64,000 nucleotides of DNA from Oceanispirochaeta sp. (GTDB taxonomy: Bacteria; Spirochaetota; Spirochaetia; DSM-2461), in assembly GCA_963663385.2 (NCBI GenBank), contig CAXXXD010000002.1, positions 704,001 through 768,000 of the forward strand. The letters run 5' to 3'. The position numbers and the translations under genes were made by a program. Positions 1 through 64,000 of the stretch are shown one piece after another; position 1 is the first letter of the stretch, and every line of letters starts with the position of its first letter. The notes under the pieces are model-generated. The model searched no databases, was not told the origin of the DNA, and saw nothing but the letters and a program-made list of their open reading frames with translations.

Positions 1-2
1 AT

Positions 3-593
3 GAGGATACTTACTATCTCGATATCTGTCCTGTTTACAGACGGATGAACGCTCTGGGTGCCGATTTCTCCTTTGCTCTGTCCAGGTTCAACTTCCGTCT
101 GGAAGGATATTACTCCTCCGATATGCCGGCTCTGAGTACGATTAGGGAGAGCGATTTCACCCGGGCGGGATCCTCCCTTATTGCGGGAGCAGCCAGCGTA
201 GAGCTGCAGACTGTAGAGAAACGGGATTTCTTCAGCTACAGTTCCGGATTTGATATCAACCTCTGGGGTAATTGCGGTACTGTTTACTGCGAATGGATGC
301 AATCCCGCTATATTGATGAAGATGATATCAATCCCCTTTTACAAAGCGATATACTAATGATTCGTATTGAGGATTCACTCTTCAATCAGGAACTGAATCT
401 ATCGGCCGGATCAATGATCCGTACCAGGGACGGTGTTCCCGGGCTGGTATTCAACCCTGAAGCGGAATACGATTTTAAAACAGGTCTCACAATCGGGATG
501 GGTGCCTATCTGTTTATGAGCAATGATGACGAGTATATTGAGATGATGGAAGATAAGGATACGGCTTATGTAAAAGTACAGTATTCATTTTAG
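3..593 (+). CDS. 3' part of a probable outer-membrane beta-barrel protein (DUF1302-like), 5'-truncated by the window
   Basis: Frame is open from position 3 (EDTYYLDICPVYRRMNALGADFS...). Amphipathic strand pattern and C-terminal aromatic signature (...AYVKVQYSF). Confidence 0.55.
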   Translation, partial: EDTYYLDICPVYRRMNALGADFSFALSRFNFRLEGYYSSDMPALSTIRESDFTRAGSSLIAGAASVELQTVEKRDFFSYSSGFDINLWGNCGTVYCEWMQSRYIDEDDINPLLQSDILMIRIEDSLFNQELNLSAGSMIRTRDGVPGLVFNPEAEYDFKTGLTIGMGAYLFMSNDDEYIEMMEDKDTAYVKVQYSF

Positions 594-598
594 AATAG

Positions 599-640
599 GA
601 CCTCAGCTCTGTTCGGATCAAATCGGGGAGAGTTGAGGTC
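599..640 (+). terminator. Stem-loop after the upstream gene
   Basis: Inverted repeat gacctcagctct...agagttgaggtc followed by AT-rich sequence. Confidence 0.55.
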
Positions 641-674
641 ATTTATTTATAGAATAAGGAAATGAAAGCCTCTA

Positions 675-713
675 TTGACATTCATATGTATCTGGTGTTA
701 GTGTTTGCTAACA
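675..713 (+). promoter_or_regulatory. Sigma70 promoter with overlapping palindromic operator (probable TetR autoregulatory site)
   Basis: TTGACA (675-680), N18, TAGTGT. Palindrome TGTTAG-N6-CTAACA (696-713) overlaps the -10. Confidence 0.6.
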
Positions 714-786
714 TCGGTTTTGAATCATTACATTATGACGATCCTTTAGTTTCAAGCGTATGTAAGTATACAGGAGTATCATTTCT

Positions 787-1380
787 ATGAAAACCAGATC
801 AAAGATTATTCAGGCGGCAACGGAGCTTTTTTCTGAACTTGGATACAGAGGTTCCACAACAAAAGCGATTGCCCAACGGGCGGGAGTCTCCGAAATGACA
901 GTGTTTCGACAGTTCGGTAATAAAATCGGTGTTCTAAAAGAAGTACAAAAAGTAATTCTTTCGAATCAATCAGAAGTAATCGATTTCAATCCCGAGACTT
1001 GCAGCGATATAATAGGCTGGCTGGGGAAAATTGCTGAAATTGAAATTCGAAATACATATGATTACGGTATGCTTGTTTTAAAGTTGATGCTGGAGGCGCA
1101 ATCCTCGGAAGAAATTATGAATTTATACAGGAGCGCTCCCAAAAGTGACGGAGCCCGAAGATTAATTGAGAATATTCAATATCTGCAGGATACCGGTACC
1201 ATCCGCAAGGATATGACCGCTTACGCTATAGGGAAACATTTTTTGAATCTGGTTTTTATGCATGTTATGGGGCGGTTGCTTTTACAGCCTGAAAGGAAAA
1301 GCAGTGTAGAAGAGCTTATCAATGATTCTGCTGTAATGATTGATATATTCTGGCGTGGAATACGGAATAATCACGCATAG
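787..1380 (+). CDS. TetR/AcrR family transcriptional regulator
   Basis: N-terminal HTH: IIQAATELFSELGYRGSTTKAIAQRAGVSEMTVFRQFGNK. Confidence 0.95.
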   Translation: MKTRSKIIQAATELFSELGYRGSTTKAIAQRAGVSEMTVFRQFGNKIGVLKEVQKVILSNQSEVIDFNPETCSDIIGWLGKIAEIEIRNTYDYGMLVLKLMLEAQSSEEIMNLYRSAPKSDGARRLIENIQYLQDTGTIRKDMTAYAIGKHFLNLVFMHVMGRLLLQPERKSSVEELINDSAVMIDIFWRGIRNNHA

Positions 1381-1389
1381 AGAGAGTCT

Positions 1390-1650
1390 GGATTGACAAC
1401 TCACATTTATAATGATAGTGTGTACTAACTAACATTTGATCGTGATATCTGGTCTGTGAAGTATGCCGGAATAATATTCCGGCCAGCTCCCGAACCTTTA
1501 TTGCGGGAAAATTGATCTTGGGCCGAATCGGGATAATTCGGATCGGAAGGTATGTCTGGTGGCAAGTACAACACTTATATATGATGTTGATGAAATCCCT
1601 CACATGGTTGAATGATATGGTTAACCGGGACATTGAAAAAAATGACGGTA
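1390..1650 (+). pseudogene. Degenerate duplicate of the 2971-3330 promoter plus TetR-like gene fragment
   Basis: Blocks shared with 2971-3330: ggattgacaact, tgatagtgtgt.ctaactaacatt, ataatattccggc, tctggtggcaagtacaaca, tgatgttgatgaa, tggttgaatgatatggttaac. Confidence 0.7.
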
Positions 1651-1668
1651 AGGATCGCCTTTTAACGA

Positions 1669-1803
1669 ATTCCTGTATTTTGAAGTTAAATTGATACAAG
1701 CCTAATCGTAGTGGAAGTGTCTACAGGACAGGAAAAAAACATCATGGGACTGCTTACCGATGGTGTGAGTAAGGTTCTGGTAATTGTAAACAAGGATACC
1801 TGA
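1669..1803 (+). pseudogene. cheW fragment
   Basis: 1690-1800 reads IDTSLIVVEVSTGQEKNIMGLLTDGVSKVLVIVNKDT*, colinear with IDTSIVVTEVSIGQDEIIMGLLTDGVNEVLVIEEKDI of the CheW at 10275-10796. Confidence 0.8.
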
Positions 1804-1947
1804 TCCTGACTTTAATTCCACCAGAATAAGATTTAATCAACCATGTGAAGAATGTTTTATGATAAGAGCGCACAAAAAGACAGTTTCAATTGGCTGCTTC
1901 TACGGTAGGAATGGCAACCTTGAGCAGTCCATAGCCCAGTTAAAGTA

Positions 1948-1976
1948 GAGAGCAGAGGCATATGCCTTTGCTTTTC
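1948..1976 (+). terminator. Stem-loop, possible terminator
   Basis: gagagcagaggc-atat-gcctttgcttttc. Confidence 0.4.
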
Positions 1977-2121
1977 AGGATAAATTCAATACCAATGCTG
2001 AACAAGCCCGTTTCCTTGCATGATGCATCATGTGGTGATGATAGATACTGGTGGGACAATTGTTAAGTCTTTGATCATCGGGCAGGGAGTTCAGCTTTGA
2101 TTTCTGTTTTTACGGAGGAAT

Positions 2122-2898
2122 ATGAACGCACAAAAGGATTTTATCGGTAAAAAAATTATCTTTGTGCATCCGCCGGATCTGGTCCGTGGTCCCCTGATGG
2201 ATCTGCTTTCAGAACTGGAGTATGAAGCGTACGTCCTCAGGTCGCACAGTAAAATCCCCGATATTTACAAAGCCTATCCCGATACTGTTTTCTTTCTGAA
2301 TATCGACACCGCTCTCAACGATACAGAGTGGCAGATCTATATCAAACATCTTAATCGGAGCTGCCCCGGAATCCTCCTGGGAATTTTTTCCTTCAGGATT
2401 TCGCAGAAGGACCTGGTACAGCACTATCTGTTGGGGCTGGGTGTCAGTTGCGGCTTTATTCAGATGAAACAGGGGGTAAAGGCTGCCGGGGAAATGATTC
2501 TGAAAGTGCTCAACGCCAACGAAGTAAAGGGGCGGAGGAAGTATCTTCGGTATCAGTGCTATCCAAAAGACCATTCTATAGTTCATTTTTTCAATGAAGG
2601 GACAGATGTCACAGGCAGAATTCAGGACATCACTTCCGTCGGCATGTCCTGCCGGATGGCCTCCTCCGTCAGCCTGGTTAAAAACCAGCTGGTGAAGAAT
2701 ATGCAGCTGCGTCTGAAAGGGGTAATTGTCAGATGTGATGCCGTACTGATGGGGAAAAAGGCCATCAATGGTCAGGACGCTCTTTATGTCTTTCTGTTCC
2801 GCATGGAGTCGCAGGACAAAATGAAAAGCCGTATCCGTTCCTATATATACGGTGCGTTGCAAAGGCAGCTGAATCATGATTTTGGACTGGCGGAATAA
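2122..2898 (+). CDS. PilZ-domain (c-di-GMP receptor) protein
   Basis: RxxxR motif (RRKYLR) followed by DITSVG (DxS/TxxG) in the C-terminal half. RBS ggagga. Confidence 0.75.
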   Translation: MNAQKDFIGKKIIFVHPPDLVRGPLMDLLSELEYEAYVLRSHSKIPDIYKAYPDTVFFLNIDTALNDTEWQIYIKHLNRSCPGILLGIFSFRISQKDLVQHYLLGLGVSCGFIQMKQGVKAAGEMILKVLNANEVKGRRKYLRYQCYPKDHSIVHFFNEGTDVTGRIQDITSVGMSCRMASSVSLVKNQLVKNMQLRLKGVIVRCDAVLMGKKAINGQDALYVFLFRMESQDKMKSRIRSYIYGALQRQLNHDFGLAE

Positions 2899-2973
2899 TA
2901 TTGCTATATTGCCATATTGCTGAGCGTTTATCCAAAAGTAAAGATTTATTTACATAATTTGATAGTGACCGGA

Positions 2974-3017
2974 TTGACAACTAATAATTGATATGATAGT
3001 GTGTGCTAACTAACATT
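2974..3017 (+). promoter_or_regulatory. Sigma70 promoter with TetR-operator-like motif
   Basis: TTGACA-N17-TAGTGT with extended -10 TG, followed by GTGCTAACTAACA. Same architecture at 675 and 1393. Confidence 0.55.
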
Positions 3018-3119
3018 TTATCTGGAAGATTCAGTTTGTAAAGTATGTTCATAATATTCCGGCTGGCTCCTGTAACTTTGTACTAATTTAAATGATCTTG
3101 CTCCAAAAGGACAATATTT

Positions 3120-3650
3120 ATGGGAGGGATTAAAAAGTCGGTAATATTGCTTATATCAAATTTTCTAATAAAAAGTTTACTGTATTGGGGAAATTGGAAT
3201 AATACGGATTGTAAGGAGTTTCTGGTGGCAAGTACAACATTTTTATCTAATACTGATGTTGATGAAGCAGCTGTAGATGAGTCTCTTATCTGGTTGAATG
3301 ATATGGTTAACTGGGAGATTGAAAGAATTGTCCGTCAGGGAAGGGACATAATCGATGCTGCTTTTGAAATGGAGAATGTTATTGTTCTTTTCCGTTATTG
3401 CAGATTATCCTCAGAGAAAATCCCTCTTATGATCACAAATAAACTCATATCTTTGCAAAATGGTAAAGTTATACGAAATGATCTGGATATTACTCATACT
3501 ATTGAAGTCTTCAGGCGCATGATAGAGACTCATCTGGTCACACTGTTTCTATATGAGGATCTGGACTCTTTCGATATGAATAAGTCCCGCCGGGATGTTC
3601 AGGATTATATTAGGATCTTCTGGCAGGGGTTGGAGCCGGATTATGTTTGA
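3120..3650 (+). CDS. TetR paralogue lacking an intact HTH (C-terminal ligand/dimerisation domain only)
   Basis: Colinear with the 787-1380 C-terminus: WLNDMVNWEIE vs WLGKIAEIEI, LQNGKVIRNDL vs LQDTGTIRKDM, IRIFWQGL vs IDIFWRGI. No AGVS..T.F..F HTH motif. Confidence 0.55.
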   Translation: MGGIKKSVILLISNFLIKSLLYWGNWNNTDCKEFLVASTTFLSNTDVDEAAVDESLIWLNDMVNWEIERIVRQGRDIIDAAFEMENVIVLFRYCRLSSEKIPLMITNKLISLQNGKVIRNDLDITHTIEVFRRMIETHLVTLFLYEDLDSFDMNKSRRDVQDYIRIFWQGLEPDYV

Positions 3651-5019
3651 TAAGGGTAGAGGTTGGAAAAGAAATATTTTATGCTTTCTTAAAAACAGAG
3701 GGCTGGGATATCTCATTATTTTACTGTTTTACCAGTGCAGGCTGAAGAGTGTTTTAAAAAACAGAATCTTCTGCGGAAAGCCGATAAAGGATAATCCGGT
3801 ATTTTACCGTTTTTATATTGTAGAAGTGGATCTTTCGGGCTTCCTTCTGCGTTCCCGCACTTCGCATAACACTGCAATGTATATGAATTATAGGTATCTG
3901 ATGCAGGTTCTGCTTGAACGGCTGAGGCGTTGGAGCAGGTTCAAGGCGTCTCTCTTTTTCTCTCATCCAAACCGTATAATATTTATAACTCCGAATTACT
4001 CTTCCAATCTATATCAGGATAATGATTTATGCTCTGTGCTGGAGCCCCCTGTCCATTGTGATAAGGGGTTTGTCCAAATTCCTATCTTCCGTATCGGTTC
4101 CAGTGTTATCCCTTCTGGGAGGAAAAATGTCAGGAACGCCTGGCGTGAAGCGGAAGTCGCTCTTCAAATGTGTCAGTTAAGGAGTCCGAATGTCCTGGTA
4201 TATAACGAATCTATAAATAAAGCTTATAAAAAAAGGCTGTTTGTGTTATCTCATTTTGAGCTATCCCTGCAAAACTCAGAAATTTCAGTGAATTTTCAGC
4301 CTTTATGCGATAAAGATGGTATTTTACTGGGGTTTGAAGCATTGGCGCGTTGGCATTCGCGTGAGTTTGGCATGATAGCACCCGATGAATTCATTCCTCT
4401 GCTTGAACGATATGGCCAAATATCAAAATTGACGGAGTTTATGCTTAAACAGGCCGATTCTTTTTTATCTGCCGGCAGTTCCGTACAGTCTTCCGGGTTT
4501 TTTGTTTCGGTAAATATTTCGCCCTATGAATTGTTGCGCCTTGACTGTGTTGAACGAATCCGATTGCTTTTACAGAGAGGTGTTATCCGGTCCCGGGACA
4601 TTGTCCTGGAAATAACGGAATCCCGGTATATCAGTGAGAATCAGCAGGTTCAGCAATCCATTAGGGAATTGAGAAGCATGGGGTTTCAAATTTGTCTGGA
4701 CGATTTCGGAACAGGTTATTCCAATCTATCCTTAATCAGAGATCTTCCACTTAAACATATCAAGCTTGATAAAAGTTTTCTAAAGAGAATTCCGGATGAT
4801 GAATATTCTCTAAGAATATTGGAGGCGGTCATTAATTTTTCCTCCGCTATTAATAAAACCCTTGTTGTTGAAGGGGTTGAAGAGAAATCCTATGTAGATC
4901 TCCTAGCCAGGATGGGGTGTCGTGTCTTTCAGGGATATTACTTTTCAAAGCCTGTTTCTTTTGAAAATGCCTTGGCATTGATAAATCATTCTTCGGCAAG
5001 AATGGAGGTGACCGTTTGA
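3643..5019 (+). CDS. EAL-domain c-di-GMP phosphodiesterase with degenerate upstream GGDEF-like region
   Basis: FEALARW, SVNISP, LEITES, LDDFGTGYS, IKLDKSF, EGVE and QGYYFSKP are all intact. ATG at 3643 overlaps the upstream stop. Confidence 0.9.
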   Translation: MFDKGRGWKRNILCFLKNRGLGYLIILLFYQCRLKSVLKNRIFCGKPIKDNPVFYRFYIVEVDLSGFLLRSRTSHNTAMYMNYRYLMQVLLERLRRWSRFKASLFFSHPNRIIFITPNYSSNLYQDNDLCSVLEPPVHCDKGFVQIPIFRIGSSVIPSGRKNVRNAWREAEVALQMCQLRSPNVLVYNESINKAYKKRLFVLSHFELSLQNSEISVNFQPLCDKDGILLGFEALARWHSREFGMIAPDEFIPLLERYGQISKLTEFMLKQADSFLSAGSSVQSSGFFVSVNISPYELLRLDCVERIRLLLQRGVIRSRDIVLEITESRYISENQQVQQSIRELRSMGFQICLDDFGTGYSNLSLIRDLPLKHIKLDKSFLKRIPDDEYSLRILEAVINFSSAINKTLVVEGVEEKSYVDLLARMGCRVFQGYYFSKPVSFENALALINHSSARMEVTV

Positions 5020-5202
5020 TGGTTGGCACTAAAAAGAAGGGGTTGGTAAGAGGGCCGTTCCGGAATCTTTTGAAATTTAGCAAAAAGGTATCTTATGCGG
5101 GGATAGCAATATATCTAGCTGTTATGTATCCCTATTCTCTTGAGGGTTTATATGATAATCGAATGACGTTATGCGAATTATAAATATATACAAGGATTTA
5201 TC

Positions 5203-5760
5203 ATGAATGATCTGGATTTAGAAAAGGTTCAGGAGCCTGTAAATGAAATTATGGAAATGGATCAATATTTGACATTCACCCTCGATCGGGAACTGTACGC
5301 TGTAAATGTAATGAATATACAGGAAGTTCTGGAGTATCAGAGTATTTCCAGAGTACCGGGAATGCCGGAGTATATGATGGGTATCATTAATTTGAGGGGG
5401 AGTGTCGTTCCCGTATTTGATCTGAAGTTGGAACTTGGTTTAGGCAAAACAGAGAGGACAACAGAAACGGGTATCATTGTTGCCGAGTTACAGCTTGATA
5501 AGACTCTGATCGAGATTGGGCTGTTAGCGGATTCTGTCCATGAAGTTGTTGAACTGCGCAATGAAGATATGGAGCAGGCTCCGAATATTGGCATAAACAT
5601 AGATACTTCATTTATCAGGGGGATGGGGAAACAAAAGGACGATTTTATTCTTATCCTTGATGTCAGAAATGTGCTTTCCAATCAGAAGATAACCTCATAT
5701 AAAAGCGGAGAAATCGGCCTGACGGAATGTGAAAGTGCTCATTGTGGTATTGGTTGCTGA
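5203..5760 (+). CDS. cheW: Chemotaxis coupling protein CheW
   Basis: QYLTFTLDRELYAV, GIINLRGSVVPVFDL, GLLADSVHEV motifs. Confidence 0.95.
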   Translation: MNDLDLEKVQEPVNEIMEMDQYLTFTLDRELYAVNVMNIQEVLEYQSISRVPGMPEYMMGIINLRGSVVPVFDLKLELGLGKTERTTETGIIVAELQLDKTLIEIGLLADSVHEVVELRNEDMEQAPNIGINIDTSFIRGMGKQKDDFILILDVRNVLSNQKITSYKSGEIGLTECESAHCGIGC

Positions 5761-5864
5761 TGATTCGAAGGTTCTTCGAGAAGTGTAGGGTACCGTATGT
5801 TACCAATACTTTTTCAGGAATACTTTAATACGGAAGAATTGGTCTCTGGAGGAACCTAAGAGGA

Positions 5865-6146
5865 ATGGAAAACGCGCCTTGCGGACTGGATTGTTCAAAA
5901 TGTGAATTTTACAGGGAGAATATCAGAAAGAAAAAAAGGTATAAGATCTCCAGAAACTGGAACATTCCATTTGATTCCGTCCTATGTCCGGGATGTAAAG
6001 TTCGAAGCCGGCAGTACTTTCTCGACAGCTCAAGACACCTGTGCATTATTAAGGCATGTCTGCAGGAGAGAAACATCAAATCCTGTTTGGAATGTTCATT
6101 GTTTCCGTGTTTTCTTACCCCCCCGGAGTGTCGCAGGTCATGCTAG
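5865..6146 (+). CDS. Small Cys-rich protein (DUF3795-like)
   Basis: APCGLDCSKC...CPGC...C..KAC...SCLECSLFPC cysteine pattern. RBS agagga. Confidence 0.75.
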   Translation: MENAPCGLDCSKCEFYRENIRKKKRYKISRNWNIPFDSVLCPGCKVRSRQYFLDSSRHLCIIKACLQERNIKSCLECSLFPCFLTPPECRRSC

Positions 6147-6234
6147 ATCCTCCCCTTTTCGCCTGCAGTCACTTTAAGTATGCTGGAAATTTTGGAGAGT
6201 AAATCTCCTGAAAATAATTATCGAGGTTAGTTGT

Positions 6235-8208
6235 ATGTTAGGTAGATCATTAAGGAAAGACAGGTTTTATGGAATCGGTTTTAAAATATCATTTATGTTC
6301 AGTCTGCTGGCCGTCATTCTGATTGTGTTGATGTCCTTCTCATCCTACAGGGAGGAGAAGAGGTCGCTAAGCAGTCAGATATTTACTAAACTGGAACTGA
6401 TGGTTTCCAATGGGGTGGGGGAAGTTAATGGGTGGTTTATGCAGCGTAAGGAAATTATCGATTGTACCGCTCAAATGTACAATAGTCTGGATACTTTGAA
6501 TTCTTTACTCTCTTTTCCCCCTAATGAGAATCCCCTTCTGATTCTGGGAGAGACTACTTCCGGACTGAAATCCCTCTATATGGCAACGGCTGAAAAAAAG
6601 TTTTATACCGGTTCCGGCTGGCTGGCACCGGATGATTACGATCCCACAGGCCGGCCCTGGTATAAAGGAGCCGTAGAGGCGGGAGAAACGGTACTTTCAG
6701 ATTTTTATATAGATGCCAATACGAAAAAACCGGCCATTTCAATATCGGCCCCTTTGATTACCGAAGAGAACGAAATACTGGGGTGCATCAGCAGGGACAT
6801 TTTTGTCGACGATATCCTGAACTGGGTTCAGGAAAATCAGGAGGAGGGGATCCGGATTGGAATTCAGGATAGAAACGGGACAGTTCTGGTTCACCCCGAA
6901 CCCGAAATGATCGGAACGAATATCCTGGAGCATCCCCAGCTTAAAGACCTGTTTCAGACAGTTTACAGGGAAAAGGCGGGGTATCAGTTCTACTCCTTTG
7001 AGGGTAAGGAAAAACTTATGTTCTATGATCAGATACCGTTGACGGGGTGGCAGATTGTCTACTTTGTTGATTTGAAGATTTTAAATGCTCCCCTGGCCAA
7101 GTTGAAATTACGCTTTTTAATCTTTACCTTCGGGACGATCGGTATTTTCATCCTGTTGTCCATTTTTATAGCCCGGCATTTTTCCGTTAGAATCAATGCC
7201 GTATCGGATAACCTGAAGACAATTTCGGAAGGGGATATGGTGCTGAATATCGATCCTGATTATTACAGGGTCCGGGATGAAATCGGCCGTCTTTCCCTGA
7301 GTTTGAGAAATATGGTCCTCCAGCTCAGCAAAATGGTGGGGAACGTTGATACAAGTGCCGGCAAGGTGGCACTGGGCAGCAGTCAGGTACGGGAGAATGC
7401 TCAGAAGATCAGTACGGGAGCCTCTCAACAGGCATCTCTGGCGGAGGAAGTTTCCAGTTCCATAGAGCAGATGAGCGCCAATATACAGCAGAACTCCAGT
7501 AATGCCCAGAGAACGGGAACCATTGCCAATAATGCTGCTATTGATGCCCAGGACAGCGGGATGGCAGTTGAAAAAGCCGTAACGGCTATGAAGCAGATAG
7601 TAGAAAAAATTACGATTGTTGAGGAGATTGCCCGGCAAACGAATATGCTGGCCCTTAATGCGGCCATAGAAGCCGCCAGAGCGGGAGAGCATGGCAAGGG
7701 TTTTGCTGTCGTTGCATCCGAGGTTCGTAAACTGGCGGAGCGCAGTCAGACGGCAGCGGGAGAAATTACAACTCTTTCCATGACGACGGTTAATGCGGCT
7801 ACAAGTGCTGGAGAGATGCTGAACAAGCTTGTGCCGGATATAAAGAAGACAGCGGAACTGGTTCAGGAAATCAGTACTGCATCGCAGGAGCAGAGCGAGG
7901 GAGTTGAGCAGATCAGCAGTGCCATCCTGGAGCTGAGCAGTATCATTCAGCTGAATGCGACAAGCTCGGAGGAAATGGCCGGAACATCCGATTTACTGGC
8001 TGGGCATTCTGATGATCTGAGAACTCTTATTGCTTCTTTTACTATAGACAAGAAGGAGGTGGAATCCAGAATGATCTCCGCACCTTCCGGTAATTCAGGA
8101 GAGATGAACGAGGTCTCTTCAATCGGGAGCATGGTATCGGCGTCTTTGCGGCAATCTACGGCAACCGCTGTTATCGGAACGGATGATGAGGAGTTCGAGC
8201 AGTATTGA
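6235..8208 (+). CDS. Methyl-accepting chemotaxis protein with dCache sensor and HAMP domain
   Basis: Two TM segments, [11 protein letters not shown]ache motif, [51 protein letters not shown] hairpin, C-terminal DEEFEQY pentapeptide-like tail. Confidence 0.95.
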
Positions 8209-8428
8209 GCCATAGTACAAGAGGATACTTCTCCAAGTGGATTTGAGAGCTGAGTGGTTATGAATCTTTAAGATATAAATAATCATTAAGATCATTCGAA
8301 TCCGGTTCTATACATTCTGTTTTATTTATGTATGCGGCTGCATGGTACGTTGTAAAAGCTGGTTATACCAGATCAACAGTAAGTGTCTTTTGAGCTTCTG
8401 GTTGACTTGTTTTAGGAGTCTGGAATAT

Positions 8429-10256
8429 ATGAAAAAAATCAATGACTATAAAATCGGGACAAGATTGGTTATGATCTTTTCGGCTGTGGCACTGATCATG
8501 GTAGGGGCGCTTGTTCTCTTTGTAGGGCAGAGGGTCTCTCATCTGGCTGAACATAATGCCTTGGATGTTTCTGAATCGGTGGTCAATGAGTATACTCTCT
8601 GCACAGAACAGATCATGAAAAGGGTTTTGTCTGTTAGCCAGGCATTGGCAAGCACTGCCGAAGCATTTATGCATGATGAAAATACCTCTCATACCAGAGT
8701 AGAGGCTGATAATATCCTTATCAGAACACAGGAAAACAATCCTGAGTTGTTAGGAGTTTATTATCTTTTTGAGCCTGATCAGTTTGATGGAAGAAATGTT
8801 ATCTGTCGTCCCTTTGAGTATAATGCTAATGGGGAACAGGTTCTCATGATAGATCTTGTAGTTCCTATCCGTAATAGCAGGGGAGATTTCATCGGAATCG
8901 CGGGCTGTGACATTTCAATAAAAACCCTTGATCAGGCTATCAGCAGCATCTTACCTTTCAAGGAATCAGGCTTCCTGACGGTGTTTGCTCAGGACGGAAC
9001 GATTATGGGAGGAGCAGGGAGTCAGTTCACAGGACAGAACATTTTGGACCTACCGGGAATCCCGCAAATTACTCTGGCTGGTATATTTAGTAAAGAGGAT
9101 TACTCCTTCGAAACCTATGATGATTTTCTCAAAGAAGATTTTCTGATCTACGGCTCCCACTTCGCGGTACAGGGAACGGATTATATAACTACTGTTCAGG
9201 CCAATATTCCCACATCCGTCATATATGAGGAATCAAGATCGATTGTTACTGTTGTAACCCTGCTGGGCATAGCTGCTCTGGCCGTCATTATTCTTGTCAT
9301 ATTTTTCTTTGCCCGGCAACTGAATCTGGGAGTGGATTTTGCCAGTGAGATGGCCGAAGGGAATCTTGCGGCCCGCTTCGAAATCGATCAGAAGGATGAG
9401 ATCGGGTTGCTTGCCTCTGCATTGACCTCAATGGCAGACCAGTTAAAGAAAATTGTATCGGATATCAGAGCTGCCTCGGGCAATGTCGCTACCGGCAGCG
9501 GCCAGATCAGCTCCACCTCCCCGGAGTTAAGCCAGGGGGCAAGCAAGCGAACAGGCTGCCAGTACAGAGGAGGTTTCGGCCTCTATCGAACAGATGACCA
9601 GCAATATCGAACAGATGACCAGCAATATCGAACAGATGACCAGCAATATCGAACAGAACTCGGAGAACGCTTCCAAAACAGAAAAAATCGCTCAAAAAGC
9701 CGCCCGGGCCGGAGAGGCCGGCAGGGGATTTGCCGTGGTGGCCAGTGAAGTCCGGAAACTGGCGGAGCGGAGCCAGACAGCCGCGGCGGAAATCATGGAT
9801 CTGTCCCGGGACAGTATGAAGGTGGCCGAAAATGCCGGGACTTTGCTGGACCGGATCATCCCCGATATACAGCATACTGCCGAACTGGTGCAGGGTATCT
9901 CGGCAGCCAGTGCTGAACAGAGAAGCGGTGTCCAGCAGATTAACGCGGCTGTCTTCCAGCTGGATAAGGTGGTCCAGGTCAACGCCTCCTCCTCGGAGGA
10001 ACTGGCGTCCATGTCGGAGGAGCTCTCCTCCCAATCAGATCAGATGATCAGTACCATGGCGTTTTTCAGGGTTGATCAGGAGGCCCGGAAGGTGATTGAA
10101 GATAAAACGAGAACCTTCAATACCGGAAGGAAAATAGAAGAAGGGATCTCAACGCTGAGCAGAGGAGAAACAAATCAATTGATTGCGAATACCATTTCCC
10201 AGACTTCCGAAAGGGCCAAAGTATCAGGCGGAGAAGATGAGTTCGAAGAATTTTAA
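8429..10256 (+). pseudogene. Frameshifted, internally deleted methyl-accepting chemotaxis protein
   Basis: N-terminal half (TM-Cache-TM-HAMP) and signalling half are in different frames because of an AAGC duplication at 9541-9548. The ...[15 protein letters not shown]... segment is missing at about 9700. Confidence 0.85.
9585..9657 (+). repeat. 21-bp tandem repeat, 3.5 copies (IEQMTSN heptad)
   Basis: atcgaacagatgaccagcaat at 9585, 9606 and 9627, plus partial atcgaacaga at 9648. Confidence 0.95.
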
Positions 10257-10274
10257 AAAAGAAAGGCAATTAAT

Positions 10275-10796
10275 ATGGAAACTAGTTTTAAAGAGAATAT
10301 AGAAGAAGAAATCCAGAAGGCCGACTCGGATAAATACCTCTCCTTTTTTGTGGCAGGAGAGCAGTACGCCCTGAATGTCCTGAATATCCGGGAGGTTTTA
10401 AGCAATCAGAGTGTTAACCACATTCCGCGGATGCCTTATTTCATGCGGGGTATCATCAATCTTCGGGGGCACGTCGTTCCGGTTATTGATCTGAAAATGA
10501 AATTCGGACTGGGAGAGACCACGGACAGTATTGATACCAGCATTGTTGTTACGGAAGTTTCTATAGGGCAGGATGAAATTATCATGGGGCTCCTTACCGA
10601 TGGGGTGAATGAGGTTCTTGTGATTGAGGAAAAGGATATCGAGGCTGCTCCTGTTTTTGGGACGGAAGTTGATGCCAGCTTTATCAAGGGAATCGGAAAA
10701 AGAGATGACACTTTTATCGTTATTCTGGATATTAACAAGTTTCTGTCCATTGGGGATTTAAGCGCTCTTACAATAGAGTCAACCCTTGAATCGTAG
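10275..10796 (+). CDS. cheW: Chemotaxis coupling protein CheW
   Basis: KYLSFFVAGEQYAL, GIINLRGHVVPVIDL, GLLTDGVNEV. Confidence 0.95.
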   Translation: METSFKENIEEEIQKADSDKYLSFFVAGEQYALNVLNIREVLSNQSVNHIPRMPYFMRGIINLRGHVVPVIDLKMKFGLGETTDSIDTSIVVTEVSIGQDEIIMGLLTDGVNEVLVIEEKDIEAAPVFGTEVDASFIKGIGKRDDTFIVILDINKFLSIGDLSALTIESTLES

Positions 10797-10811
10797 ATAT
10801 AAAGGAGTGGA

Positions 10812-11606
10812 ATGGAGTATGTCCAAAGCAGTACCTGGCGGGAGGTGCTGGACAAATACGGGAGTTGGGATATCGATCTCATCCCCGCCCTTGGTCCGGA
10901 TGATTGTATTGGTAGGGAGATCATCCGGACCGATCCTTATATCTCCTTTCCTCAGGTGATTGTTACAGGACCGGATATAGACTTTATCTGCAGCACTACA
11001 AAACTTGAAGGGAAGAGGGTAGGGGTCGGAGAGGGTTATACGAGTTACCATTTTATGAAGAATAACCATCCGCAGATTGAACTGGTCACGACTGATAATG
11101 TTCTTGAGGGACTCCGGCTTCTCGATAAAGGCAGCATTGACGCTTTTGTCGGTCATCTGGCTGTTGTCCGGGATGGCGTCGAAAAATCCCGTCTGAATCT
11201 TCACATTGCAGGAAAAACCGAATATGTATTTGAGCATTGTATGGGGCTGCCTCAGGAGCATGCCCGCACTGTTGCCATATTTAACAAAGTTTTTGAGGGA
11301 ATGACAGCAGAGGATCATAGCCGGATCTATAACAGGTGGATAGATATGGAGAGGAAGCGGATCAAAGGTTTGCTCGAGGATCTGGAAATTCTGAGGGTTA
11401 AGCTGGAGGAAAGAAACGATGAACTGAAAAGGCTGGCAATTACCGATAAGTTGACAGATCTGTACAACCGTTTCAAGCTGGATGAAGCACTCTATACCGC
11501 CAAAAAAACGGAAGGAACAGGGTGGTCATACATTAAGTTCGGTATTTGGATTTGCATGATTCATGTAATAGAGGCGGATCATCATCTCTTTGAGATGTTT
11601 TATTGA
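10812..11606 (+). pseudogene. Remnant of a periplasmic-binding-domain (PBPb) diguanylate cyclase
   Basis: PBPb-like segment with no signal or TM, then a coiled coil and LAITDKLTDLYNR (start of a GGDEF domain). Similarity ends before any GG(D/E)EF motif. Confidence 0.65.
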
Positions 11607-11665
11607 TTTCAATTATCAATTTTAATAAAAAATTGTTGCATATTAATAAAATAAGGAGTTTTCCT

Positions 11666-12739
11666 TTGAAAGATAAGTACATTAATATAATTCTGTTTTT
11701 TTTGATACTGATTGTTCCTCCCTTAAGCGCAATTGAGAGGGGAGAAGACTGGGGGATAACTCCCCTTCCTGTTGTTGCCTATACTCCTGAAACAGCTTTC
11801 CTTTTTGGATTTAGCGGTCTGGCCTGGTATCAGCCCCCGGAAAATACCCTGACAAATATGTATATGTTTGAAATGGTCTACACAACAAAGAAACAGTTAG
11901 CCCTCAGGGTGGGACTGGAACACTATGCTCTGGAAGAGAAGTTAAAAGTGGAAACGGAAGTTTCCTACTCTCTCTTCCCCGACAGTTTCTGGGCAATAGG
12001 TCCCGATGCTCCAGACTGTTCACAGGAGGAATATACACCCTTAAAACTGGAGTTGCGGCAGTCTTTACCCTATCGGATATTTCCTGCTTTTCACCTTGGT
12101 CCTGTTTTTAGGATTACCCGGCACAAGCTGGATGATATGGAAGAAGGGGGCATCCTGTATAAAGGAATCACAGGAAGTGAGGGGGGCCGGAATCTGGGGC
12201 TGGGGTACTGCTTTATCTATGATACGAGGGATTCCAATATATACCCAGGAAAAGGAACGATTGTAAGTTGTTCAAATATTTATTTTTCCGAATGGGGAGG
12301 ACTGGGGGAATATTCATACCAGTGCTGGGAAGTGGATTTGCGCAAATATATAAGCCTCTCAAAAAAGAGTCAGCTTGCCTTGAGAGGAACAGCCTTCTTG
12401 AATTCGGGAAGTCATATCCCTTTTCAGGAGCTTCCAGTTCTGGGTGGACCCTTCCTGATGCGGGGATACTACCAGGGGCGTTACAGGGATAAAAATACGT
12501 TCTCTCTGCAGGGGGAATACCGATTTCCTATGATCGGCCGTCTTCGGGGTGTTCTATTTGGCAGTGCCGGGGCGGTGGCATCTGCCATTGAAAAGTTTTC
12601 TGATTCACCCGTCAGGCTAGCTGGTGGGACGGGGTTGAGATTTGCGGTTAATAAAGAGGAGAATCTGAATCTCCGGCTGGATAGTGCCTACTCTGCTGAG
12701 GGATTCAAGATCTATTTTGGTGTGCTGGAGGCGTTCTGA
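11666..12739 (+). CDS. Omp85/BamA-TamA-like beta-barrel outer membrane protein (no POTRA domains evident)
   Basis: Signal peptide, YDTRDSNIYPGKG, LGG..MRGYYQGRYRD, GTGLRF, C-terminal ...LEAF. TTG start after aaggag. Confidence 0.8.
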   Translation: MKDKYINIILFFLILIVPPLSAIERGEDWGITPLPVVAYTPETAFLFGFSGLAWYQPPENTLTNMYMFEMVYTTKKQLALRVGLEHYALEEKLKVETEVSYSLFPDSFWAIGPDAPDCSQEEYTPLKLELRQSLPYRIFPAFHLGPVFRITRHKLDDMEEGGILYKGITGSEGGRNLGLGYCFIYDTRDSNIYPGKGTIVSCSNIYFSEWGGLGEYSYQCWEVDLRKYISLSKKSQLALRGTAFLNSGSHIPFQELPVLGGPFLMRGYYQGRYRDKNTFSLQGEYRFPMIGRLRGVLFGSAGAVASAIEKFSDSPVRLAGGTGLRFAVNKEENLNLRLDSAYSAEGFKIYFGVLEAF

Positions 12740-13791
12740 TGAAGTTTAGAAAAAGATATCTTATACTTTTTTTCTTGCTGTTTATATCTCTTTTCTCAAA
12801 TTGCAGGACAGGGGAAACCACCGGACGGGAGGATCTTGGCGGAAGGATCGAAAAACATGAAATGGTTTTGATCGGCGGAATGAAACAGGCCATTACTATC
12901 CGGGGAAATCACACGGACAGTCCGGTTCTCCTTTGGTTACACGGAGGTCCCGGAGCTTCACAGATGGCCGTGAGCCACCATTATGATACTGCTCTGGAAG
13001 ATTCATTTATTGTCGTTCAATGGGATCAACGAGGAGCCGGGAAGTCTAATCCGAAGGGATTTGATGAGACAACCATGACAAATGCTCAGTTTATCCGGGA
13101 TTGTCATGAACTGACCCGGTATTTAAAAAAGGTTCTGGGAAGAGAGAAGATCTATCTTCTCGGACACTCCTGGGGGACCCAGCTGGGGATTCAAGTGGCC
13201 GGACTCTACCCGGAAGATTACCTTGCCTATATAGGAGTCAGTCAGGTTATTAATGCTCTGGATGCTCATGTTGTAGGAGAGAGATGGTTACGGGAGACTT
13301 TAATCAGTGAGAATAAAAAACGGGATATTAGGAAACTGGACAAACTTGGTCCGCCCCCCTACCGCGACCATGAAGATTTTGTTCGTTTTATCCACCTGAT
13401 TGACAAGTATGGCGGTAGCTTTGATATCTCCTTCGGAAAATTGATTCGAATAGCCATAGGCTCCCCTTATTACTCCCTTTCAGATATGAAAAGTTGGTTG
13501 AACGGAGCAAACCGGGGCAGCGGTCCCTTGTGGGAAGAGTCTTTACGTTTTGATGCGAAAAAGGATATCCCTCATTTGGATTTACCGGTTCTGTTGATTG
13601 CAGGAACGGGGGATTACAATACCCCTATAGACCTGGTGGAAGAGTATGCCAGTATGCTTCAGACGCCCAGTATTAAAAGAGTGGTCAGAATTGAGGGCGC
13701 TTCCCATACTCCTCAATTTAAAGATCCTGAAGGGTTTGCCCGTATCCTGAGAGATTTCAGGAAAGAGGTGGAAGGGGATAGGGCAAAATGA
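12739..13791 (+). CDS. Alpha/beta hydrolase (proline iminopeptidase-like), probable lipoprotein
   Basis: HGGPG, DQRGAGKS, GHSWG nucleophile, Asp in GDYNT, His in ASHTP. Lipobox-like LFSNC. Confidence 0.85.
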   Translation: MKFRKRYLILFFLLFISLFSNCRTGETTGREDLGGRIEKHEMVLIGGMKQAITIRGNHTDSPVLLWLHGGPGASQMAVSHHYDTALEDSFIVVQWDQRGAGKSNPKGFDETTMTNAQFIRDCHELTRYLKKVLGREKIYLLGHSWGTQLGIQVAGLYPEDYLAYIGVSQVINALDAHVVGERWLRETLISENKKRDIRKLDKLGPPPYRDHEDFVRFIHLIDKYGGSFDISFGKLIRIAIGSPYYSLSDMKSWLNGANRGSGPLWEESLRFDAKKDIPHLDLPVLLIAGTGDYNTPIDLVEEYASMLQTPSIKRVVRIEGASHTPQFKDPEGFARILRDFRKEVEGDRAK

Positions 13792-14551
13792 GAGGAATCT
13801 TAAAGAAATCGTGAATCGGCAGATTCCTTTACACTCTTTGGACACTGTCTGAGTTATCGCAGCTTTTTCTGCTTTTCCAGTGTTAGAAACGGCTGAATTT
13901 TAATTTTCAGCCGGATTTAATCTATGCCATTGGTTGCTATAATGATAAATCGATGACATATAAAATCCACTTACCTCTCTTCTTCTATTTTTTTTATATC
14001 ATGAAAATCTGGTCCATATATTTCTCTATTTCTAAATCTTTAATCTGCCAGGGTATATATTTTAGATAGGGCCTCCTGAAAAAGTATTTCAGGAAGTTTA
14101 TATTTCTCCAATACTGAGTCTTTCATCAATTTCTGTCATTTCTGTGGGACATATTTTATCCAAGTTCATGCCCAAAACAGCCAGAAAGATTTCTGTTTTA
14201 CTGGTTGATCTTAATATGGATTTTATCAAGTACAACCCTTATTTTAAGAAGAAAACTGCTTTGCATAGTCATTCATTTTACTCCGGGATACTTTTTCTCT
14301 CAATCCTTCCTCAGTCTCCTGCAATAATACTTATGGTCGTTTTTTTTCCTTAACGGATGAGGCCTCTATCGAAGTTCTTATTGGGAGTCTGAATGTAAAT
14401 GAGTGCAGCATTTTCCAACTGAAGCGGGATGCAATTATTTTCTGCTATCATAATATCAGACTGATAGACAATTAATACCCGTTCTTTTTTGTATTACTAT
14501 ATTCCCATTAAATATCAATTTATTTCAAAAAAAAATGGAATTCTTCCAAAG

Positions 14552-14589
14552 AAATTGTAACACATATGAAAATTTCAATGTTACAATTT
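14552..14589. promoter_or_regulatory. Perfect inverted repeat upstream of the TRAP operon (putative operator)
   Basis: AAATTGTAACA-N16-TGTTACAATTT, about 50 bp upstream of the dctP-like start. Confidence 0.55.
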
Positions 14590-14640
14590 TATCAGGATCC
14601 CTCGTCGGGGGACAAATACCAAACAATGCGGAGAGAATAG

Positions 14641-15678
14641 ATGAAAAGAAAGATTACTTTTGTTTTGCTGATGCTGATTGTAATGATGCCCATGCTGATA
14701 GGCGCTCAACAGATCACGATTAAACTGGCACATTTGAATCCTCAAAATCCTTTCGATGTCCCTTCAGCAGCCATGGCTGCGGCTTTTAAAGCAGAAGTGG
14801 AATCCCGTTCAAATGGAGAAATCGCAGTAGAACTATTCCCGAATGGCGTCCTTGGTAAAGAACGTGAGACCATGGTCCAGGTAAAAGGGGGCGTGATACA
14901 GTCCTATATTGCATCCACCGGCGGTATGTCCTCCTATTACCCGATGATCGATGTAACCAATCTTCCTTTCGCCTTCTCAAGTTACAATGTGGGGTATAAA
15001 GTTTATGATGGCGATTTCGGTCAGGAATTCGCTGCGGATATCGAAAAGAAAACCGGTTTTAAAGTTCTTGGATTTGGAGAATCAGGCGGTTTCTTTGCCA
15101 TTACCAATTCGAAGAGAGAGATCCGTTCTCCCCGGGATATGAGAGGATTGAAGATTCGTACAATGACCGTTCCCCTTCACCAGAATATCATCAAATCATT
15201 GGGAGGATCAGCCACACCGATTGCCTGGGCCGAGGTATATACGTCTTTGCAGACTGGTGTTGTCGATGGACAGATGAATCCTGTATCTATTATTAATATG
15301 GCGAAATTTCAGGAAGTTCAGAAATACATAACTCTGACAAATCACCTTTATGCTCCCTATGTATGGATTATGAACGGTTCATTCTATAATAAATTGTCAG
15401 AGGAACATAAAAATATTATAGATGATGCCTCAAGAACAGCGATCCTTGCCGGACGCGGTCTGAGCAGGATTATTGATTCCTCTGACAAGGGACTTCCCGC
15501 TCTGCAGAAAGTAATGGACGTTTATGTCCCCACTTCCAGTGAAATGCGGCAATTCCGTGATGCTACTATCCCCGAGGCCAGAGCGTTTATTGAAGGAAAA
15601 TACAAACAGGATGGAAAATACTGGATTGATAAGTTCCTGGATGCAATTGAAAAAGCTGAAAAGGAACTTGGTTATTAA
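14641..15678 (+). CDS. dctP: TRAP transporter substrate-binding protein (DctP family)
   Basis: Signal peptide, LFPNGVLGKE, GLKIRTM (conserved Arg), AWAEVYTSLQTGVVDGQMN, TLTNH. Confidence 0.92.
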   Translation: MKRKITFVLLMLIVMMPMLIGAQQITIKLAHLNPQNPFDVPSAAMAAAFKAEVESRSNGEIAVELFPNGVLGKERETMVQVKGGVIQSYIASTGGMSSYYPMIDVTNLPFAFSSYNVGYKVYDGDFGQEFAADIEKKTGFKVLGFGESGGFFAITNSKREIRSPRDMRGLKIRTMTVPLHQNIIKSLGGSATPIAWAEVYTSLQTGVVDGQMNPVSIINMAKFQEVQKYITLTNHLYAPYVWIMNGSFYNKLSEEHKNIIDDASRTAILAGRGLSRIIDSSDKGLPALQKVMDVYVPTSSEMRQFRDATIPEARAFIEGKYKQDGKYWIDKFLDAIEKAEKELGY

Positions 15679-15770
15679 TATCTGTCCTGAATCCTGAATC
15701 TCGAATATCGGGACTATCGCAGAAGTGCTCTTTGTAACTTTTGTGATAGCCCCTTTAAGGAAATATCAAA

Positions 15771-16304
15771 ATGAATACAAATCAAACAGAGAAAGGCTCC
15801 CTTCTCCAGAGGTTGTCCGATCTGCTCTCGAGGGTTGTACAGTACTCCTGCATATTCGCCATGGGTACCATGACCCTTGTGGTTCTTCTGGGCGTTATCT
15901 TCCGCTATATCTTTTTATCTCCTCTGAGCTGGTCTGAGGAACTGTCCCGTTATTTAATGATATGGGGAGCTTCACTGGCCATAACAATTGGTATCAGGGA
16001 AAATGAACACGTGGGCCTTACCGTATTGATTGACCAGACCGGATCAAAAGTCATCAGGATTATTCTGAATACGATTATTTTTGCTGTAACAGCAGCTTTT
16101 TATAGTGTGATGATCTACTTTTCCATAAAAATGACAATAGAGGCAAAATGGCAGTATACTCAGGGACTTGGTATCTCGATGGTACTTCCCTCTCTGGCTA
16201 TCCCTGTTGCCATGACAACGGCGCTGATGCAGCTTATCATCAGTTATATATCCTCTCCGGATCCTGGTACTCATGGCCAGGATATTCATGTCATTGATAT
16301 TTAA
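15771..16304 (+). CDS. dctQ: TRAP transporter small permease
   Basis: Four TM segments, VIFRY...WSEELSRYLMIW...HV motif. Confidence 0.9.
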   Translation: MNTNQTEKGSLLQRLSDLLSRVVQYSCIFAMGTMTLVVLLGVIFRYIFLSPLSWSEELSRYLMIWGASLAITIGIRENEHVGLTVLIDQTGSKVIRIILNTIIFAVTAAFYSVMIYFSIKMTIEAKWQYTQGLGISMVLPSLAIPVAMTTALMQLIISYISSPDPGTHGQDIHVIDI

Positions 16305-16319
16305 AATAAAGGATACCAA

Positions 16320-17609
16320 ATGATTTTATCCATCATAATAGTCTTTTTTACTCTATTGATACTGGGGATTCCCATTGGAATTACAATCGGCTGTGCCGGG
16401 CTGGTCGGGCTTTTCATGATGACCTCCGATATCAGTATGTTTTCTATGGCTCCCCTGCAGTTTTTCTCAGGGTTGGATATGTTCACTCTGATGGCCATGC
16501 CCTTTTTTATACTGGCTGGAGAGATTATGAACAAAACCGGGATTACCCACAGACTGGTCAAGTTTTCCAATATTCTGGTCGGCCACTGGCGGGGCGGTCT
16601 GGCTCATGCCAATATTATGGCAAGTATTTTCTTTGCGGGTATGACCGGAGCGGCTGTATCAGATACGGCTGCCATAGGTACTATGCTGATACCGGCCATG
16701 GAAAAAGACGGATACGACCTGGACTTCTCTGCCGCAGTTACAGCCTCCTCTTCCATCATCGGACCAACGATCCCCCCTTCCAATATGATGGTAATCTATG
16801 GTTCTCTTATGAATGTTTCAATTGCCGGTCTCTTTGCTGCGGGATTTCTACCGGGTCTGGTTCTTGGTGCTATGCTTATGGTTCTCTCATCGATTATTTC
16901 TATTAAACGGGGTTATCCCAAAAGCGAAAAAACCAGTTTCAGGGAAAAGCTGGTAGGCTTTAAAAATGCCATTCTGCCTCTTTTGATGCCTGTAATTATT
17001 CTGGGAGGAATCCTCTCGGGAGTCTTTACACCGACTGAAGCGGCAGCTGTAGCGGTTGCCTATGCTTTTTTTGTCGGATTCTTTCTACTGAAGAGCATCA
17101 GGATCAAAGATCTTTCCGGGATGCTTATTAATACAGCAAAGATTACCGGCGTTGTCTTCCTGATTATCGGGACGGCGTCTATTCTCAGCTGGGTCCTGGC
17201 TATTAATCAGGTACCTCAGGCTATCGCAGACTTTCTGCTTGCAGCGACAGGTAATCCAAAGATCGTTCTGCTGTTGATTATTCTCCTGATGCTGGTGGTC
17301 GGAATGTTTATGGATATTGCTGCAGCACTGATTATTCTGGGGCCCATCCTTCATCCTATCGCTGTATCAATGGGTATGAGTCCTATCCATTTCGGTATTG
17401 TCATGGTTTTATCTTTGAACATTGCATTGATGACCCCTCCGGTAGGCGCCTGCCTGTTCGTGGCCTGCAGCATAACAAAGCTGTCCCTGATGAAGCTGAG
17501 CAGAGCAATCTTCCCCTTCATTATCGTGGAAGTTGTTGCACTGTTTATCATTGCCTATTTTCCCGGGATTTCAACGTTCCTGCCCACCCTGCTGGGATTC
17601 AGCGGCTGA
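16320..17609 (+). CDS. dctM: TRAP transporter large permease
   Basis: MAMPFFILAGEIM, GGLAHAN, GPTIPPS, GVFTPTEA, TPPVG motifs. Confidence 0.95.
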   Translation: MILSIIIVFFTLLILGIPIGITIGCAGLVGLFMMTSDISMFSMAPLQFFSGLDMFTLMAMPFFILAGEIMNKTGITHRLVKFSNILVGHWRGGLAHANIMASIFFAGMTGAAVSDTAAIGTMLIPAMEKDGYDLDFSAAVTASSSIIGPTIPPSNMMVIYGSLMNVSIAGLFAAGFLPGLVLGAMLMVLSSIISIKRGYPKSEKTSFREKLVGFKNAILPLLMPVIILGGILSGVFTPTEAAAVAVAYAFFVGFFLLKSIRIKDLSGMLINTAKITGVVFLIIGTASILSWVLAINQVPQAIADFLLAATGNPKIVLLLIILLMLVVGMFMDIAAALIILGPILHPIAVSMGMSPIHFGIVMVLSLNIALMTPPVGACLFVACSITKLSLMKLSRAIFPFIIVEVVALFIIAYFPGISTFLPTLLGFSG

Positions 17610-17854
17610 GTCGGCATGATAAACCGTTAAAGACCGCAGATGGCTCTGCAGCCTTTAGCGGTTTGACCTGCCCGGGTAATGGCCGGGCCTTGAAAGGCTT
17701 CTGCAGGTAAACTGTGAGCGGAGAGAAGCAGGTCCCTGCCCGCGGATCCCGAACTTCCCCGGAAGATCAGGGAGGGGCGGGAGAATGAGATCCGGCGCTG
17801 CATTGTTTTCTGCGACTGCTTCGAATCCCTGAACCGGGGATTCCCCCTGAAGAG

Positions 17855-18721
17855 TCAGGTTCTCCCTCTCCGGCTTCTCTGAATCATTCCCATCACATTG
17901 TATATCAGCTGGGCGGCGGTGAAGTCGCAGAATCCGAGATGCTTTTGCGGCGCCAGTTCCACGCAGTCGAACCCCACTACCTGCCTCTGGCCGATGACAG
18001 ATTCCAGAAGGTCCAGGGTCTGATACCAGCTCAGTCCCCCCGGAACAGGGGTGCCTGTAGCCGGAACCAGGCTGCTGTCCAGCCCGTCGATGTCTATGGT
18101 TATATAAAGGAACTCCGGAAAGTCGGCGGGGAGGGACAGTGTCCGGATCTGTTTTGAAGAGGCTTCTCTGCCTGTGAGGCAGTATATCCCTTTTTCCTTT
18201 TGATACAGGTACTCCTCTTCGCACCAGGCCCTTATTCCCAGCTGGTAGATTTTCCACCCGCTCAGTTCATGGATTTTCCGTATCACCGAAGCGTGACTGT
18301 AGGGATTCCCTTCGTAATTGTCCCTCAGGTCCGCATGGGCATCGATCTGGACCAGTCCGACCCGTGTGCCGAAGCAATCGAAGACAGCCTGGGCGGCCCC
18401 CAGGCTGACCGTATGTTCTCCCCCCAGAAGGACGGGTATTTTCTGCATGCCCAGAACCCGGTTCGTCTGCTTCCTTATCCCTGCAACAACCTCTTCCGCA
18501 GTGTTTCCGGTTACCGCTTCGGCTGTGTAAATCCCTTCTTCGAAAGGAGAACTAAGGCCGTCCCATGTCTCCAGCTGGCCGGAAGCTTCAAGAATCGCCT
18601 CGGGTCCGCCGGCTGTTCCGCCGCCGTAGCTGACGCTTGCTTCAAGTGGGGCGGGGATCAAATGGAACAGAGCCTGTTCCGGTGCTGTGTTGGCCATTTC
18701 AGAGTAGAGAAAATGCTTCAT
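17855..18721 (-). CDS. speB: Agmatinase (ureohydrolase family)
   Basis: GGEH, DAHADLRD, SHAS, DIDGLD, TGTPVPGG motifs. In an operon with speA. Confidence 0.9.
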   Translation of the reverse strand: MKHFLYSEMANTAPEQALFHLIPAPLEASVSYGGGTAGGPEAILEASGQLETWDGLSSPFEEGIYTAEAVTGNTAEEVVAGIRKQTNRVLGMQKIPVLLGGEHTVSLGAAQAVFDCFGTRVGLVQIDAHADLRDNYEGNPYSHASVIRKIHELSGWKIYQLGIRAWCEEEYLYQKEKGIYCLTGREASSKQIRTLSLPADFPEFLYITIDIDGLDSSLVPATGTPVPGGLSWYQTLDLLESVIGQRQVVGFDCVELAPQKHLGFCDFTAAQLIYNVMGMIQRSRRGRT

Positions 18722-19875
18722 GACAGACGGCTCCTGAAGTCGCTATATCCAAAATGCTTCACCAGCTGCAGCTGTCCGCTCCCGGAATCGTAAAGGTATT
18801 GGCTCGGCAGTCCTATGCCGTTGAAAGTCGTGGTTTTTACCATGGTGTAGTGGGCCATATCGCAGAATACCACTTTATCTCCGGCTGCCAGGGGAGTATC
18901 GAAACTGTAGTCTCCTATCACGTCTCCGGCCAGACAGGTTACCCCCCCCAGACGGTAGGTTACAGCCTTTTCTCCCCCCCTGCCGGCACCGGCAATCTCC
19001 GGCCTGTAGGGCATTTCAAGCACATCGGGCATATGACAGCTGGCGGAAGTATCCAGAATAGCCAGATCACCGCGGTTCCTGTGTATGTCCAGAACCGTGG
19101 CGACAAGATAGCCCGCATTCAGGGCCCAGGCTTCTCCCGGTTCAAGATAGACCTTTACCCCGTACCGTTTACGGATTTCCAGGATGAGTTCTGTCAGTTC
19201 ATCGGTCCTGTAGCCTTCCCTTGTTATATGATGGCCTCCTCCCAGATTGATCCATTTCAAACCTTCCAGTTCATCACCGAGGCTTCTCTCCACTGCTTCC
19301 CAGGTGCGCAGGAGAGCTGAGGAGTCCTTTTCGCAAAGGTTGTGAATATGGAGACCATCCACTTTTTTCAGAAATCCCGCGGGGAGTTCCTCCCGGATGG
19401 TTCCGAGACGGGACAGAGGAGCCGAGGGGTCATAGATCGCTGTGTCGGTCTCCGAATGGGAAGGGTTGTACCGCAGTCCGAAAGAGACTCTTCCGGCATA
19501 CTCCTCCCTTTCGGATGAGAACCGCTCCCACTGGGAGGGCGAATTGAAAATCAGGTGGTCCGAATGCTGAAGCAGCTCCTTCAGACTCTCATGGCTGTAG
19601 GCGGGGCTGTAACTGTGAACTTCCAGTCCCATTTCCTCCCGTCCCAGTCTGGCTTCATGAGGAGAACTGGCGCATATGCCGGAGAGATAGGGCCTGAGAA
19701 GATCGAAGCACGAGAACATGGAGAACCCTTTCAGGGCCAGAAGAACTTCGGCACCGCTTTCCCGGCCTACCGCCTGCATGATCCGCGCATTGTTTTCCAG
19801 CAGGGCCAGGTCTACGACGAATGCAGGACTCTTAATGCCGGAAAGGTCTAATCCTTTAAGGTAATCACATTCCAT
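18718..19875 (-). CDS. nspC: Carboxy(nor)spermidine decarboxylase
   Basis: LALKGFS (PLP Lys), GLHIHNLCE, NLGGGHHIT, HMPDVLEMPYRP, CLAGD, HYTMVKTTTFNG. Confidence 0.93.
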   Translation of the reverse strand: MECDYLKGLDLSGIKSPAFVVDLALLENNARIMQAVGRESGAEVLLALKGFSMFSCFDLLRPYLSGICASSPHEARLGREEMGLEVHSYSPAYSHESLKELLQHSDHLIFNSPSQWERFSSEREEYAGRVSFGLRYNPSHSETDTAIYDPSAPLSRLGTIREELPAGFLKKVDGLHIHNLCEKDSSALLRTWEAVERSLGDELEGLKWINLGGGHHITREGYRTDELTELILEIRKRYGVKVYLEPGEAWALNAGYLVATVLDIHRNRGDLAILDTSASCHMPDVLEMPYRPEIAGAGRGGEKAVTYRLGGVTCLAGDVIGDYSFDTPLAAGDKVVFCDMAHYTMVKTTTFNGIGLPSQYLYDSGSGQLQLVKHFGYSDFRSRLS

Positions 19876-21032
19876 GGCAGTCCGTATACACCCAGGTCGT
19901 CCATAAAAGGATCGGGATCAAACTGTTCCATGTTGAAGACTCCCGTTCCTTTCCATTTCCCTTCCAGGATCATCTTGGCGCCTATCATGGCGGGTACGCC
20001 TGTGGTGTAGCTTATCGCCTGGCTTTGAACCTCCTGAAAGGACTTTTCGTGACTGCAGATGTTATATATGTATTTTTTCAGTGTTTCTCCTTCTCTTTCT
20101 CCCTTGATGATACAGCCTATGCATGTTTTTCCTTTGGTCAGGGGACCCAGACTGCCCGGATCGGGGAGGAGAGATTTGAGAAACTGGAGAGGAATAATCT
20201 CTTTGCCTTCGAAGATCACCGGATCAATCCGGGTCATTCCGACATTCTGCAGAACTTCAAGATGTTTCAGGTAGTTGTCTCCGAAGCTCATCCAGAACTG
20301 GGCCTTTTTCAGGGTCGGGAAATTCAGGGTCAGCGATTCCAGCTCTTCATGGTACATCCTGTAAATATTGTAGGTTCCCACGTTTTCGGGACATGAGAAG
20401 GACTTTTTCCGGCTCATGGCAGTGGTTTTGACAAACTCACCGTCTTCCCAGTGACGGCAGGGTGCTGTTACCTCCCGGATATTGATTTCCGGGTTGAAGT
20501 TGGTAGCGAAGGGCTGTCCGTGATCCCCTCCGTTCACATCTATAATATCCAGCTCATGGATTTCATCAAAATAATGCTTACTCAAATAGGCCGTGAATAC
20601 ATTGGTTACACCAGGGTCGAAACCGCTGCCCAGAAGGGCCATCAGGCCCTTTTCCCTGAAACGGTCCTGATACTCCCACTGCCATCTGTATTCGAATCTG
20701 GCTGTCTCCGGCGGTTCGTAGTTGGCCGTATCCAGGTAGTTTACTCCCGCATTCAGGCAGGCGTCCATTATAGACAGATCCTGATAGGGAAGGGCCACGT
20801 TTATAACAAGGTCGGGTTTGTGTTTTTTTAAAAGCGCCGTCAGCTCATCCACGTTATCCGCATCAACCTGTTCGGTTACAACGGGCATGTCAATCTGGTC
20901 GGCAATGGCGTCGCATTTGCTCTTTGTTCTGCTGGCCAGTACTATTTCACCGAATACTTCGGGAACCTGGGCGCATTTCCGGGTTACTACGGAGCCGACG
21001 CCTCCGGCGCCGATAATCATTACTTTGGACAT
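19848..21032 (-). CDS. Carboxy(nor)spermidine dehydrogenase/synthase (saccharopine dehydrogenase family)
   Basis: IGAGGVG, NVALPYQDL, YLDTANYE, GSGFDPGVTN, FATNFNPEINIRE, QAISYTTGVPA. Located between speA and nspC. Confidence 0.92.
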   Translation of the reverse strand: MSKVMIIGAGGVGSVVTRKCAQVPEVFGEIVLASRTKSKCDAIADQIDMPVVTEQVDADNVDELTALLKKHKPDLVINVALPYQDLSIMDACLNAGVNYLDTANYEPPETARFEYRWQWEYQDRFREKGLMALLGSGFDPGVTNVFTAYLSKHYFDEIHELDIIDVNGGDHGQPFATNFNPEINIREVTAPCRHWEDGEFVKTTAMSRKKSFSCPENVGTYNIYRMYHEELESLTLNFPTLKKAQFWMSFGDNYLKHLEVLQNVGMTRIDPVIFEGKEIIPLQFLKSLLPDPGSLGPLTKGKTCIGCIIKGEREGETLKKYIYNICSHEKSFQEVQSQAISYTTGVPAMIGAKMILEGKWKGTGVFNMEQFDPDPFMDDLGVYGLPWNVITLKD

Positions 21033-21034
21033 AC

Positions 21035-22963
21035 TCAATAATTCTCCCTTTCATAATAGGTATAGCCTCTGAGGCTTTTTTCAAAACATGAAACGATGTT
21101 CTGCCTTTCCCGGGGGCTTATCAGTCCTTCTTTAACAGCTCTTTCCGCTTTCCGCCGGTATTTGTCCAGCAGGTTTTTGGGATCGTACTCCACATAGCTC
21201 AGAACATCGGCAACAGAATCGCCCTCCAGCTCGCGTGTAATTTCAAATGATAAATCCTCTTTCACACGGATACTCACCACATTGGTGTCCCCGAACAGGT
21301 TGTGGAGGTCTCCCAGGGTTTCCTGATAGGCTCCAACCAGGAAAAATCCCAGGTAATAATCCTCGTCGGTTTCGATTTCATGTACAGGCAGGGTCTTTTC
21401 AAGTTCTTTCAAACTGATGAATTTGTTGATCTGACCATCGCAGTCGCAGGTAATATCCGCCAGTATCGCCCGTCTGGTGGGAGCTTCGGAAAGACGGGAA
21501 AGGGGCATGACCGGGAATATCTGATCGATAGCCCACACATCGGGGAGCGACTGAAACAGGCTGAAGTTGGCGTAGTAGATATCCGCCAGGTTCTCATCGA
21601 TATTTTCCAGTCCCGGCGGGAGTTTCTTCATCCTGTTCATCTGTCCCTGGATGCGGTGGATGATAGTGAGATAGATATTCTCGCACAGTGAACGCTGCCG
21701 CAGTGTGACCTGACCGTATTTGAACAGCTGATGCATCTGGTCCCGGTAGAACAGGGCATCATTGAAACATTCCTGAAGGTTCTTGCTGTTCATGTCAGTC
21801 AGAATCGCCATCATATTATGGATCAGTTCAGGAGAATCCTCCGGAAGAGTCTCTGGAAGCGGGGTGGCTTCGAAACTGGTCACGTCAAGTATGTTTACCA
21901 GGAGAACCGAGTAGTAAGCGACAGTCGCCCTGCCCGACTCGGACATCAGAATAGGATGGGGGATCTCTTCCTCGGTGAACACCGACATGAGAACTTCCAC
22001 AATATCGTTTGCATACTCGTCCAGGGTATAGTTGCGGCTGTGCATGTAATTAGTCTGTGAGCCGTCATAGTCCACAGCCAGTCCGCCTCCCAGATCAAAG
22101 TACCCCATGGTTGCCCCTTCGGCTATAAGGCCTCCGTACAGGCGCGCCGCCTCCAGAATGGACTGTCTGATGTCCCGGATATTCGGTACCTGCGAACCCA
22201 GATGGAAATGCAGAAGCTTCAGGTAGGACAGTTTTCCCTGTTCTTTCAGCTGGTCAACAATCTGGATAATCTGGGTGCTTGTCAGACCGAAAAGGCTTCG
22301 GTCTCCTCCGGATTCGCTCCAGTGTCCTCCCGCCCGGGCGGATACTTTGAATCTCACTCCAAGAAGAGGGGCTACCTGAAGAGCTTCGGCCCGCCGAAGG
22401 ATTAAATTCAGTTCTCCGGGCATTTCGAGAACCAGGAAAACCTTGTATCCCATTCGAGTCGCCTGCAGCGCCAGGTCGACGAACTCTTCATCCTTGTAGC
22501 CATTGCAGACAAGGCAGGACTCCCTGTCTTCCATAATTGCCAGCGCGGCTATTAACTCCGCCTTGCTTCCCGCTTCCAGCCCATGGTGATAACGGGCGCC
22601 GAAACGGGTAATTTCCTGGAGAACCTGCTCCTGCTGGTTGACCTTGATAGGGAAAATCCCTCTGTATTCGTTCTGATATTTCTGTTCTTTGATCGCTTTT
22701 CTGAATGATTCATTCAGAAGGGTTATCCGTGAATCCAGAAAGTTCTCTATTCGCAGAAGGACAGGAAGATTCATTCCCCGTTCTGTAATCCCCGAAATTA
22801 TTTCCTTGAATGGTATTGTGATTTTCGTACCATTCACAGTTGTCTTAATACATAATTCCCCTTCGTCATTGATCCCGTAATAACCGTCACCCCATTCGTG
22901 GATACCGTAAAGGTCAGAAGATTTATGCCGATTCCAGCTATTCCAGACGTCTTTTCCTGTCAA
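21035..22963 (-). CDS. speA: Biosynthetic arginine decarboxylase
   Basis: FPIKVNQ, GLEAGSKAEL, HFHLGSQ, DLGGGLAVDYDG, NFSLFQSLPDVWAIDQ, DITCDCDG, GAYQETLGDLHNLFGD. Confidence 0.96.
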   Translation of the reverse strand: MTGKDVWNSWNRHKSSDLYGIHEWGDGYYGINDEGELCIKTTVNGTKITIPFKEIISGITERGMNLPVLLRIENFLDSRITLLNESFRKAIKEQKYQNEYRGIFPIKVNQQEQVLQEITRFGARYHHGLEAGSKAELIAALAIMEDRESCLVCNGYKDEEFVDLALQATRMGYKVFLVLEMPGELNLILRRAEALQVAPLLGVRFKVSARAGGHWSESGGDRSLFGLTSTQIIQIVDQLKEQGKLSYLKLLHFHLGSQVPNIRDIRQSILEAARLYGGLIAEGATMGYFDLGGGLAVDYDGSQTNYMHSRNYTLDEYANDIVEVLMSVFTEEEIPHPILMSESGRATVAYYSVLLVNILDVTSFEATPLPETLPEDSPELIHNMMAILTDMNSKNLQECFNDALFYRDQMHQLFKYGQVTLRQRSLCENIYLTIIHRIQGQMNRMKKLPPGLENIDENLADIYYANFSLFQSLPDVWAIDQIFPVMPLSRLSEAPTRRAILADITCDCDGQINKFISLKELEKTLPVHEIETDEDYYLGFFLVGAYQETLGDLHNLFGDTNVVSIRVKEDLSFEITRELEGDSVADVLSYVEYDPKNLLDKYRRKAERAVKEGLISPRERQNIVSCFEKSLRGYTYYERENY

Positions 22964-23289
22964 TAGACAACCCTCCCCGTGTTATAGATATTCATCATAA
23001 AACAGAAAATTAAACATCGTAATATTTCGTATATATTTTATGAGAAGTCAATGTCATTTCAGTAATTATTGAAAAAAAACAGCCCGTTCCATCCTCTATC
23101 GGACTTTTTCCAGTGATTATCCAGTGGCAACCGATGGAACCATAGTTACAGAAGACGTCGGTACCCCCCTATTATTTCCTGTATAAATATCTTCGATTGG
23201 TTAAATATTTATCTTTTTCGTTTTACTTTTTACCGTAAAATCCAATATTCCTATATATATAGAGGTTTCAAATCCGGTAGGGCCGGGAA

Positions 23290-23807
23290 ATAAGGAATTG
23301 CCAATTTCAATCTTCCCGTAGTGGATGAATAAAAGTACTTAATACGGGTGCCGAATTCTCTATAGGCAATAGAGCCGCGGAGAATCGGGAGCCATAGGAG
23401 TGCAGTTTTTTGATAATGGAACGGACGCCCTGATCTATCTGGAGAAGAGTGGGCCCCCGGATATACTTATTACCGATATGCTGATGCCGGAAATCAATGG
23501 ATTGAAGATACGGGGAATATTAAATATCAGTCATACATATGGAGGCAACTGTTTATTATTGAACCAATGGGAAATCCCCGTTCCCTATATTGAGGCGGCC
23601 TTACATTACCGGGATCCCTCAATATATGACGGTGAAAACCGGGGAATTGTGAACACCCATCCTATCGGCTCACACATCGCCCGGCGCAGGCTGAATCAGG
23701 AAATTTTCAATTACCCGCTGCAGATGAATGGGGTGAAAGCAATCGACTGTAATTCAGAAGACATTGAGGGACTGATTCGCAGCACCTGTACTGACCCGGT
23801 GGCCTAG
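23290..23807 (+). pseudogene. Remnant of a REC-HDOD response regulator
   Basis: REC fragment (NGTDALIYLEKSGPPDILITDMLMPEING) joined directly to an HDOD-like tail (SHTYGG..LL..WEIP..YIEAALH..P). Upstream V-V-D-E-stop relic. Confidence 0.5.
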
Positions 23808-23819
23808 TACTGTCAGCTT

Positions 23820-24164
23820 TTATATGGTGTTTTTCAACAGGTTATCGTATGAAAACTTCGCCATTTTATAACGCCATCTGGTAAAGGGGTTCCGGGTTCC
23901 CTTAATGATAATTTCAATATTTGTAATATTAAGTTTGAGCACGCACTTCTGTACGCTTGGTTTGAGATTCTTGAAAGCCCTGCTTCCGGGGGCCTGGCCC
24001 GTTTGTAAAAATGCAGTAAGAGCTTTTCTGTCGGAGCCTGATAAAAGCTTGAGCATTTTCTTGAGTCTTTTTTCCTGTTTGGTTTGTATCTCTTTTTGTA
24101 TCTCCGGTTTCAGTTTCAAAGGTTCACTCTCCAGGTAAGGATGTTTTTTATTTAATTCAAGCAA
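23820..24164 (-). CDS. Hypothetical basic protein
   Basis: 114-aa Lys-rich ORF with no recognised motif. Start uncertain. Confidence 0.5.
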   Translation of the reverse strand: MLELNKKHPYLESEPLKLKPEIQKEIQTKQEKRLKKMLKLLSGSDRKALTAFLQTGQAPGSRAFKNLKPSVQKCVLKLNITNIEIIIKGTRNPFTRWRYKMAKFSYDNLLKNTI

Positions 24165-24377
24165 AGATTCTACAACATAATGGAAGAAAAGAGAAAGACG
24201 GAACCAAAAAAAGCTTGCATAGATTGTTGAAAACAGCGGTTAATATTTTATCCCTGTCATTATGGGATTATTTCTTTTTTATCATCTGCCAGAGGGCTTT
24301 TATAGACTTACTGGAAATCGACTTGCTTACATTGGGCAGTCCCTGAACATCATTGATTATTCCGAGCTTCCCGTTTT

Positions 24378-25304
24378 TCAGTTTGCTCCTGTATGAACCT
24401 TCAATCCTGCCAACCGGCCTATCTCAGCCCATTCTTCGCATACTGATTCATCCAGATTGGGAACAGATCCCATGGCATATTCCATTCCCAGTCCTTCATA
24501 TTTGCCAAGTCCCAAACGGTGAAAGGCAAGGAGCTCCACTTGCTGTGCCGCCGTCTGCTCCTTGATGAACCGGAACATAGCCGAAATATCTTCCCTGCTG
24601 CTGTTTACATCAGGGATAACTGGTATCCGAATGATCAGATTTTTATGGTGTCGGGAAAGCCACTTTAAATTTTCCTGTATCTGTTCAGGGTAAACCCCGA
24701 TATTGGCATAATGCCTGTCCCGATCAATATGTTTAAGGTCAAAATAAATAAGATCTATCAGTTCTGAAACCGATTTCAATACAGAAAGGGAGACCAATCC
24801 TGCTGTTTCTAAAGTTGTATGAATCCCTTCTTCCCGGCACATCCGGGCCAGTTCCATAATAAAATCACTCTGAAGCAGCGGTTCCCCTCCGGAAAATGTA
24901 ACCCCGCCCCCTGAATTCCGGTAGAAAGAGTTGTCCCGGCGGATCTGTATCATTACTTCTTCTGCAGAGAGGGCGTTACCGATCAACCGTCTGGCATCAG
25001 AAAAGCAGACCTCTGAGCATTTCCCGCAGGCAGTACATTTATTATGATCAGTAATCAGGCCGAATACCGGATCTTCAGATATAGCTTTTTGAGGGCATAT
25101 TTCCAGGCAGCGGCTGCAGCCAATGCATTTGTTGCGAAAGTACATGATTTGAGGGGCTGTTTTCTGTGACTCGGGATTTTGACACCACAGGCAGCGAAGA
25201 TTGCAACCTTTAAAAAAAATAACGGTTCGGATTCCCGGGCCGTCTTTGGTGGCATAGCGTTCTATATCAAATATGGTTGCTTTATTTACTGTTTTTGCGG
25301 ACAT
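24378..25304 (-). CDS. Glycyl-radical enzyme activating protein (radical SAM with ferredoxin-like insert)
   Basis: DGPGIRTVIFFKGCNLRCLWCQNPE (CxxxCxxC), two CxxCxxCxxxC motifs, GGVTFSGGEP, FHRLGLGKY. Confidence 0.95.
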   Translation of the reverse strand: MSAKTVNKATIFDIERYATKDGPGIRTVIFFKGCNLRCLWCQNPESQKTAPQIMYFRNKCIGCSRCLEICPQKAISEDPVFGLITDHNKCTACGKCSEVCFSDARRLIGNALSAEEVMIQIRRDNSFYRNSGGGVTFSGGEPLLQSDFIMELARMCREEGIHTTLETAGLVSLSVLKSVSELIDLIYFDLKHIDRDRHYANIGVYPEQIQENLKWLSRHHKNLIIRIPVIPDVNSSREDISAMFRFIKEQTAAQQVELLAFHRLGLGKYEGLGMEYAMGSVPNLDESVCEEWAEIGRLAGLKVHTGAN

Positions 25305-26302
25305 TTGATGCAGGTCTCTCCAATCTTCAGTTTAGTCGGAATAATCACGCGTTCCGGATCTGTATGCGTCTCCGTGTTGTTTAATTTGTTAAGCATGATC
25401 TCGAAGGACTTCTCGCAAAGTTCATCAAGATTCTGTTGGACAGCTGTGAGCTCTGATGAAAAGCGGCTGTATAAGGGGATGTCGTCGAAACCTACGAGTG
25501 AAATGTCTCCAGGAATGGAAATCCCCATGGTTTTTGCCTTTGTAAGGACTCCGAATGCCATCTGATCATTTGCGCAGAATATGGCCGTCGGCCAGTTGGG
25601 GAGGCTTAAGAAATATTCAAAAGCGGCAATACCGGATTCAAAGCGTAAATTCCCCTGGTATAGAAAGTCCTGATTCAGGGGAATTCCGTATTTTTCCAAT
25701 GTGTCTTTATATCCCCTGTAACGATCCTCTGCAGAAGTCCATCCTTGAGGACCGCCAATAAAACCGATTTTTCTGTGCTGTAGCTGGATTAAATATTCGG
25801 TGGCCTGGCACCCCCCCCGGTAGTTATCACTAGTCACTTCCGAGATAATCCCTTTCTTGAAATGGCGGTCTATCATTACTGTCTGGGTTGACTTTGAAGC
25901 TCTTTCTATGGTTGCAGCCGATATCCCTTCTGTAAAAATAATGCCCCCTATTTTATTTTCAAGAAGGTAATCCAGATATACCTGTTCTTTCTCTGTATTA
26001 TTTTCTGTATCGCAAACAGTAAGGGGAATGCGCTGCTCCATGGCTTTGTGTCCGATTTTACGGACAATCTGGGCAAAAAACGGATTCAGGATATCAAATA
26101 CAAACAGGGCAAGACCCCATTGGGATTTTGAACTCAACCGTGAGGCGAACGGATTTGGTTTATATCCAACCTCGTCCATCTTATTGAGGATCTGAAGGCG
26201 TAACGGTTCTGCTACCAGTTCCGGATGATTCAGTACTCTGGATACAGTCGTGGGAGAGGTATTGCAGATTTCTGCTATCTTCTTGATGTTATATTTACTC
26301 AT
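25286..26302 (-). CDS. LacI family transcriptional regulator
   Basis: NIKKIAEICNTSPTTVSRVLN HTH, YKPN, NPFF, DNYRGG, FCANDQMAFG, SLVGFDDI. Confidence 0.95.
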   Translation of the reverse strand: MSKYNIKKIAEICNTSPTTVSRVLNHPELVAEPLRLQILNKMDEVGYKPNPFASRLSSKSQWGLALFVFDILNPFFAQIVRKIGHKAMEQRIPLTVCDTENNTEKEQVYLDYLLENKIGGIIFTEGISAATIERASKSTQTVMIDRHFKKGIISEVTSDNYRGGCQATEYLIQLQHRKIGFIGGPQGWTSAEDRYRGYKDTLEKYGIPLNQDFLYQGNLRFESGIAAFEYFLSLPNWPTAIFCANDQMAFGVLTKAKTMGISIPGDISLVGFDDIPLYSRFSSELTAVQQNLDELCEKSFEIMLNKLNNTETHTDPERVIIPTKLKIGETCIKCPQKQ

Positions 26303-26306
26303 TGTT

Positions 26307-26358
26307 ATGAAACCCTTTTCATTTGTAAAATCTTACAATCAGAATTCCGAATTGTCAA
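26307..26358 (-). promoter_or_regulatory. lacI-activase promoter and LacI-type operator
   Basis: Minus strand: TTGACA (26358-26353), N17, TAAGAT (26335-26330), then ATGAAAAGGGTTTCAT (26322-26307). Confidence 0.65.
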
Positions 26359-26425
26359 TATTGTAGAAATCTGAAATATAGTAGGAATTTATGGGTTATT
26401 CTTCATTTGAACTCATAAAATTAAT

Positions 26426-26482
26426 TTGTCAAGTAAAATAATCCATGGTAGAATCAAATTAAATGAATGAAAACGGTTTCAT
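26426..26482 (+). promoter_or_regulatory. GRE promoter and LacI-type operator
   Basis: TTGTCA-N17-TAGAAT with extended -10 TG, then ATGAAAACGGTTTCAT (26467-26482), one mismatch from the operator at 26307. Confidence 0.7.
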
Positions 26483-26497
26483 AAAACGGAGGTTAAA

Positions 26498-28918
26498 ATG
26501 ACTGAACGAATTCAAAAACTTAGAAACGGTCTGTTTGAGAGTATTCCGGCCATATGTCCGGAACGTGCAGTTCTGTTCACCGAATCCATGAAAAAAACAG
26601 AAGGACAGCCGATTGTCAAAAGACGGGCAGAAGCTTTCTATCAGGTCCTTGATCATATGACCATATTTGTCCGGGATGGAGAACTCCTTGTGGGAAATCA
26701 AGCCAGTTCTGTTCATGCCGCACCGGTCTTCCCTGAATACTCTACCGACTGGATTGTAAGTGAATTTAATGGCATGCCGTATCATTTCTCTGAACGTCCC
26801 TGCGACCAATTCTCCTGGACGGAGGAAGCAAAAGATCAAATACTGAATACGATTGCCTACTGGGAGGATAAATCCCTGATCCGGTTAGTTTGGAGTCAAC
26901 TGCCGGAATCAGCAAAAAAGGCCTGGGAAATTAATGCCATAGATGATACCTGGTGTGCTGCCGCAGGGCTTGGTAATATTCTGCCGGATCATGAAATGGT
27001 TTTAAAGGAAGGGTTGAACGGCGTTATTGCCAGAGCGCAGACCCGGCTGGACAGCCTTGATTTAACAGAACCCGATGCCATAAAACAACAATGGTTTCTT
27101 CAGGCTGTTGTCAAGAGTAATGAGGCCGTTCTCCGCTTCGCTGCCCGATTTGCCGATGAACTCGACCGGCTGGCGTCTGAAGAAACAGATACCAGCCGCA
27201 GAGAGGAACTTAAGGTCATGGCTGATAACTGCCGCCGTGTACCTGGCGAACCGGCAGAGACATTCTGGCAGGCTATACAAACAGTCTGGTTTATACAGCT
27301 TGTCCTTCAGATAGAGACTAACGGGCATGCCATCTCTTTAGGCCGATTTGACCAATACCTCTGGCCTTATCTGGAAGCTGATCTGAAATCCGGTATTCTT
27401 TCTGAAGAATTTGCCCTGGAACTGATTGAATCTTTTTTTGTAAAGGCGAATGAAATCAATAAATTGAGATCCTGGCCGGATAGTGAGTTTTTTCCAGGTT
27501 ATCATCTGGCCGAGAACCTGGCTATCGGGGGACAGACAAAGGATGGTTTGGATGCGGTAAATAAACTGAGCGAACTTGTTCTGAAGTCAACGGCGGAGAT
27601 GGGTTTGACAAAACCGTCGGTTTCTGTGAAATGGTTTGAGGGAACAGGGGACAGATTTATGCATCAAGCCCTGGAGACAATTCAGACTCATCAGGGAGGG
27701 CAGCCTGCTCTTTATAATGATATCTGTGTTATGAATATCCTGCGGAATATGGGAATCCATGAGGAGGATCTGTATAACTGGGCTCCGGTGGGATGTATTG
27801 AATCTTCCATCCCCGGAAAATGGGATTTTGCCGCTAAGGGCTCCTGGCTGAATCTTGGTAAAATATTTGAAATTACTATAAATAACGGTATCGATCCGGC
27901 CACAGGGGTACAGCTTCTGCCGGGAGATGGTACGCTTGAAACCTTTTCAAGCGCGGATGACATTTTGAAGGCCTATAAAAAACAGTTGTATTTTTACATG
28001 CAGCAGCAGGTTATTGTTGAGCATATTAGCGATGAGATGCACATTCTTCATGATCAGAATGCCTTCCGTTCTTCTCTGGTACATGACTGTATTAAAAGGG
28101 GAAAGTCCCTGATTGAGGGCGGAGCTGTATATACCGCCGACGGCGGACCTACAGCTGGCGCCATGACTGTGGGAGATTCCATCGCAGCCATCGACTGGGC
28201 TGTTTTCGATAAAAAACTGTTTACAGCCGAGCAGCTGGTTCATGCCTTAAAAACAAATTTTGAAGACCAGAGTACATCCCCAACGGGTAATGAGATCCGG
28301 TTGACTCTTATAAACAAGGTTCCGAAATTTGGAAATGATGATGACTACGCGGATAGGTGGACTGTTGCTATCGATGATTTTCTGGGGGAAACCTATTTTA
28401 CCAAATTTAAAAGCTCCCGATATGGAAAGGGGCCTGTTCCTGCTACGTTTGCCTTAAGTCAGAGCTCTGTTACCGGAAATATCGCTTTTGGTAAATCCGT
28501 GGGTGCCCTGCCAAACGGGCGTAAAGCCGGAACTGCAACAAATAACGGAGTTTCTCCCTCTAATGGAATGGAGCAGAATGGCCCAACTGCGTTAATCAAT
28601 TCAGAAGCCAAACTCCCCAGCAAATGGTTCCAGAAAGGATCTCTGTTTAATATGCGTTTATCTGCCGACAGTCTGCTGACAGAAGCGGGCCGGGACCGAA
28701 TTCTGGCTTTGGTGAAAACTCACTTCCTTAACAATCAGTACCATGTACAGTTTAATGTCGTTGATGATGAGACCTTAATTGATGCACAGGAGCATCCCGA
28801 GGAATACAGAGACCTGATGGTTAGAATTGCCGGTTACAGTGCTTTCTTTACTCCATTGAATAAAGAACTGCAGGACGATGTCATAGAAAGGATGCGATTT
28901 GAAGTGAATAAGAGTTGA
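26498..28918 (+). CDS. Glycyl radical enzyme (PFL-like superfamily, eliminase/isomerase type, substrate unknown)
   Basis: Gly loop LMVRIAGYSAFF (G779), single-Cys loop VGCIES (C433, E435), SLGRFDQYL, VPKFGNDDDYAD, HVQFNVVD. Adjacent activase. Confidence 0.93.
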   Translation: MTERIQKLRNGLFESIPAICPERAVLFTESMKKTEGQPIVKRRAEAFYQVLDHMTIFVRDGELLVGNQASSVHAAPVFPEYSTDWIVSEFNGMPYHFSERPCDQFSWTEEAKDQILNTIAYWEDKSLIRLVWSQLPESAKKAWEINAIDDTWCAAAGLGNILPDHEMVLKEGLNGVIARAQTRLDSLDLTEPDAIKQQWFLQAVVKSNEAVLRFAARFADELDRLASEETDTSRREELKVMADNCRRVPGEPAETFWQAIQTVWFIQLVLQIETNGHAISLGRFDQYLWPYLEADLKSGILSEEFALELIESFFVKANEINKLRSWPDSEFFPGYHLAENLAIGGQTKDGLDAVNKLSELVLKSTAEMGLTKPSVSVKWFEGTGDRFMHQALETIQTHQGGQPALYNDICVMNILRNMGIHEEDLYNWAPVGCIESSIPGKWDFAAKGSWLNLGKIFEITINNGIDPATGVQLLPGDGTLETFSSADDILKAYKKQLYFYMQQQVIVEHISDEMHILHDQNAFRSSLVHDCIKRGKSLIEGGAVYTADGGPTAGAMTVGDSIAAIDWAVFDKKLFTAEQLVHALKTNFEDQSTSPTGNEIRLTLINKVPKFGNDDDYADRWTVAIDDFLGETYFTKFKSSRYGKGPVPATFALSQSSVTGNIAFGKSVGALPNGRKAGTATNNGVSPSNGMEQNGPTALINSEAKLPSKWFQKGSLFNMRLSADSLLTEAGRDRILALVKTHFLNNQYHVQFNVVDDETLIDAQEHPEEYRDLMVRIAGYSAFFTPLNKELQDDVIERMRFEVNKS

Positions 28919-28932
28919 TTCTCGATAAAAGT

Positions 28933-28972
28933 AAAGAACAATCCTTGTGGTAACAGCTGAGGGTTGTTCTTT
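28933..28972. terminator. Probable bidirectional terminator between convergent GRE and DeoR genes
   Basis: aaagaacaatcct...agggttgttcttt. Confidence 0.6.
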
Positions 28973-28989
28973 GCAGTTTTTATATTCAA

Positions 28990-29754
28990 TCAGACAATGT
29001 AAAACTCAAGATTCATTTTTCTGATGATATCTACCTCTTCTTCAGAAATATTCGAATCAGTGATGGCGATGTCAAAATCCTCAAGATTTGAAAAATAGTT
29101 TGTATAGACTTCGCCGAATTTGGTTGAATCGGAGATGATAATCTTGGTCTGGCTTGATGCTATGGCCAACTGTTTTGTTTTGCACTCAAAAGGATTGGAA
29201 CAGGTTATTCCCAACTCGGTACTGATCCCCTTGGCTGTTATAAATGCTTTATTGGCACGGTTATGACGTAAAAGTTCCAATCCTTCTGAGCTTTCAAATA
29301 CCATGGAACTCGAATGGTAGTATCCTCCAGCGAGAATCAGTTTGCAATTTGGTTTTTTACTGATTTCACTTGCAATGTTCAGAGCAAAGCAAATAACTGT
29401 CAGAGGAATATCTGCGGGTATGAAGGAGGCAAGTATTTCACCGGTTGATCCGGCATCTATAAAAATTATGTCATTAGGTTCAATCAGGGATACCGCTTTT
29501 TTAGCGATTCTTCTTTTTTCCTGAATCATTGATATCCTGGCATTGTTCATGGAATAAACGTTTTCCTGCTTACTTTCCAGGAACATCACACCGCCATGGA
29601 TGATTTTTATCGGTTCCGATTTTGCCAGCAGTTCCAAGTCCCGTCTTATTGTCATATGGGACACAGAGAAAGCCTTCGCCAGTTCTAATATGGTCGCAGA
29701 CATATTGCTTTGTAAGTATTTGAGTATTAATTCTTTACGTTCACTACTATTCAT
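28990..29754 (-). CDS. DeoR/GlpR family regulator (copy 1)
   Basis: VSHMTIRRDL HTH, IFIDAGST, DSTKFG. Confidence 0.93.
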   Translation of the reverse strand: MNSSERKELILKYLQSNMSATILELAKAFSVSHMTIRRDLELLAKSEPIKIIHGGVMFLESKQENVYSMNNARISMIQEKRRIAKKAVSLIEPNDIIFIDAGSTGEILASFIPADIPLTVICFALNIASEISKKPNCKLILAGGYYHSSSMVFESSEGLELLRHNRANKAFITAKGISTELGITCSNPFECKTKQLAIASSQTKIIISDSTKFGEVYTNYFSNLEDFDIAITDSNISEEEVDIIRKMNLEFYIV

Positions 29755-29859
29755 ATCATATATTATACCTGAAAATGTTAAAAATATAAGATATTTTTTT
29801 ATAATGTAAATAATATCATAATATATGATTGATTATGTGAAAAAATGTGAATTAATTAT

Positions 29860-29915
29860 TTGACAGGATTAGCAAAGTGTTGTTAAAATAACATTAGATG
29901 TTAAATAAATAACAT
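29860..29915 (+). promoter_or_regulatory. Promoter with TGTTA..TAACA palindromes (putative DeoR operators)
   Basis: TTGACA at 29860, TGTTA-aaa-TAACA at 29881-29893, ATGTTA-N6-TAACAT at 29898-29915. Confidence 0.55.
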
Positions 29916-29940
29916 AAATATTTCAAATCAGGAAGGATAG

Positions 29941-30603
29941 ATGAATAATCTGGAAATAAAAATACCTTATTTAAGAAAAGTCGTTGACGGCGGTATGGAG
30001 ATGGTTAACAGGGGGTTGACCGTTGGGACATGGGGAAATATCAGTGTGCGTGACCCCGAGACAAATCTCTTTTACATTAAGCCCAGCGGAATGGTCTACA
30101 GCGAAATTACTCTGGAAGATGTCGTTGTAATGAACAGTGAGAAAGAAATCGTTTGGGGCCATCGAAAACCTTCAATCGAGTTTGATATGCACATCTCCAT
30201 TATGAATAAACGTGAAGATGTGAACTGTGTAATTCATACACATCCTATCTATTCCAGCGCCTTTGCGGTTGCCATTGAAGAGCTCCCTGGAGTCAGTGAA
30301 GATTTTGTACAGATCGTGGGTGACAAGGTTATCTGCTGTGATTATTCTCTTCCCGGTTCTCCTGAGCTGGCTGTCAATGTTGTTAAAGGTCTTGGTGAAA
30401 GAAATGCAGTTCTGATCCCCAATCATGGTACTGTATGTGTAGGAGTCGATGTCCCCAGTGCTCTGAAAATTTGTCATGTGGTTGAGAAAAATGCTCAGGT
30501 CTATATCCTGGCGAAAACTATAGGTACTCCTCAGGTGATTTCTGATGAGGATATTAAGGCTATGCAGTATTTTGCCAAAAATCTTTATGGACAGGGTAAA
30601 TAA
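29941..30603 (+). CDS. Class II aldolase, L-fuculose-1-phosphate aldolase-like (copy 1)
   Basis: GTWGNIS, KPSG, PSIE..MH (catalytic Glu), IHTHP and NHG Zn ligands. Confidence 0.85.
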   Translation: MNNLEIKIPYLRKVVDGGMEMVNRGLTVGTWGNISVRDPETNLFYIKPSGMVYSEITLEDVVVMNSEKEIVWGHRKPSIEFDMHISIMNKREDVNCVIHTHPIYSSAFAVAIEELPGVSEDFVQIVGDKVICCDYSLPGSPELAVNVVKGLGERNAVLIPNHGTVCVGVDVPSALKICHVVEKNAQVYILAKTIGTPQVISDEDIKAMQYFAKNLYGQGK

Positions 30604-30651
30604 CTAGACAATGTAAAAAAGTGAAAAAGTAATTAAGGAGGATTGTTATTT

Positions 30652-31599
30652 ATGCATTCGATTGAAAAAAATAGAATAATAGCTGTTCTTGAGAGGAACG
30701 GCATTTATATCGGATTTCTTCTGATCTTTATTCTGTTTTCTTTTTCAAGTCCCTATTTCTTTGATCTGAATAACATTAAAAACATTGTGGTTCAGTCATC
30801 TATTGTGGCCATTATCGCCATCGGTATGACAATGGTCATCCTGACAGGAGGAATAGAACTCAGTGTCGGTTCGGTTGTTGCTCTGTCATCCATGGTTTCG
30901 GCTATCTTTATAAGTAAAATGGGGCTTTCTGTAGGCGTCAGTGTTATTATCGGTATTCTGGTCGGTGCGCTGGCAGGGCTGACGAACGGTTTCATCATTA
31001 GTTATGGAAATGTTCCCGCCTTTATCACGACCCTGGGTATAATGGGATTTGCACGGGGGCTGGCTCTTTTTCTGACCGGAGGAAGACCTATCGCCGAGTT
31101 GCCTTTGAGCTATGAGGCTCTTGCCAGTTCAAGTCTTCTGGGAATCCCCGTTTTTATCGTCTATACCGTAATAGCCTACGGCTTGGCCTGGGTTTATCTG
31201 AACCTTTGTAAGGGCGGCCGATACATCTATGCCATCGGCGGTAACCGGGATTCGGCCCGACTTTCGGGAATCAACGTGAAGTTCCACGAAACCATGGCTT
31301 ATGTATTCTGCGGTCTTGCATCGGGTATCGGCGGAGTTCTGCTAACCGCCCGTCTTAACTATGCTACTCCTACAGCCGGTTCCGGCTTTGAGATGGACGC
31401 TATTGCGGCAGCCGTTATCGGAGGAACAAGTCTTGCCGGCGGTCAGGGAAATATCCTGGGAACTCTTCTGGGTGCAATCCTTATCGGGATGCTGAAGAAC
31501 GGCCTTACCCTGATGAATGTTTCTTCCTATCTGCAGCAGATGATTATCGGAGTTGTTATCGTATTAGCCGTATTCTTTGACAGATTTAAATCAAAATAA
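30652..31599 (+). CDS. Sugar ABC transporter permease (RbsC-like)
   Basis: GGIELSVGS, VPAFITTLG, GRYIYAIGGN, EMDAIAAAVIGGTSL. Confidence 0.93.
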   Translation: MHSIEKNRIIAVLERNGIYIGFLLIFILFSFSSPYFFDLNNIKNIVVQSSIVAIIAIGMTMVILTGGIELSVGSVVALSSMVSAIFISKMGLSVGVSVIIGILVGALAGLTNGFIISYGNVPAFITTLGIMGFARGLALFLTGGRPIAELPLSYEALASSSLLGIPVFIVYTVIAYGLAWVYLNLCKGGRYIYAIGGNRDSARLSGINVKFHETMAYVFCGLASGIGGVLLTARLNYATPTAGSGFEMDAIAAAVIGGTSLAGGQGNILGTLLGAILIGMLKNGLTLMNVSSYLQQMIIGVVIVLAVFFDRFKSK

Positions 31600-31643
31600 A
31601 TATCTACCTGGGGTAGGTGTTTAAAATATTAAAGGAGTCTTTT

Positions 31644-32609
31644 ATGAAAAAGTCAGTATTGTTTGTGTTGATTCTCTTGATGGCCGCTTCTTTCTCGTTT
31701 GCCAATGGGCAGCAGGCTGGATCGGATGAAAAGGTAATTGGTTTTATCCCCATGACCATGAATAATGAGTATTTTATTACCATGGTTAACGCAGCTGAAA
31801 AGGAGGCTGCAAAGCTGGGAGCTTCCTTGAGCGTTCAGGCCGGAGATTCGCACAGTTCTGCAGATGCACAGCTTATGATTATTGAGAATATGATTCAGCG
31901 TCATGTAGATGCCATCTGTATCGTTCCCAGCTCTTCAAGTTCCGTTATTGTTGCCTTGAAGAAAGCTGAAGCTGCCGGTATCCCCGTCATAAATATCGAT
32001 ACAAGAATCAATGAAGAGATGGTCAAGAACGCCGGTCTCAAGCCCGTACCCTTTATCGGAACTGATAACTACAGCGGTGCGGCTATGGGGGCCGACTATG
32101 CCATGAAGAATCTAGGAATCGAAGGTTCCAAGGTTGCTATCCTGACAGGAATCAGCGGTCAGCAGAATGCAGCCGACAGAAGAAACGGATTTGTAGATAA
32201 TGTTAAAGGTATCGATATCGTTGCCGAGCAGACCGCTAACTGGGAAGTAGAGCAGGGATATAATGTTCTTCAGAACATTCTGCAGGCCAATCCCGATATC
32301 ACTTTTGTATCCTGTGGTAACGACGGAATGGCCCTTGGTGCAGCCCAGGCTGTTAAAGAAGCCGGAAAGGCCGATTCTGTTAAGGTTTTCGGATTTGATG
32401 CTGTTTCCGCAGCTCTCGATGCCATTGAAGAGGGTGCTCTGGTAGGTACTGTAGCCCAGTTTCCTGCTGAAATGGGAATCCTCGGTGTACAGACCGCTAT
32501 GAAGCTAATCGCCGGCGAGTCTGTTGAGATGACTACCTACACAAAAACGGAAGTTATCGATAAGAGCAACGTTGCCGAGTTCAAAGATTATCTGAAACAG
32601 TTCAATTAA
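31644..32609 (+). CDS. Sugar ABC transporter substrate-binding protein (RbsB/AlsB-like)
   Basis: Signal peptide, NNEYF, FIGTDN, DRRNGF, QTANW, NDGMALG, GFD, AQFP. Confidence 0.9.
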   Translation: MKKSVLFVLILLMAASFSFANGQQAGSDEKVIGFIPMTMNNEYFITMVNAAEKEAAKLGASLSVQAGDSHSSADAQLMIIENMIQRHVDAICIVPSSSSSVIVALKKAEAAGIPVINIDTRINEEMVKNAGLKPVPFIGTDNYSGAAMGADYAMKNLGIEGSKVAILTGISGQQNAADRRNGFVDNVKGIDIVAEQTANWEVEQGYNVLQNILQANPDITFVSCGNDGMALGAAQAVKEAGKADSVKVFGFDAVSAALDAIEEGALVGTVAQFPAEMGILGVQTAMKLIAGESVEMTTYTKTEVIDKSNVAEFKDYLKQFN

Positions 32610-32620
32610 AAAACAATAAA

Positions 32621-32650
32621 GGGAGGTTTTATCTTAGGATAAAACCTCTT
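32621..32650 (+). terminator. Intra-operon stem-loop after the binding-protein gene
   Basis: gaggttttatc...gataaaacctc. Confidence 0.5.
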
Positions 32651-32677
32651 TATCAAAACAATAATAAAGGAAAGATC

Positions 32678-34180
32678 ATGACTTTACTGGAAATGAGCAG
32701 CATCTCAAAAGAATTTCCCGGGGTAAAAGCCCTTGAAAATGTTGATTTTTCGATCGAAAAAGGGGAAGTGAGAATCCTTATTGGCGAGAATGGTGCTGGA
32801 AAGTCAACGCTGATGAAAATCCTTGCAGGTGTTTACAAACCCGATAAGGGTTCGATCATTGTCGATGGAGAGGATGTTCTTGAAGAGAACTATACTCCCC
32901 GAAAGGCAATCGAAACCGGTGTCGCTACTATCTATCAGGAACTCAATTTAAATAACTATACAAGTATCTACGAGAATATCTTTTCAGGTAAGGAACTTAC
33001 CAGGAATAGACTATTCATAAATAAGAGTGAAGAAATCAAGAAGTGCAAAACGCTGCTTCAAAAAGTCGGACTTGATATTTCTCCCATGGAGAAAGTCGGA
33101 AACCTGAGCATCGCACAGATGCAGATGATTGAAATTGCAAAAGCCCTTGCGTTTAACGCCAAGATAATTATATTTGATGAACCTACATCCTCGTTGACCG
33201 AAACTGAAACCAGAACCCTGTTCAAGATTATCAATGAACTGAAAGAAAACGGAATCGGTATTGTCTATATATCCCATCGTCTGGAAGAGCTGTTTGAAAT
33301 AGGGGATTCCTGTACGGTTCTCCGCGACGGTACTCTGATAGATACAAAGCCTGTGGCTGAGCTGACCGTTGAGACACTTATACAGATGATGGTGGGCCGA
33401 TGTGTGGACTCTGATGATGTTCATAGCAGCCACTTCAGCAATGAAGTCGTTCTGGAGATTAAAAACCTGTCCTGGGACGAGAAGCTCCACGATATCAGTT
33501 TTCAGTTGAGGAAAGGGGAGTGTCTTGCCTTCTCCGGCCTTGTCGGTTCGGGCAGGACGGAACTGGCTAAATGTATTATCGGGGAATATAAGCGTGACTC
33601 CGGTGAAATCATAATGAATGGCAAGACTCTTAATAATAAATCTGTTCAGGAATCGGTAAAGAACAAGATCGTTTACCTCAGCGAGGACAGAAAAAAAGAC
33701 GGACTTTTCCTGAAACACTCTGTTTGTAGGAACATAAGCATCTCTTCGCTGGACAGGCTGATCAAGGGCGGTCTGATCTCTTTAAAGAAGGAGAAGGAAA
33801 CCGCTTTAAAATCTATCAAAGAACTAACTGTCAAAACACCGAACAGCAAGGTAAACGCCGAGACTCTCAGCGGAGGTAATCAGCAAAAAGTTATCATAGC
33901 CAAATGGCTGTTAACCGATGGCGAGGTCTATATTTTTGACGAGCCCACCAGAGGAATTGATGTGGGTGCAAAATTTGAAATCTATAATGTAATGGAAGAA
34001 CTACTTCAAAACGGCGCCTCAATTATCATGATATCATCAGATATGCCGGAGGTATTGAATATGTCCGACCGTGTCCTTGTCATGCGGGAGGGATATTGCG
34101 AGGCTATTCTTGAGAACAACGGATTATGTCAGGAAGATATATTTCACTATGCAATAGGAGCAAACAAGTACAATGGATAA
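32678..34180 (+). CDS. Sugar ABC transporter ATP-binding protein (RbsA-like, two NBDs)
   Basis: GENGAGKSTL, DEPTSSL, LSGGNQQK, DEPTRGIDVG. Confidence 0.95.
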   Translation: MTLLEMSSISKEFPGVKALENVDFSIEKGEVRILIGENGAGKSTLMKILAGVYKPDKGSIIVDGEDVLEENYTPRKAIETGVATIYQELNLNNYTSIYENIFSGKELTRNRLFINKSEEIKKCKTLLQKVGLDISPMEKVGNLSIAQMQMIEIAKALAFNAKIIIFDEPTSSLTETETRTLFKIINELKENGIGIVYISHRLEELFEIGDSCTVLRDGTLIDTKPVAELTVETLIQMMVGRCVDSDDVHSSHFSNEVVLEIKNLSWDEKLHDISFQLRKGECLAFSGLVGSGRTELAKCIIGEYKRDSGEIIMNGKTLNNKSVQESVKNKIVYLSEDRKKDGLFLKHSVCRNISISSLDRLIKGGLISLKKEKETALKSIKELTVKTPNSKVNAETLSGGNQQKVIIAKWLLTDGEVYIFDEPTRGIDVGAKFEIYNVMEELLQNGASIIMISSDMPEVLNMSDRVLVMREGYCEAILENNGLCQEDIFHYAIGANKYNG

Positions 34181-35579
34181 CAAAAAAACGTATCATGTTG
34201 CCTTCGACTGCGGAAATTCATCCTTTCGTGTCCTCCTCGGTACATTTGAAAACGATAATCTGGTAGTTGATGTTATCGATCAGATCTCCAATGATCCCAT
34301 CAGAGTCAATGAGTACCTCTACTGGGATATCCTTAGAATCTTCGACGGGTTAAAGAAAGGATTGAAAAAAGCCTACGATAAAGTCGGCCGTATTGATACT
34401 GTAGGTATTACAACATGGGGTATCGACTTCGGAATCTTCTCAGAAAATGATCTCCTTATGAGCAATCCGCTCTGCTATCGAAATACTCTTGGTGTTGATT
34501 CATTTAATAACCATTCAGAAGAACAAAAGCATGAAAACTGGGATAATACGGGTATCCAGAATCATCCTATGAACTCACTCTATCAGATGGAAGGTATTCG
34601 AAAAAATATGCCGGAGGTATGGGATCAGGCCGACTCCATTCTGTTTATTCCTGATTTGCTGAACTATCTTTTTACAGGCAATAAATCAACTGAACGGACA
34701 ATCGCCAGTACCTCCCAGCTTTTTGATGTCAGAGAAAATGCCTATTCAGAGAAAATGCTTGAAAAGTACAATCTGTCAGCAGATTTACTCCCCAAGATAA
34801 TGGATCATGGTGAGCCCGTCGGCCTGCTGAAAGAAGAAATTTGCACCGAGCTGAATATTCCGGATCGCATACCATTTATCTGTACTCCCAGTCACGATAC
34901 GGCTTCAGCAGTGGTTGCAGTTCCCGGACCTGAAAATCAGTTGTTTCTAAGCTCCGGTACCTGGTCTCTTATTGGGGTAGAGTTGGATAGTCCTGTAATC
35001 ACTGAAGAATCATATAAAAGTGGTTTTACTAATGAAGCCGGGGCTTTTAATTCGATTACGTACTTAAAAAATGCAACCGGCTTATACTTGCTGCAGCAGA
35101 TCAAGAAGAATCTGGAAAAAAAATCCTATAATCTCAGTTGGGAAGATATGATGAATCTTGCTTTCGAGAATGAAGGCGAAGCCGTGGTTTATGATACAAA
35201 CGCGGAAATACTTTTCAGCGCAGATGATGTTGTGGGAGAAATCAGCAAGTTAATTGACTCGTCAAAACCGGAAGTTATCTTATCCAGTACCTATAAATCT
35301 CTTGCAGAATGTTACAGAGTCAATATTGAAAAGATATTCAATGTTACAGGGAAAAAGTTGTCTACCTTGTATATTATAGGGGGAGGCAGCCGGGACCGTT
35401 ATTTAAGCCAGCTGACGGCAAATGCAACTGGATTAAAAGTAATAGCAGGCCCGATTGAAGCTGCTTCCATCGGTAATATATGTATACAGAAGTGCTTCAC
35501 CAATAAGGACTGGACCATGGAAAAAATAAGGACTGTTGTCAAAAACTCCTTTGAATTGACCGAATATAAACCGTTATAA
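34173..35579 (+). CDS. FGGY carbohydrate kinase, rhamnulokinase-like (copy 1)
   Basis: AFDCGNSS, TWGIDFG, IPDLLNY, SHDTASAV, SSGTWSLIG, FTNE, GGGS, AGPIEA..IGN. Confidence 0.9.
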   Translation: MDNKKTYHVAFDCGNSSFRVLLGTFENDNLVVDVIDQISNDPIRVNEYLYWDILRIFDGLKKGLKKAYDKVGRIDTVGITTWGIDFGIFSENDLLMSNPLCYRNTLGVDSFNNHSEEQKHENWDNTGIQNHPMNSLYQMEGIRKNMPEVWDQADSILFIPDLLNYLFTGNKSTERTIASTSQLFDVRENAYSEKMLEKYNLSADLLPKIMDHGEPVGLLKEEICTELNIPDRIPFICTPSHDTASAVVAVPGPENQLFLSSGTWSLIGVELDSPVITEESYKSGFTNEAGAFNSITYLKNATGLYLLQQIKKNLEKKSYNLSWEDMMNLAFENEGEAVVYDTNAEILFSADDVVGEISKLIDSSKPEVILSSTYKSLAECYRVNIEKIFNVTGKKLSTLYIIGGGSRDRYLSQLTANATGLKVIAGPIEAASIGNICIQKCFTNKDWTMEKIRTVVKNSFELTEYKPL

Positions 35580-35613
35580 CTTTTTTCATAATATAATTAA
35601 ATATTCCTTATTT

Positions 35614-35641
35614 CTGCTTCCCGGTTTGGGAGGCAGTTTTT
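35614..35641 (+). terminator. Rho-independent terminator
   Basis: ctgcttccc-ggttt-gggaggcag followed by ttttt. Confidence 0.75.
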
Positions 35642-35784
35642 ATAAATTGTCTATCATTGAATTTTCTTAAGTGTATTAACCTGTCAATTTCCATTGTATT
35701 CGCCGGTAATATCTTTAAGATCTGATTATTGAAAAAATATCGGGTTGGGGGTAATCACTTTATTCCGTATTTTGCCAATACACT

Positions 35785-35889
35785 TTAGGGGGGAGAGCAA
35801 GTGCAGCTCCAGCGCAGTCCCCAATACCATGCCATTCCTGTATTTATCAGATAAGAGGGGTGAGTAGAACCGCTTTATCCACGGCATCC
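35785..35889 (-). pseudogene. 3'-terminal remnant of a paralogue of the 49728-50315 gene
   Basis: Minus strand reads MPWIKRFYSPLLSDKYRNGMVLGTALELHLL vs MPGIKLFYSPLLSDEYRDGMVLGTALELHML. Confidence 0.8.
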
Positions 35890-36028
35890 CGAATCTGCTG
35901 TAATAGCCCTTCCTGGTTCTGAAATCAGTTTTTTCTCAGCCCTGGTACTTGGTCGCTCATCGGTATGGAGCTGGATGAGCCAATTTTTAATGGATGTATG
36001 TTTTCCTCCATACCGAATTTATTTAATA

Positions 36029-36805
36029 TCATACTATTTTCAGTTCAATTCCGGATGATCGGATCTCGTCAGCAATCTCTTCTGAAATTCCTGTATCTGT
36101 TATTATAACATCAAAATCCTTGATATCAGCAAAATATAAGCTCTGAACTTTGTTGAATTTAGAGGAATCCAGTAGTAATACCCGTGTAAAGGCCGAATTT
36201 AATGCAGACCTTTTCAAGTCTCTTTCAAACTCGGCAGAGCAGGTTGCTCCCAGTCGCAGATTCATTCCGCTTGCCGAAAGGAAGGCTTTATTCACCCTTG
36301 TATTTTTGATCAGTTCAATGCCTTCCCGGCTTTCAAACATCATGGAACTTTTATGATACCGGCCACCAGGCAGTGTAACACAGGGTATATCTTTTGCCAG
36401 AATGATATTCAGTATGTTCAGGCTGAAACAGACTACTTTGATTTTTTGATAATCGGGTAGATTCTTTGCAAGAAATTCGGTGGTAGAACCGGCATCAATA
36501 AGAATCTGATCATCAGGCTCAATCATTCTAATTGCTTCCTGGGCAATACGTTGTTTTTCTATTTTAGATTCTGTTGAAGCCGAGATAACTGAGTATTGGG
36601 AACTGTCATCCATCTCTTTCGGCGGGTTGTAGAGAAACATACCGCGAATCATCTGAATATCCGGATCCTTCACTATTTCATCGATATCCCTTCTGATAGT
36701 CATAATTGAAACATTGAGAATCTCTGCCAGCTGCCTGATGGATAGAGACTGCGATTCCTTGATCAATTCTGTTGTCCTGTTCACCCGCTCCTGTTTGATA
36801 CCCAT
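36029..36805 (-). CDS. DeoR/GlpR family regulator (copy 2)
   Basis: VSIMTIRRDI HTH, LIDAGST, DSSKF. Paralogue of 28990-29754. Confidence 0.93.
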   Translation of the reverse strand: MGIKQERVNRTTELIKESQSLSIRQLAEILNVSIMTIRRDIDEIVKDPDIQMIRGMFLYNPPKEMDDSSQYSVISASTESKIEKQRIAQEAIRMIEPDDQILIDAGSTTEFLAKNLPDYQKIKVVCFSLNILNIILAKDIPCVTLPGGRYHKSSMMFESREGIELIKNTRVNKAFLSASGMNLRLGATCSAEFERDLKRSALNSAFTRVLLLDSSKFNKVQSLYFADIKDFDVIITDTGISEEIADEIRSSGIELKIV

Positions 36806-36877
36806 ATGATCCTCACTTTTTTAATGTCATTAGGATACTGTTATTTCCCGTTCGTCCGCAATATCTGAAAAATAAAT

Positions 36878-36936
36878 TTGACAGGAAATATCAGCAATGT
36901 TACCATAGTAACACATAAATGATATTAAAGTAACAT
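36878..36936 (+). promoter_or_regulatory. Promoter with TGTTA..TAACA palindromes (putative DeoR operators)
   Basis: TTGACA at 36878, TGTTAC-cata-GTAACA at 36898-36913, ATGATA-N6-TAACAT at 36919-36936. Confidence 0.55.
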
Positions 36937-36954
36937 TGTTTAGGAGATGATAAT

Positions 36955-37611
36955 TTGCAAAATAGTAAAAACTCTTTTAAACAGGCCATTGTTGACGGCG
37001 GTATGGATCTATTCACCCAGGGGCTGACAGTCGGAACCTGGGGAAACCTCAGCATCAGGGATCCGGAAACAGGATTGATCTATATTAAACCGAGCGCTAT
37101 GCCATACCCGGATATCACGGCCGATGATGTTGTTGTTATGAACAGTCAGTTTGTGGTTGTGGAAGGGCACAGAAAACCTTCCATTGAGTACAACTTTCAT
37201 ATTTCCATTATGAATGAAAGACCTGATGTGAATGCTGTAATTCACACCCATCCCATCTATTCCAGTGTATTTGGCGTATTGAATGAAGACCTTCCCGGAA
37301 TCAGTGAAGATTTTGTTCAGATTGTGGGAGACAAAATCATAAATTGTGACTATGCCCTGCCCGGTACGCCTGAACTGGCTGTAAATGTCGTCAAGGCACT
37401 GGGTGACCGGAATGCCGTGATGATCCCCAATCATGGGACGATTTGCGTAGGAGGGGACTTCAAGGCTGCCATGAAAATAATATTTGTGGTTGAGAAATCA
37501 GCGCAGATATATATCATGGCCCGTTCAATAGGGACGCCGAAGCTGATTTCGGAGGAAGATATCCTGGCTATGCAGGATTTTGCCAGAAACCATTACGGTC
37601 AGGATAAATAA
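36955..37611 (+). CDS. Class II aldolase, L-fuculose-1-phosphate aldolase-like (copy 2)
   Basis: GTWGNLS, PSIEYNFH, IHTHP, NHG. Colinear with 29941-30603. TTG start after aggaga. Confidence 0.85.
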   Translation: MQNSKNSFKQAIVDGGMDLFTQGLTVGTWGNLSIRDPETGLIYIKPSAMPYPDITADDVVVMNSQFVVVEGHRKPSIEYNFHISIMNERPDVNAVIHTHPIYSSVFGVLNEDLPGISEDFVQIVGDKIINCDYALPGTPELAVNVVKALGDRNAVMIPNHGTICVGGDFKAAMKIIFVVEKSAQIYIMARSIGTPKLISEEDILAMQDFARNHYGQDK

Positions 37612-37681
37612 ACTGTATTTTATTTTCGATCCCCGGATCGGGAATTTAATGATATTATTATAAAGAAGGAGAGTTGTAGAG

Positions 37682-38680
37682 ATGAAATGTTTTTTGAAAA
37701 ATGTGCTCATCGGATTGTTCTGTTTTCTACTCGTTTCTCCGGTTTTGTTTGCTGCAGGTCAGCAGGAAACCGCAGATGACAGGCTGGAAATCGCAACTGT
37801 TGTCAAGATCACCGGTATTCCCTGGTTCAACCGGATGGAAGAGGGGGTAAAGCAGGCAAAGAGTGAACTGGGTATTGATTCCTACCAGATCGGCCCGTCT
37901 GATGCAGATCCTGCCCAGCAGGTTCGAATGGTGGAAGACCTGATCAACAAAGGTGTCGATGCCATCTGTATCACCCCCAACGATGCCCATGCTCTTGAAC
38001 CGGCCTTTTTGAAGGCAGAGATGAAAGGAATCAAGATCATTACCCATGAATCTCCCGATCAGAATGGTAAAGATTATGATGTGGAGCTCATTGATAATGT
38101 CAAATTCGGACGCCATTTCTGGGATATGCTGGTTCAGTATATGGGTGATTCCGGTCAGTATGCTATTTTTGTCGGTGGACTGACAGTACCCCTTCACAAC
38201 CTGTGGGCTGATGAAGGCTTGAAATATGCAGCAGAGAAATACCCTAATCTTGAGCTTGTTGTCGAAAGAATCCCCTGTGGTGAGGATCAGGAACTGGCAA
38301 AACAGACTACTCTTGAACTTATCAAGACCTATCCCGACCTTAAAGGAATCATCGGTTTCGGCAGTCTGGGCCCTCCCGGTGCTGCTCAGGCGCTGAAGGA
38401 AAAAGGTCTGGCAGGCAAAGTAACAGTTGTCGGTACAGTGCTTCCTGATCATGCGGCTCCCTATCTGAAAGAGGGCTCCATGCAGCATGGTATCCTGTGG
38501 GATCCCAAAGACGCCGGATTTGCCATGTCCTGGATTGCCAAGCAGGTTGTCGAAGGAAAAACCATTGAATCCGGAATGGAAATCCCCGGACTGGGTAAAG
38601 TGGAAGTCGATGGTGATGTTATCAAGGTTGATGCTGTTATAGATATTACAAAAGATAATGTAGGCAGCTTTGGTTTCTGA
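37682..38680 (+). CDS. Sugar ABC substrate-binding protein (LsrB/AI-2/rhamnose-binding-like subfamily)
   Basis: VVKITGIPWF, GPSDADPAQQ, ITHE, LWDPKDAG motifs. Signal peptide. Confidence 0.8.
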   Translation: MKCFLKNVLIGLFCFLLVSPVLFAAGQQETADDRLEIATVVKITGIPWFNRMEEGVKQAKSELGIDSYQIGPSDADPAQQVRMVEDLINKGVDAICITPNDAHALEPAFLKAEMKGIKIITHESPDQNGKDYDVELIDNVKFGRHFWDMLVQYMGDSGQYAIFVGGLTVPLHNLWADEGLKYAAEKYPNLELVVERIPCGEDQELAKQTTLELIKTYPDLKGIIGFGSLGPPGAAQALKEKGLAGKVTVVGTVLPDHAAPYLKEGSMQHGILWDPKDAGFAMSWIAKQVVEGKTIESGMEIPGLGKVEVDGDVIKVDAVIDITKDNVGSFGF

Positions 38681-38708
38681 TAGTTACTGATATTTAATAA
38701 AAAAAATA

Positions 38709-38733
38709 CCCCTGCAGGGAAATACTGCAGGGG
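38709..38733 (+). terminator. Intra-operon stem-loop
   Basis: cccctgcag-ggaaata-ctgcagggg. Confidence 0.5.
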
Positions 38734-38774
38734 ATCTATAAAAGTTAAACCAAAAATCTATGAGGTAGTGAAAT

Positions 38775-40271
38775 ATGTCCTCTGCTTTTCTTAAAATGAA
38801 GAATATCAGTAAGAGATACGCTGGTGTACAGGCATTAGACAATGTTAACCTGGAAATACAGGCGGGCGAAGCCCACTGTCTGGCAGGTATTAACGGATCG
38901 GGTAAATCTACCCTGATTAAAATTATATCCGGTGTGGAAGTTCCGGATGAGGGATCTGAAATCTACATTAATGGAAACAGAAGTATTAATCGGACTTCAA
39001 TTGATTCAATACATCAGGGTATTGAAGTTATCTATCAGGATCTCTCCCTTTTTCCCAATTTAACGGTAGCCGAGAATATTGGAATAAGCCGTATGATTTC
39101 CGGCAATAGAAAATTCCTGAATAAAAAAGAGTATATAGATATTGCCCGCAAGGCAATGGACCGCATCAATATAAAACTCCCCCTGGACAGCAAGGTCGAA
39201 TCTCTGTCCATAGCTGATCAGCAGCTGGTGGCAATCTGCAGAGCTTTGACGGGAGAGCTTAAACTGCTCATTATGGATGAACCCACAACCGCTCTGACCA
39301 AGAAAGAGGTTGATGCCCTGTTAAGAGTTGCCATAGATCTTAAAAAAAAGGGGATTGCCATAATATTTGTCAGCCATAAACTGAACGAAGTAATGGATGT
39401 CGCCGAAAAGGTGACAGTATTAAGAGACGGTGTTGAGATTGGCTGCTATCCTGCTTCCGAGCTCAATAGCGACAAGATTGAGTTCCTCATGACAGGAGGC
39501 AACTTCAAATACTCCAAAAACGAGGAAGCCTTTTCGGCAGATTCCCCCCTGCTGGAAGTGGAATCCCTGTCCAGAAAAGATAACTACAAGGATATCTCCT
39601 TTATCCTTCATCCCGGAGAAATCCTCGGAATCACCGGCCTGCTCGGTTCCGGGCGCACGGAACTGGCCATGTCTCTCTTTGGTATGAATCCCTATGATGA
39701 AGGGCGGATCAGACTGAAAGGCAAAGACATTAATTTCAGGACTATCGAAGAAGCAGTTGCCAATGGCGTGGCCTATGTTCCGGAAAACAGACTGGTTCAG
39801 GGGCTGGTTATGGAACAGTCTGTTTCCAGCAATACGGTTGTTACCATTATCGACAGGCTGCTGAAAAGCACAAAAACCATCGACCATGATAAAAAAGAGA
39901 AAATCGTGGCGGACCTGGTAAAAGATTTTAATATCAAGATACCTTCTGTTGATGCCCCGGTTTCCACATTATCCGGAGGAAATCAGCAAAAAGTGGTTCT
40001 GGCAAAATGGATTGCCACGGAGCCGGATCTGTTAATACTGGACGGGCCGACCGTCGGGGTCGATGTCGCAGCCAAAGGCAGTATACACGATGCAATCAAG
40101 GCGCTGGCAAAGCAGGGGCTGGGAGTTATCATCATTTCTGATGAAGTGGCGGAAGTTGTCAATAGCTGCCATCGCGTGCTTGTCATGAACAGGGGACGTA
40201 TCGTCTCTGAATTTTCTACAAAAGATTCTCAGGAAGAAGATATTCTGAAATGCATTGAAATGTCTGAATAA
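38775..40271 (+). CDS. Sugar ABC transporter ATP-binding protein
   Basis: GINGSGKSTL, MDEPTTAL, LSGGNQQK, DGPTVGVDV. Confidence 0.95.
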   Translation: MSSAFLKMKNISKRYAGVQALDNVNLEIQAGEAHCLAGINGSGKSTLIKIISGVEVPDEGSEIYINGNRSINRTSIDSIHQGIEVIYQDLSLFPNLTVAENIGISRMISGNRKFLNKKEYIDIARKAMDRINIKLPLDSKVESLSIADQQLVAICRALTGELKLLIMDEPTTALTKKEVDALLRVAIDLKKKGIAIIFVSHKLNEVMDVAEKVTVLRDGVEIGCYPASELNSDKIEFLMTGGNFKYSKNEEAFSADSPLLEVESLSRKDNYKDISFILHPGEILGITGLLGSGRTELAMSLFGMNPYDEGRIRLKGKDINFRTIEEAVANGVAYVPENRLVQGLVMEQSVSSNTVVTIIDRLLKSTKTIDHDKKEKIVADLVKDFNIKIPSVDAPVSTLSGGNQQKVVLAKWIATEPDLLILDGPTVGVDVAAKGSIHDAIKALAKQGLGVIIISDEVAEVVNSCHRVLVMNRGRIVSEFSTKDSQEEDILKCIEMSE

Positions 40272-40281
40272 GGGTAATTGT

Positions 40282-41295
40282 GTGAAAAAAATATTAAAAT
40301 ATCATGAAACATATTTGCTGATGATAATTGTACTGTTGTCAATTGTGATAACAACGAAGAATGCGAATTTCTTCACAGCCGAAAATATGTTTGATCTGCT
40401 GAAAAGCAATTCGTTTGTAGGAATTATGGCCATAGGTGTCCTTCTGGTTCTCATCTCCGGAGGTATTGATATCTCTTTTGCCGCAATCGCTACGGTAAGC
40501 GAATATATAATGGCTGTTACGATAATCCGGATAGGAGGAACAATCTTTTCTGCAGTGGCTATTGCTGTTCTGATCGGCACCCTTCTCGGGTTTCTGAACG
40601 GGTATCTGATCTATCGCTTCCGGATTCCTCCCATTATAACAACTATTGCAACAATGAATATCTACTATGGCCTGCTGATTGTCATAACAGGGGGTAAATG
40701 GATCTATTCTCTGCCGGACTGGTTCCGTTCATTTGCAGAAATACGCCTCTTTACACTTCAGAACGCCAACGGGAACCCCTACGGGCTCTCTGTTATTACG
40801 GTAATCTGGATTCTGGTAATCCTGGCCGCTGTCGTTATACTCCGTTTTACCATTCTGGGGCGCGGTATCTATGCGCTGGGCGGAGACAGGAACTCTGCTG
40901 TCCGCGTAGGATTCAATGTCTTTCTGACCGAAACCTTTGTCTACTCTTTTCTGGGGTTCATGGCCGGTCTGGCCGGTGTCGTTCAGGCTCTTCTGGTTCA
41001 GACGGTTGCCCCCAATTCGATAGTCGGAAAGGAACTGGATGTAATTGCCGCTGTTGTTCTGGGCGGGGCAAGCCTTTCCGGCGGCAAGGGTAGTGTTCCC
41101 GGTGCCATCCTGGGAGTGGCTCTTCTGGCTATTCTGAAAAACGGTATGACCATGATGGCCGTCCCTGCCGTATGGTATGAGTTCTTCGTTGGCGCTGTAA
41201 TCCTGATCAGTATCGGATTCAGTTCATACCAGGAGAAGAAAAAACAGGGAAATACAACAATTATTGATGTGAAAGGGCAGGAAGAGGTATGTTGA
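40282..41295 (+). CDS. Sugar ABC transporter permease
   Basis: [39 protein letters not shown]. Confidence 0.92.
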
Positions 41296-42275
41296 AAATA
41301 AATACAAAGAAAACTCCCGAGTTAAAAATACTTTCTCTTATCCTGGTCGGGGCATTTGTTCTGATGGCTATTCTTAGTCCGCGGGATTTCCTGAGGATCG
41401 GCACCTTTCAGGGCATGGCCTACCAGCTTCCGGAATTGGGACTGCTGTCTCTGGCCATGATGATCTCCATGCTGACCGGTGGAATCAATCTATCCATTAT
41501 TGCCACAACAAATATTTCCGCCATTACGGCGGCCATGATACTGACCTCCCGTATTGATCCCGCAGCGGCATCGTCCGGGGATGGGATGGTTATTGTCCTT
41601 GCCATTCTGGCCGCACTTCTTGTATCGGTTCTGGTGGGATTCATCAACGGGGTTCTGATCTCGGTAATCAATATCCCTCCCATTCTGGCTACTCTGGGAA
41701 CTATGAAACTCCTGCAGGGATTAGCTTTTATCGTGACTAGAGGGTATGTTATTTCCGGTATGCCGAAGGCGGTTATCCTGATTGGAAACGGGATGCTCCT
41801 GGGAATTCCGATTCCCCTCTTTATATTTGCGTTCTTTGCCTGGTTAATGGCTTTCTATCTGAACCATACCGCAACGGGTTTTAATATCTTTCTTTTCGGT
41901 TCAAACTCTATCGCTACTTTCTTTTCCGGAGTCAATAACAGAAAAGTGATTATCCAGACCTACATGCTGTCCGGGCTCTACTGCGGCGTGGCGGCACTGG
42001 TTATGATGTCCCGTTTCAATTCCGCCAAAGCCGGTTATGGCGAGTCTTATCTGCTGGTTACAATCCTTGCAGCCGTTTTAGGAGGCGTGAAAAGTGAAGG
42101 CGGATTCGGTACTGTAACCGGTCTGGTCCTTGCATTGGTTATCCTTCAGATTGTGGCGAATGGTTTGAATCTTATCGGTATCAGTTCGTTCCTTACCATG
42201 GCTATCTGGGGATTTATCATGATTACGGTTATGGTAATCCATTTTCTGAACAGTAAGAAAGCAATCCGGCAGTAG
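41289..42275 (+). CDS. Sugar ABC transporter permease
   Basis: [32 protein letters not shown]. Confidence 0.92.
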
Positions 42276-42294
42276 GAAAACAGCAGGAGGTAAC

Positions 42295-43773
42295 ATGAGT
42301 AGTAGTTTACAGAATATAGTAGCATTCGATTGCGGGAATTCTTCTGTCCGGGTGGTTTCCGGCTTGTTTGACGGAAAGTCAGTCGAAACCAGGGTTGTGC
42401 ATCAGGTTCCCAATGAAGCAATCAATATAAACGGAGTCTTCTACTGGGATATCCTCTATATCTTCAGGGAACTGCAGAAGGGCCTGCAGAAAGCCTACCT
42501 GGAATACGGTCCAATTGAATCGGTAGGTATATCAACCTGGGGAATTGATTTCGGACTTCTGGGCGAGTCGGGGCAGCTGTTGGGCAATCCCCTCTGTTAC
42601 CGGAACACCTTTGGACAGTCCGTACTGGATGTGCTCCCGGAAAGTGAAAAAAGGAGGACGTTCAAGGCTACGGGGATTCCGGAACATCCGATGAATTCCC
42701 TCTATCAGCTATTGGGAATTCGCCGGTACCTTCCGGAGTATTATAAAAACGCCAGAAAAATGCTTTTAATTCCCGATCTGCTGGCCTATCTCTTTACAGG
42801 GGTTATCCAGGGCGAACCGACAATCGCGAGTACAACGCAGATGATGGACATGCGGGAGCATTGCTATACGGATGATGTCTTTGAGCAGTTCGATATCGAT
42901 TCATCCCTTTTTCCCGAACTGACAAATCACGGCATTGTTTACGGGGAACTGAAAGAGGAGCTGGCGGACAGCCTTAAAATCAACCGCTGTCCCTTTATCA
43001 GTGTCCCCTCCCATGATACGGCCTCAGCGGTTGTTTCCGTTCCGGCCGGGTCGGAGGACTTCCTCTTTATCTCATCCGGTACCTGGTCTCTGATCGGAAC
43101 CGAACTCTCCGATCCGGTTATTAATGATCAGGTTTATGCCAGAGGATTTGCCAATGAGGGAGGCGCTTTCGGAACCATAACTCTCCTTAAAAACTCGGCG
43201 GGGATGCATATCCTGCAGAATGTGAAACGGGACCTGGAGAAATCCGGCAGAAAATATTCCTGGGATGAACTGGTGGATATGGCAACTGCCTGTGAGAGTC
43301 ATGTTCCGATTTTTAACCCCAATGATCCTGTCTTCTTCAACCCCCATGAGATGTCCGCCGCTATCAGGAGCTATACGGGGAAAGACCTGGAGGATGGAGA
43401 AGTGCTGGCATCGGCCTATTTATCCCTGGCCTGCAGCTATAAACACAGTATTGAACAGATTGAAGAGATTACCGGTCGGGAGTACAGGAAGGTGCATATC
43501 ATAGGAGGCGGCTGCCGTAATGACAACCTGAACCAGTATACCGCCGATTTATGCTCTAAAACGGTGGTGGCCGGGCCCGATGAGGCTACATCACTGGGAA
43601 ATATCGGTGTTCAACTGAAGAAAAACAGCCCGGACCTGTCTTTAATGGATATCCGGAATATTCTGAAACGGTCCATTCCCGTGAACTCCTTCAGTCCTTC
43701 CGATCGCGAGGATCGAAGTAAAATGATGAAGGGGTATTACGATTCCTATCTGAAGCTGGAGGGAATTGAATAG
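42295..43773 (+). CDS. FGGY carbohydrate kinase, rhamnulokinase-like (copy 2)
   Basis: AFDCGNSS, TWGIDFG, SHDTASAV, SSGTWSLIG, FANEGG. Paralogue of 34173-35579. Confidence 0.9.
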   Translation: MSSSLQNIVAFDCGNSSVRVVSGLFDGKSVETRVVHQVPNEAININGVFYWDILYIFRELQKGLQKAYLEYGPIESVGISTWGIDFGLLGESGQLLGNPLCYRNTFGQSVLDVLPESEKRRTFKATGIPEHPMNSLYQLLGIRRYLPEYYKNARKMLLIPDLLAYLFTGVIQGEPTIASTTQMMDMREHCYTDDVFEQFDIDSSLFPELTNHGIVYGELKEELADSLKINRCPFISVPSHDTASAVVSVPAGSEDFLFISSGTWSLIGTELSDPVINDQVYARGFANEGGAFGTITLLKNSAGMHILQNVKRDLEKSGRKYSWDELVDMATACESHVPIFNPNDPVFFNPHEMSAAIRSYTGKDLEDGEVLASAYLSLACSYKHSIEQIEEITGREYRKVHIIGGGCRNDNLNQYTADLCSKTVVAGPDEATSLGNIGVQLKKNSPDLSLMDIRNILKRSIPVNSFSPSDREDRSKMMKGYYDSYLKLEGIE

Positions 43774-43776
43774 ACT

Positions 43777-44466
43777 TCAGTCCCGAATCCCCGATGAATA
43801 AACCGCGTGGGGGCGTCCCACGTCGCTGTATTCGAAGCTTTTCTGAATCTCTCCCTGGTTGTGGAGGTACTCCAGGTACCGCCGGGCCGTAATACGGGAG
43901 AGGTTCAGCTTTTCCGCCATTTCCTGGATGGTTACCCTTCGATTCTGCACCAGAAAGAACTCCTCTACTTTCTGCAGTGTAAAGGAGCTGATCCCCTTGT
44001 CCAGGTTCCGGGGAGGACCTTCTTTCTGCTCTGTCTGCATCAGGCTGTCAACCGCTGAGGAAGGGATACTCTCCCCCGCATCCAGCCTGAGGCGGTAGTT
44101 CCTGTATTTATCCAAAGCCTGAATCAGTCTCTCCTTTGAAAAAGGTTTCATAATATAATCGAAGGTCCCGGCCCGGACTGCTTTCATCACAGTTTCTCCG
44201 TCGCTGGCCGCTGTGATCAGGATGATATCCGTGTTATACTCCCTTTCCCGGATCTCTTTTGAGAGTTCCAGACCGGAGATATCCGGCAGATAGACGTCCA
44301 CCAGGGCGAGATCCACCGGGTGTTCTTCCAGATAATCCAGAGCGTCCCGGCCTTTCAGTTGGACCGAAACTACCTGAAATCCCTCAATGCTCCTTATGAT
44401 CTCTTCGTTGATAGAGGCCACGTGGAAGTCGTCTTCTACAATCATTACTGTAAATTCTCTTGTCAT
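43777..44466 (-). CDS. CitB/DcuR/MalR-type response regulator
   Basis: IVEDD, LVDVYLPDISG, DYIMKPF, KGIS..TL, SRITARRYLEYL, VGRP. Confidence 0.9.
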   Translation of the reverse strand: MTREFTVMIVEDDFHVASINEEIIRSIEGFQVVSVQLKGRDALDYLEEHPVDLALVDVYLPDISGLELSKEIREREYNTDIILITAASDGETVMKAVRAGTFDYIMKPFSKERLIQALDKYRNYRLRLDAGESIPSSAVDSLMQTEQKEGPPRNLDKGISSFTLQKVEEFFLVQNRRVTIQEMAEKLNLSRITARRYLEYLHNQGEIQKSFEYSDVGRPHAVYSSGIRD

Positions 44467-44471
44467 ATTTT

Positions 44472-46049
44472 CTAACCTGTGTTTGCCTTCAGACCTGCTG
44501 CAGGGAGGCGGACCCTGAATAGGCATCCCCCTCCGGAACTCTCATATTCTACTGTACCGCAGCGTTTTTCTGTCAGTTTTTTTACCAGACTCAGGCCCAT
44601 GCCCCTTTTCCGGGAGCTTCCCTTTGTGGATATCCCCTCCTGAAAGATATCCACATCGGGACCGGCGTGAATCCCTCCTCCATTATCGCCAACTTCCATA
44701 TAGAGTTCCCTGTCTGTCATAACCAGAAAAATATCAATCCGGGTCGGGGCTTCATCGATGGCATTCTGAATCAGGTTCCCCATAATTGAGACAATATCGT
44801 TCAGCGCTCCTTTTTCCAGCGTCGGGATTTCCGTATCAGGGTTGAGTATGACTTCGATCCCTTTTTCTTCGGCATCCCGGATTTTTGCCAGGATCAGCCC
44901 CGACAGACCGGGATCCCTGATGTTTTCCAGAATAAAATCGCTGATCTCCTGCTGATACTCTGTTATGGAATTGATAAACTCCACTGCTTCCCGTTGTTTT
45001 CCCAGCTGCATCATGCCCGAAATAACCTGCAGGTGATTCAGGTGTTCATGATGCTGGGCCCGAAGGGCATTGATATAGCTTCTAACCTCCGTCAGCTCTT
45101 CAGCGAGGTTCTGAATTTCACTCATATCGCGGAAGGTGGCAACGGCGCCGATCAATCTGCCCTGATGAAACAGAGGTATCCGGTTGGCCATTATATGGAT
45201 ATTGTTAATTACCAGTTCGCTGTCAAGCAGAGCTTTCTCTGAGGCGATGACATCCGGGAGCCGGGACTGGGGGATGACCGACAGTACAGCCTTTCCCATG
45301 GGGTCTCCGCTGATCCTCAGGATTCTGCAGGCCTGTTCGTTAATCAGAATGATTTTCCCCTCCGTATCGATAGCCAGGATCCCCTCCCGTATGGAAGCTG
45401 TAATGGTATTGTGCTGGGTCAGTAGGTTGGCAATCTCTTCAGGTTCCAGACCGTATATGCTCTTTTTTACATGCCTTGCCAGTAAAAGAGCTCCCAGAAC
45501 AACAATAATGGTACCCACGGCGGCCACAAGGTAGAGTATACGGTTGATAACCAGCTGGATTTCCTTCAGGTTTTCCAGAAGAACCCCAACCACAACGACT
45601 CCTATAATTTCCCCGTTCCGGGATCTGACCGGTTCAAAGGCCCGGATGGACGTTCCCAGGGTCCCCTGGGCTATGGACGTGTAGGACTTTCCCTTTAATG
45701 CCGCCAGTTCGTCTCCTCCTACAAAATGTCTGCCGATCCTTTTCGGATCGGGGTGACTGTACCGGAGGGAATCCCGGTTGATGACGACAATGAAACTGAC
45801 ATCCGTACGCCTCTGCATTCCCAGGGTCAGAGGCTGCAGTATCCGGGAGGGATCCTCCTCTCCGAAGGCTTCGATGAGTCTGGGATCTTCCGAGATAAGG
45901 CTGGCCGTCGCCCTGACTTTCTCCCCGCCGTCTTTTACAATCTGCCGTTCCATTACAATCTGTATAATCGCTGTCTGCAGGAGGAGCGCCAGAAACAGGA
46001 TCGACAGGGTGAGCAGGAATATTTTCAGGTTGAGGGATATAGGTTTCAT
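44472..46049 (-). CDS. CitA/DcuS/MalK-type sensor histidine kinase
   Basis: sCache RYSHP...GGDE...GTLG.SIR, PAS domain, LRAQHHEHLNHL, GNLIQNA, GISTKG, GMGL. Confidence 0.92.
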   Translation of the reverse strand: MKPISLNLKIFLLTLSILFLALLLQTAIIQIVMERQIVKDGGEKVRATASLISEDPRLIEAFGEEDPSRILQPLTLGMQRRTDVSFIVVINRDSLRYSHPDPKRIGRHFVGGDELAALKGKSYTSIAQGTLGTSIRAFEPVRSRNGEIIGVVVVGVLLENLKEIQLVINRILYLVAAVGTIIVVLGALLLARHVKKSIYGLEPEEIANLLTQHNTITASIREGILAIDTEGKIILINEQACRILRISGDPMGKAVLSVIPQSRLPDVIASEKALLDSELVINNIHIMANRIPLFHQGRLIGAVATFRDMSEIQNLAEELTEVRSYINALRAQHHEHLNHLQVISGMMQLGKQREAVEFINSITEYQQEISDFILENIRDPGLSGLILAKIRDAEEKGIEVILNPDTEIPTLEKGALNDIVSIMGNLIQNAIDEAPTRIDIFLVMTDRELYMEVGDNGGGIHAGPDVDIFQEGISTKGSSRKRGMGLSLVKKLTEKRCGTVEYESSGGGCLFRVRLPAAGLKANTG

Positions 46050-46087
46050 CTTATTTCAGAATAGGGGCTGTGATTCCCGGGGTCAAC

Positions 46088-46130
46088 AAAAAAAGGCATG
46101 CTCCGCAAACCGGGGCCTGCGGAGCATACC
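46088..46130 (-). terminator. Rho-independent terminator after the transporter gene
   Basis: ggcatgctccgca...tgcggagcatacc stem with an A7 tract (U tract on the minus strand). Confidence 0.75.
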
Positions 46131-46167
46131 TGAATAGGCTGATAGATGTTACACTAACCGGTTAATA

Positions 46168-47490
46168 CTAGATGATTCCCAGAAGGGCTGTGGCCAGGAT
46201 CAGCATAAAGGCGCCTCCGATCCGGGACGATATCTGGGCAAAGGGCATAAGTTCCATCCTTTTGGAAGCGGAGAGAACGGCTACATCTCCGGTCCCGCCC
46301 ATATTGGCCATGCAGAGACCAGCCGTAATAGCCGACTCAATGGGGTAGAATCCCAGAAGGCGGCCCACCAGTCCGGAACCGATTACAGCCCCAATGAGCG
46401 TAACGGCAACCAGTACGATATAACTGAAAGAGAGGGCATTGATTACGGCGTTGAGATCCGTATAGGCAATCCCGATCCCGACCAGAAGAGCGGGGGTCAT
46501 AACGACCATGATAAAGCGGAACCATTGAAAGGCGCCGATTTCATATTCCCGCGGCAGGATTCCCAGAGCCTTTACGACGGCTACGGAAATGATCATCAGG
46601 GCGTAGGAGTGTATGGGGATAAAGGAGCCCAGGATTTTCCCCCAGGCAAAGAATGCCGTGGAGAGAAGCAGGCCGATACCCATAACCACATAATCCGGGT
46701 TCAGGAGGGCGTCCCTGTTTTCATCTTCGGGAACGTCTTTCTTATCAGCGCCCGGGAGGAGGAGGTTCCCGTTCCCTGTAAGGTTCTGCCGTTTCTTTCC
46801 GATCTTATCCAGGATTCCCGCTGTTACGATGGCCAGGGCGTTTCCCAGAGCAAGAGCCGGAACCATTTTGGAAAGCATCTGGGCCGTATCAATCCTGAGG
46901 GCGTCTCCGAAAATCTGGGAGAGGGGGACCGCGCCGGCTCCCATTCCGCCACCCATAATGGGAACGGCAATATAGAGCATCGCCTCTTTTCCGCCGTATC
47001 CGATCACTGTTCCTACCAGAAAGGTCAGGCCAAGGGCAAAGACGACTCCTCCCAGGATAGCGGGTAGATAGCGGATAGAGGCTTTTATCAGCAGGTTCCT
47101 GTTCATCCCCAGAATACTACCGGTAATGAGGGCGGCAATATAAAAACTGAGGAACCCCTCTCCCTTCATGAAGTTGACAACAATAGTTGATGTCGCTTCG
47201 GGGATTATTCCATAGGTCGCCAGGGCGGCCGAGCCGAAAATAACAACAATGGCGCCGCCTCCCAGATAATCCTTGACAATGGGAGTCCTGTTTCCGATCT
47301 CATTGAGAATAGCTCCCAGTATGATGGTCAGGGGGAATGCTCCGATCATCCCCTTGGGAAGGGCTCCCAGGTACATGGCTGAAAATACAATAGCCGATAA
47401 CAGGGCAAACAGAGGGAGTTTGACTCCCGCCAGTGTGAACCCTTTCATGGTATCCGAAGGGACTCTATTTATTACAGCGGTTTGACTCAT
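46168..47490 (-). CDS. 2-hydroxycarboxylate (malate/citrate):cation symporter, 2-HCT family
   Basis: PIMGGGMGAGAVPLS, GLCMANMGGTGDVAVLSA, MPFAQISSRIGG motifs. Confidence 0.92.
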   Translation of the reverse strand: MSQTAVINRVPSDTMKGFTLAGVKLPLFALLSAIVFSAMYLGALPKGMIGAFPLTIILGAILNEIGNRTPIVKDYLGGGAIVVIFGSAALATYGIIPEATSTIVVNFMKGEGFLSFYIAALITGSILGMNRNLLIKASIRYLPAILGGVVFALGLTFLVGTVIGYGGKEAMLYIAVPIMGGGMGAGAVPLSQIFGDALRIDTAQMLSKMVPALALGNALAIVTAGILDKIGKKRQNLTGNGNLLLPGADKKDVPEDENRDALLNPDYVVMGIGLLLSTAFFAWGKILGSFIPIHSYALMIISVAVVKALGILPREYEIGAFQWFRFIMVVMTPALLVGIGIAYTDLNAVINALSFSYIVLVAVTLIGAVIGSGLVGRLLGFYPIESAITAGLCMANMGGTGDVAVLSASKRMELMPFAQISSRIGGAFMLILATALLGII

Positions 47491-47785
47491 CCTTTTTCTC
47501 CTTTTTCGGGAACAGAAAAAGCTGAACCCGTTTAATGGTAGGTTCAGTATAGGAGCCATACCCTCTGTGAACTAAATGAATTAAAAGATTTTTAGGATGA
47601 AAGCCCTGTCTGGAAACAGAAGCTTCCTCCGATCACTCCTGTTGGAAGCTGAATCATAGAAAACGGCATTCCTGTAAGCAGACGCTTAACAGGACTTACC
47701 TGTTCAGGAGAATTTATCCGGCTGTTTATATTGTGTTCAACTATAATATCTTTTAAGATCAGATAATATAAAAAGTCATATCAGG

Positions 47786-49693
47786 TTGGGGATGATCAGA
47801 AAAAAGCATTTATCAGAAACTCTGATTTTTATTCTTCTTGCAGTTTTGATTCTTTCTCTACTCATTACAGGAGCCGCTGCTTCCTTCTTTTACACGAATC
47901 GCCAAACTGAAAACAAGTCGATATATTTTCCGCACTACCTGCTGCTGGAATCGGAGCGGGATGAGGGCGCTCATCTTGATTTAAAGACTGCCGATAGGGG
48001 CGTAATCGATTACAGGGGAGGCCCGCTTCCGGTAGGTACGGAATATAAAGATAAAATGTACACCTTTAAAACCGTTTTTCAACTCCCCGACACGGCAGAT
48101 GAAACGGATTGGGCTCTTTATGCCGGACTGTTTGAATACCCGTATCGTCTATACCTTAACGGGTATGAGATTTACAAAAAAGGTTGTTATCTGTCATCCC
48201 GGTATAACTCAAGTCTGCGAATGGTAAATAGTGTCTACCTGTCTCCGGATCTGTTAAAGAAAAATGCGCTTAACGAACTTGTTCTTGAAATATATCCGGC
48301 TTATGAAACATGGGGGCTGGATACCCTGTATATCGACTCCAGAGCTGCAGTGGCAAAAGCTGTTTTTATACGGAATTTTATTGGTGTCCATTTTCTGCAG
48401 GGGGCATTTGTTCTTTCCCTGGTTATTGGGATATATTTCATCACCCTGTTCCTTGTTATCAAGGGGAATACAAAAAAATATATCTATTTTGCCTTTTTTG
48501 CCTTTTTCTTTTGCTCTGTCTATTTCAATGTTGTTAGCTATTACGAATCCAACAATGAGATCGTATTGGAATCCCTATCAAAATCCTCAATGATTCTGCT
48601 TTCAGCCTCTCTGCTTTTCTTTATAAGAGAGTTTACAAAACTTCTGTATGGGAAGAAACTCTTCTGGGGTTTTATATTGTTCAGCAGCCTTATGGGATTT
48701 GTGTTTGTATTCTGCCAGAATGATAAAGAGTCCCTCCTCAGAGTCTTCGGGTATTTTCTCAATTTTATGATTATTCCCCAGATGCTGGTTGCATCGGGTA
48801 TGATCCTGTATTACGGGATAAAGATGAAGGGCGCTTTCTTCTGGCCCATACTGATCTCTTTTTCAATTATTATTCTGACCATGATTCATGACGCCTATTA
48901 CTTTATTAATATGATGCTGCCTTATGCCTGGATGATGACCTACGGATTCTTTGCCATGGTCGTAGGGATTTTTGTTTCATTGGTAGAAGAACAATCCTCT
49001 ATATATAAAACCTCAATACAACAAGCCCGTGATCTGGAAGTCAAACAAAACAGTAATGAAAAGCTGAACCGGAAATTAATTCAATTAAACAATAATCTGG
49101 AATCGCTTGTTGAAGAAAAAACCGCAGACCTGAAGAACACCATCGAGCTGCTCAACTATGAAATCAGGGAAAGAGAAAACGTTTCGGAACAATTACGGCA
49201 GCAGGCTTCTACCGATTCCCTTACAGGGATTCTGAACCGGAACTATGGTATCTCTTTTCTGGAAAAACAGATGGCATTAATTAAACGTAGAGGAAGCCGT
49301 TTAGTCGTTTGTTTTATCGATCTTAACGATTTAAAAATGGTGAATGACACACTCGGCCACAAATGGGGAGATGTTTTCATTACGGATACAGCCCGGCTGA
49401 TTACTTCAATACTGAGGGATTCGGATGTTCTCTGCCGGCTGGGCGGTGATGAGTATATGGCCATTCTCTCTGATACCAGTATGGATGAGGCTGTAATTAT
49501 TTTTAAGCGGGTTCTTGCTCTTGTGGATGAATATAACTCTAACGAAGAAAACCCCTATACCTTGAGTTTCAGTTTCGGATTTGCGGAATACGGAGATCCC
49601 TGGATTATACAATCTCAAGAACTGATAGAGAAGGCGGATCAGGAAATGTATAAGGCAAAGCAGCAGTATAGAAAAAAACGAACCGGCTCATAG
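47786..49693 (+). CDS. Membrane diguanylate cyclase (extracytoplasmic domain + about 7 TM + GGDEF)
   Basis: TDSLTGILNR, IDLNDLKMVNDTLGH, RDSD I-site, RLGGDEY. Confidence 0.9.
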   Translation: MGMIRKKHLSETLIFILLAVLILSLLITGAAASFFYTNRQTENKSIYFPHYLLLESERDEGAHLDLKTADRGVIDYRGGPLPVGTEYKDKMYTFKTVFQLPDTADETDWALYAGLFEYPYRLYLNGYEIYKKGCYLSSRYNSSLRMVNSVYLSPDLLKKNALNELVLEIYPAYETWGLDTLYIDSRAAVAKAVFIRNFIGVHFLQGAFVLSLVIGIYFITLFLVIKGNTKKYIYFAFFAFFFCSVYFNVVSYYESNNEIVLESLSKSSMILLSASLLFFIREFTKLLYGKKLFWGFILFSSLMGFVFVFCQNDKESLLRVFGYFLNFMIIPQMLVASGMILYYGIKMKGAFFWPILISFSIIILTMIHDAYYFINMMLPYAWMMTYGFFAMVVGIFVSLVEEQSSIYKTSIQQARDLEVKQNSNEKLNRKLIQLNNNLESLVEEKTADLKNTIELLNYEIRERENVSEQLRQQASTDSLTGILNRNYGISFLEKQMALIKRRGSRLVVCFIDLNDLKMVNDTLGHKWGDVFITDTARLITSILRDSDVLCRLGGDEYMAILSDTSMDEAVIIFKRVLALVDEYNSNEENPYTLSFSFGFAEYGDPWIIQSQELIEKADQEMYKAKQQYRKKRTGS

Positions 49694-49727
49694 CATCGAA
49701 GGATGAACCGGCTTTTTTCAACACCCT

Positions 49728-50315
49728 TCAGGGTTTATAGAGCATGTGCAGTTCAAGAGCAGTCCCCAGAACCATGCCATCCCTGTATTCATCAGATAAA
49801 AGGGGAGAGTAGAAAAGCTTTATCCCCGGCATCCAGCTTCTGTTTTCCCCCGGAAATTGTCTCCCTAAAAAACCGCTGAAAAGGGGGCCCCAGGCAAAAA
49901 AGTCCTCCCCCCTGTCATCCATGGAAGATTTATAGTCAGGCCCGTAGTGGAATACCACACCCAGTCCTCCTCCCAGAATAAAATGGGGTTCCTCCAATTT
50001 GCCAAGGTGGTGTTCGTAGGACATCTGCGGTTCGAACTGAAGCATCTGGAAGGCCGCGCCAAAGAGAATCGGGCGCATAATCGGAATATTAAGAGCCAGA
50101 TTGTCCCTGTCCCCAACGGGAAAACGGATATCCGCGTATACATCCATAATCGGGCCGCCCTTAACGCCCGCATCCGACCCGACGCACATCCTCACATCAT
50201 CATAACGGCCTCCAGCCAGAATATGCAGGCCGTATGTAACCGGTCTACCGGTTTCTGCGGGCAGGCCTGCTGAAACATACAGAAAAAGAACCGGGAATAG
50301 TACAAACTTTTTCAT
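49728..50315 (-). CDS. Exported hypothetical protein (possible small beta-barrel)
   Basis: Signal peptide MKKFVLFPVLFLYVSAGLPA, RBS aaggag, amphipathic strands. Confidence 0.7.
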   Translation of the reverse strand: MKKFVLFPVLFLYVSAGLPAETGRPVTYGLHILAGGRYDDVRMCVGSDAGVKGGPIMDVYADIRFPVGDRDNLALNIPIMRPILFGAAFQMLQFEPQMSYEHHLGKLEEPHFILGGGLGVVFHYGPDYKSSMDDRGEDFFAWGPLFSGFLGRQFPGENRSWMPGIKLFYSPLLSDEYRDGMVLGTALELHMLYKP

Positions 50316-50449
50316 GGTAAACTCCTTGAATTGTTACTTAGACAATAGGCCAGAATCGGGAAATAGGCAAATTCAGCTTCTGTCTCTGCGGGTTTCCTTC
50401 CATTCCGGTTGTTTTTTTTCTTCCAAACCTCCTATTATTAAGTACTCTT

Positions 50450-51427
50450 GTGTATAAAGGTCGAATATTGAACAGATTCTTCAAAGTTGCCGCAACGGTT
50501 TGCGGTGTGATGTTTGCAGCGGCTCTCCTTATCTCTTTCAGGACAATAGCTTCTTCTCCGTACACCGCTCAGGAACGGGCATCCCCGGATAGTGTTCAGT
50601 ATGCCTTCTCCATCTATATGCCCGATAAAGACTATCCCTATTACAATAAAATACGGCAGGGAGTATCCGATAAAGCCCGGGAGCTGGATTGTGCGGTCAC
50701 CTTTCACTCTCTCAGTGAGGATTCAATCGAACTGAAAGCCGCCTCCCTGTCCGGAGTCGACGGCGCCGCCTACTATCCTCAGGGTGAACAGGCCTGCATT
50801 CTGGATCAGATAGAAAGTTTTTTGAACTCTTCCCTGCCGCTGGTGCTGATTGAGCACCTTCTGCCGACGGATCCTGCCCTCTACCTGGTGGGTACGAACA
50901 GCTACGATGTGGGACGAAAAATAGGAGAGCTTGTATCGGGTTGTAAACATCAATCCCACCATATCGCTTTTATATACAGTGAAAAAAATCCGGGCCTGAT
51001 GGCAGACCGGCAGGCTCTGGAGCTGGGATTCCGCCTGGCCCTGGAGGGACAGGAGTACTCTGTCGTTTCAAGGGAAACCAATTCCAATCCTCTGGATGCG
51101 GAGAGTGAAGTGGATGAGCTTTTAAGGGAGAATCCCGATATCAATCTGATTATTCTCACCGATTCCAACGATACCATGGCAGCTCTTCAGGTCATTATTG
51201 ACAGGAATCTGGTCGGGAAGGTGGAAATCATCGGTTTTGGAGACGACTTTACCATACAGGATTATATAAAAAAGGGTGTATTAAGGGGGACGGTTGTTCC
51301 CAATTCCTATCAGATCGGTTCCCGGGTTGTTCAAACCCTGTACGAAGTGGCCCGAACAGGATCTTCTTCCGCCATTGTGGATATTGAAGCGGGGATACTG
51401 ACCAGGGAGTCCATCCGTGCGAAGTAA
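50450..51427 (+). CDS. Membrane-anchored sugar-binding (PBP1) accessory sensor protein
   Basis: N-terminal TM, PYYNKIRQG, VGTNSYDVG, IIGFGD. Overlaps the kinase start. Confidence 0.8.
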   Translation: MYKGRILNRFFKVAATVCGVMFAAALLISFRTIASSPYTAQERASPDSVQYAFSIYMPDKDYPYYNKIRQGVSDKARELDCAVTFHSLSEDSIELKAASLSGVDGAAYYPQGEQACILDQIESFLNSSLPLVLIEHLLPTDPALYLVGTNSYDVGRKIGELVSGCKHQSHHIAFIYSEKNPGLMADRQALELGFRLALEGQEYSVVSRETNSNPLDAESEVDELLRENPDINLIILTDSNDTMAALQVIIDRNLVGKVEIIGFGDDFTIQDYIKKGVLRGTVVPNSYQIGSRVVQTLYEVARTGSSSAIVDIEAGILTRESIRAK

Positions 51428-52901
51428 TTCCCTGCGGTTCCGGATCCTTTTCTACTTCTCCCTCAGTCTGCTGGTTACGGTTGTGGCTCTGGGTTTTATT
51501 ATGGTTTTGTCCAGCCGGCTGCAGAATATGGCAAACCGGCAGTTTGATGATGAACTGCAGCTGCAGGAGATCCAGATGGAGCTGACTGAAATACAGGAGC
51601 CTCTTCTGGAATTCCTTTCAACCCGATCCTCCGCTTCTCTGTCCGAGTTGCTGATCCTGACACAGAATCTGAAAAGTGAGCTGTATGAGCAGCGTCCCAA
51701 ATCCAGGGATATGGTTAAACAGATTAAACGGGAAGTTTTTTTTCTGATTGAAGCCTATCTGGATCAGATAGACCGGATTATTGAACTGAAACGGGGCAGG
51801 AATATTCAGGCCTATACGCTTCAGTATGAACAGATGCAGTCTCTTCTGGATTATATCAATGACAGAATAGATTATGCCTGTCTTCAGGGATTCCGGCAGG
51901 GGATTATCGATTACCAGGACTTTATCAAACTGTTCAGAAAGATGCACATCTATATTTTCATTTTGATGCTGCTGGGAGCAAGTTTCGCTTTTTCATTAAT
52001 CGTACTGAATATGGAGCGTATAACAGGTCCCCTCTATCTGCTTTCCGAACTGGCGGGCAAGCTCTCCAAAGGAGATTTTACGCCGGCCGATATCCATCTG
52101 AACAGTGTGAACGAGGTTAATCAGGTAGCCGAAGCGTTTAATGATATGAAGCAGAATCTCCATCACTATATCCGTGAACTGCAGAAACAGAAACAGGTGG
52201 AGCAGGATATCATGAATGAACGCATCCGGAATATGAATATGGAACAGATGCTCAAGCGCATGGAGCTTTATACCATGCAGGCCCAGATGAATCCTCACTT
52301 CCTGTTCAATACCCTGAATACGGGGGTTCAGCTGGCCATCATTGAAGATGCGGACAGAACGGCAGAATTTATGGAGAATCTGGCAAACCTTTTCAGGCAT
52401 AATCTGAAGGATCGTCAGTTTTTTATCCCCCTCCGTCATGAAGTAAACGGTCTGGAATCCTATCTGGATATTCTCAAAATCCGTTTTCCTAAAACAAGGC
52501 AATTTGATCTGAATGTGGATACCGATCTGCTGGATGATTATCAGGTCCCTGCCATGGTAATACAGCCTCTTGTGGAGAATTCCGTCCTTCACGCCTTCAA
52601 GGAGAATCCCGATATGGGGACAGTGTCAGTGGGAATCACTTATGAAGCGCCCCACATCGTGATATCTGTTAAGGATAACGGTTCCGGGATTCCCGCTGAA
52701 ACTGTAAAAAAACTCCTCATACCCCATACGGGGGAATACAGTATTTCCTCCAGGGTGATGGGGCTGGAAAATGTTATTCAGCGCTGCTATTTTTTCTACC
52801 CCCATGAGCGGGATGTGATAGCAATCAGGACTGCTCCCGGGGAGGGAACAGAAATCCTTATCCGAATTAACACTGAGGCTGAACCATGTATAAGATTATG
52901 A
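51417..52901 (+). CDS. LytS/YesM-type sensor histidine kinase
   Basis: Two TM, HAMP, MQAQMNPHFLFNTLN, QPLVENSVLH, DNGSG. Confidence 0.92.
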   Translation: MRSNSLRFRILFYFSLSLLVTVVALGFIMVLSSRLQNMANRQFDDELQLQEIQMELTEIQEPLLEFLSTRSSASLSELLILTQNLKSELYEQRPKSRDMVKQIKREVFFLIEAYLDQIDRIIELKRGRNIQAYTLQYEQMQSLLDYINDRIDYACLQGFRQGIIDYQDFIKLFRKMHIYIFILMLLGASFAFSLIVLNMERITGPLYLLSELAGKLSKGDFTPADIHLNSVNEVNQVAEAFNDMKQNLHHYIRELQKQKQVEQDIMNERIRNMNMEQMLKRMELYTMQAQMNPHFLFNTLNTGVQLAIIEDADRTAEFMENLANLFRHNLKDRQFFIPLRHEVNGLESYLDILKIRFPKTRQFDLNVDTDLLDDYQVPAMVIQPLVENSVLHAFKENPDMGTVSVGITYEAPHIVISVKDNGSGIPAETVKKLLIPHTGEYSISSRVMGLENVIQRCYFFYPHERDVIAIRTAPGEGTEILIRINTEAEPCIRL

Positions 52902-54352
52902 TTGCAGATGATGAAGAGCCGGTTCTGGAGAGTTTCTCCCTTATTATCAACCGGGATGTGAAGCAGTTTGAACTTTGCGCGGCGGCCAGGTCCGGGTATG
53001 AAGCCATAGAACTGTTTGATGATTTAAAACCGGATGTTGTGTTTATGGACATTCAGATGCCCGGTATTGACGGTATAGAGACTATCCGCCGGATAAGGCA
53101 GGACTATCCGGGAACGGTCTTTATTCTGGCTACAGCGTTTGAGCGCTTCGATATAGCCAAAAAGGCTATCAGCCTTGGGATCTTCAGCTATCTTGTCAAA
53201 CCGATTTCCAGACGGACTTTTCTGGAAGAACTGGATAAGGTCCATCAGTATCTGGACAAGCGGAAGGAGCGCCGCTCAAGATCCTTCTCTCTGGAGCAGG
53301 ATAATTCCAGGGACCGGGAGAGGCTTGAACAACGTTATCTGACCCGCCTTTCCCGGGGGGAGCTGGAAAAGGAGGAGTGGCAGGCTTTTGAGGCCTTCGG
53401 CAGATTTCAGACAGACCGGGCGGCCTTCTTTATAATTGGAAACTGGCAGGAGGGCATGGATGATCTGAAAAATCGGCTTAACTACCGTTATCTCTGTTTC
53501 AGCGCCCGGATGGGGAATCGCCTGCTGCTCCTTTTTCCGGAGATACAGGAACTTTCCGGGGTTTATCAGACTGTGCTTGAATGCCTTGCTGATCTCTCCG
53601 GCAGGGATGATCCAGAAGCCTTTACTGTAGGCTGCGGCGGAATCTACTCTTTTCAGGAACTGTCCCACTCCTACAGGGAGGCCCTGGAGCCATTCCTGAC
53701 TGATTGGGACAACAGCGCAAAGGAGTGGGAACGGGAGCAGCTCCTCTTATTGAGAGGGTATCTGAAACGGGGCGAGAGAATGGAGTTTACCGAGTGCTTC
53801 AAGGATTTTTACAACCATCAGTTCTCTCACTGCAGTTTTGATCTTGCCAGAGGAAAGATGATAGAAGCTTTTACCCTTTTCAGGGAAACCATGGACTGGT
53901 ATGTTCCGGGGGATCATTATCTGGACGAGTTTTCTGCGGTAGAAGAGATTGCCCTGTTGAATAACGAGAAAGAGTGGGAGCTCTGGTGGCCATCCGGAAT
54001 CAGCCGTATTCTGGCTGATATAAAAGAGACGAAAGGGGAACCTCTGCCCCAGCCTCTGGAAAAAGCCATATCCTATATTCAGGAAAACTATCAGGAGCCC
54101 ATCTATCTGGGATCCGTAGCAGAAGCATGCCAGGTCTCAACGGGGTATCTGAGCCGACTGTTCTCTGAGCATCTGGAGACAACCTTTGTAAACTATCTCA
54201 ACTCTCTGAGAACAGACAAGGCTCTGGAACTGCTAAAAAGAGGGGATCTGAATATTAAGGAGATAGCCTTCAGGACCGGGTATCAGGACCCCAATTACTT
54301 CAGCCGGATTTTTCGAAAATTTAAGGGGTGTTCTCCTTCGGAAGTGTGTTAA
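52886..54352 (+). CDS. YesN-type response regulator (REC + AraC HTH)
   Basis: IADDE, MDIQMPGIDG, YLVKP. C-terminal YLSRLF...GYQDPNYFSRIFRK. Confidence 0.93.
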   Translation: MYKIMIADDEEPVLESFSLIINRDVKQFELCAAARSGYEAIELFDDLKPDVVFMDIQMPGIDGIETIRRIRQDYPGTVFILATAFERFDIAKKAISLGIFSYLVKPISRRTFLEELDKVHQYLDKRKERRSRSFSLEQDNSRDRERLEQRYLTRLSRGELEKEEWQAFEAFGRFQTDRAAFFIIGNWQEGMDDLKNRLNYRYLCFSARMGNRLLLLFPEIQELSGVYQTVLECLADLSGRDDPEAFTVGCGGIYSFQELSHSYREALEPFLTDWDNSAKEWEREQLLLLRGYLKRGERMEFTECFKDFYNHQFSHCSFDLARGKMIEAFTLFRETMDWYVPGDHYLDEFSAVEEIALLNNEKEWELWWPSGISRILADIKETKGEPLPQPLEKAISYIQENYQEPIYLGSVAEACQVSTGYLSRLFSEHLETTFVNYLNSLRTDKALELLKRGDLNIKEIAFRTGYQDPNYFSRIFRKFKGCSPSEVC

Positions 54353-54410
54353 AATCTAGGATGTTCCTGTCTGCGTAATATAATTGCAATATCATTCTTG
54401 AGGATTGTCT

Positions 54411-55460
54411 ATGAAATCAGGTAAATATCGAACTTTCTTCCGCTGCGTTCTGCTGATCCTTTTTGCTTTTATCCCCATGTCCTGTCAGAAAAGGGAAGCC
54501 GTAAAAGATGACGGTATTATCCGCATAGGATTCTCTTCCGTTTCTGATACTTTTCTGCTGGAGCGCTGGAACAGGGATCTCAAGATATTTACCAGTACCG
54601 CCCGGGATCTGGGAGCTGAACTGATTATACAGGTTGTACCGGGAAATGCCCGGGAACAGGTGGAGCAGATTCAGTATCTGATGGATCAGGATATTGATGT
54701 GCTTGTGGTGATTCCCCAGGATATGGAAATCCTGGCGGGGATCATTAAAAAAGTCCGGGACAGGGGAATTCCCATTCTTGCCTACGACCGCCCGATTATG
54801 GGGGTTCCCATTACCGGCTACGTGTCATTCGATAACCGTGAAGTGGGGCGTCTCTTCTCCAAAGCTCTGCTGCAGCAGGTTCCCCGGGGAAACTATCTTA
54901 TCGTAAACGGATCTGTTCGTGATAATAACAGTTTTGAAGTCAACCGGGGGGTATACGATATCCTTAACCCTTCCATAAATAATGGAAATGTCAGAATCGT
55001 AGAGGAGATCTGGCTGGATGAGTGGAGTTTTGACGAAGCTCTGGAGAAAATTGGAGCATTCCTCGACAGCGGAGCACATGTTGATGCCATTTCGGCCGCC
55101 AACGATCAGATTGCCGATGCTGCCATAAGGCTTCTGGCCGAACGGCAGCTTGCGGGCAGAGTTGCCGTTGTCGGGCAGGATGCGGATACGCTCGCCTGTC
55201 AGCGGGTTGTGGAAGGGACGCAGCTTATGACAGTGTACAAACCGATTCCCCGTCTGGCCATCAGAGCGGCGCATCTTGCGGTAGCCTTTGCAAAAGGGGA
55301 AATCCCCGAAGCCGACCGGACAATCGATAATAACAGTTCCGGGCCCATACCGTATTACGTGGAAATACCGATCGCCGTTTTCAAGGATCAGATGGACTCC
55401 ACTGTAATCCATGATGGTTTTCATTCACGGGAAGATGTCTACAGGAACGTTTCCGAATAA
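54411..55460 (+). CDS. XylF-like sugar-binding lipoprotein
   Basis: Lipobox PMSC, LERWNRD, AYDR, SFDN, DNNS, AANDQIA, GQDAD, MTVYKPI. Confidence 0.85.
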   Translation: MKSGKYRTFFRCVLLILFAFIPMSCQKREAVKDDGIIRIGFSSVSDTFLLERWNRDLKIFTSTARDLGAELIIQVVPGNAREQVEQIQYLMDQDIDVLVVIPQDMEILAGIIKKVRDRGIPILAYDRPIMGVPITGYVSFDNREVGRLFSKALLQQVPRGNYLIVNGSVRDNNSFEVNRGVYDILNPSINNGNVRIVEEIWLDEWSFDEALEKIGAFLDSGAHVDAISAANDQIADAAIRLLAERQLAGRVAVVGQDADTLACQRVVEGTQLMTVYKPIPRLAIRAAHLAVAFAKGEIPEADRTIDNNSSGPIPYYVEIPIAVFKDQMDSTVIHDGFHSREDVYRNVSE

Positions 55461-55615
55461 TACGTACAATCCTGATGTCAAAATAATCCAGATGGGCAGA
55501 AATCTCCCTGCTCCCATGTCAGAACTGAACAGTCTTTAGCATATCTTTCCTGTATCGCCGTTCATGAATGGAGATGTACAATTTTTTCAGATAATAAAAC
55601 CAAAGGAGTTTTTGA

Positions 55616-56710
55616 ATGAAAAAATCATTACTTTCAGCGGCTGCAGTTGCTGTTGTTTTCGGCGGCAGTCTTTTCGCTAACGGACAGAGCGAATCCCTCG
55701 ATATCGGTCTGGCAATGCCTGAAACTCATGTTGAGAGATGGCAGCAGGATGGTGCTTCCCTTAAAGAAGAAGCTATTGCCATGGGCTACGGGGCAGAAGT
55801 TGCTTTCGGGGATGCGGATCAGAGTAAGCAGAATCAGCAGATTGAGGACTTCATTACCAAAGGGGCCAAGCTTCTGGTTGTCGGTTCGGTTAACGAAGGT
55901 GTCGGTTCCGTAGTCGCAGATGCCGCAAGAGACGGAGTGGAAGTTATTGCCTACGACAGACTGATTACCAACTCCGGTGATTATGATTACTATATCACTT
56001 TTGACAACTTCAAAGTCGGTCAGTTTCAGGGTGAAGGCATTGTAAAAGGTCTGGACCTGGATAACGTTTCCGATAAAAAATACATAACCCTTTTTGCCGG
56101 TTCTCCCACAGATAATAACGCCAACTTCTTTTTTGACGGCGCCATGTCTGTCCTTAAACCCTATGTAGATGCGGGAAAGCTGGTTGTTGTAGGTCCCGCT
56201 CCCATGAGTTCTGCCGACAAAGCCAATTTTACCAAAATTGCAACAGAAAACTGGAGAGCCGATGTGGCCAAGGCCAGAATGGAAAACCTTTTGAACAACG
56301 ATGCAAAAGATGTTGTACTGGATGCTGTTCTTGCTCCCAACGATACCCTTGCCAGAGCCATTATCGAAGCCTGTTTAACCGATGCCAAATATGACAGCAC
56401 AGACAAACTGCCTGTTGTAACCGGTCAGGACGGTGAAGTTGCCTCTGTCAAGTTTATCCGCGACGGAAAACAGTATATGTCCGTATTCAAAGATACAAGA
56501 AGCCTGGCAAAAGCAGCTATTGAGCTGGCAGACGCAATCCTGAAAGGGGAAGAGCCCTCTATCGCAGGAGCCAGACTGGATACCACTTCCTATGATACAG
56601 GAAAGAAAGTTGTAAAATCCTACCTGCTCGAGCCCGTAATGGTTACAGCTGACAACTATAAGGAAATCTTTATCGGCAGCGGTTACTACTCTGAGGATGA
56701 TTTAAAATAA
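55616..56710 (+). CDS. ChvE/XylF-type multiple-sugar binding protein
   Basis: ERWQQDG, IAYDRLI, YITFDNFKVG, GSPTDNNA, TGQDGE, SVFKDTR. Confidence 0.88.
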   Translation: MKKSLLSAAAVAVVFGGSLFANGQSESLDIGLAMPETHVERWQQDGASLKEEAIAMGYGAEVAFGDADQSKQNQQIEDFITKGAKLLVVGSVNEGVGSVVADAARDGVEVIAYDRLITNSGDYDYYITFDNFKVGQFQGEGIVKGLDLDNVSDKKYITLFAGSPTDNNANFFFDGAMSVLKPYVDAGKLVVVGPAPMSSADKANFTKIATENWRADVAKARMENLLNNDAKDVVLDAVLAPNDTLARAIIEACLTDAKYDSTDKLPVVTGQDGEVASVKFIRDGKQYMSVFKDTRSLAKAAIELADAILKGEEPSIAGARLDTTSYDTGKKVVKSYLLEPVMVTADNYKEIFIGSGYYSEDDLK

Positions 56711-56824
56711 TCTCCTGAACGAATCCTTAGATGTCTGCCCGGAAGGGTAGACTCAAATTCAATCGGCCGGCTTTCTGAAGACGGGTATCCGCCTTTTAAA
56801 GGCCGGCTTTATCAGGATAGTATT

Positions 56825-58351
56825 GTGAGTGAATATATATTGGAAGTTCAGAAATTAACCAAAACCTTTCCCGGGGTAAAGGCTCTGGATAATGTGAACT
56901 TCAAAGTGAAAAAAGGGGAAATCCACTGTCTCTGCGGCGAAAACGGCGCTGGAAAATCGACATTGATGAATGTGGTCAGCGGTGTTTATCCTCACGACTC
57001 CTATACCGGTAAAGTTGTATTTCACGGAAAGGAGACCAATTATAAAAGCGTCAAGGACAGTGAAAAGGACCGCCTGGCCATTATTCACCAGGAATTGGCC
57101 CTCAGTCCGTACCTGTCAATATTTGAAAATATATTTCTTGGTCATATCGAGACTAAAACAGGAATTATAAACTGGGATAAACTGATTATCGAATCCAGGC
57201 CCTACCTTAAAAGGGTCGGACTCAATGAAAATCCGGAAACCATTGTCAGTAAAATGGGAGTGGGAAAACAGCAGTTGGTGGAAATTGCCAAAGCCCTTTC
57301 GAAAAATGTGGAATTACTGATTCTGGATGAGCCTACATCATCTCTAAATGATGATGAGAGCGATAAGCTTCTCGATCTCATCCTGGATCTGAAGAAAGAG
57401 GGGATCACCTGTATCATGATCTCCCATAAATTGAATGAAGTTATGAAAGTGGCGGATACCGTTACGATTCTCCGGGACGGTCAGTCCATCTGCTCCTATG
57501 ATACCAAAGCGGATAATCTGACAGAAGATCTGATCATTCAGGGGATGGTCGGCCGGGATCTGACCCACCGTTTCCCCGAAAAAACAGCTGTTGTAGGCGA
57601 GAATGTGATGGATGTGGAAAACTGGACGGTTTTTCATCCCGAGTATCCCGACAAGGCTGTTGTCAAGGACGCCTCTTTCCATCTGAAAAAAGGGGAAATC
57701 CTTGCTTTCTGCGGACCTATGGGCGCCGGGCGTACTGAACTGATGATGAGTCTTTTCGGCAGGGCATACGGATCGTCCTGCCGCGGTGTATTGAAAATAA
57801 GGGGGGAAGAGAAACATTTCCATACTCCCATGAATGCCATTGCAGACGGACTCGGCTATGTTTCCGAAGACAGAAAAGATCTGGGGTTGATCCTTATCCA
57901 GGACGTTAAAACCAATATCTCCAATTCAAGTCTCAAAAAGTTGTCCCGATTCGGCGTCATCAACAAGAACCAGGAAATACATGAGGCGGAGAGGTATAAA
58001 AAAGCCCTGAATATAAAAACACCCAGCATAGAGCAGCTGACAAAGAACTTAAGCGGCGGAAACCAGCAGAAGGTGGTTCTGAGCCGCTGTCTGCTGGCCG
58101 ATCCGGAGATCTTTATCGTTGATGAACCGACCAGGGGAATCGATGTAGGCGCCAAGTATGAAATCTACTGCATACTGAATGAACTGGCTTCCCAGGGAAA
58201 GAGCATTATCATGATTTCTTCCGAGCTGCCGGAAGCACTGGGGATGGCAGACCGTATCTACGTAATGAACGAAGGTGAAATCAGAGGGGAGCTGAGCAGG
58301 GACGAAGCGACTCAGGAAAAAATCATGCAGATCGCCCTGCGGTCAAAGTAG
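56825..58351 (+). CDS. Multiple-monosaccharide ABC transporter ATP-binding protein (GguA/MmsA/XylG-like)
   Basis: GENGAGKSTLM..SGVYPH, IIHQELAL, GAGRTEL.MSLFG, LSGGNQQKV. Confidence 0.93.
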   Translation: MSEYILEVQKLTKTFPGVKALDNVNFKVKKGEIHCLCGENGAGKSTLMNVVSGVYPHDSYTGKVVFHGKETNYKSVKDSEKDRLAIIHQELALSPYLSIFENIFLGHIETKTGIINWDKLIIESRPYLKRVGLNENPETIVSKMGVGKQQLVEIAKALSKNVELLILDEPTSSLNDDESDKLLDLILDLKKEGITCIMISHKLNEVMKVADTVTILRDGQSICSYDTKADNLTEDLIIQGMVGRDLTHRFPEKTAVVGENVMDVENWTVFHPEYPDKAVVKDASFHLKKGEILAFCGPMGAGRTELMMSLFGRAYGSSCRGVLKIRGEEKHFHTPMNAIADGLGYVSEDRKDLGLILIQDVKTNISNSSLKKLSRFGVINKNQEIHEAERYKKALNIKTPSIEQLTKNLSGGNQQKVVLSRCLLADPEIFIVDEPTRGIDVGAKYEIYCILNELASQGKSIIMISSELPEALGMADRIYVMNEGEIRGELSRDEATQEKIMQIALRSK

Positions 58352-58362
58352 GAGAAAAGGGA

Positions 58363-59550
58363 ATGACTGAAATAAAGAATAAGGTGTCCTTCTGGGAACT
58401 TGCCAAGGGGAATATCAGAAATTACTCCATGTTTATCGTGCTGGGCCTGATAATTGCGGTTTTTGCTTTTTTAACAAATTCGGTAAATATCAATGCCCGG
58501 AACGTGACGAATATTTTTATACAGAACAGTTATATACTTGTATTGGCTGTAGGGATGGTACTGGTCATTATCATAGGGAATATTGATCTTTCCGTAGGTT
58601 CAGTGGCAGCCTTCACAGGTGCCCTGGGAGCCATGATCTACAACACCGGTATGGGGATGTTTCCGACTATCCTTTTAACAATGCTCATTGGAGGAGCTAT
58701 CGGATGTTTTATGGGCTACTTTATAGCCTTTATCAAGATACCGGCTTTTATTGTTACCCTGGCGGGAATGCTTTTTTTCAGGGGCATGACCTATATTGTC
58801 ACAAATGTTACTCCTGTTTCCCTGCGGGATGATCAGTTCAGGGAGATCGCATCCGGTTCCATTTCTTTCGATGCCCTTCAGGTGGGAGGACTCCATCTGC
58901 TGCCCCTGGTACTGGGAGTTCTGATTCTCGTTTTTTATATCATCCATGCTTCTACGGATAGAAGAAAAAAAATCAGCAATCACTTCCATGTCCTTCCTGT
59001 TCAGTATTTCATTATGAAAATAGCCTTCCTGGCACTGGTTGTTCTGGTTCTCTGCTACAAGTTTGCCGACTACAGAGGTCTTCCTACGGTTGTACTTGTG
59101 CTGGCTCTGACAGTGGCTGTTTTTGTATTTATTACAAACAGTACAATCTTCGGCCGTTATATTTATGCCGTCGGCGGAAATGCCAGATCTGCCAAGCTGT
59201 CCGGTATCAATTCGGAACAGGTAATCTTCTTTGTTCATGTCATTATGGGTGTTATGGCGGGACTTTCCGGTATTATCTTTACCGCATATATGAACTCTGC
59301 CCTGCCCCAGGCGGGCAACCTTTTTGAACTGGATGCCATTGCTTCCTGTTTTATCGGCGGAGCTTCGGCTTCCGGAGGAATCGGAACGATTATCGGCGCT
59401 ATTACGGGTGCTCTTGTTATGGGTGTCATCAATAACGGTATGTCCCTTATGAATATCGGGGCTGACTGGCAGTATGTTGTAAAAGCATCCGTACTTCTTC
59501 TGGCCGTATGGTACGATATCTATACAAGAAAGAAATCCGGTGTGGCCTGA
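58363..59550 (+). CDS. Multiple-monosaccharide ABC transporter permease (GguB/MmsB-like)
   Basis: QNSYILVLA, IDLSVGS, IPAFIVTLAGML.FRG, FELDAIASCFIGG. Confidence 0.93.
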   Translation: MTEIKNKVSFWELAKGNIRNYSMFIVLGLIIAVFAFLTNSVNINARNVTNIFIQNSYILVLAVGMVLVIIIGNIDLSVGSVAAFTGALGAMIYNTGMGMFPTILLTMLIGGAIGCFMGYFIAFIKIPAFIVTLAGMLFFRGMTYIVTNVTPVSLRDDQFREIASGSISFDALQVGGLHLLPLVLGVLILVFYIIHASTDRRKKISNHFHVLPVQYFIMKIAFLALVVLVLCYKFADYRGLPTVVLVLALTVAVFVFITNSTIFGRYIYAVGGNARSAKLSGINSEQVIFFVHVIMGVMAGLSGIIFTAYMNSALPQAGNLFELDAIASCFIGGASASGGIGTIIGAITGALVMGVINNGMSLMNIGADWQYVVKASVLLLAVWYDIYTRKKSGVA

Positions 59551-59579
59551 TTCGTTTATCAGAATTTTTACCTGATTAC

Positions 59580-59608
59580 ACAGCCTGCCGTAATCCCGGC
59601 AGGCTGTT
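59580..59608 (+). terminator. Stem-loop terminator
   Basis: acagcctgccg-taatcc-cggcaggctgt. Confidence 0.7.
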
Positions 59609-59738
59609 ATACTTATAGATAATTAAACGGATGCACAAAAAACATCTCTTCACTATCGTTCCTTTCTTCAATACAACCCGTTTTATTTCGCCAACCCTCT
59701 TTCTATATTGTCTGAAATCAATATAATTATAGATATAA

Positions 59739-61505
59739 ATGAAAGCAAGTTCCTTATTTTTCCTGTTAATTCTTCTCTCTTTCCTGCCCCTTTCCCTTTC
59801 CGGAAGGGGCCTGGGGGATGATTCTCTGCCTGCTGCAGAACGGGGGGGGATGGACCTGTCATCATTTCCCTGTTCTGATGAACAGAAGCCGGTACGGCTT
59901 GACGGTCTGTGGGAATTCAGATGGAATGAGTTGCTGGAACCCGGCGATTCCCGCTGGATCAGTCAGCAGGATGAGGCTGAATACTTCCCGGTACCACTGT
60001 TCTGGACGGCATACAAAGACCGGAACTATAATAAAGCGGGGCAGGGAACCTACCGCCTGACTATCATAACTTCCGGTGCATGCCGCTATTACGGGATCAG
60101 CCTGCCGGAAATTTTTTCCGAGTACAGATTCTGGGTTAACGGGGAACTTGTCGATGAGAGGTGGGGCAGGGATGGAGAGAATGTTCTCTTTTTAAGGCCA
60201 TCCACCTTTGTTGTTTATTCGGGGGAGGAGTCTCTGGAAATGATTCTTCAGGTTCGAAACAGATCGCACAGTAATGCCGGAATCGGTCAGAGTATTCTCC
60301 TGGGATCGGAACAGAGCATCCGCCGCCGCAGTCTTTTCAGTACCTCCATTGATGTGATCCTTATTGCCATATGCCTGTTCGCCGGTATGTATCACTCCAT
60401 TATTTTTATTTTCCGGAGAGAAGAGAAGGAGCTGCTGTTTTTCGGTCTGTTCTGTTTTGTTCTGGCTCTTAGAACCTTTACAACAGGCAGTACCCTGATG
60501 ATGCAGATTACACCAGACCTGCCGTTTCTGACCGGATCGCGTATTGCCACAGCCTTTATTCCATTATCCGTAATATTTTTTCAGTTGTTTTCCCATTATT
60601 TCTTCCGGAAGTATACACCTGTAAAAACGAATCTGATCCTTATAGCTTTTCAGGTCGTTTATATTGTCATGGTATTAACAACAGGCTCCCTTTTCTATTC
60701 CACCGTGTATTCCTGGTATCTTTTAACAATCATTGCGTCCTGCCTTTTCATTATAGGTGTTAATATCTATGCCATTACAAAAAAAGAGAGTTATTCTCTT
60801 TTCTTTTTTTCCGGGTTTCTTATCCTCCTGGCTGGAATAGTCAATGACATGATGCATTACCTGCAGTTTATTATCACAGGGTATTACCTTTCCGCTTTTT
60901 TCTCGGGTTTCATTCTGTTGGAATCATTAATCCTTTCCATAAAATTCTCCCGGGAACACCGGATGGTATCAGAGCTTTCGGAAAGACTGGAAAATGCTGT
61001 AAATACGGCAAATCTGGACCATCTGACCGGCATCTATAACAGGCGATACCTGGCCGTCGCAGGGACGCGGGAGCAGGAAATTGCCAAACGATACGGGCAT
61101 CCTTTTTCTCTGGTTATAATGGATATAGACCATTTTAAGCAGATCAATGATAACTTCGGACATGAGGTGGGAGATATTGTTATTATGAAGCTGGCTTCCA
61201 TCCTTTCATCCCATATAAGGGGAACCGATGTTCCCGCGCGCTTCGGAGGAGACGAATTTATACTTCTTTTACCCCAGACAAGTTGTGAAGAAGCCGTTAT
61301 GGTTGCCCGGAAGATAAGATCGATAGTAGAGGAAACGAATGTTTTTATAAATGATAATGAAAATATAAAGTTTACTGTCAGTATGGGAGTAGCCTGTTCC
61401 GGGGGGATGGGAGATGACTATGATGAAATCCTGCGGCAGGCTGATGAAATGCTATATAAATCCAAGGAAATGGGGAGAAACAGAGTTTCCTGTTCAAATA
61501 AATGA
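59739..61505 (+). CDS. 7TM-DISM-type membrane diguanylate cyclase
   Basis: LDGLWEFRWNELL and GTYRL sugar-binding-like domain, about 7 TM, DHLTGIYNRR, DIDHFKQINDNFGH, RGTD I-site, RFGGDEF. Confidence 0.92.
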   Translation: MKASSLFFLLILLSFLPLSLSGRGLGDDSLPAAERGGMDLSSFPCSDEQKPVRLDGLWEFRWNELLEPGDSRWISQQDEAEYFPVPLFWTAYKDRNYNKAGQGTYRLTIITSGACRYYGISLPEIFSEYRFWVNGELVDERWGRDGENVLFLRPSTFVVYSGEESLEMILQVRNRSHSNAGIGQSILLGSEQSIRRRSLFSTSIDVILIAICLFAGMYHSIIFIFRREEKELLFFGLFCFVLALRTFTTGSTLMMQITPDLPFLTGSRIATAFIPLSVIFFQLFSHYFFRKYTPVKTNLILIAFQVVYIVMVLTTGSLFYSTVYSWYLLTIIASCLFIIGVNIYAITKKESYSLFFFSGFLILLAGIVNDMMHYLQFIITGYYLSAFFSGFILLESLILSIKFSREHRMVSELSERLENAVNTANLDHLTGIYNRRYLAVAGTREQEIAKRYGHPFSLVIMDIDHFKQINDNFGHEVGDIVIMKLASILSSHIRGTDVPARFGGDEFILLLPQTSCEEAVMVARKIRSIVEETNVFINDNENIKFTVSMGVACSGGMGDDYDEILRQADEMLYKSKEMGRNRVSCSNK

Positions 61506-61639
61506 TTCTGCCCGGGTATGCAGCTTTAACAAAATAAACCGATCACTATTAATAAATAAACATTTGCCATGTTCACTTTTATCCGGTAAACTGTTCTGCA
61601 TAATCAAGGCATTGCTTACTGATAGGACTGGAACGGTAT

Positions 61640-64000
61640 ATGAACAAGAAATCCATGAGAATTATCCTCACCCTGGGAATGCCGGGACTGATAGTCGCTA
61701 CGGTTATCTGTCTGATTCTATCTACCCATATTTCAACAAAACGTGTCTTTCGGGAACATGCTCAGGATATAATGCGGAATACCGCTTCCTGCACCATAGA
61801 TAAAGCCAGGAGTCATCTGACTCCGGCCCGAGATGCGGCTCTCCTGACCAGTGCTCTGGCTGTTAACAATATTGTAACGTCCCATGATGTTTCTCAAATG
61901 GAGCACTATTTTTATGAACAGCTTCTGATTAATTCCCAGTTTTCCAATATATACTACGGGTCTTCGGACGGAGAATTTATTATGGCCTCCCGCCTGGAAT
62001 CGGATAAGTTCCTGTCCAAAAATATTATGATAAAGGATGGCCGGCGGGATGTCCTGTTCAAGGAAATGGACAGGAATTTCCAGACTGTCCGGGAGTATTT
62101 CGATAGAAATGATGCCTATGATCCCCGTATCCGCCCCTGGTATACGAAAGCAGTGGCGGAAGGGGAACTTATCTGGACGAGTCCCTATGTCTTTTTTACT
62201 TCAAAGAATCCGGGGATAACGACCGCCAGCCCTGTCTACGGCATTGAAGGCGAGATACTGGGCGTCGTCGGTGTCGATATCGAAATCTCCGACCTTTCCG
62301 ATTTTATAGCCACTCTGCAGATCGGGAAGAGCGGCAAGGCCTTTATCCTTGATGAAAAGGGGCAGGTCATTGCCTTTCCCGATAAATCGAAGATTACACA
62401 TAAAATCAGACAGAGTGATGACCTTAATCTGGTCGCGATAGGTGAACTGGATGATGAAGTCAGCCTGGCCGCCTATAATGCCATACAGGAGTCCGGTTAT
62501 GATTTTGGCGGGAATAAGGAGTTGTTTCTAACCTTTGATTATAACGGAGAGGATTATCATGCCATGTTCGCTCCCTTTCAGATCTCCTATTGGCCCTGGC
62601 TCATCGGCATTTATATTCCTGAAAACGATTATATCGGGCTGCTGAAGCAGAACAGAACATTTACTCTTTCCATCACAGCTGTCCTTGGCGTTCTTACCGG
62701 TCTGATCGGTTTCCTGATTACCCGGTCCGTTGTCCGTTCTCTCCGCTCGCTTCAGGATGCTGCAAGAGAGGTCAGCTGCGGAAATCTGCAGAGTCCTCTT
62801 CATATCAATAGCTCTTACAGCGAACTGGAAGAGACCGGCCGGGTTTTTGAATATATGCGAAGCAGCCTGGAAGACTATTCTTCCCATATGGAATCTCTGG
62901 TCCGGAAAAGAACCGCAGAGCTGGAACAGAAAAACAGCGAGCTGGCAGATGAAATAAACCAGAGGAAGAGGATTGAGAAAGAACTGATCTATGCCCGTAA
63001 CAGAGCTGATGAATCCAGAGAAGCGGCAGAGGAGGCCAATGAGGCAAAGAACAGCTTCCTTGCCAATATCTCCCATGAAATCCGCACGCCTCTCTCGGGG
63101 ATTATCGGCTATGCCGAACTGATAGGGCCGGAAAACTCAAAAGAGATAAATGAAAGTTTCCGGAATACCATATTAAAGGAATCGGAACGTCTTATTGTAC
63201 TGATAAACCGTCTTCTGGATATTACCAAAATCGAATCGGGAAAGTTCTCTCTGGACCTGAGGCCGTTCCGGCTCTCTGATGTCGTGGAGAGCGCCTGGCT
63301 TGATGTAGCCCCCCGTATGGAAGAGAAAGGGCTGGACAGGAAGAGTTCAATTGATCCCGATATTCCGGACCTGCTTCTGGGGGATCCCGATCTGCTGACC
63401 CAGATCCTGACCAACCTTCTTTCCAATAGTGCCAAATTCACAGACAGCGGATATATTTCCCTCGGCATTGAGAGGGGGGATACCGAGAACAGTTTTGTGG
63501 ATCTGAATTTTACCATCAAAGATACGGGGATTGGTATCTCCTCTGAAAAACAGGAAGAAATTTTTTGTGTTTTTCATCAGGGTGACAATTCCATTTCGAA
63601 GCGCTACGGCGGTTCGGGACTGGGGCTGTCCATAGTAAAGGAACTGACAGAACTGATGGGCGGAACCGTTTCTGTCAGCAGCTGTGAATCCAAGGGGAGT
63701 ATCTTTACCCTTTTTATTCCCTTCCGGAAAATAGAAGGTGAAATCACTCCCCTGGACAGGAATGGGGCAAAAAAGAAAATCCCCGGACAGTTTAAAGACC
63801 TTAAGGTCCTTCTGGCGGAGGACTATGTTGTAAACCGGGATCTTATCCGGCACCATCTGGAAGGCACAGGCTGCAAGCTTGTAACCGCCGATAACGGTGT
63901 GGATGCTGTAAAACTCTTCCGGGAAGTGAAACCTGATCTTGTCCTGATGGATATTCAAATGCCTGAACTGGACGGAGTGGGCGCCACCAGGCTTATCCGG
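61640..64000 (+). CDS. Hybrid sensor histidine kinase (Cache-HAMP-HisKA-HATPase-REC), 3'-truncated by the window; absent from the supplied ORF track
   Basis: Frame from ATG at 61640 reads [58 protein letters not shown] and continues to the window end. Confidence 0.9.

Follow-up and report, generated by a model that had tools for sequence, protein, structure and literature searches.

A glycyl radical enzyme (GRE) encoded in the window (the whole 64,000-nucleotide stretch of Oceanispirochaeta DNA analysed here) belongs to a large and unstudied branch of its family, in which the catalytic pocket has been rebuilt around a lysine. The combination of sugar importer, sugar kinase and aldolase without an isomerase that accompanies it points to a new anaerobic sugar route. 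The best reading, on which our own opinion is evenly divided, is that this oxygen-sensitive radical enzyme fills the isomerase slot of such a route, its radical breaking a C-O bond in a sugar that is cyclic and not phosphorylated. The features of the locus are:

24378..25304, minus strand: GRE activating enzyme (radical SAM, ferredoxin-like insert), 308 aa; TIGR02494 355.7 bits, cut-off 174
24765..24778: third perfect palindrome copy, within the activase coding sequence
25286..26302, minus strand: LacI-family regulator, 338 aa, with LacI HTH and Peripla_BP_3 domains
26308..26321: operator-like palindrome with one mismatch, just upstream of the lacI start, a putative autoregulation site
26468..26481: putative LacI operator, a 14-bp palindrome without mismatch, TGAAAACGGTTTCA, whose end lies 16 nt ahead of the GRE start codon
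26498..28918, plus strand: GRE, 806 aa, with G779, C433-I-E435 and the clade-specific residues N160, A445, K447 and N683

The product of the last of these is predicted to be a real, functional GRE of the CxE eliminase/isomerase group, because its Gly and Cys loops are intact, it has a dedicated activase, and its AlphaFold model (pLDDT 90.5) is matched by Foldseek to solved glycerol/propanediol dehydratases, YbiW, HplG and CutC with TM-scores of 0.93-0.96. Its translation is stop-free, with Pfam matches to PFL-like (603 bits) and Gly_radical (101 bits). Scripted motif checks confirmed G779 (RIAGYS from residue 776), C433 and E435 (GCIES from 432, with no Cys-Cys pair), N160 (GLGN from 157), H277 and A278 (NGHAIS from 275) and K447 (FAAKGSWLN from 444). 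Together with the profile matches, they bear out the sequence-only reading, made before this analysis, of an 806-aa GRE with G779, C433, E435, its own activase and a LacI regulator.

The lacI gene is divergent from the GRE gene and overlaps the activase start by 19 nt, so that lacI and activase probably form one transcript, itself divergent from the GRE gene. The regulator would repress the GRE gene through the palindromic operator 16 nt 5' of its start codon, which lies downstream of a promoter-like site (26426-26454). The window holds four copies of the palindrome where 0.33 would be expected; three lie in the lacI-activase-GRE locus, and in 26 of 26 spirochaete-type loci a copy lies no more than 120 nt upstream of the GRE gene; the conservation of this putative operator backs the earlier proposal of LacI control.

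By profile and alignment, the GRE is a member of a distinct clade matching no characterised GRE. It just passes the generic NCBIfam subfamily model TIGR01774 (682.7 bits, cut-off 678.2), but each equivalog score is about half of its cut-off: HpfG 535/1000, HpsG 518/1000, HypD 503/1100, PflD 486/1109 and CutC 485/1050. The top PDB sequence match reaches 553 bits, against 1862 bits for the GRE's own gene in a separate search, and the closest solved structures are 35-38% identical. Among 1.84 billion representatives searched, the clade's own representative scored 946 bits (51%) and the next 681 bits (41%). At E<=1e-270, 59 of the 61 nearest representatives had no NCBIfam family match; one of the other two passes the generic subfamily model only, and one is CutC. 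These comparisons agree with the earlier assignment as a GRE of the CxE eliminase/isomerase type that is uncharacterised and is neither PFL nor a canonical diol dehydratase.

A tree against characterised GREs, as the sequence-only reading had suggested, places these proteins in a separate, monophyletic clade (support 1.0, stem 0.52) of at least 121 protein clusters, with members in spirochaetes, Thermotogae-labelled MAGs and Bacillota, including gut Enterocloster bolteae. The clade is nested with E. coli YbiW in a 40-leaf superclade (support 1.0) that holds neither PflD nor representatives bearing the H/S/D dehydratase signature; a sister relation to the YbiW group proper has a support of only 0.65. 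K447, N160, C433, E435 and G779 are each invariant in 121 of 121 aligned clade members, and because this holds for both K447 and N160, the pocket substitutions are no quirk of one sequence. Lys occupies column 447 in 14 of 156 aligned sequences, precisely the clade members, and in none of the 142 aligned outgroup GREs. Column 160 is Asn throughout the clade and His in 105 of 142 outgroup sequences; column 683 is invariantly Asn in the clade and Asp (107/142) or Glu (23/142) in the outgroup; column 445 is Ala in the clade and Arg in 11 of 11 YbiW-group sequences; and of the 121 clade members, 90 have Ser and 31 have Cys in column 654. Both a widely conserved Asp/Glu (now N683) and the YbiW-group Arg445 have been lost in the clade.

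Alignment by phmmer to the glycerol dehydratase (GD) of C. butyricum (1r8w) pairs H164 with N160, H281 with H277, S282 with A278 and D447 with K447; counted along, Y640 pairs with S654. Four of five pairings made by hand in the sequence-only reading were reproduced in this way, while the fifth, Y640 with S656, was off by two. In CutC, the residue that aligns with K447 stands 17 positions beyond the catalytic Cys. Both GD D447 and its CutC counterpart we take to be ligand contacts, and K447, aligned with the two, is predicted to line the pocket. Because it co-varies with the loss of the general-acid His (N160) and the conserved Asp/Glu (N683), we infer that a part in catalysis or hydrogen bonding is just as likely as the binding of an anion.

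Two further units in the window hold aldolase, ABC importer and kinase genes:

28990..29754, minus strand: DeoR-family regulator, divergent from the first aldolase/ABC/kinase operon
29941..30603, plus strand: class II aldolase (FucA-like, Zn), 220 aa, 47-51% identical to the GRE-operon aldolases of loci L144 and L114 in other phyla
30643..34180, plus strand: ABC sugar importer of the first operon (permease 30643-31599, ribose/allose-type binding protein 31617-32609, ATPase 32678-34180)
34173..35579, plus strand: rhamnulokinase-like FGGY kinase, 468 aa; TIGR02627 325 bits, under the cut-off of 528
36029..43773: second, paralogous unit with its own DeoR, aldolase, importer and kinase
36029-36805, minus strand: DeoR of the second unit
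36955-37611: class II aldolase of the second unit
37682-38680: LsrB/RhaS-type binding protein of the second unit
38775-40271: ATPase of the second unit
40255-42275: two permeases of the second unit
42295-43773: rhamnulokinase-like kinase of the second unit

The kinases (325-360 vs 528) and aldolases (175-179 vs 264) score below every equivalog cut-off, and are 38-54% identical to those borne by GRE operons elsewhere. The three Zn histidines, N29 and the FucA-type Glu are kept in all seven aldolases compared, and the aldolase retains the phosphate-site residues of the FucA type. For the binding protein of the window's first operon, as for that of the Enterocloster operon, the best matches are ribose/allose-binding proteins. 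Each aldolase/kinase operon of the window has a DeoR regulator to itself and lacks the LacI-type operator, and in spirochaetes these genes form separate DeoR-controlled units without it. Spirochaete loci also hold a FucI-like isomerase, a split transketolase and a xylulokinase-like kinase nearby.

Gene neighbourhoods were compared across 71 non-redundant loci, with 33 from subclade A (query-type, flanks of at least 4 kb) and 16 from subclade B. In subclade A, an ABC ATPase was seen in 16 of 33 loci and a class II aldolase likewise in only 16, many contigs being short; a rhamnulokinase-like kinase occurs in 10 and a xylulokinase-like one in seven. Contiguous units made up solely of LacI, GRE, activase, kinase, ABC parts and aldolase are present in L114, L133, L142, L141/L145 and L093, and no isomerase was found in these units. 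In non-spirochaete members, a ribose/allose-type ABC importer, a FucA-like aldolase and a rhamnulokinase-like kinase share one unit with GRE and activase, again without an isomerase; one such locus type, the Enterocloster bolteae-type L144, stands for a cluster of 1165 member sequences. RbsD/FucU pyranase-mutarotase genes adjoin the GRE gene in L012, L094 and L125. This recurrence of importer, kinase and aldolase as a single operon in other phyla upholds the link to carbohydrate catabolism drawn earlier from the window's kinase and aldolase genes. Subclade B has other neighbours (DHDPS aldolase 7/16, 2-hydroxyacid dehydrogenase 7/16, AFOR 6/16, Eda 5/16, also DeoC and AKR), with a class II aldolase or rhamnulokinase-like kinase in none of its 16 loci.

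The GRE may be the hallmark of an anaerobic pathway that breaks down a neutral, ring-form monosaccharide-like nutrient, for which we infer the substrate class, order of steps and regiochemistry as follows. The sugar would be imported by the ribose/allose-type ABC system; once the dedicated radical-SAM activase has activated the GRE, its Cys433 thiyl radical would take H from the carbinol carbon C2, Glu435 would deprotonate the C2 hydroxyl, and the adjacent C1-O bond (ring oxygen) would break, return of H giving an open-chain 2-keto sugar. Lys447 might serve as new proton donor or hydrogen-bond partner of the leaving/anomeric oxygen. The rhamnulokinase-like kinase would then phosphorylate the product and the FucA-like class II aldolase split it into DHAP and a small aldehyde, the radical enzyme taking the slot usually occupied by an aldose-ketose isomerase. 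Phosphorylation after the GRE step fits better than before it, because the kinase is rhamnulokinase-like and the aldolase FucA-like, with its Glu and phosphate-site residues. Fucose/rhamnose-type pathways (isomerase, C1 ketose kinase, class II aldolase), with which we group the D-ribose route via ribulose 1-phosphate (NCBIfam model NF053831), share this kind of kinase, Zn aldolase and monosaccharide ABC importer; they differ in that GRE and activase here stand in the isomerase's place, without an isomerase gene, and in the sub-cut-off kinase and aldolase scores.

Several points count against such a replacement. Ordinary isomerases exist for most aldoses, and the need for a radical enzyme is not obvious. 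A 1,5-anhydro-alditol substrate, as for YbiW, would give a 1-deoxy-ketose, which neither a C1 kinase nor a DHAP-type aldolase should take as substrate. Because the subclade B genes are quite different, the chemistry common to both subclades may not be "isomerase replacement". The 0.65 support for the YbiW sister relation, the aldolase in only 16 of 33 subclade A loci, the separate DeoR-controlled units and other sugar genes of spirochaete loci, and the importer and ROK kinase beside the genome's PflD-like paralogue weigh on the same side.

The chemistry is modelled on YbiW and PflD of E. coli, the "anhydroglycolysis" GRE isomerases (1,5-anhydroglucitol-6-P and 1,5-anhydromannitol-6-P C-O lyases; PDB 8ID7, 8ID0, 8YJO), for which section 5.7 of PMC13450708 describes H abstraction from C2, deprotonation of the C2-OH by the CxE Glu and breakage of the ring C1-O bond. 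By analogy with the steps given in that section, a sugar still carrying O1 would yield a 2-ketose. The GRE is like YbiW in fold (TM 0.96 to 8id7, 35% identity) and in their well-supported common superclade, and like both enzymes in its CxE Cys loop followed by K-W at +8/+9 and in a scheme of sugar uptake, GRE and aldolase without isomerase; its two sister subclades with co-varying pocket residues are reminiscent of the YbiW/PflD epimer pair. It differs in having Asn for His160, Ala for Arg445, Lys for Thr447 and Asn for Asp/Glu683, in a sequence match to YbiW of only 521 bits, in its partners (ABC importer, FGGY rhamnulokinase-like kinase and class II aldolase instead of PTS and FsaA/FsaB), and in that the genome holds separate YbiW-type and PflD-type genes besides it.

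The sequence-only reading had instead proposed an anionic sugar derivative (phosphate, acid or sulfosugar fragment) with K447 as counter-charge: the kinase would act first, and the GRE would open or dehydrate a phosphorylated sugar, as YbiW/PflD do with 1,5-anhydrohexitol 6-phosphates. This is a credible competitor, though rather unlikely. K447 is invariant and stands in for an acidic or neutral residue; subclade B has a second cationic residue, R450 (31/121 clade members), and sugar-acid-type gene neighbours; and the YbiW group, the closest characterised branch, acts on sugar 6-phosphates according to section 5.7 of PMC13450708. The PflD-like paralogue in the same genome adjoins an ABC importer and a ROK kinase, which shows that kinase-before-GRE layouts also exist here. 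However, the Arg at column 160 in nine of 142 outgroup sequences, presumed to include sulfonate lyases, is Asn in the clade (PMC13450708 names Arg189, Gln193 and Arg678 as the sulfonate ligands of IslA), and the HpsG and HpfG models give scores of only 518 and 535, with 1000 required. If an omega-phosphorylated anhydro-sugar were opened, a 1-deoxy-ketose phosphate would result, whereas the Glu and phosphate site retained by the aldolase, both of the FucA type, are those expected of an enzyme for ketose 1-phosphates, and its partner kinase is rhamnulokinase-like. Of the original pocket claim, the Asp-to-Lys substitution stands and is clade-invariant, but the step from it to an anionic substrate lacks support, the YbiW-group Arg445 being Ala here.

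Improbable, too, is that the enzyme works after the aldolase, as a divergent propanediol/glycerol dehydratase acting on lactaldehyde, glycolaldehyde or glyceraldehyde, possibly as the hydrate, or on the reduced diol of that aldehyde. FucA-like aldolases yield just such aldehydes, and aldolases of several kinds are common to both subclades' neighbourhoods. The best matches include the 1,2-propanediol and glycerol dehydratases (TM 0.93-0.95, 35-38% identity), and the B12-independent glycerol dehydratase of C. butyricum (1R8W) and 1,2-propanediol dehydratase (Roseburia 5I2A/5I2G; also 9RCO) share with the GRE its fold, length, Gly loop and identical C433-x-E435 numbering. Against this, the diol-pocket residues are replaced (H164 by N, S282 by A, D447 by K, Y640 by S), H164 being the general acid in section 5.6.1 of PMC13450708; the tree separates the clade from dehydratase-signature representatives; the regulator is a LacI-type sugar repressor; and neither diol-pathway nor microcompartment genes were found near the GRE, and genes for lactaldehyde reductase, aldehyde dehydrogenase and microcompartment shells are absent from the conserved unit.

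That the GRE is an ordinary member of a characterised family (PFL, CutC, HypD, HpsG/HpfG, IslA, YbiW, PflD) or a decayed, functionless paralogue can be dismissed as very improbable: the narrow pass of TIGR01774 and the four further GRE genes in the same genome speak for it, but it is contradicted by the equivalog scores, by an intact ORF with catalytic Gly, Cys and Glu kept in 121 of 121 relatives, by the GRE's own activase and conserved operator, and by the YbiW-type and PflD-type signatures, which are on two other genes of the same genome.

The glycyl radical enzyme (GRE) gene is an intact ORF, preceded by activase and LacI-family regulator genes that overlap each other by 19 nt and are both oriented away from it:

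24378-25304, - strand, activase (TIGR02494, 355.7 bits against a cut-off of 174)
25286-26302, - strand, LacI-family regulator (PF00356 HTH and PF13377 effector domain)
26498-28918, + strand, GRE (806 codons)

The GRE has PFL-like (PF02901, 603 bits) and Gly_radical (PF01228, 101 bits) domains. A script check bears out all of the residues named in the sequence-only reading: G779 in RIAGYS, the catalytic C433 followed by E435 in G-C-I-E-S with a single Cys, N160 (GLGN), H277-A278 (NGHAIS) and K447 (FAAKGSWLN). That reading had also matched these residues to the active site of glycerol dehydratase (GD) by manual alignment. A phmmer alignment to C. butyricum GD (1r8w) reproduces the pairings of H164 with N160, H281 with H277, S282 with A278 and D447 with K447, but Y640 pairs with S654 and not with S656; with this one correction, the feature is confirmed as genuine and correctly observed. 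Past the GRE stop codon the sequence shows an inverted repeat and then a run of T; the loop of this repeat is longer than the limit of the terminator scan, which missed it.

Glycyl motif, Cys loop with ten-stranded barrel fold and dedicated activase, the features that define the PFL-like division of the GRE superfamily, are all present, and C433-I-E435 matches the C-x-E motif of GRE eliminases/isomerases as defined in sections 5.6-5.7 of PMC13450708. The barrel fold is confirmed in the AlphaFold model (57-sequence alignment; pLDDT 90.5, pTM 0.92). Foldseek places this predicted structure at TM 0.93-0.96 to solved dehydratases, YbiW, HplG and CutC alike, so that the fold comparison does not tell dehydratases from isomerases, and the top matches are just 35-38% identical.

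Several lines of evidence set the enzyme apart from characterised GREs. The sole NCBIfam cut-off that it passes is that of a generic subfamily model (TIGR01774, 682.7 vs 678.2). Scores are about half of the cut-off for the HpfG (NF048009, 535/1000) and HpsG (NF048011, 518/1000) equivalogs, about half or less for HypD (NF043068, 503/1100), PflD (486/1109) and CutC (TIGR04394, 485/1050), and 400/1100 bits for the indoleacetate decarboxylase model. CutC and HypD membership was rejected on these failed models, and pyruvate formate-lyase on the absence of a Cys-Cys pair from the G-C-I-E-S loop and on a TIGR01255 score of 152 bits against a cut-off of 994. Glycerol/propanediol dehydratase was rejected on the replacement of H164, S282, D447 and Y640 by N160, A278, K447 and S654; the last three GD residues reportedly bind the diol in the 2004 structure paper. 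In GD, His164 serves as general acid and protonates the departing hydroxyl (PMC13450708). For HpsG, HpfG and IslA, the HpsG and HpfG models failed and column 160 is Asn where 9 of 142 outgroup sequences have Arg; these Arg-bearing sequences are probably sulfonate lyases, and IslA binds its sulfonate through two Arg and one Gln (PMC13450708). The active-site signature common to the YbiW group is also absent, the query having N,H,A...A445,K447 vs H,H,S...R445,T447 (H160, S278, R445, T447) in YbiW. The best PDB sequence matches, at 521-553 bits, are 9rco (1,2-propanediol dehydratase), 6xs4, Roseburia propanediol dehydratase, glycerol dehydratase and YbiW; in a separate search the query's own gene scored 1862 bits.

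The 5.3-Mb genome (4 contigs) has five GRE genes. One (G000:C2:445584-447968, loci L150/L157) carries the exact E. coli YbiW active-site signature, and another (G000:C4:734497-736794, loci L151/L158) a PflD-like signature; on the flanks of the latter are genes for an ABC sugar importer and a ROK kinase, together with its own activase gene. Because these two genes carry those signatures, the query is neither the organism's YbiW nor its PflD. Together they suggest that a spirochaete has a form of “anhydroglycolysis” independent of a PTS.

The GRE belongs to a distinct, widespread clade whose catalytic pocket has been rebuilt and whose pathway context is conserved. A word-indexed search scored 7999 proteins, of which 1156 reached E<=1e-50; the best 120 of the 1156 are 57-86% identical to the query. 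When the query is aligned with these 120, K447, N160, C433, E435 and G779 each occur in 121/121 sequences. Co-varying positions divide the alignment into subclade A (90 sequences, including the query; H277/A446/W450/S654/G660/F664) and subclade B (31 sequences; I277/C446/R450/C654/A660/M664). In an exhaustive search of 1.84 billion 50%-representatives, the clade's representative scored 946 bits (51% identity) and the next sequence 681 bits (41%). An NCBIfam scan covering the 61 nearest of 150 representatives (E<=1e-270) left 59 without a match, with one matching TIGR01774 alone and one CutC. The 2026 superfamily review catalogues characterised eliminases/isomerases and describes whole GRE clades as still unannotated or without function (PMC13450708); a search of the literature on GREs, anhydro-sugar and polyol metabolism, and Enterocloster bolteae found no characterisation of this clade or its operon.

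For phylogeny, 156 sequences were aligned: the query with 12 members of its clade, the full-length representatives, YbiW and PflD of E. coli (NC_000913), and the genome's four other GREs. Lys occupies column 447 in 14 of these, exactly the clade members. The FastTree phylogeny (LG+gamma, 780 columns) gives the clade support of 1.0 on a stem of 0.52 substitutions per site, and makes the E. coli YbiW group its weakly supported sister (0.65), in a tree whose leaves are best matches to the query and whose sampling is therefore biased to its neighbours. The enclosing 40-leaf clade (support 1.0) includes neither PflD nor any representative with the dehydratase signature (His160, Ser278, Asp447), dehydratase-like leaves being known by that residue signature alone in a tree without named GD, PD, HypD, IslA or HpsG references.

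The rebuilding of the pocket goes beyond a single residue. Columns shared by 97% or more of the clade but by under 10% of the 142 outgroup sequences include N160 (outgroup His in 105/142), N683 in an otherwise conserved (A/S)-D-G-V-S-P motif (outgroup Asp in 107 and Glu in 23 of 142), the whole hairpin W442-D443-F444-A445-x-K447, and likewise H398, R524 and W710. Column 445 is Ala in the clade vs Arg in 11/11 YbiW-group sequences. In the predicted model, K447 occupies the turn that separates two short strands, residues 442-445 and 450-452. K447 aligns with GD D447 and with the CutC residue 17 positions past the catalytic Cys; we take GD D447 and CutC Tyr506 (D. alaskensis numbering) to be pocket residues. 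Because the changes from His to Asn and from Asp/Glu to Asn occur together with the new Lys, the alignment suggests that the acid/base machinery has been exchanged.

Gene neighborhoods were compared at 18 orthologous loci from species genomes and 80 from metagenomes, reduced by ORF calling and clustering to 71 non-redundant loci including the window; gene clusters were named through Pfam/NCBIfam scans of representatives. Counts cover genes within 8 kb of the GRE and come from loci whose flank extends 4 kb or more on one side (33 in subclade A, 16 in subclade B). An activase is present in 27 of these 49 loci.

Gene clusters within 8 kb of the GRE, by subclade
Gene cluster: subclade A; subclade B
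LacI/binding-protein cluster: 23/33; 5/16
Activase: 16/33; 11/16
Class II aldolase: 16/33; 0/16
ABC ATPase: 16/33; 4/16
DeoR: 12/33; not found in 16
Rhamnulokinase-like kinase: 10/33; 0/16
Xylulokinase-like kinase: 7/33; 5/16
DHDPS-type aldolase: not found in 33; 7/16
2-hydroxyacid dehydrogenase: not found in 33; 7/16
Aldehyde:ferredoxin oxidoreductase (AFOR): not found in 33; 6/16
Eda: not found in 33; 5/16
Zn-ADH: not found in 33; 4/16
Aldo-keto reductase: not found in 33; 4/16
DeoC: not found in 33; 2/16

In non-spirochaete members of subclade A the genes form one contiguous unit. In loci L142 and L141/L145 it reads LacI, then GRE, activase, kinase, ABC ATPase, permease, binding protein and aldolase; L114 and L133 have the same gene set in other orders, and L093 has it with a xylulokinase-like kinase. 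No isomerase is present in any of these contiguous units. The GRE of L144 is identical to a protein named for Enterocloster/E. bolteae, and its cluster has 1165 member sequences. RbsD/FucU pyranase/mutarotase genes adjoin the GRE in L012, L094 and L125.

In the window the parts of this unit are split: the GRE adjoins a DeoR-controlled operon encoding aldolase, permease, binding protein, ATPase and kinase (28990-35579), with a second, paralogous operon at 36029-43773. The window aldolases and kinases are respectively 47-53% and 38-54% identical to operon-borne counterparts from other phyla. The three Zn histidines, N29 and a FucA-type Glu are kept in 7/7 aldolases; at the position of this Glu, the epimerase AraD has Asp instead. 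PDB searches with the binding proteins point to families rather than to a specific ligand: ribose- and allose-binding proteins are the best matches for those of the first window operon and the Enterocloster operon, and that of the second window operon is LsrB/RhaS-like.

Subclade B loci (L015-L017, L100, L101, L107, L109, L113, L121, L122, L124, L126, L131) show two recurrent contexts. One has AFOR, DHDPS-type aldolase, 2-hydroxyacid dehydrogenase, (HAD), Eda, GRE, activase and a C_GCAxxG_C_C protein; the other has an ABC importer, Zn-ADH, xylulokinase-like kinase, DeoC, aldo-keto reductase, GRE and activase. Since no conventional sugar-acid dehydratase was seen in the AFOR/DHDPS-type context, the subclade B GRE may fill that step there.

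What reaction might such a pocket catalyze? In YbiW and PflD, as described in PMC13450708, the thiyl takes a hydrogen from C2, the Glu of CxE deprotonates the C2 hydroxyl, the bond between C1 and the ring oxygen breaks, and hydrogen is returned to C1. These steps would convert a 1,5-anhydro-alditol to a 1-deoxy-ketose, and a ring-form sugar with oxygen on C1 to an ordinary 2-ketose, which would be the expected substrate for a rhamnulokinase-like C1 kinase and then a FucA-like DHAP aldolase; K447 could be a new proton donor or hydrogen-bond partner. Formation of a 2-ketose from a ring-form sugar is the sole β-elimination scheme we could devise that would feed a DHAP-type aldolase. The reading to which we give about an even chance is that the GRE cleaves a C-O bond of a neutral cyclic sugar by radical chemistry, taking the place of the isomerase in the pathway, with K447 acting in one of these two ways. 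Such a role would account for the lack of an isomerase, the mutarotase genes, binding proteins of pyranose type and the loss of the YbiW-group Arg445. Its main weakness is that simple isomerases exist for the step given to the radical enzyme. More tentatively, and with the balance somewhat against it, the enzyme could be the first radical aldose-to-ketose isomerase, or another undescribed radical C-O lyase on a neutral ring-form sugar, with a Cys thiyl/Glu pair assisted by K447, the replacement for the usual His-Asp/Glu acid system.

The alternative built on the possibly anionic substrate of the sequence-only reading, with a kinase acting before the GRE, seems unlikely, though it draws on the charge change at 447, on the R450 subclade with its sugar-acid neighbors, and on the PflD-like gene layout in the same genome. 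A dehydratase of a small diol or hydroxy-aldehyde, acting after the aldolase, is quite improbable. That the GRE simply belongs to a known family, or is a functionless decayed paralogue, is hardly credible, contradicted as it is by equivalog scores near half of cut-off, residues invariant in 121/121 sequences, and the YbiW and PflD signatures in other genes.

Three more specific candidates were considered and rejected. For a link to sulfoquinovose or DHPS, the corresponding models fail, and neither an isomerase nor a sulfoquinovosidase belongs to the conserved unit; for a diol pathway of the microcompartment type, shell genes are lacking; and opening of a 3,6-anhydro- or 2,5-anhydro-sugar to feed a DHAP-type aldolase would, on paper, give 3-deoxy or 1-deoxy ketoses.

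If the enzyme is indeed such a radical isomerase or C-O lyase, the ABC importer, GRE, C1 kinase and class II aldolase would make up a new anaerobic sugar pathway, spanning marine/sediment spirochaetes and the common human gut bacterium Enterocloster bolteae. The clade is large, recognisable by the signature GLGN ... GCIE-x5-KWDFA-x-KG ... NNGVSP, spread over three or more phylum-level groups and plentiful in a genus common in the human gut, and in its catalytic pocket the usual family acid residues are apparently swapped for lysine. The conserved eight-gene unit supplies an importer, a regulator, a kinase and an aldolase as handles on the substrate. Solving the clade would give anaerobic carbohydrate metabolism a new reaction type or a new nutrient, and would also test the reach of YbiW-type ring-opening chemistry.

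The regulator has the LacI HTH and effector domain expected of a LacI repressor, and a CG-centred palindrome, its predicted operator, lies near a promoter-like site. The palindrome TGAAANCGNTTTCA occurs four times in the window with one mismatch allowed, against 0.33 expected, a number not attained in any of 100 shuffles. Three of these copies are within the lacI-activase-GRE locus:

26468-26481, putative LacI operator, a perfect 14-bp palindrome (TGAAAACGGTTTCA) downstream of a promoter-like site (26426-26454) and ahead of the GRE start
26308-26321, second copy, beside the lacI start
24765-24778, third copy, perfect, within the coding sequence of the activase, some 1.7 kb away from the GRE operator

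The intragenic copy could be an auxiliary operator for looping. No copy lies upstream of the window aldolase operons. The placement of the palindrome fits the promoter-like site, but is only consistent with it because such sites are not enriched in the region over shuffles (14 vs 12.2). After GRE starts had been corrected through a conserved N-terminal motif, and with 15 loci truncated or undetermined, TG(A/T)AANCGNTT(A/T)CA was found at most 120 nt upstream of the GRE in 26/26 spirochaete-type loci (at least 69% identity, enough upstream sequence) and in 3/30 other loci.

The lacI-activase transcript often extends, in spirochaete loci L009, L012, L014, L074, L077, L088 and L090, into DUF4037 and DUF4125 genes, followed by an ABC importer with a DUF2291 lipoprotein. 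These DUF proteins are seemingly tied to the GRE system; the DUF4037, DUF4125 and DUF2291 genes are absent from the window. A second sugar module recurs beside the GRE in spirochaete loci L002, L004, L014, L076, L098 and L136. It combines a FucI-like isomerase with a split transketolase (N and C halves) and a xylulokinase-like kinase; the isomerase matches the sulfoquinovose isomerase model weakly (101 bits, cut-off 700).

Elsewhere in the window, a polyamine operon (17855-22963, - strand) encodes arginine decarboxylase, a carboxynorspermidine synthase-like enzyme, carboxynorspermidine decarboxylase and agmatinase, with a local GC of 0.49-0.55, above that of its flanks. Directly upstream is a TRAP transporter (14641-17609, + strand) with a DctP-type binding protein, small subunit and DctM large permease. 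At 43777-47559 (- strand), an sCache_3_2 sensor kinase (SpoOB-type family) and response regulator lie beside a 2HCT-family 2-hydroxycarboxylate transporter, in what looks like a citrate/malate-type sensing and uptake unit.
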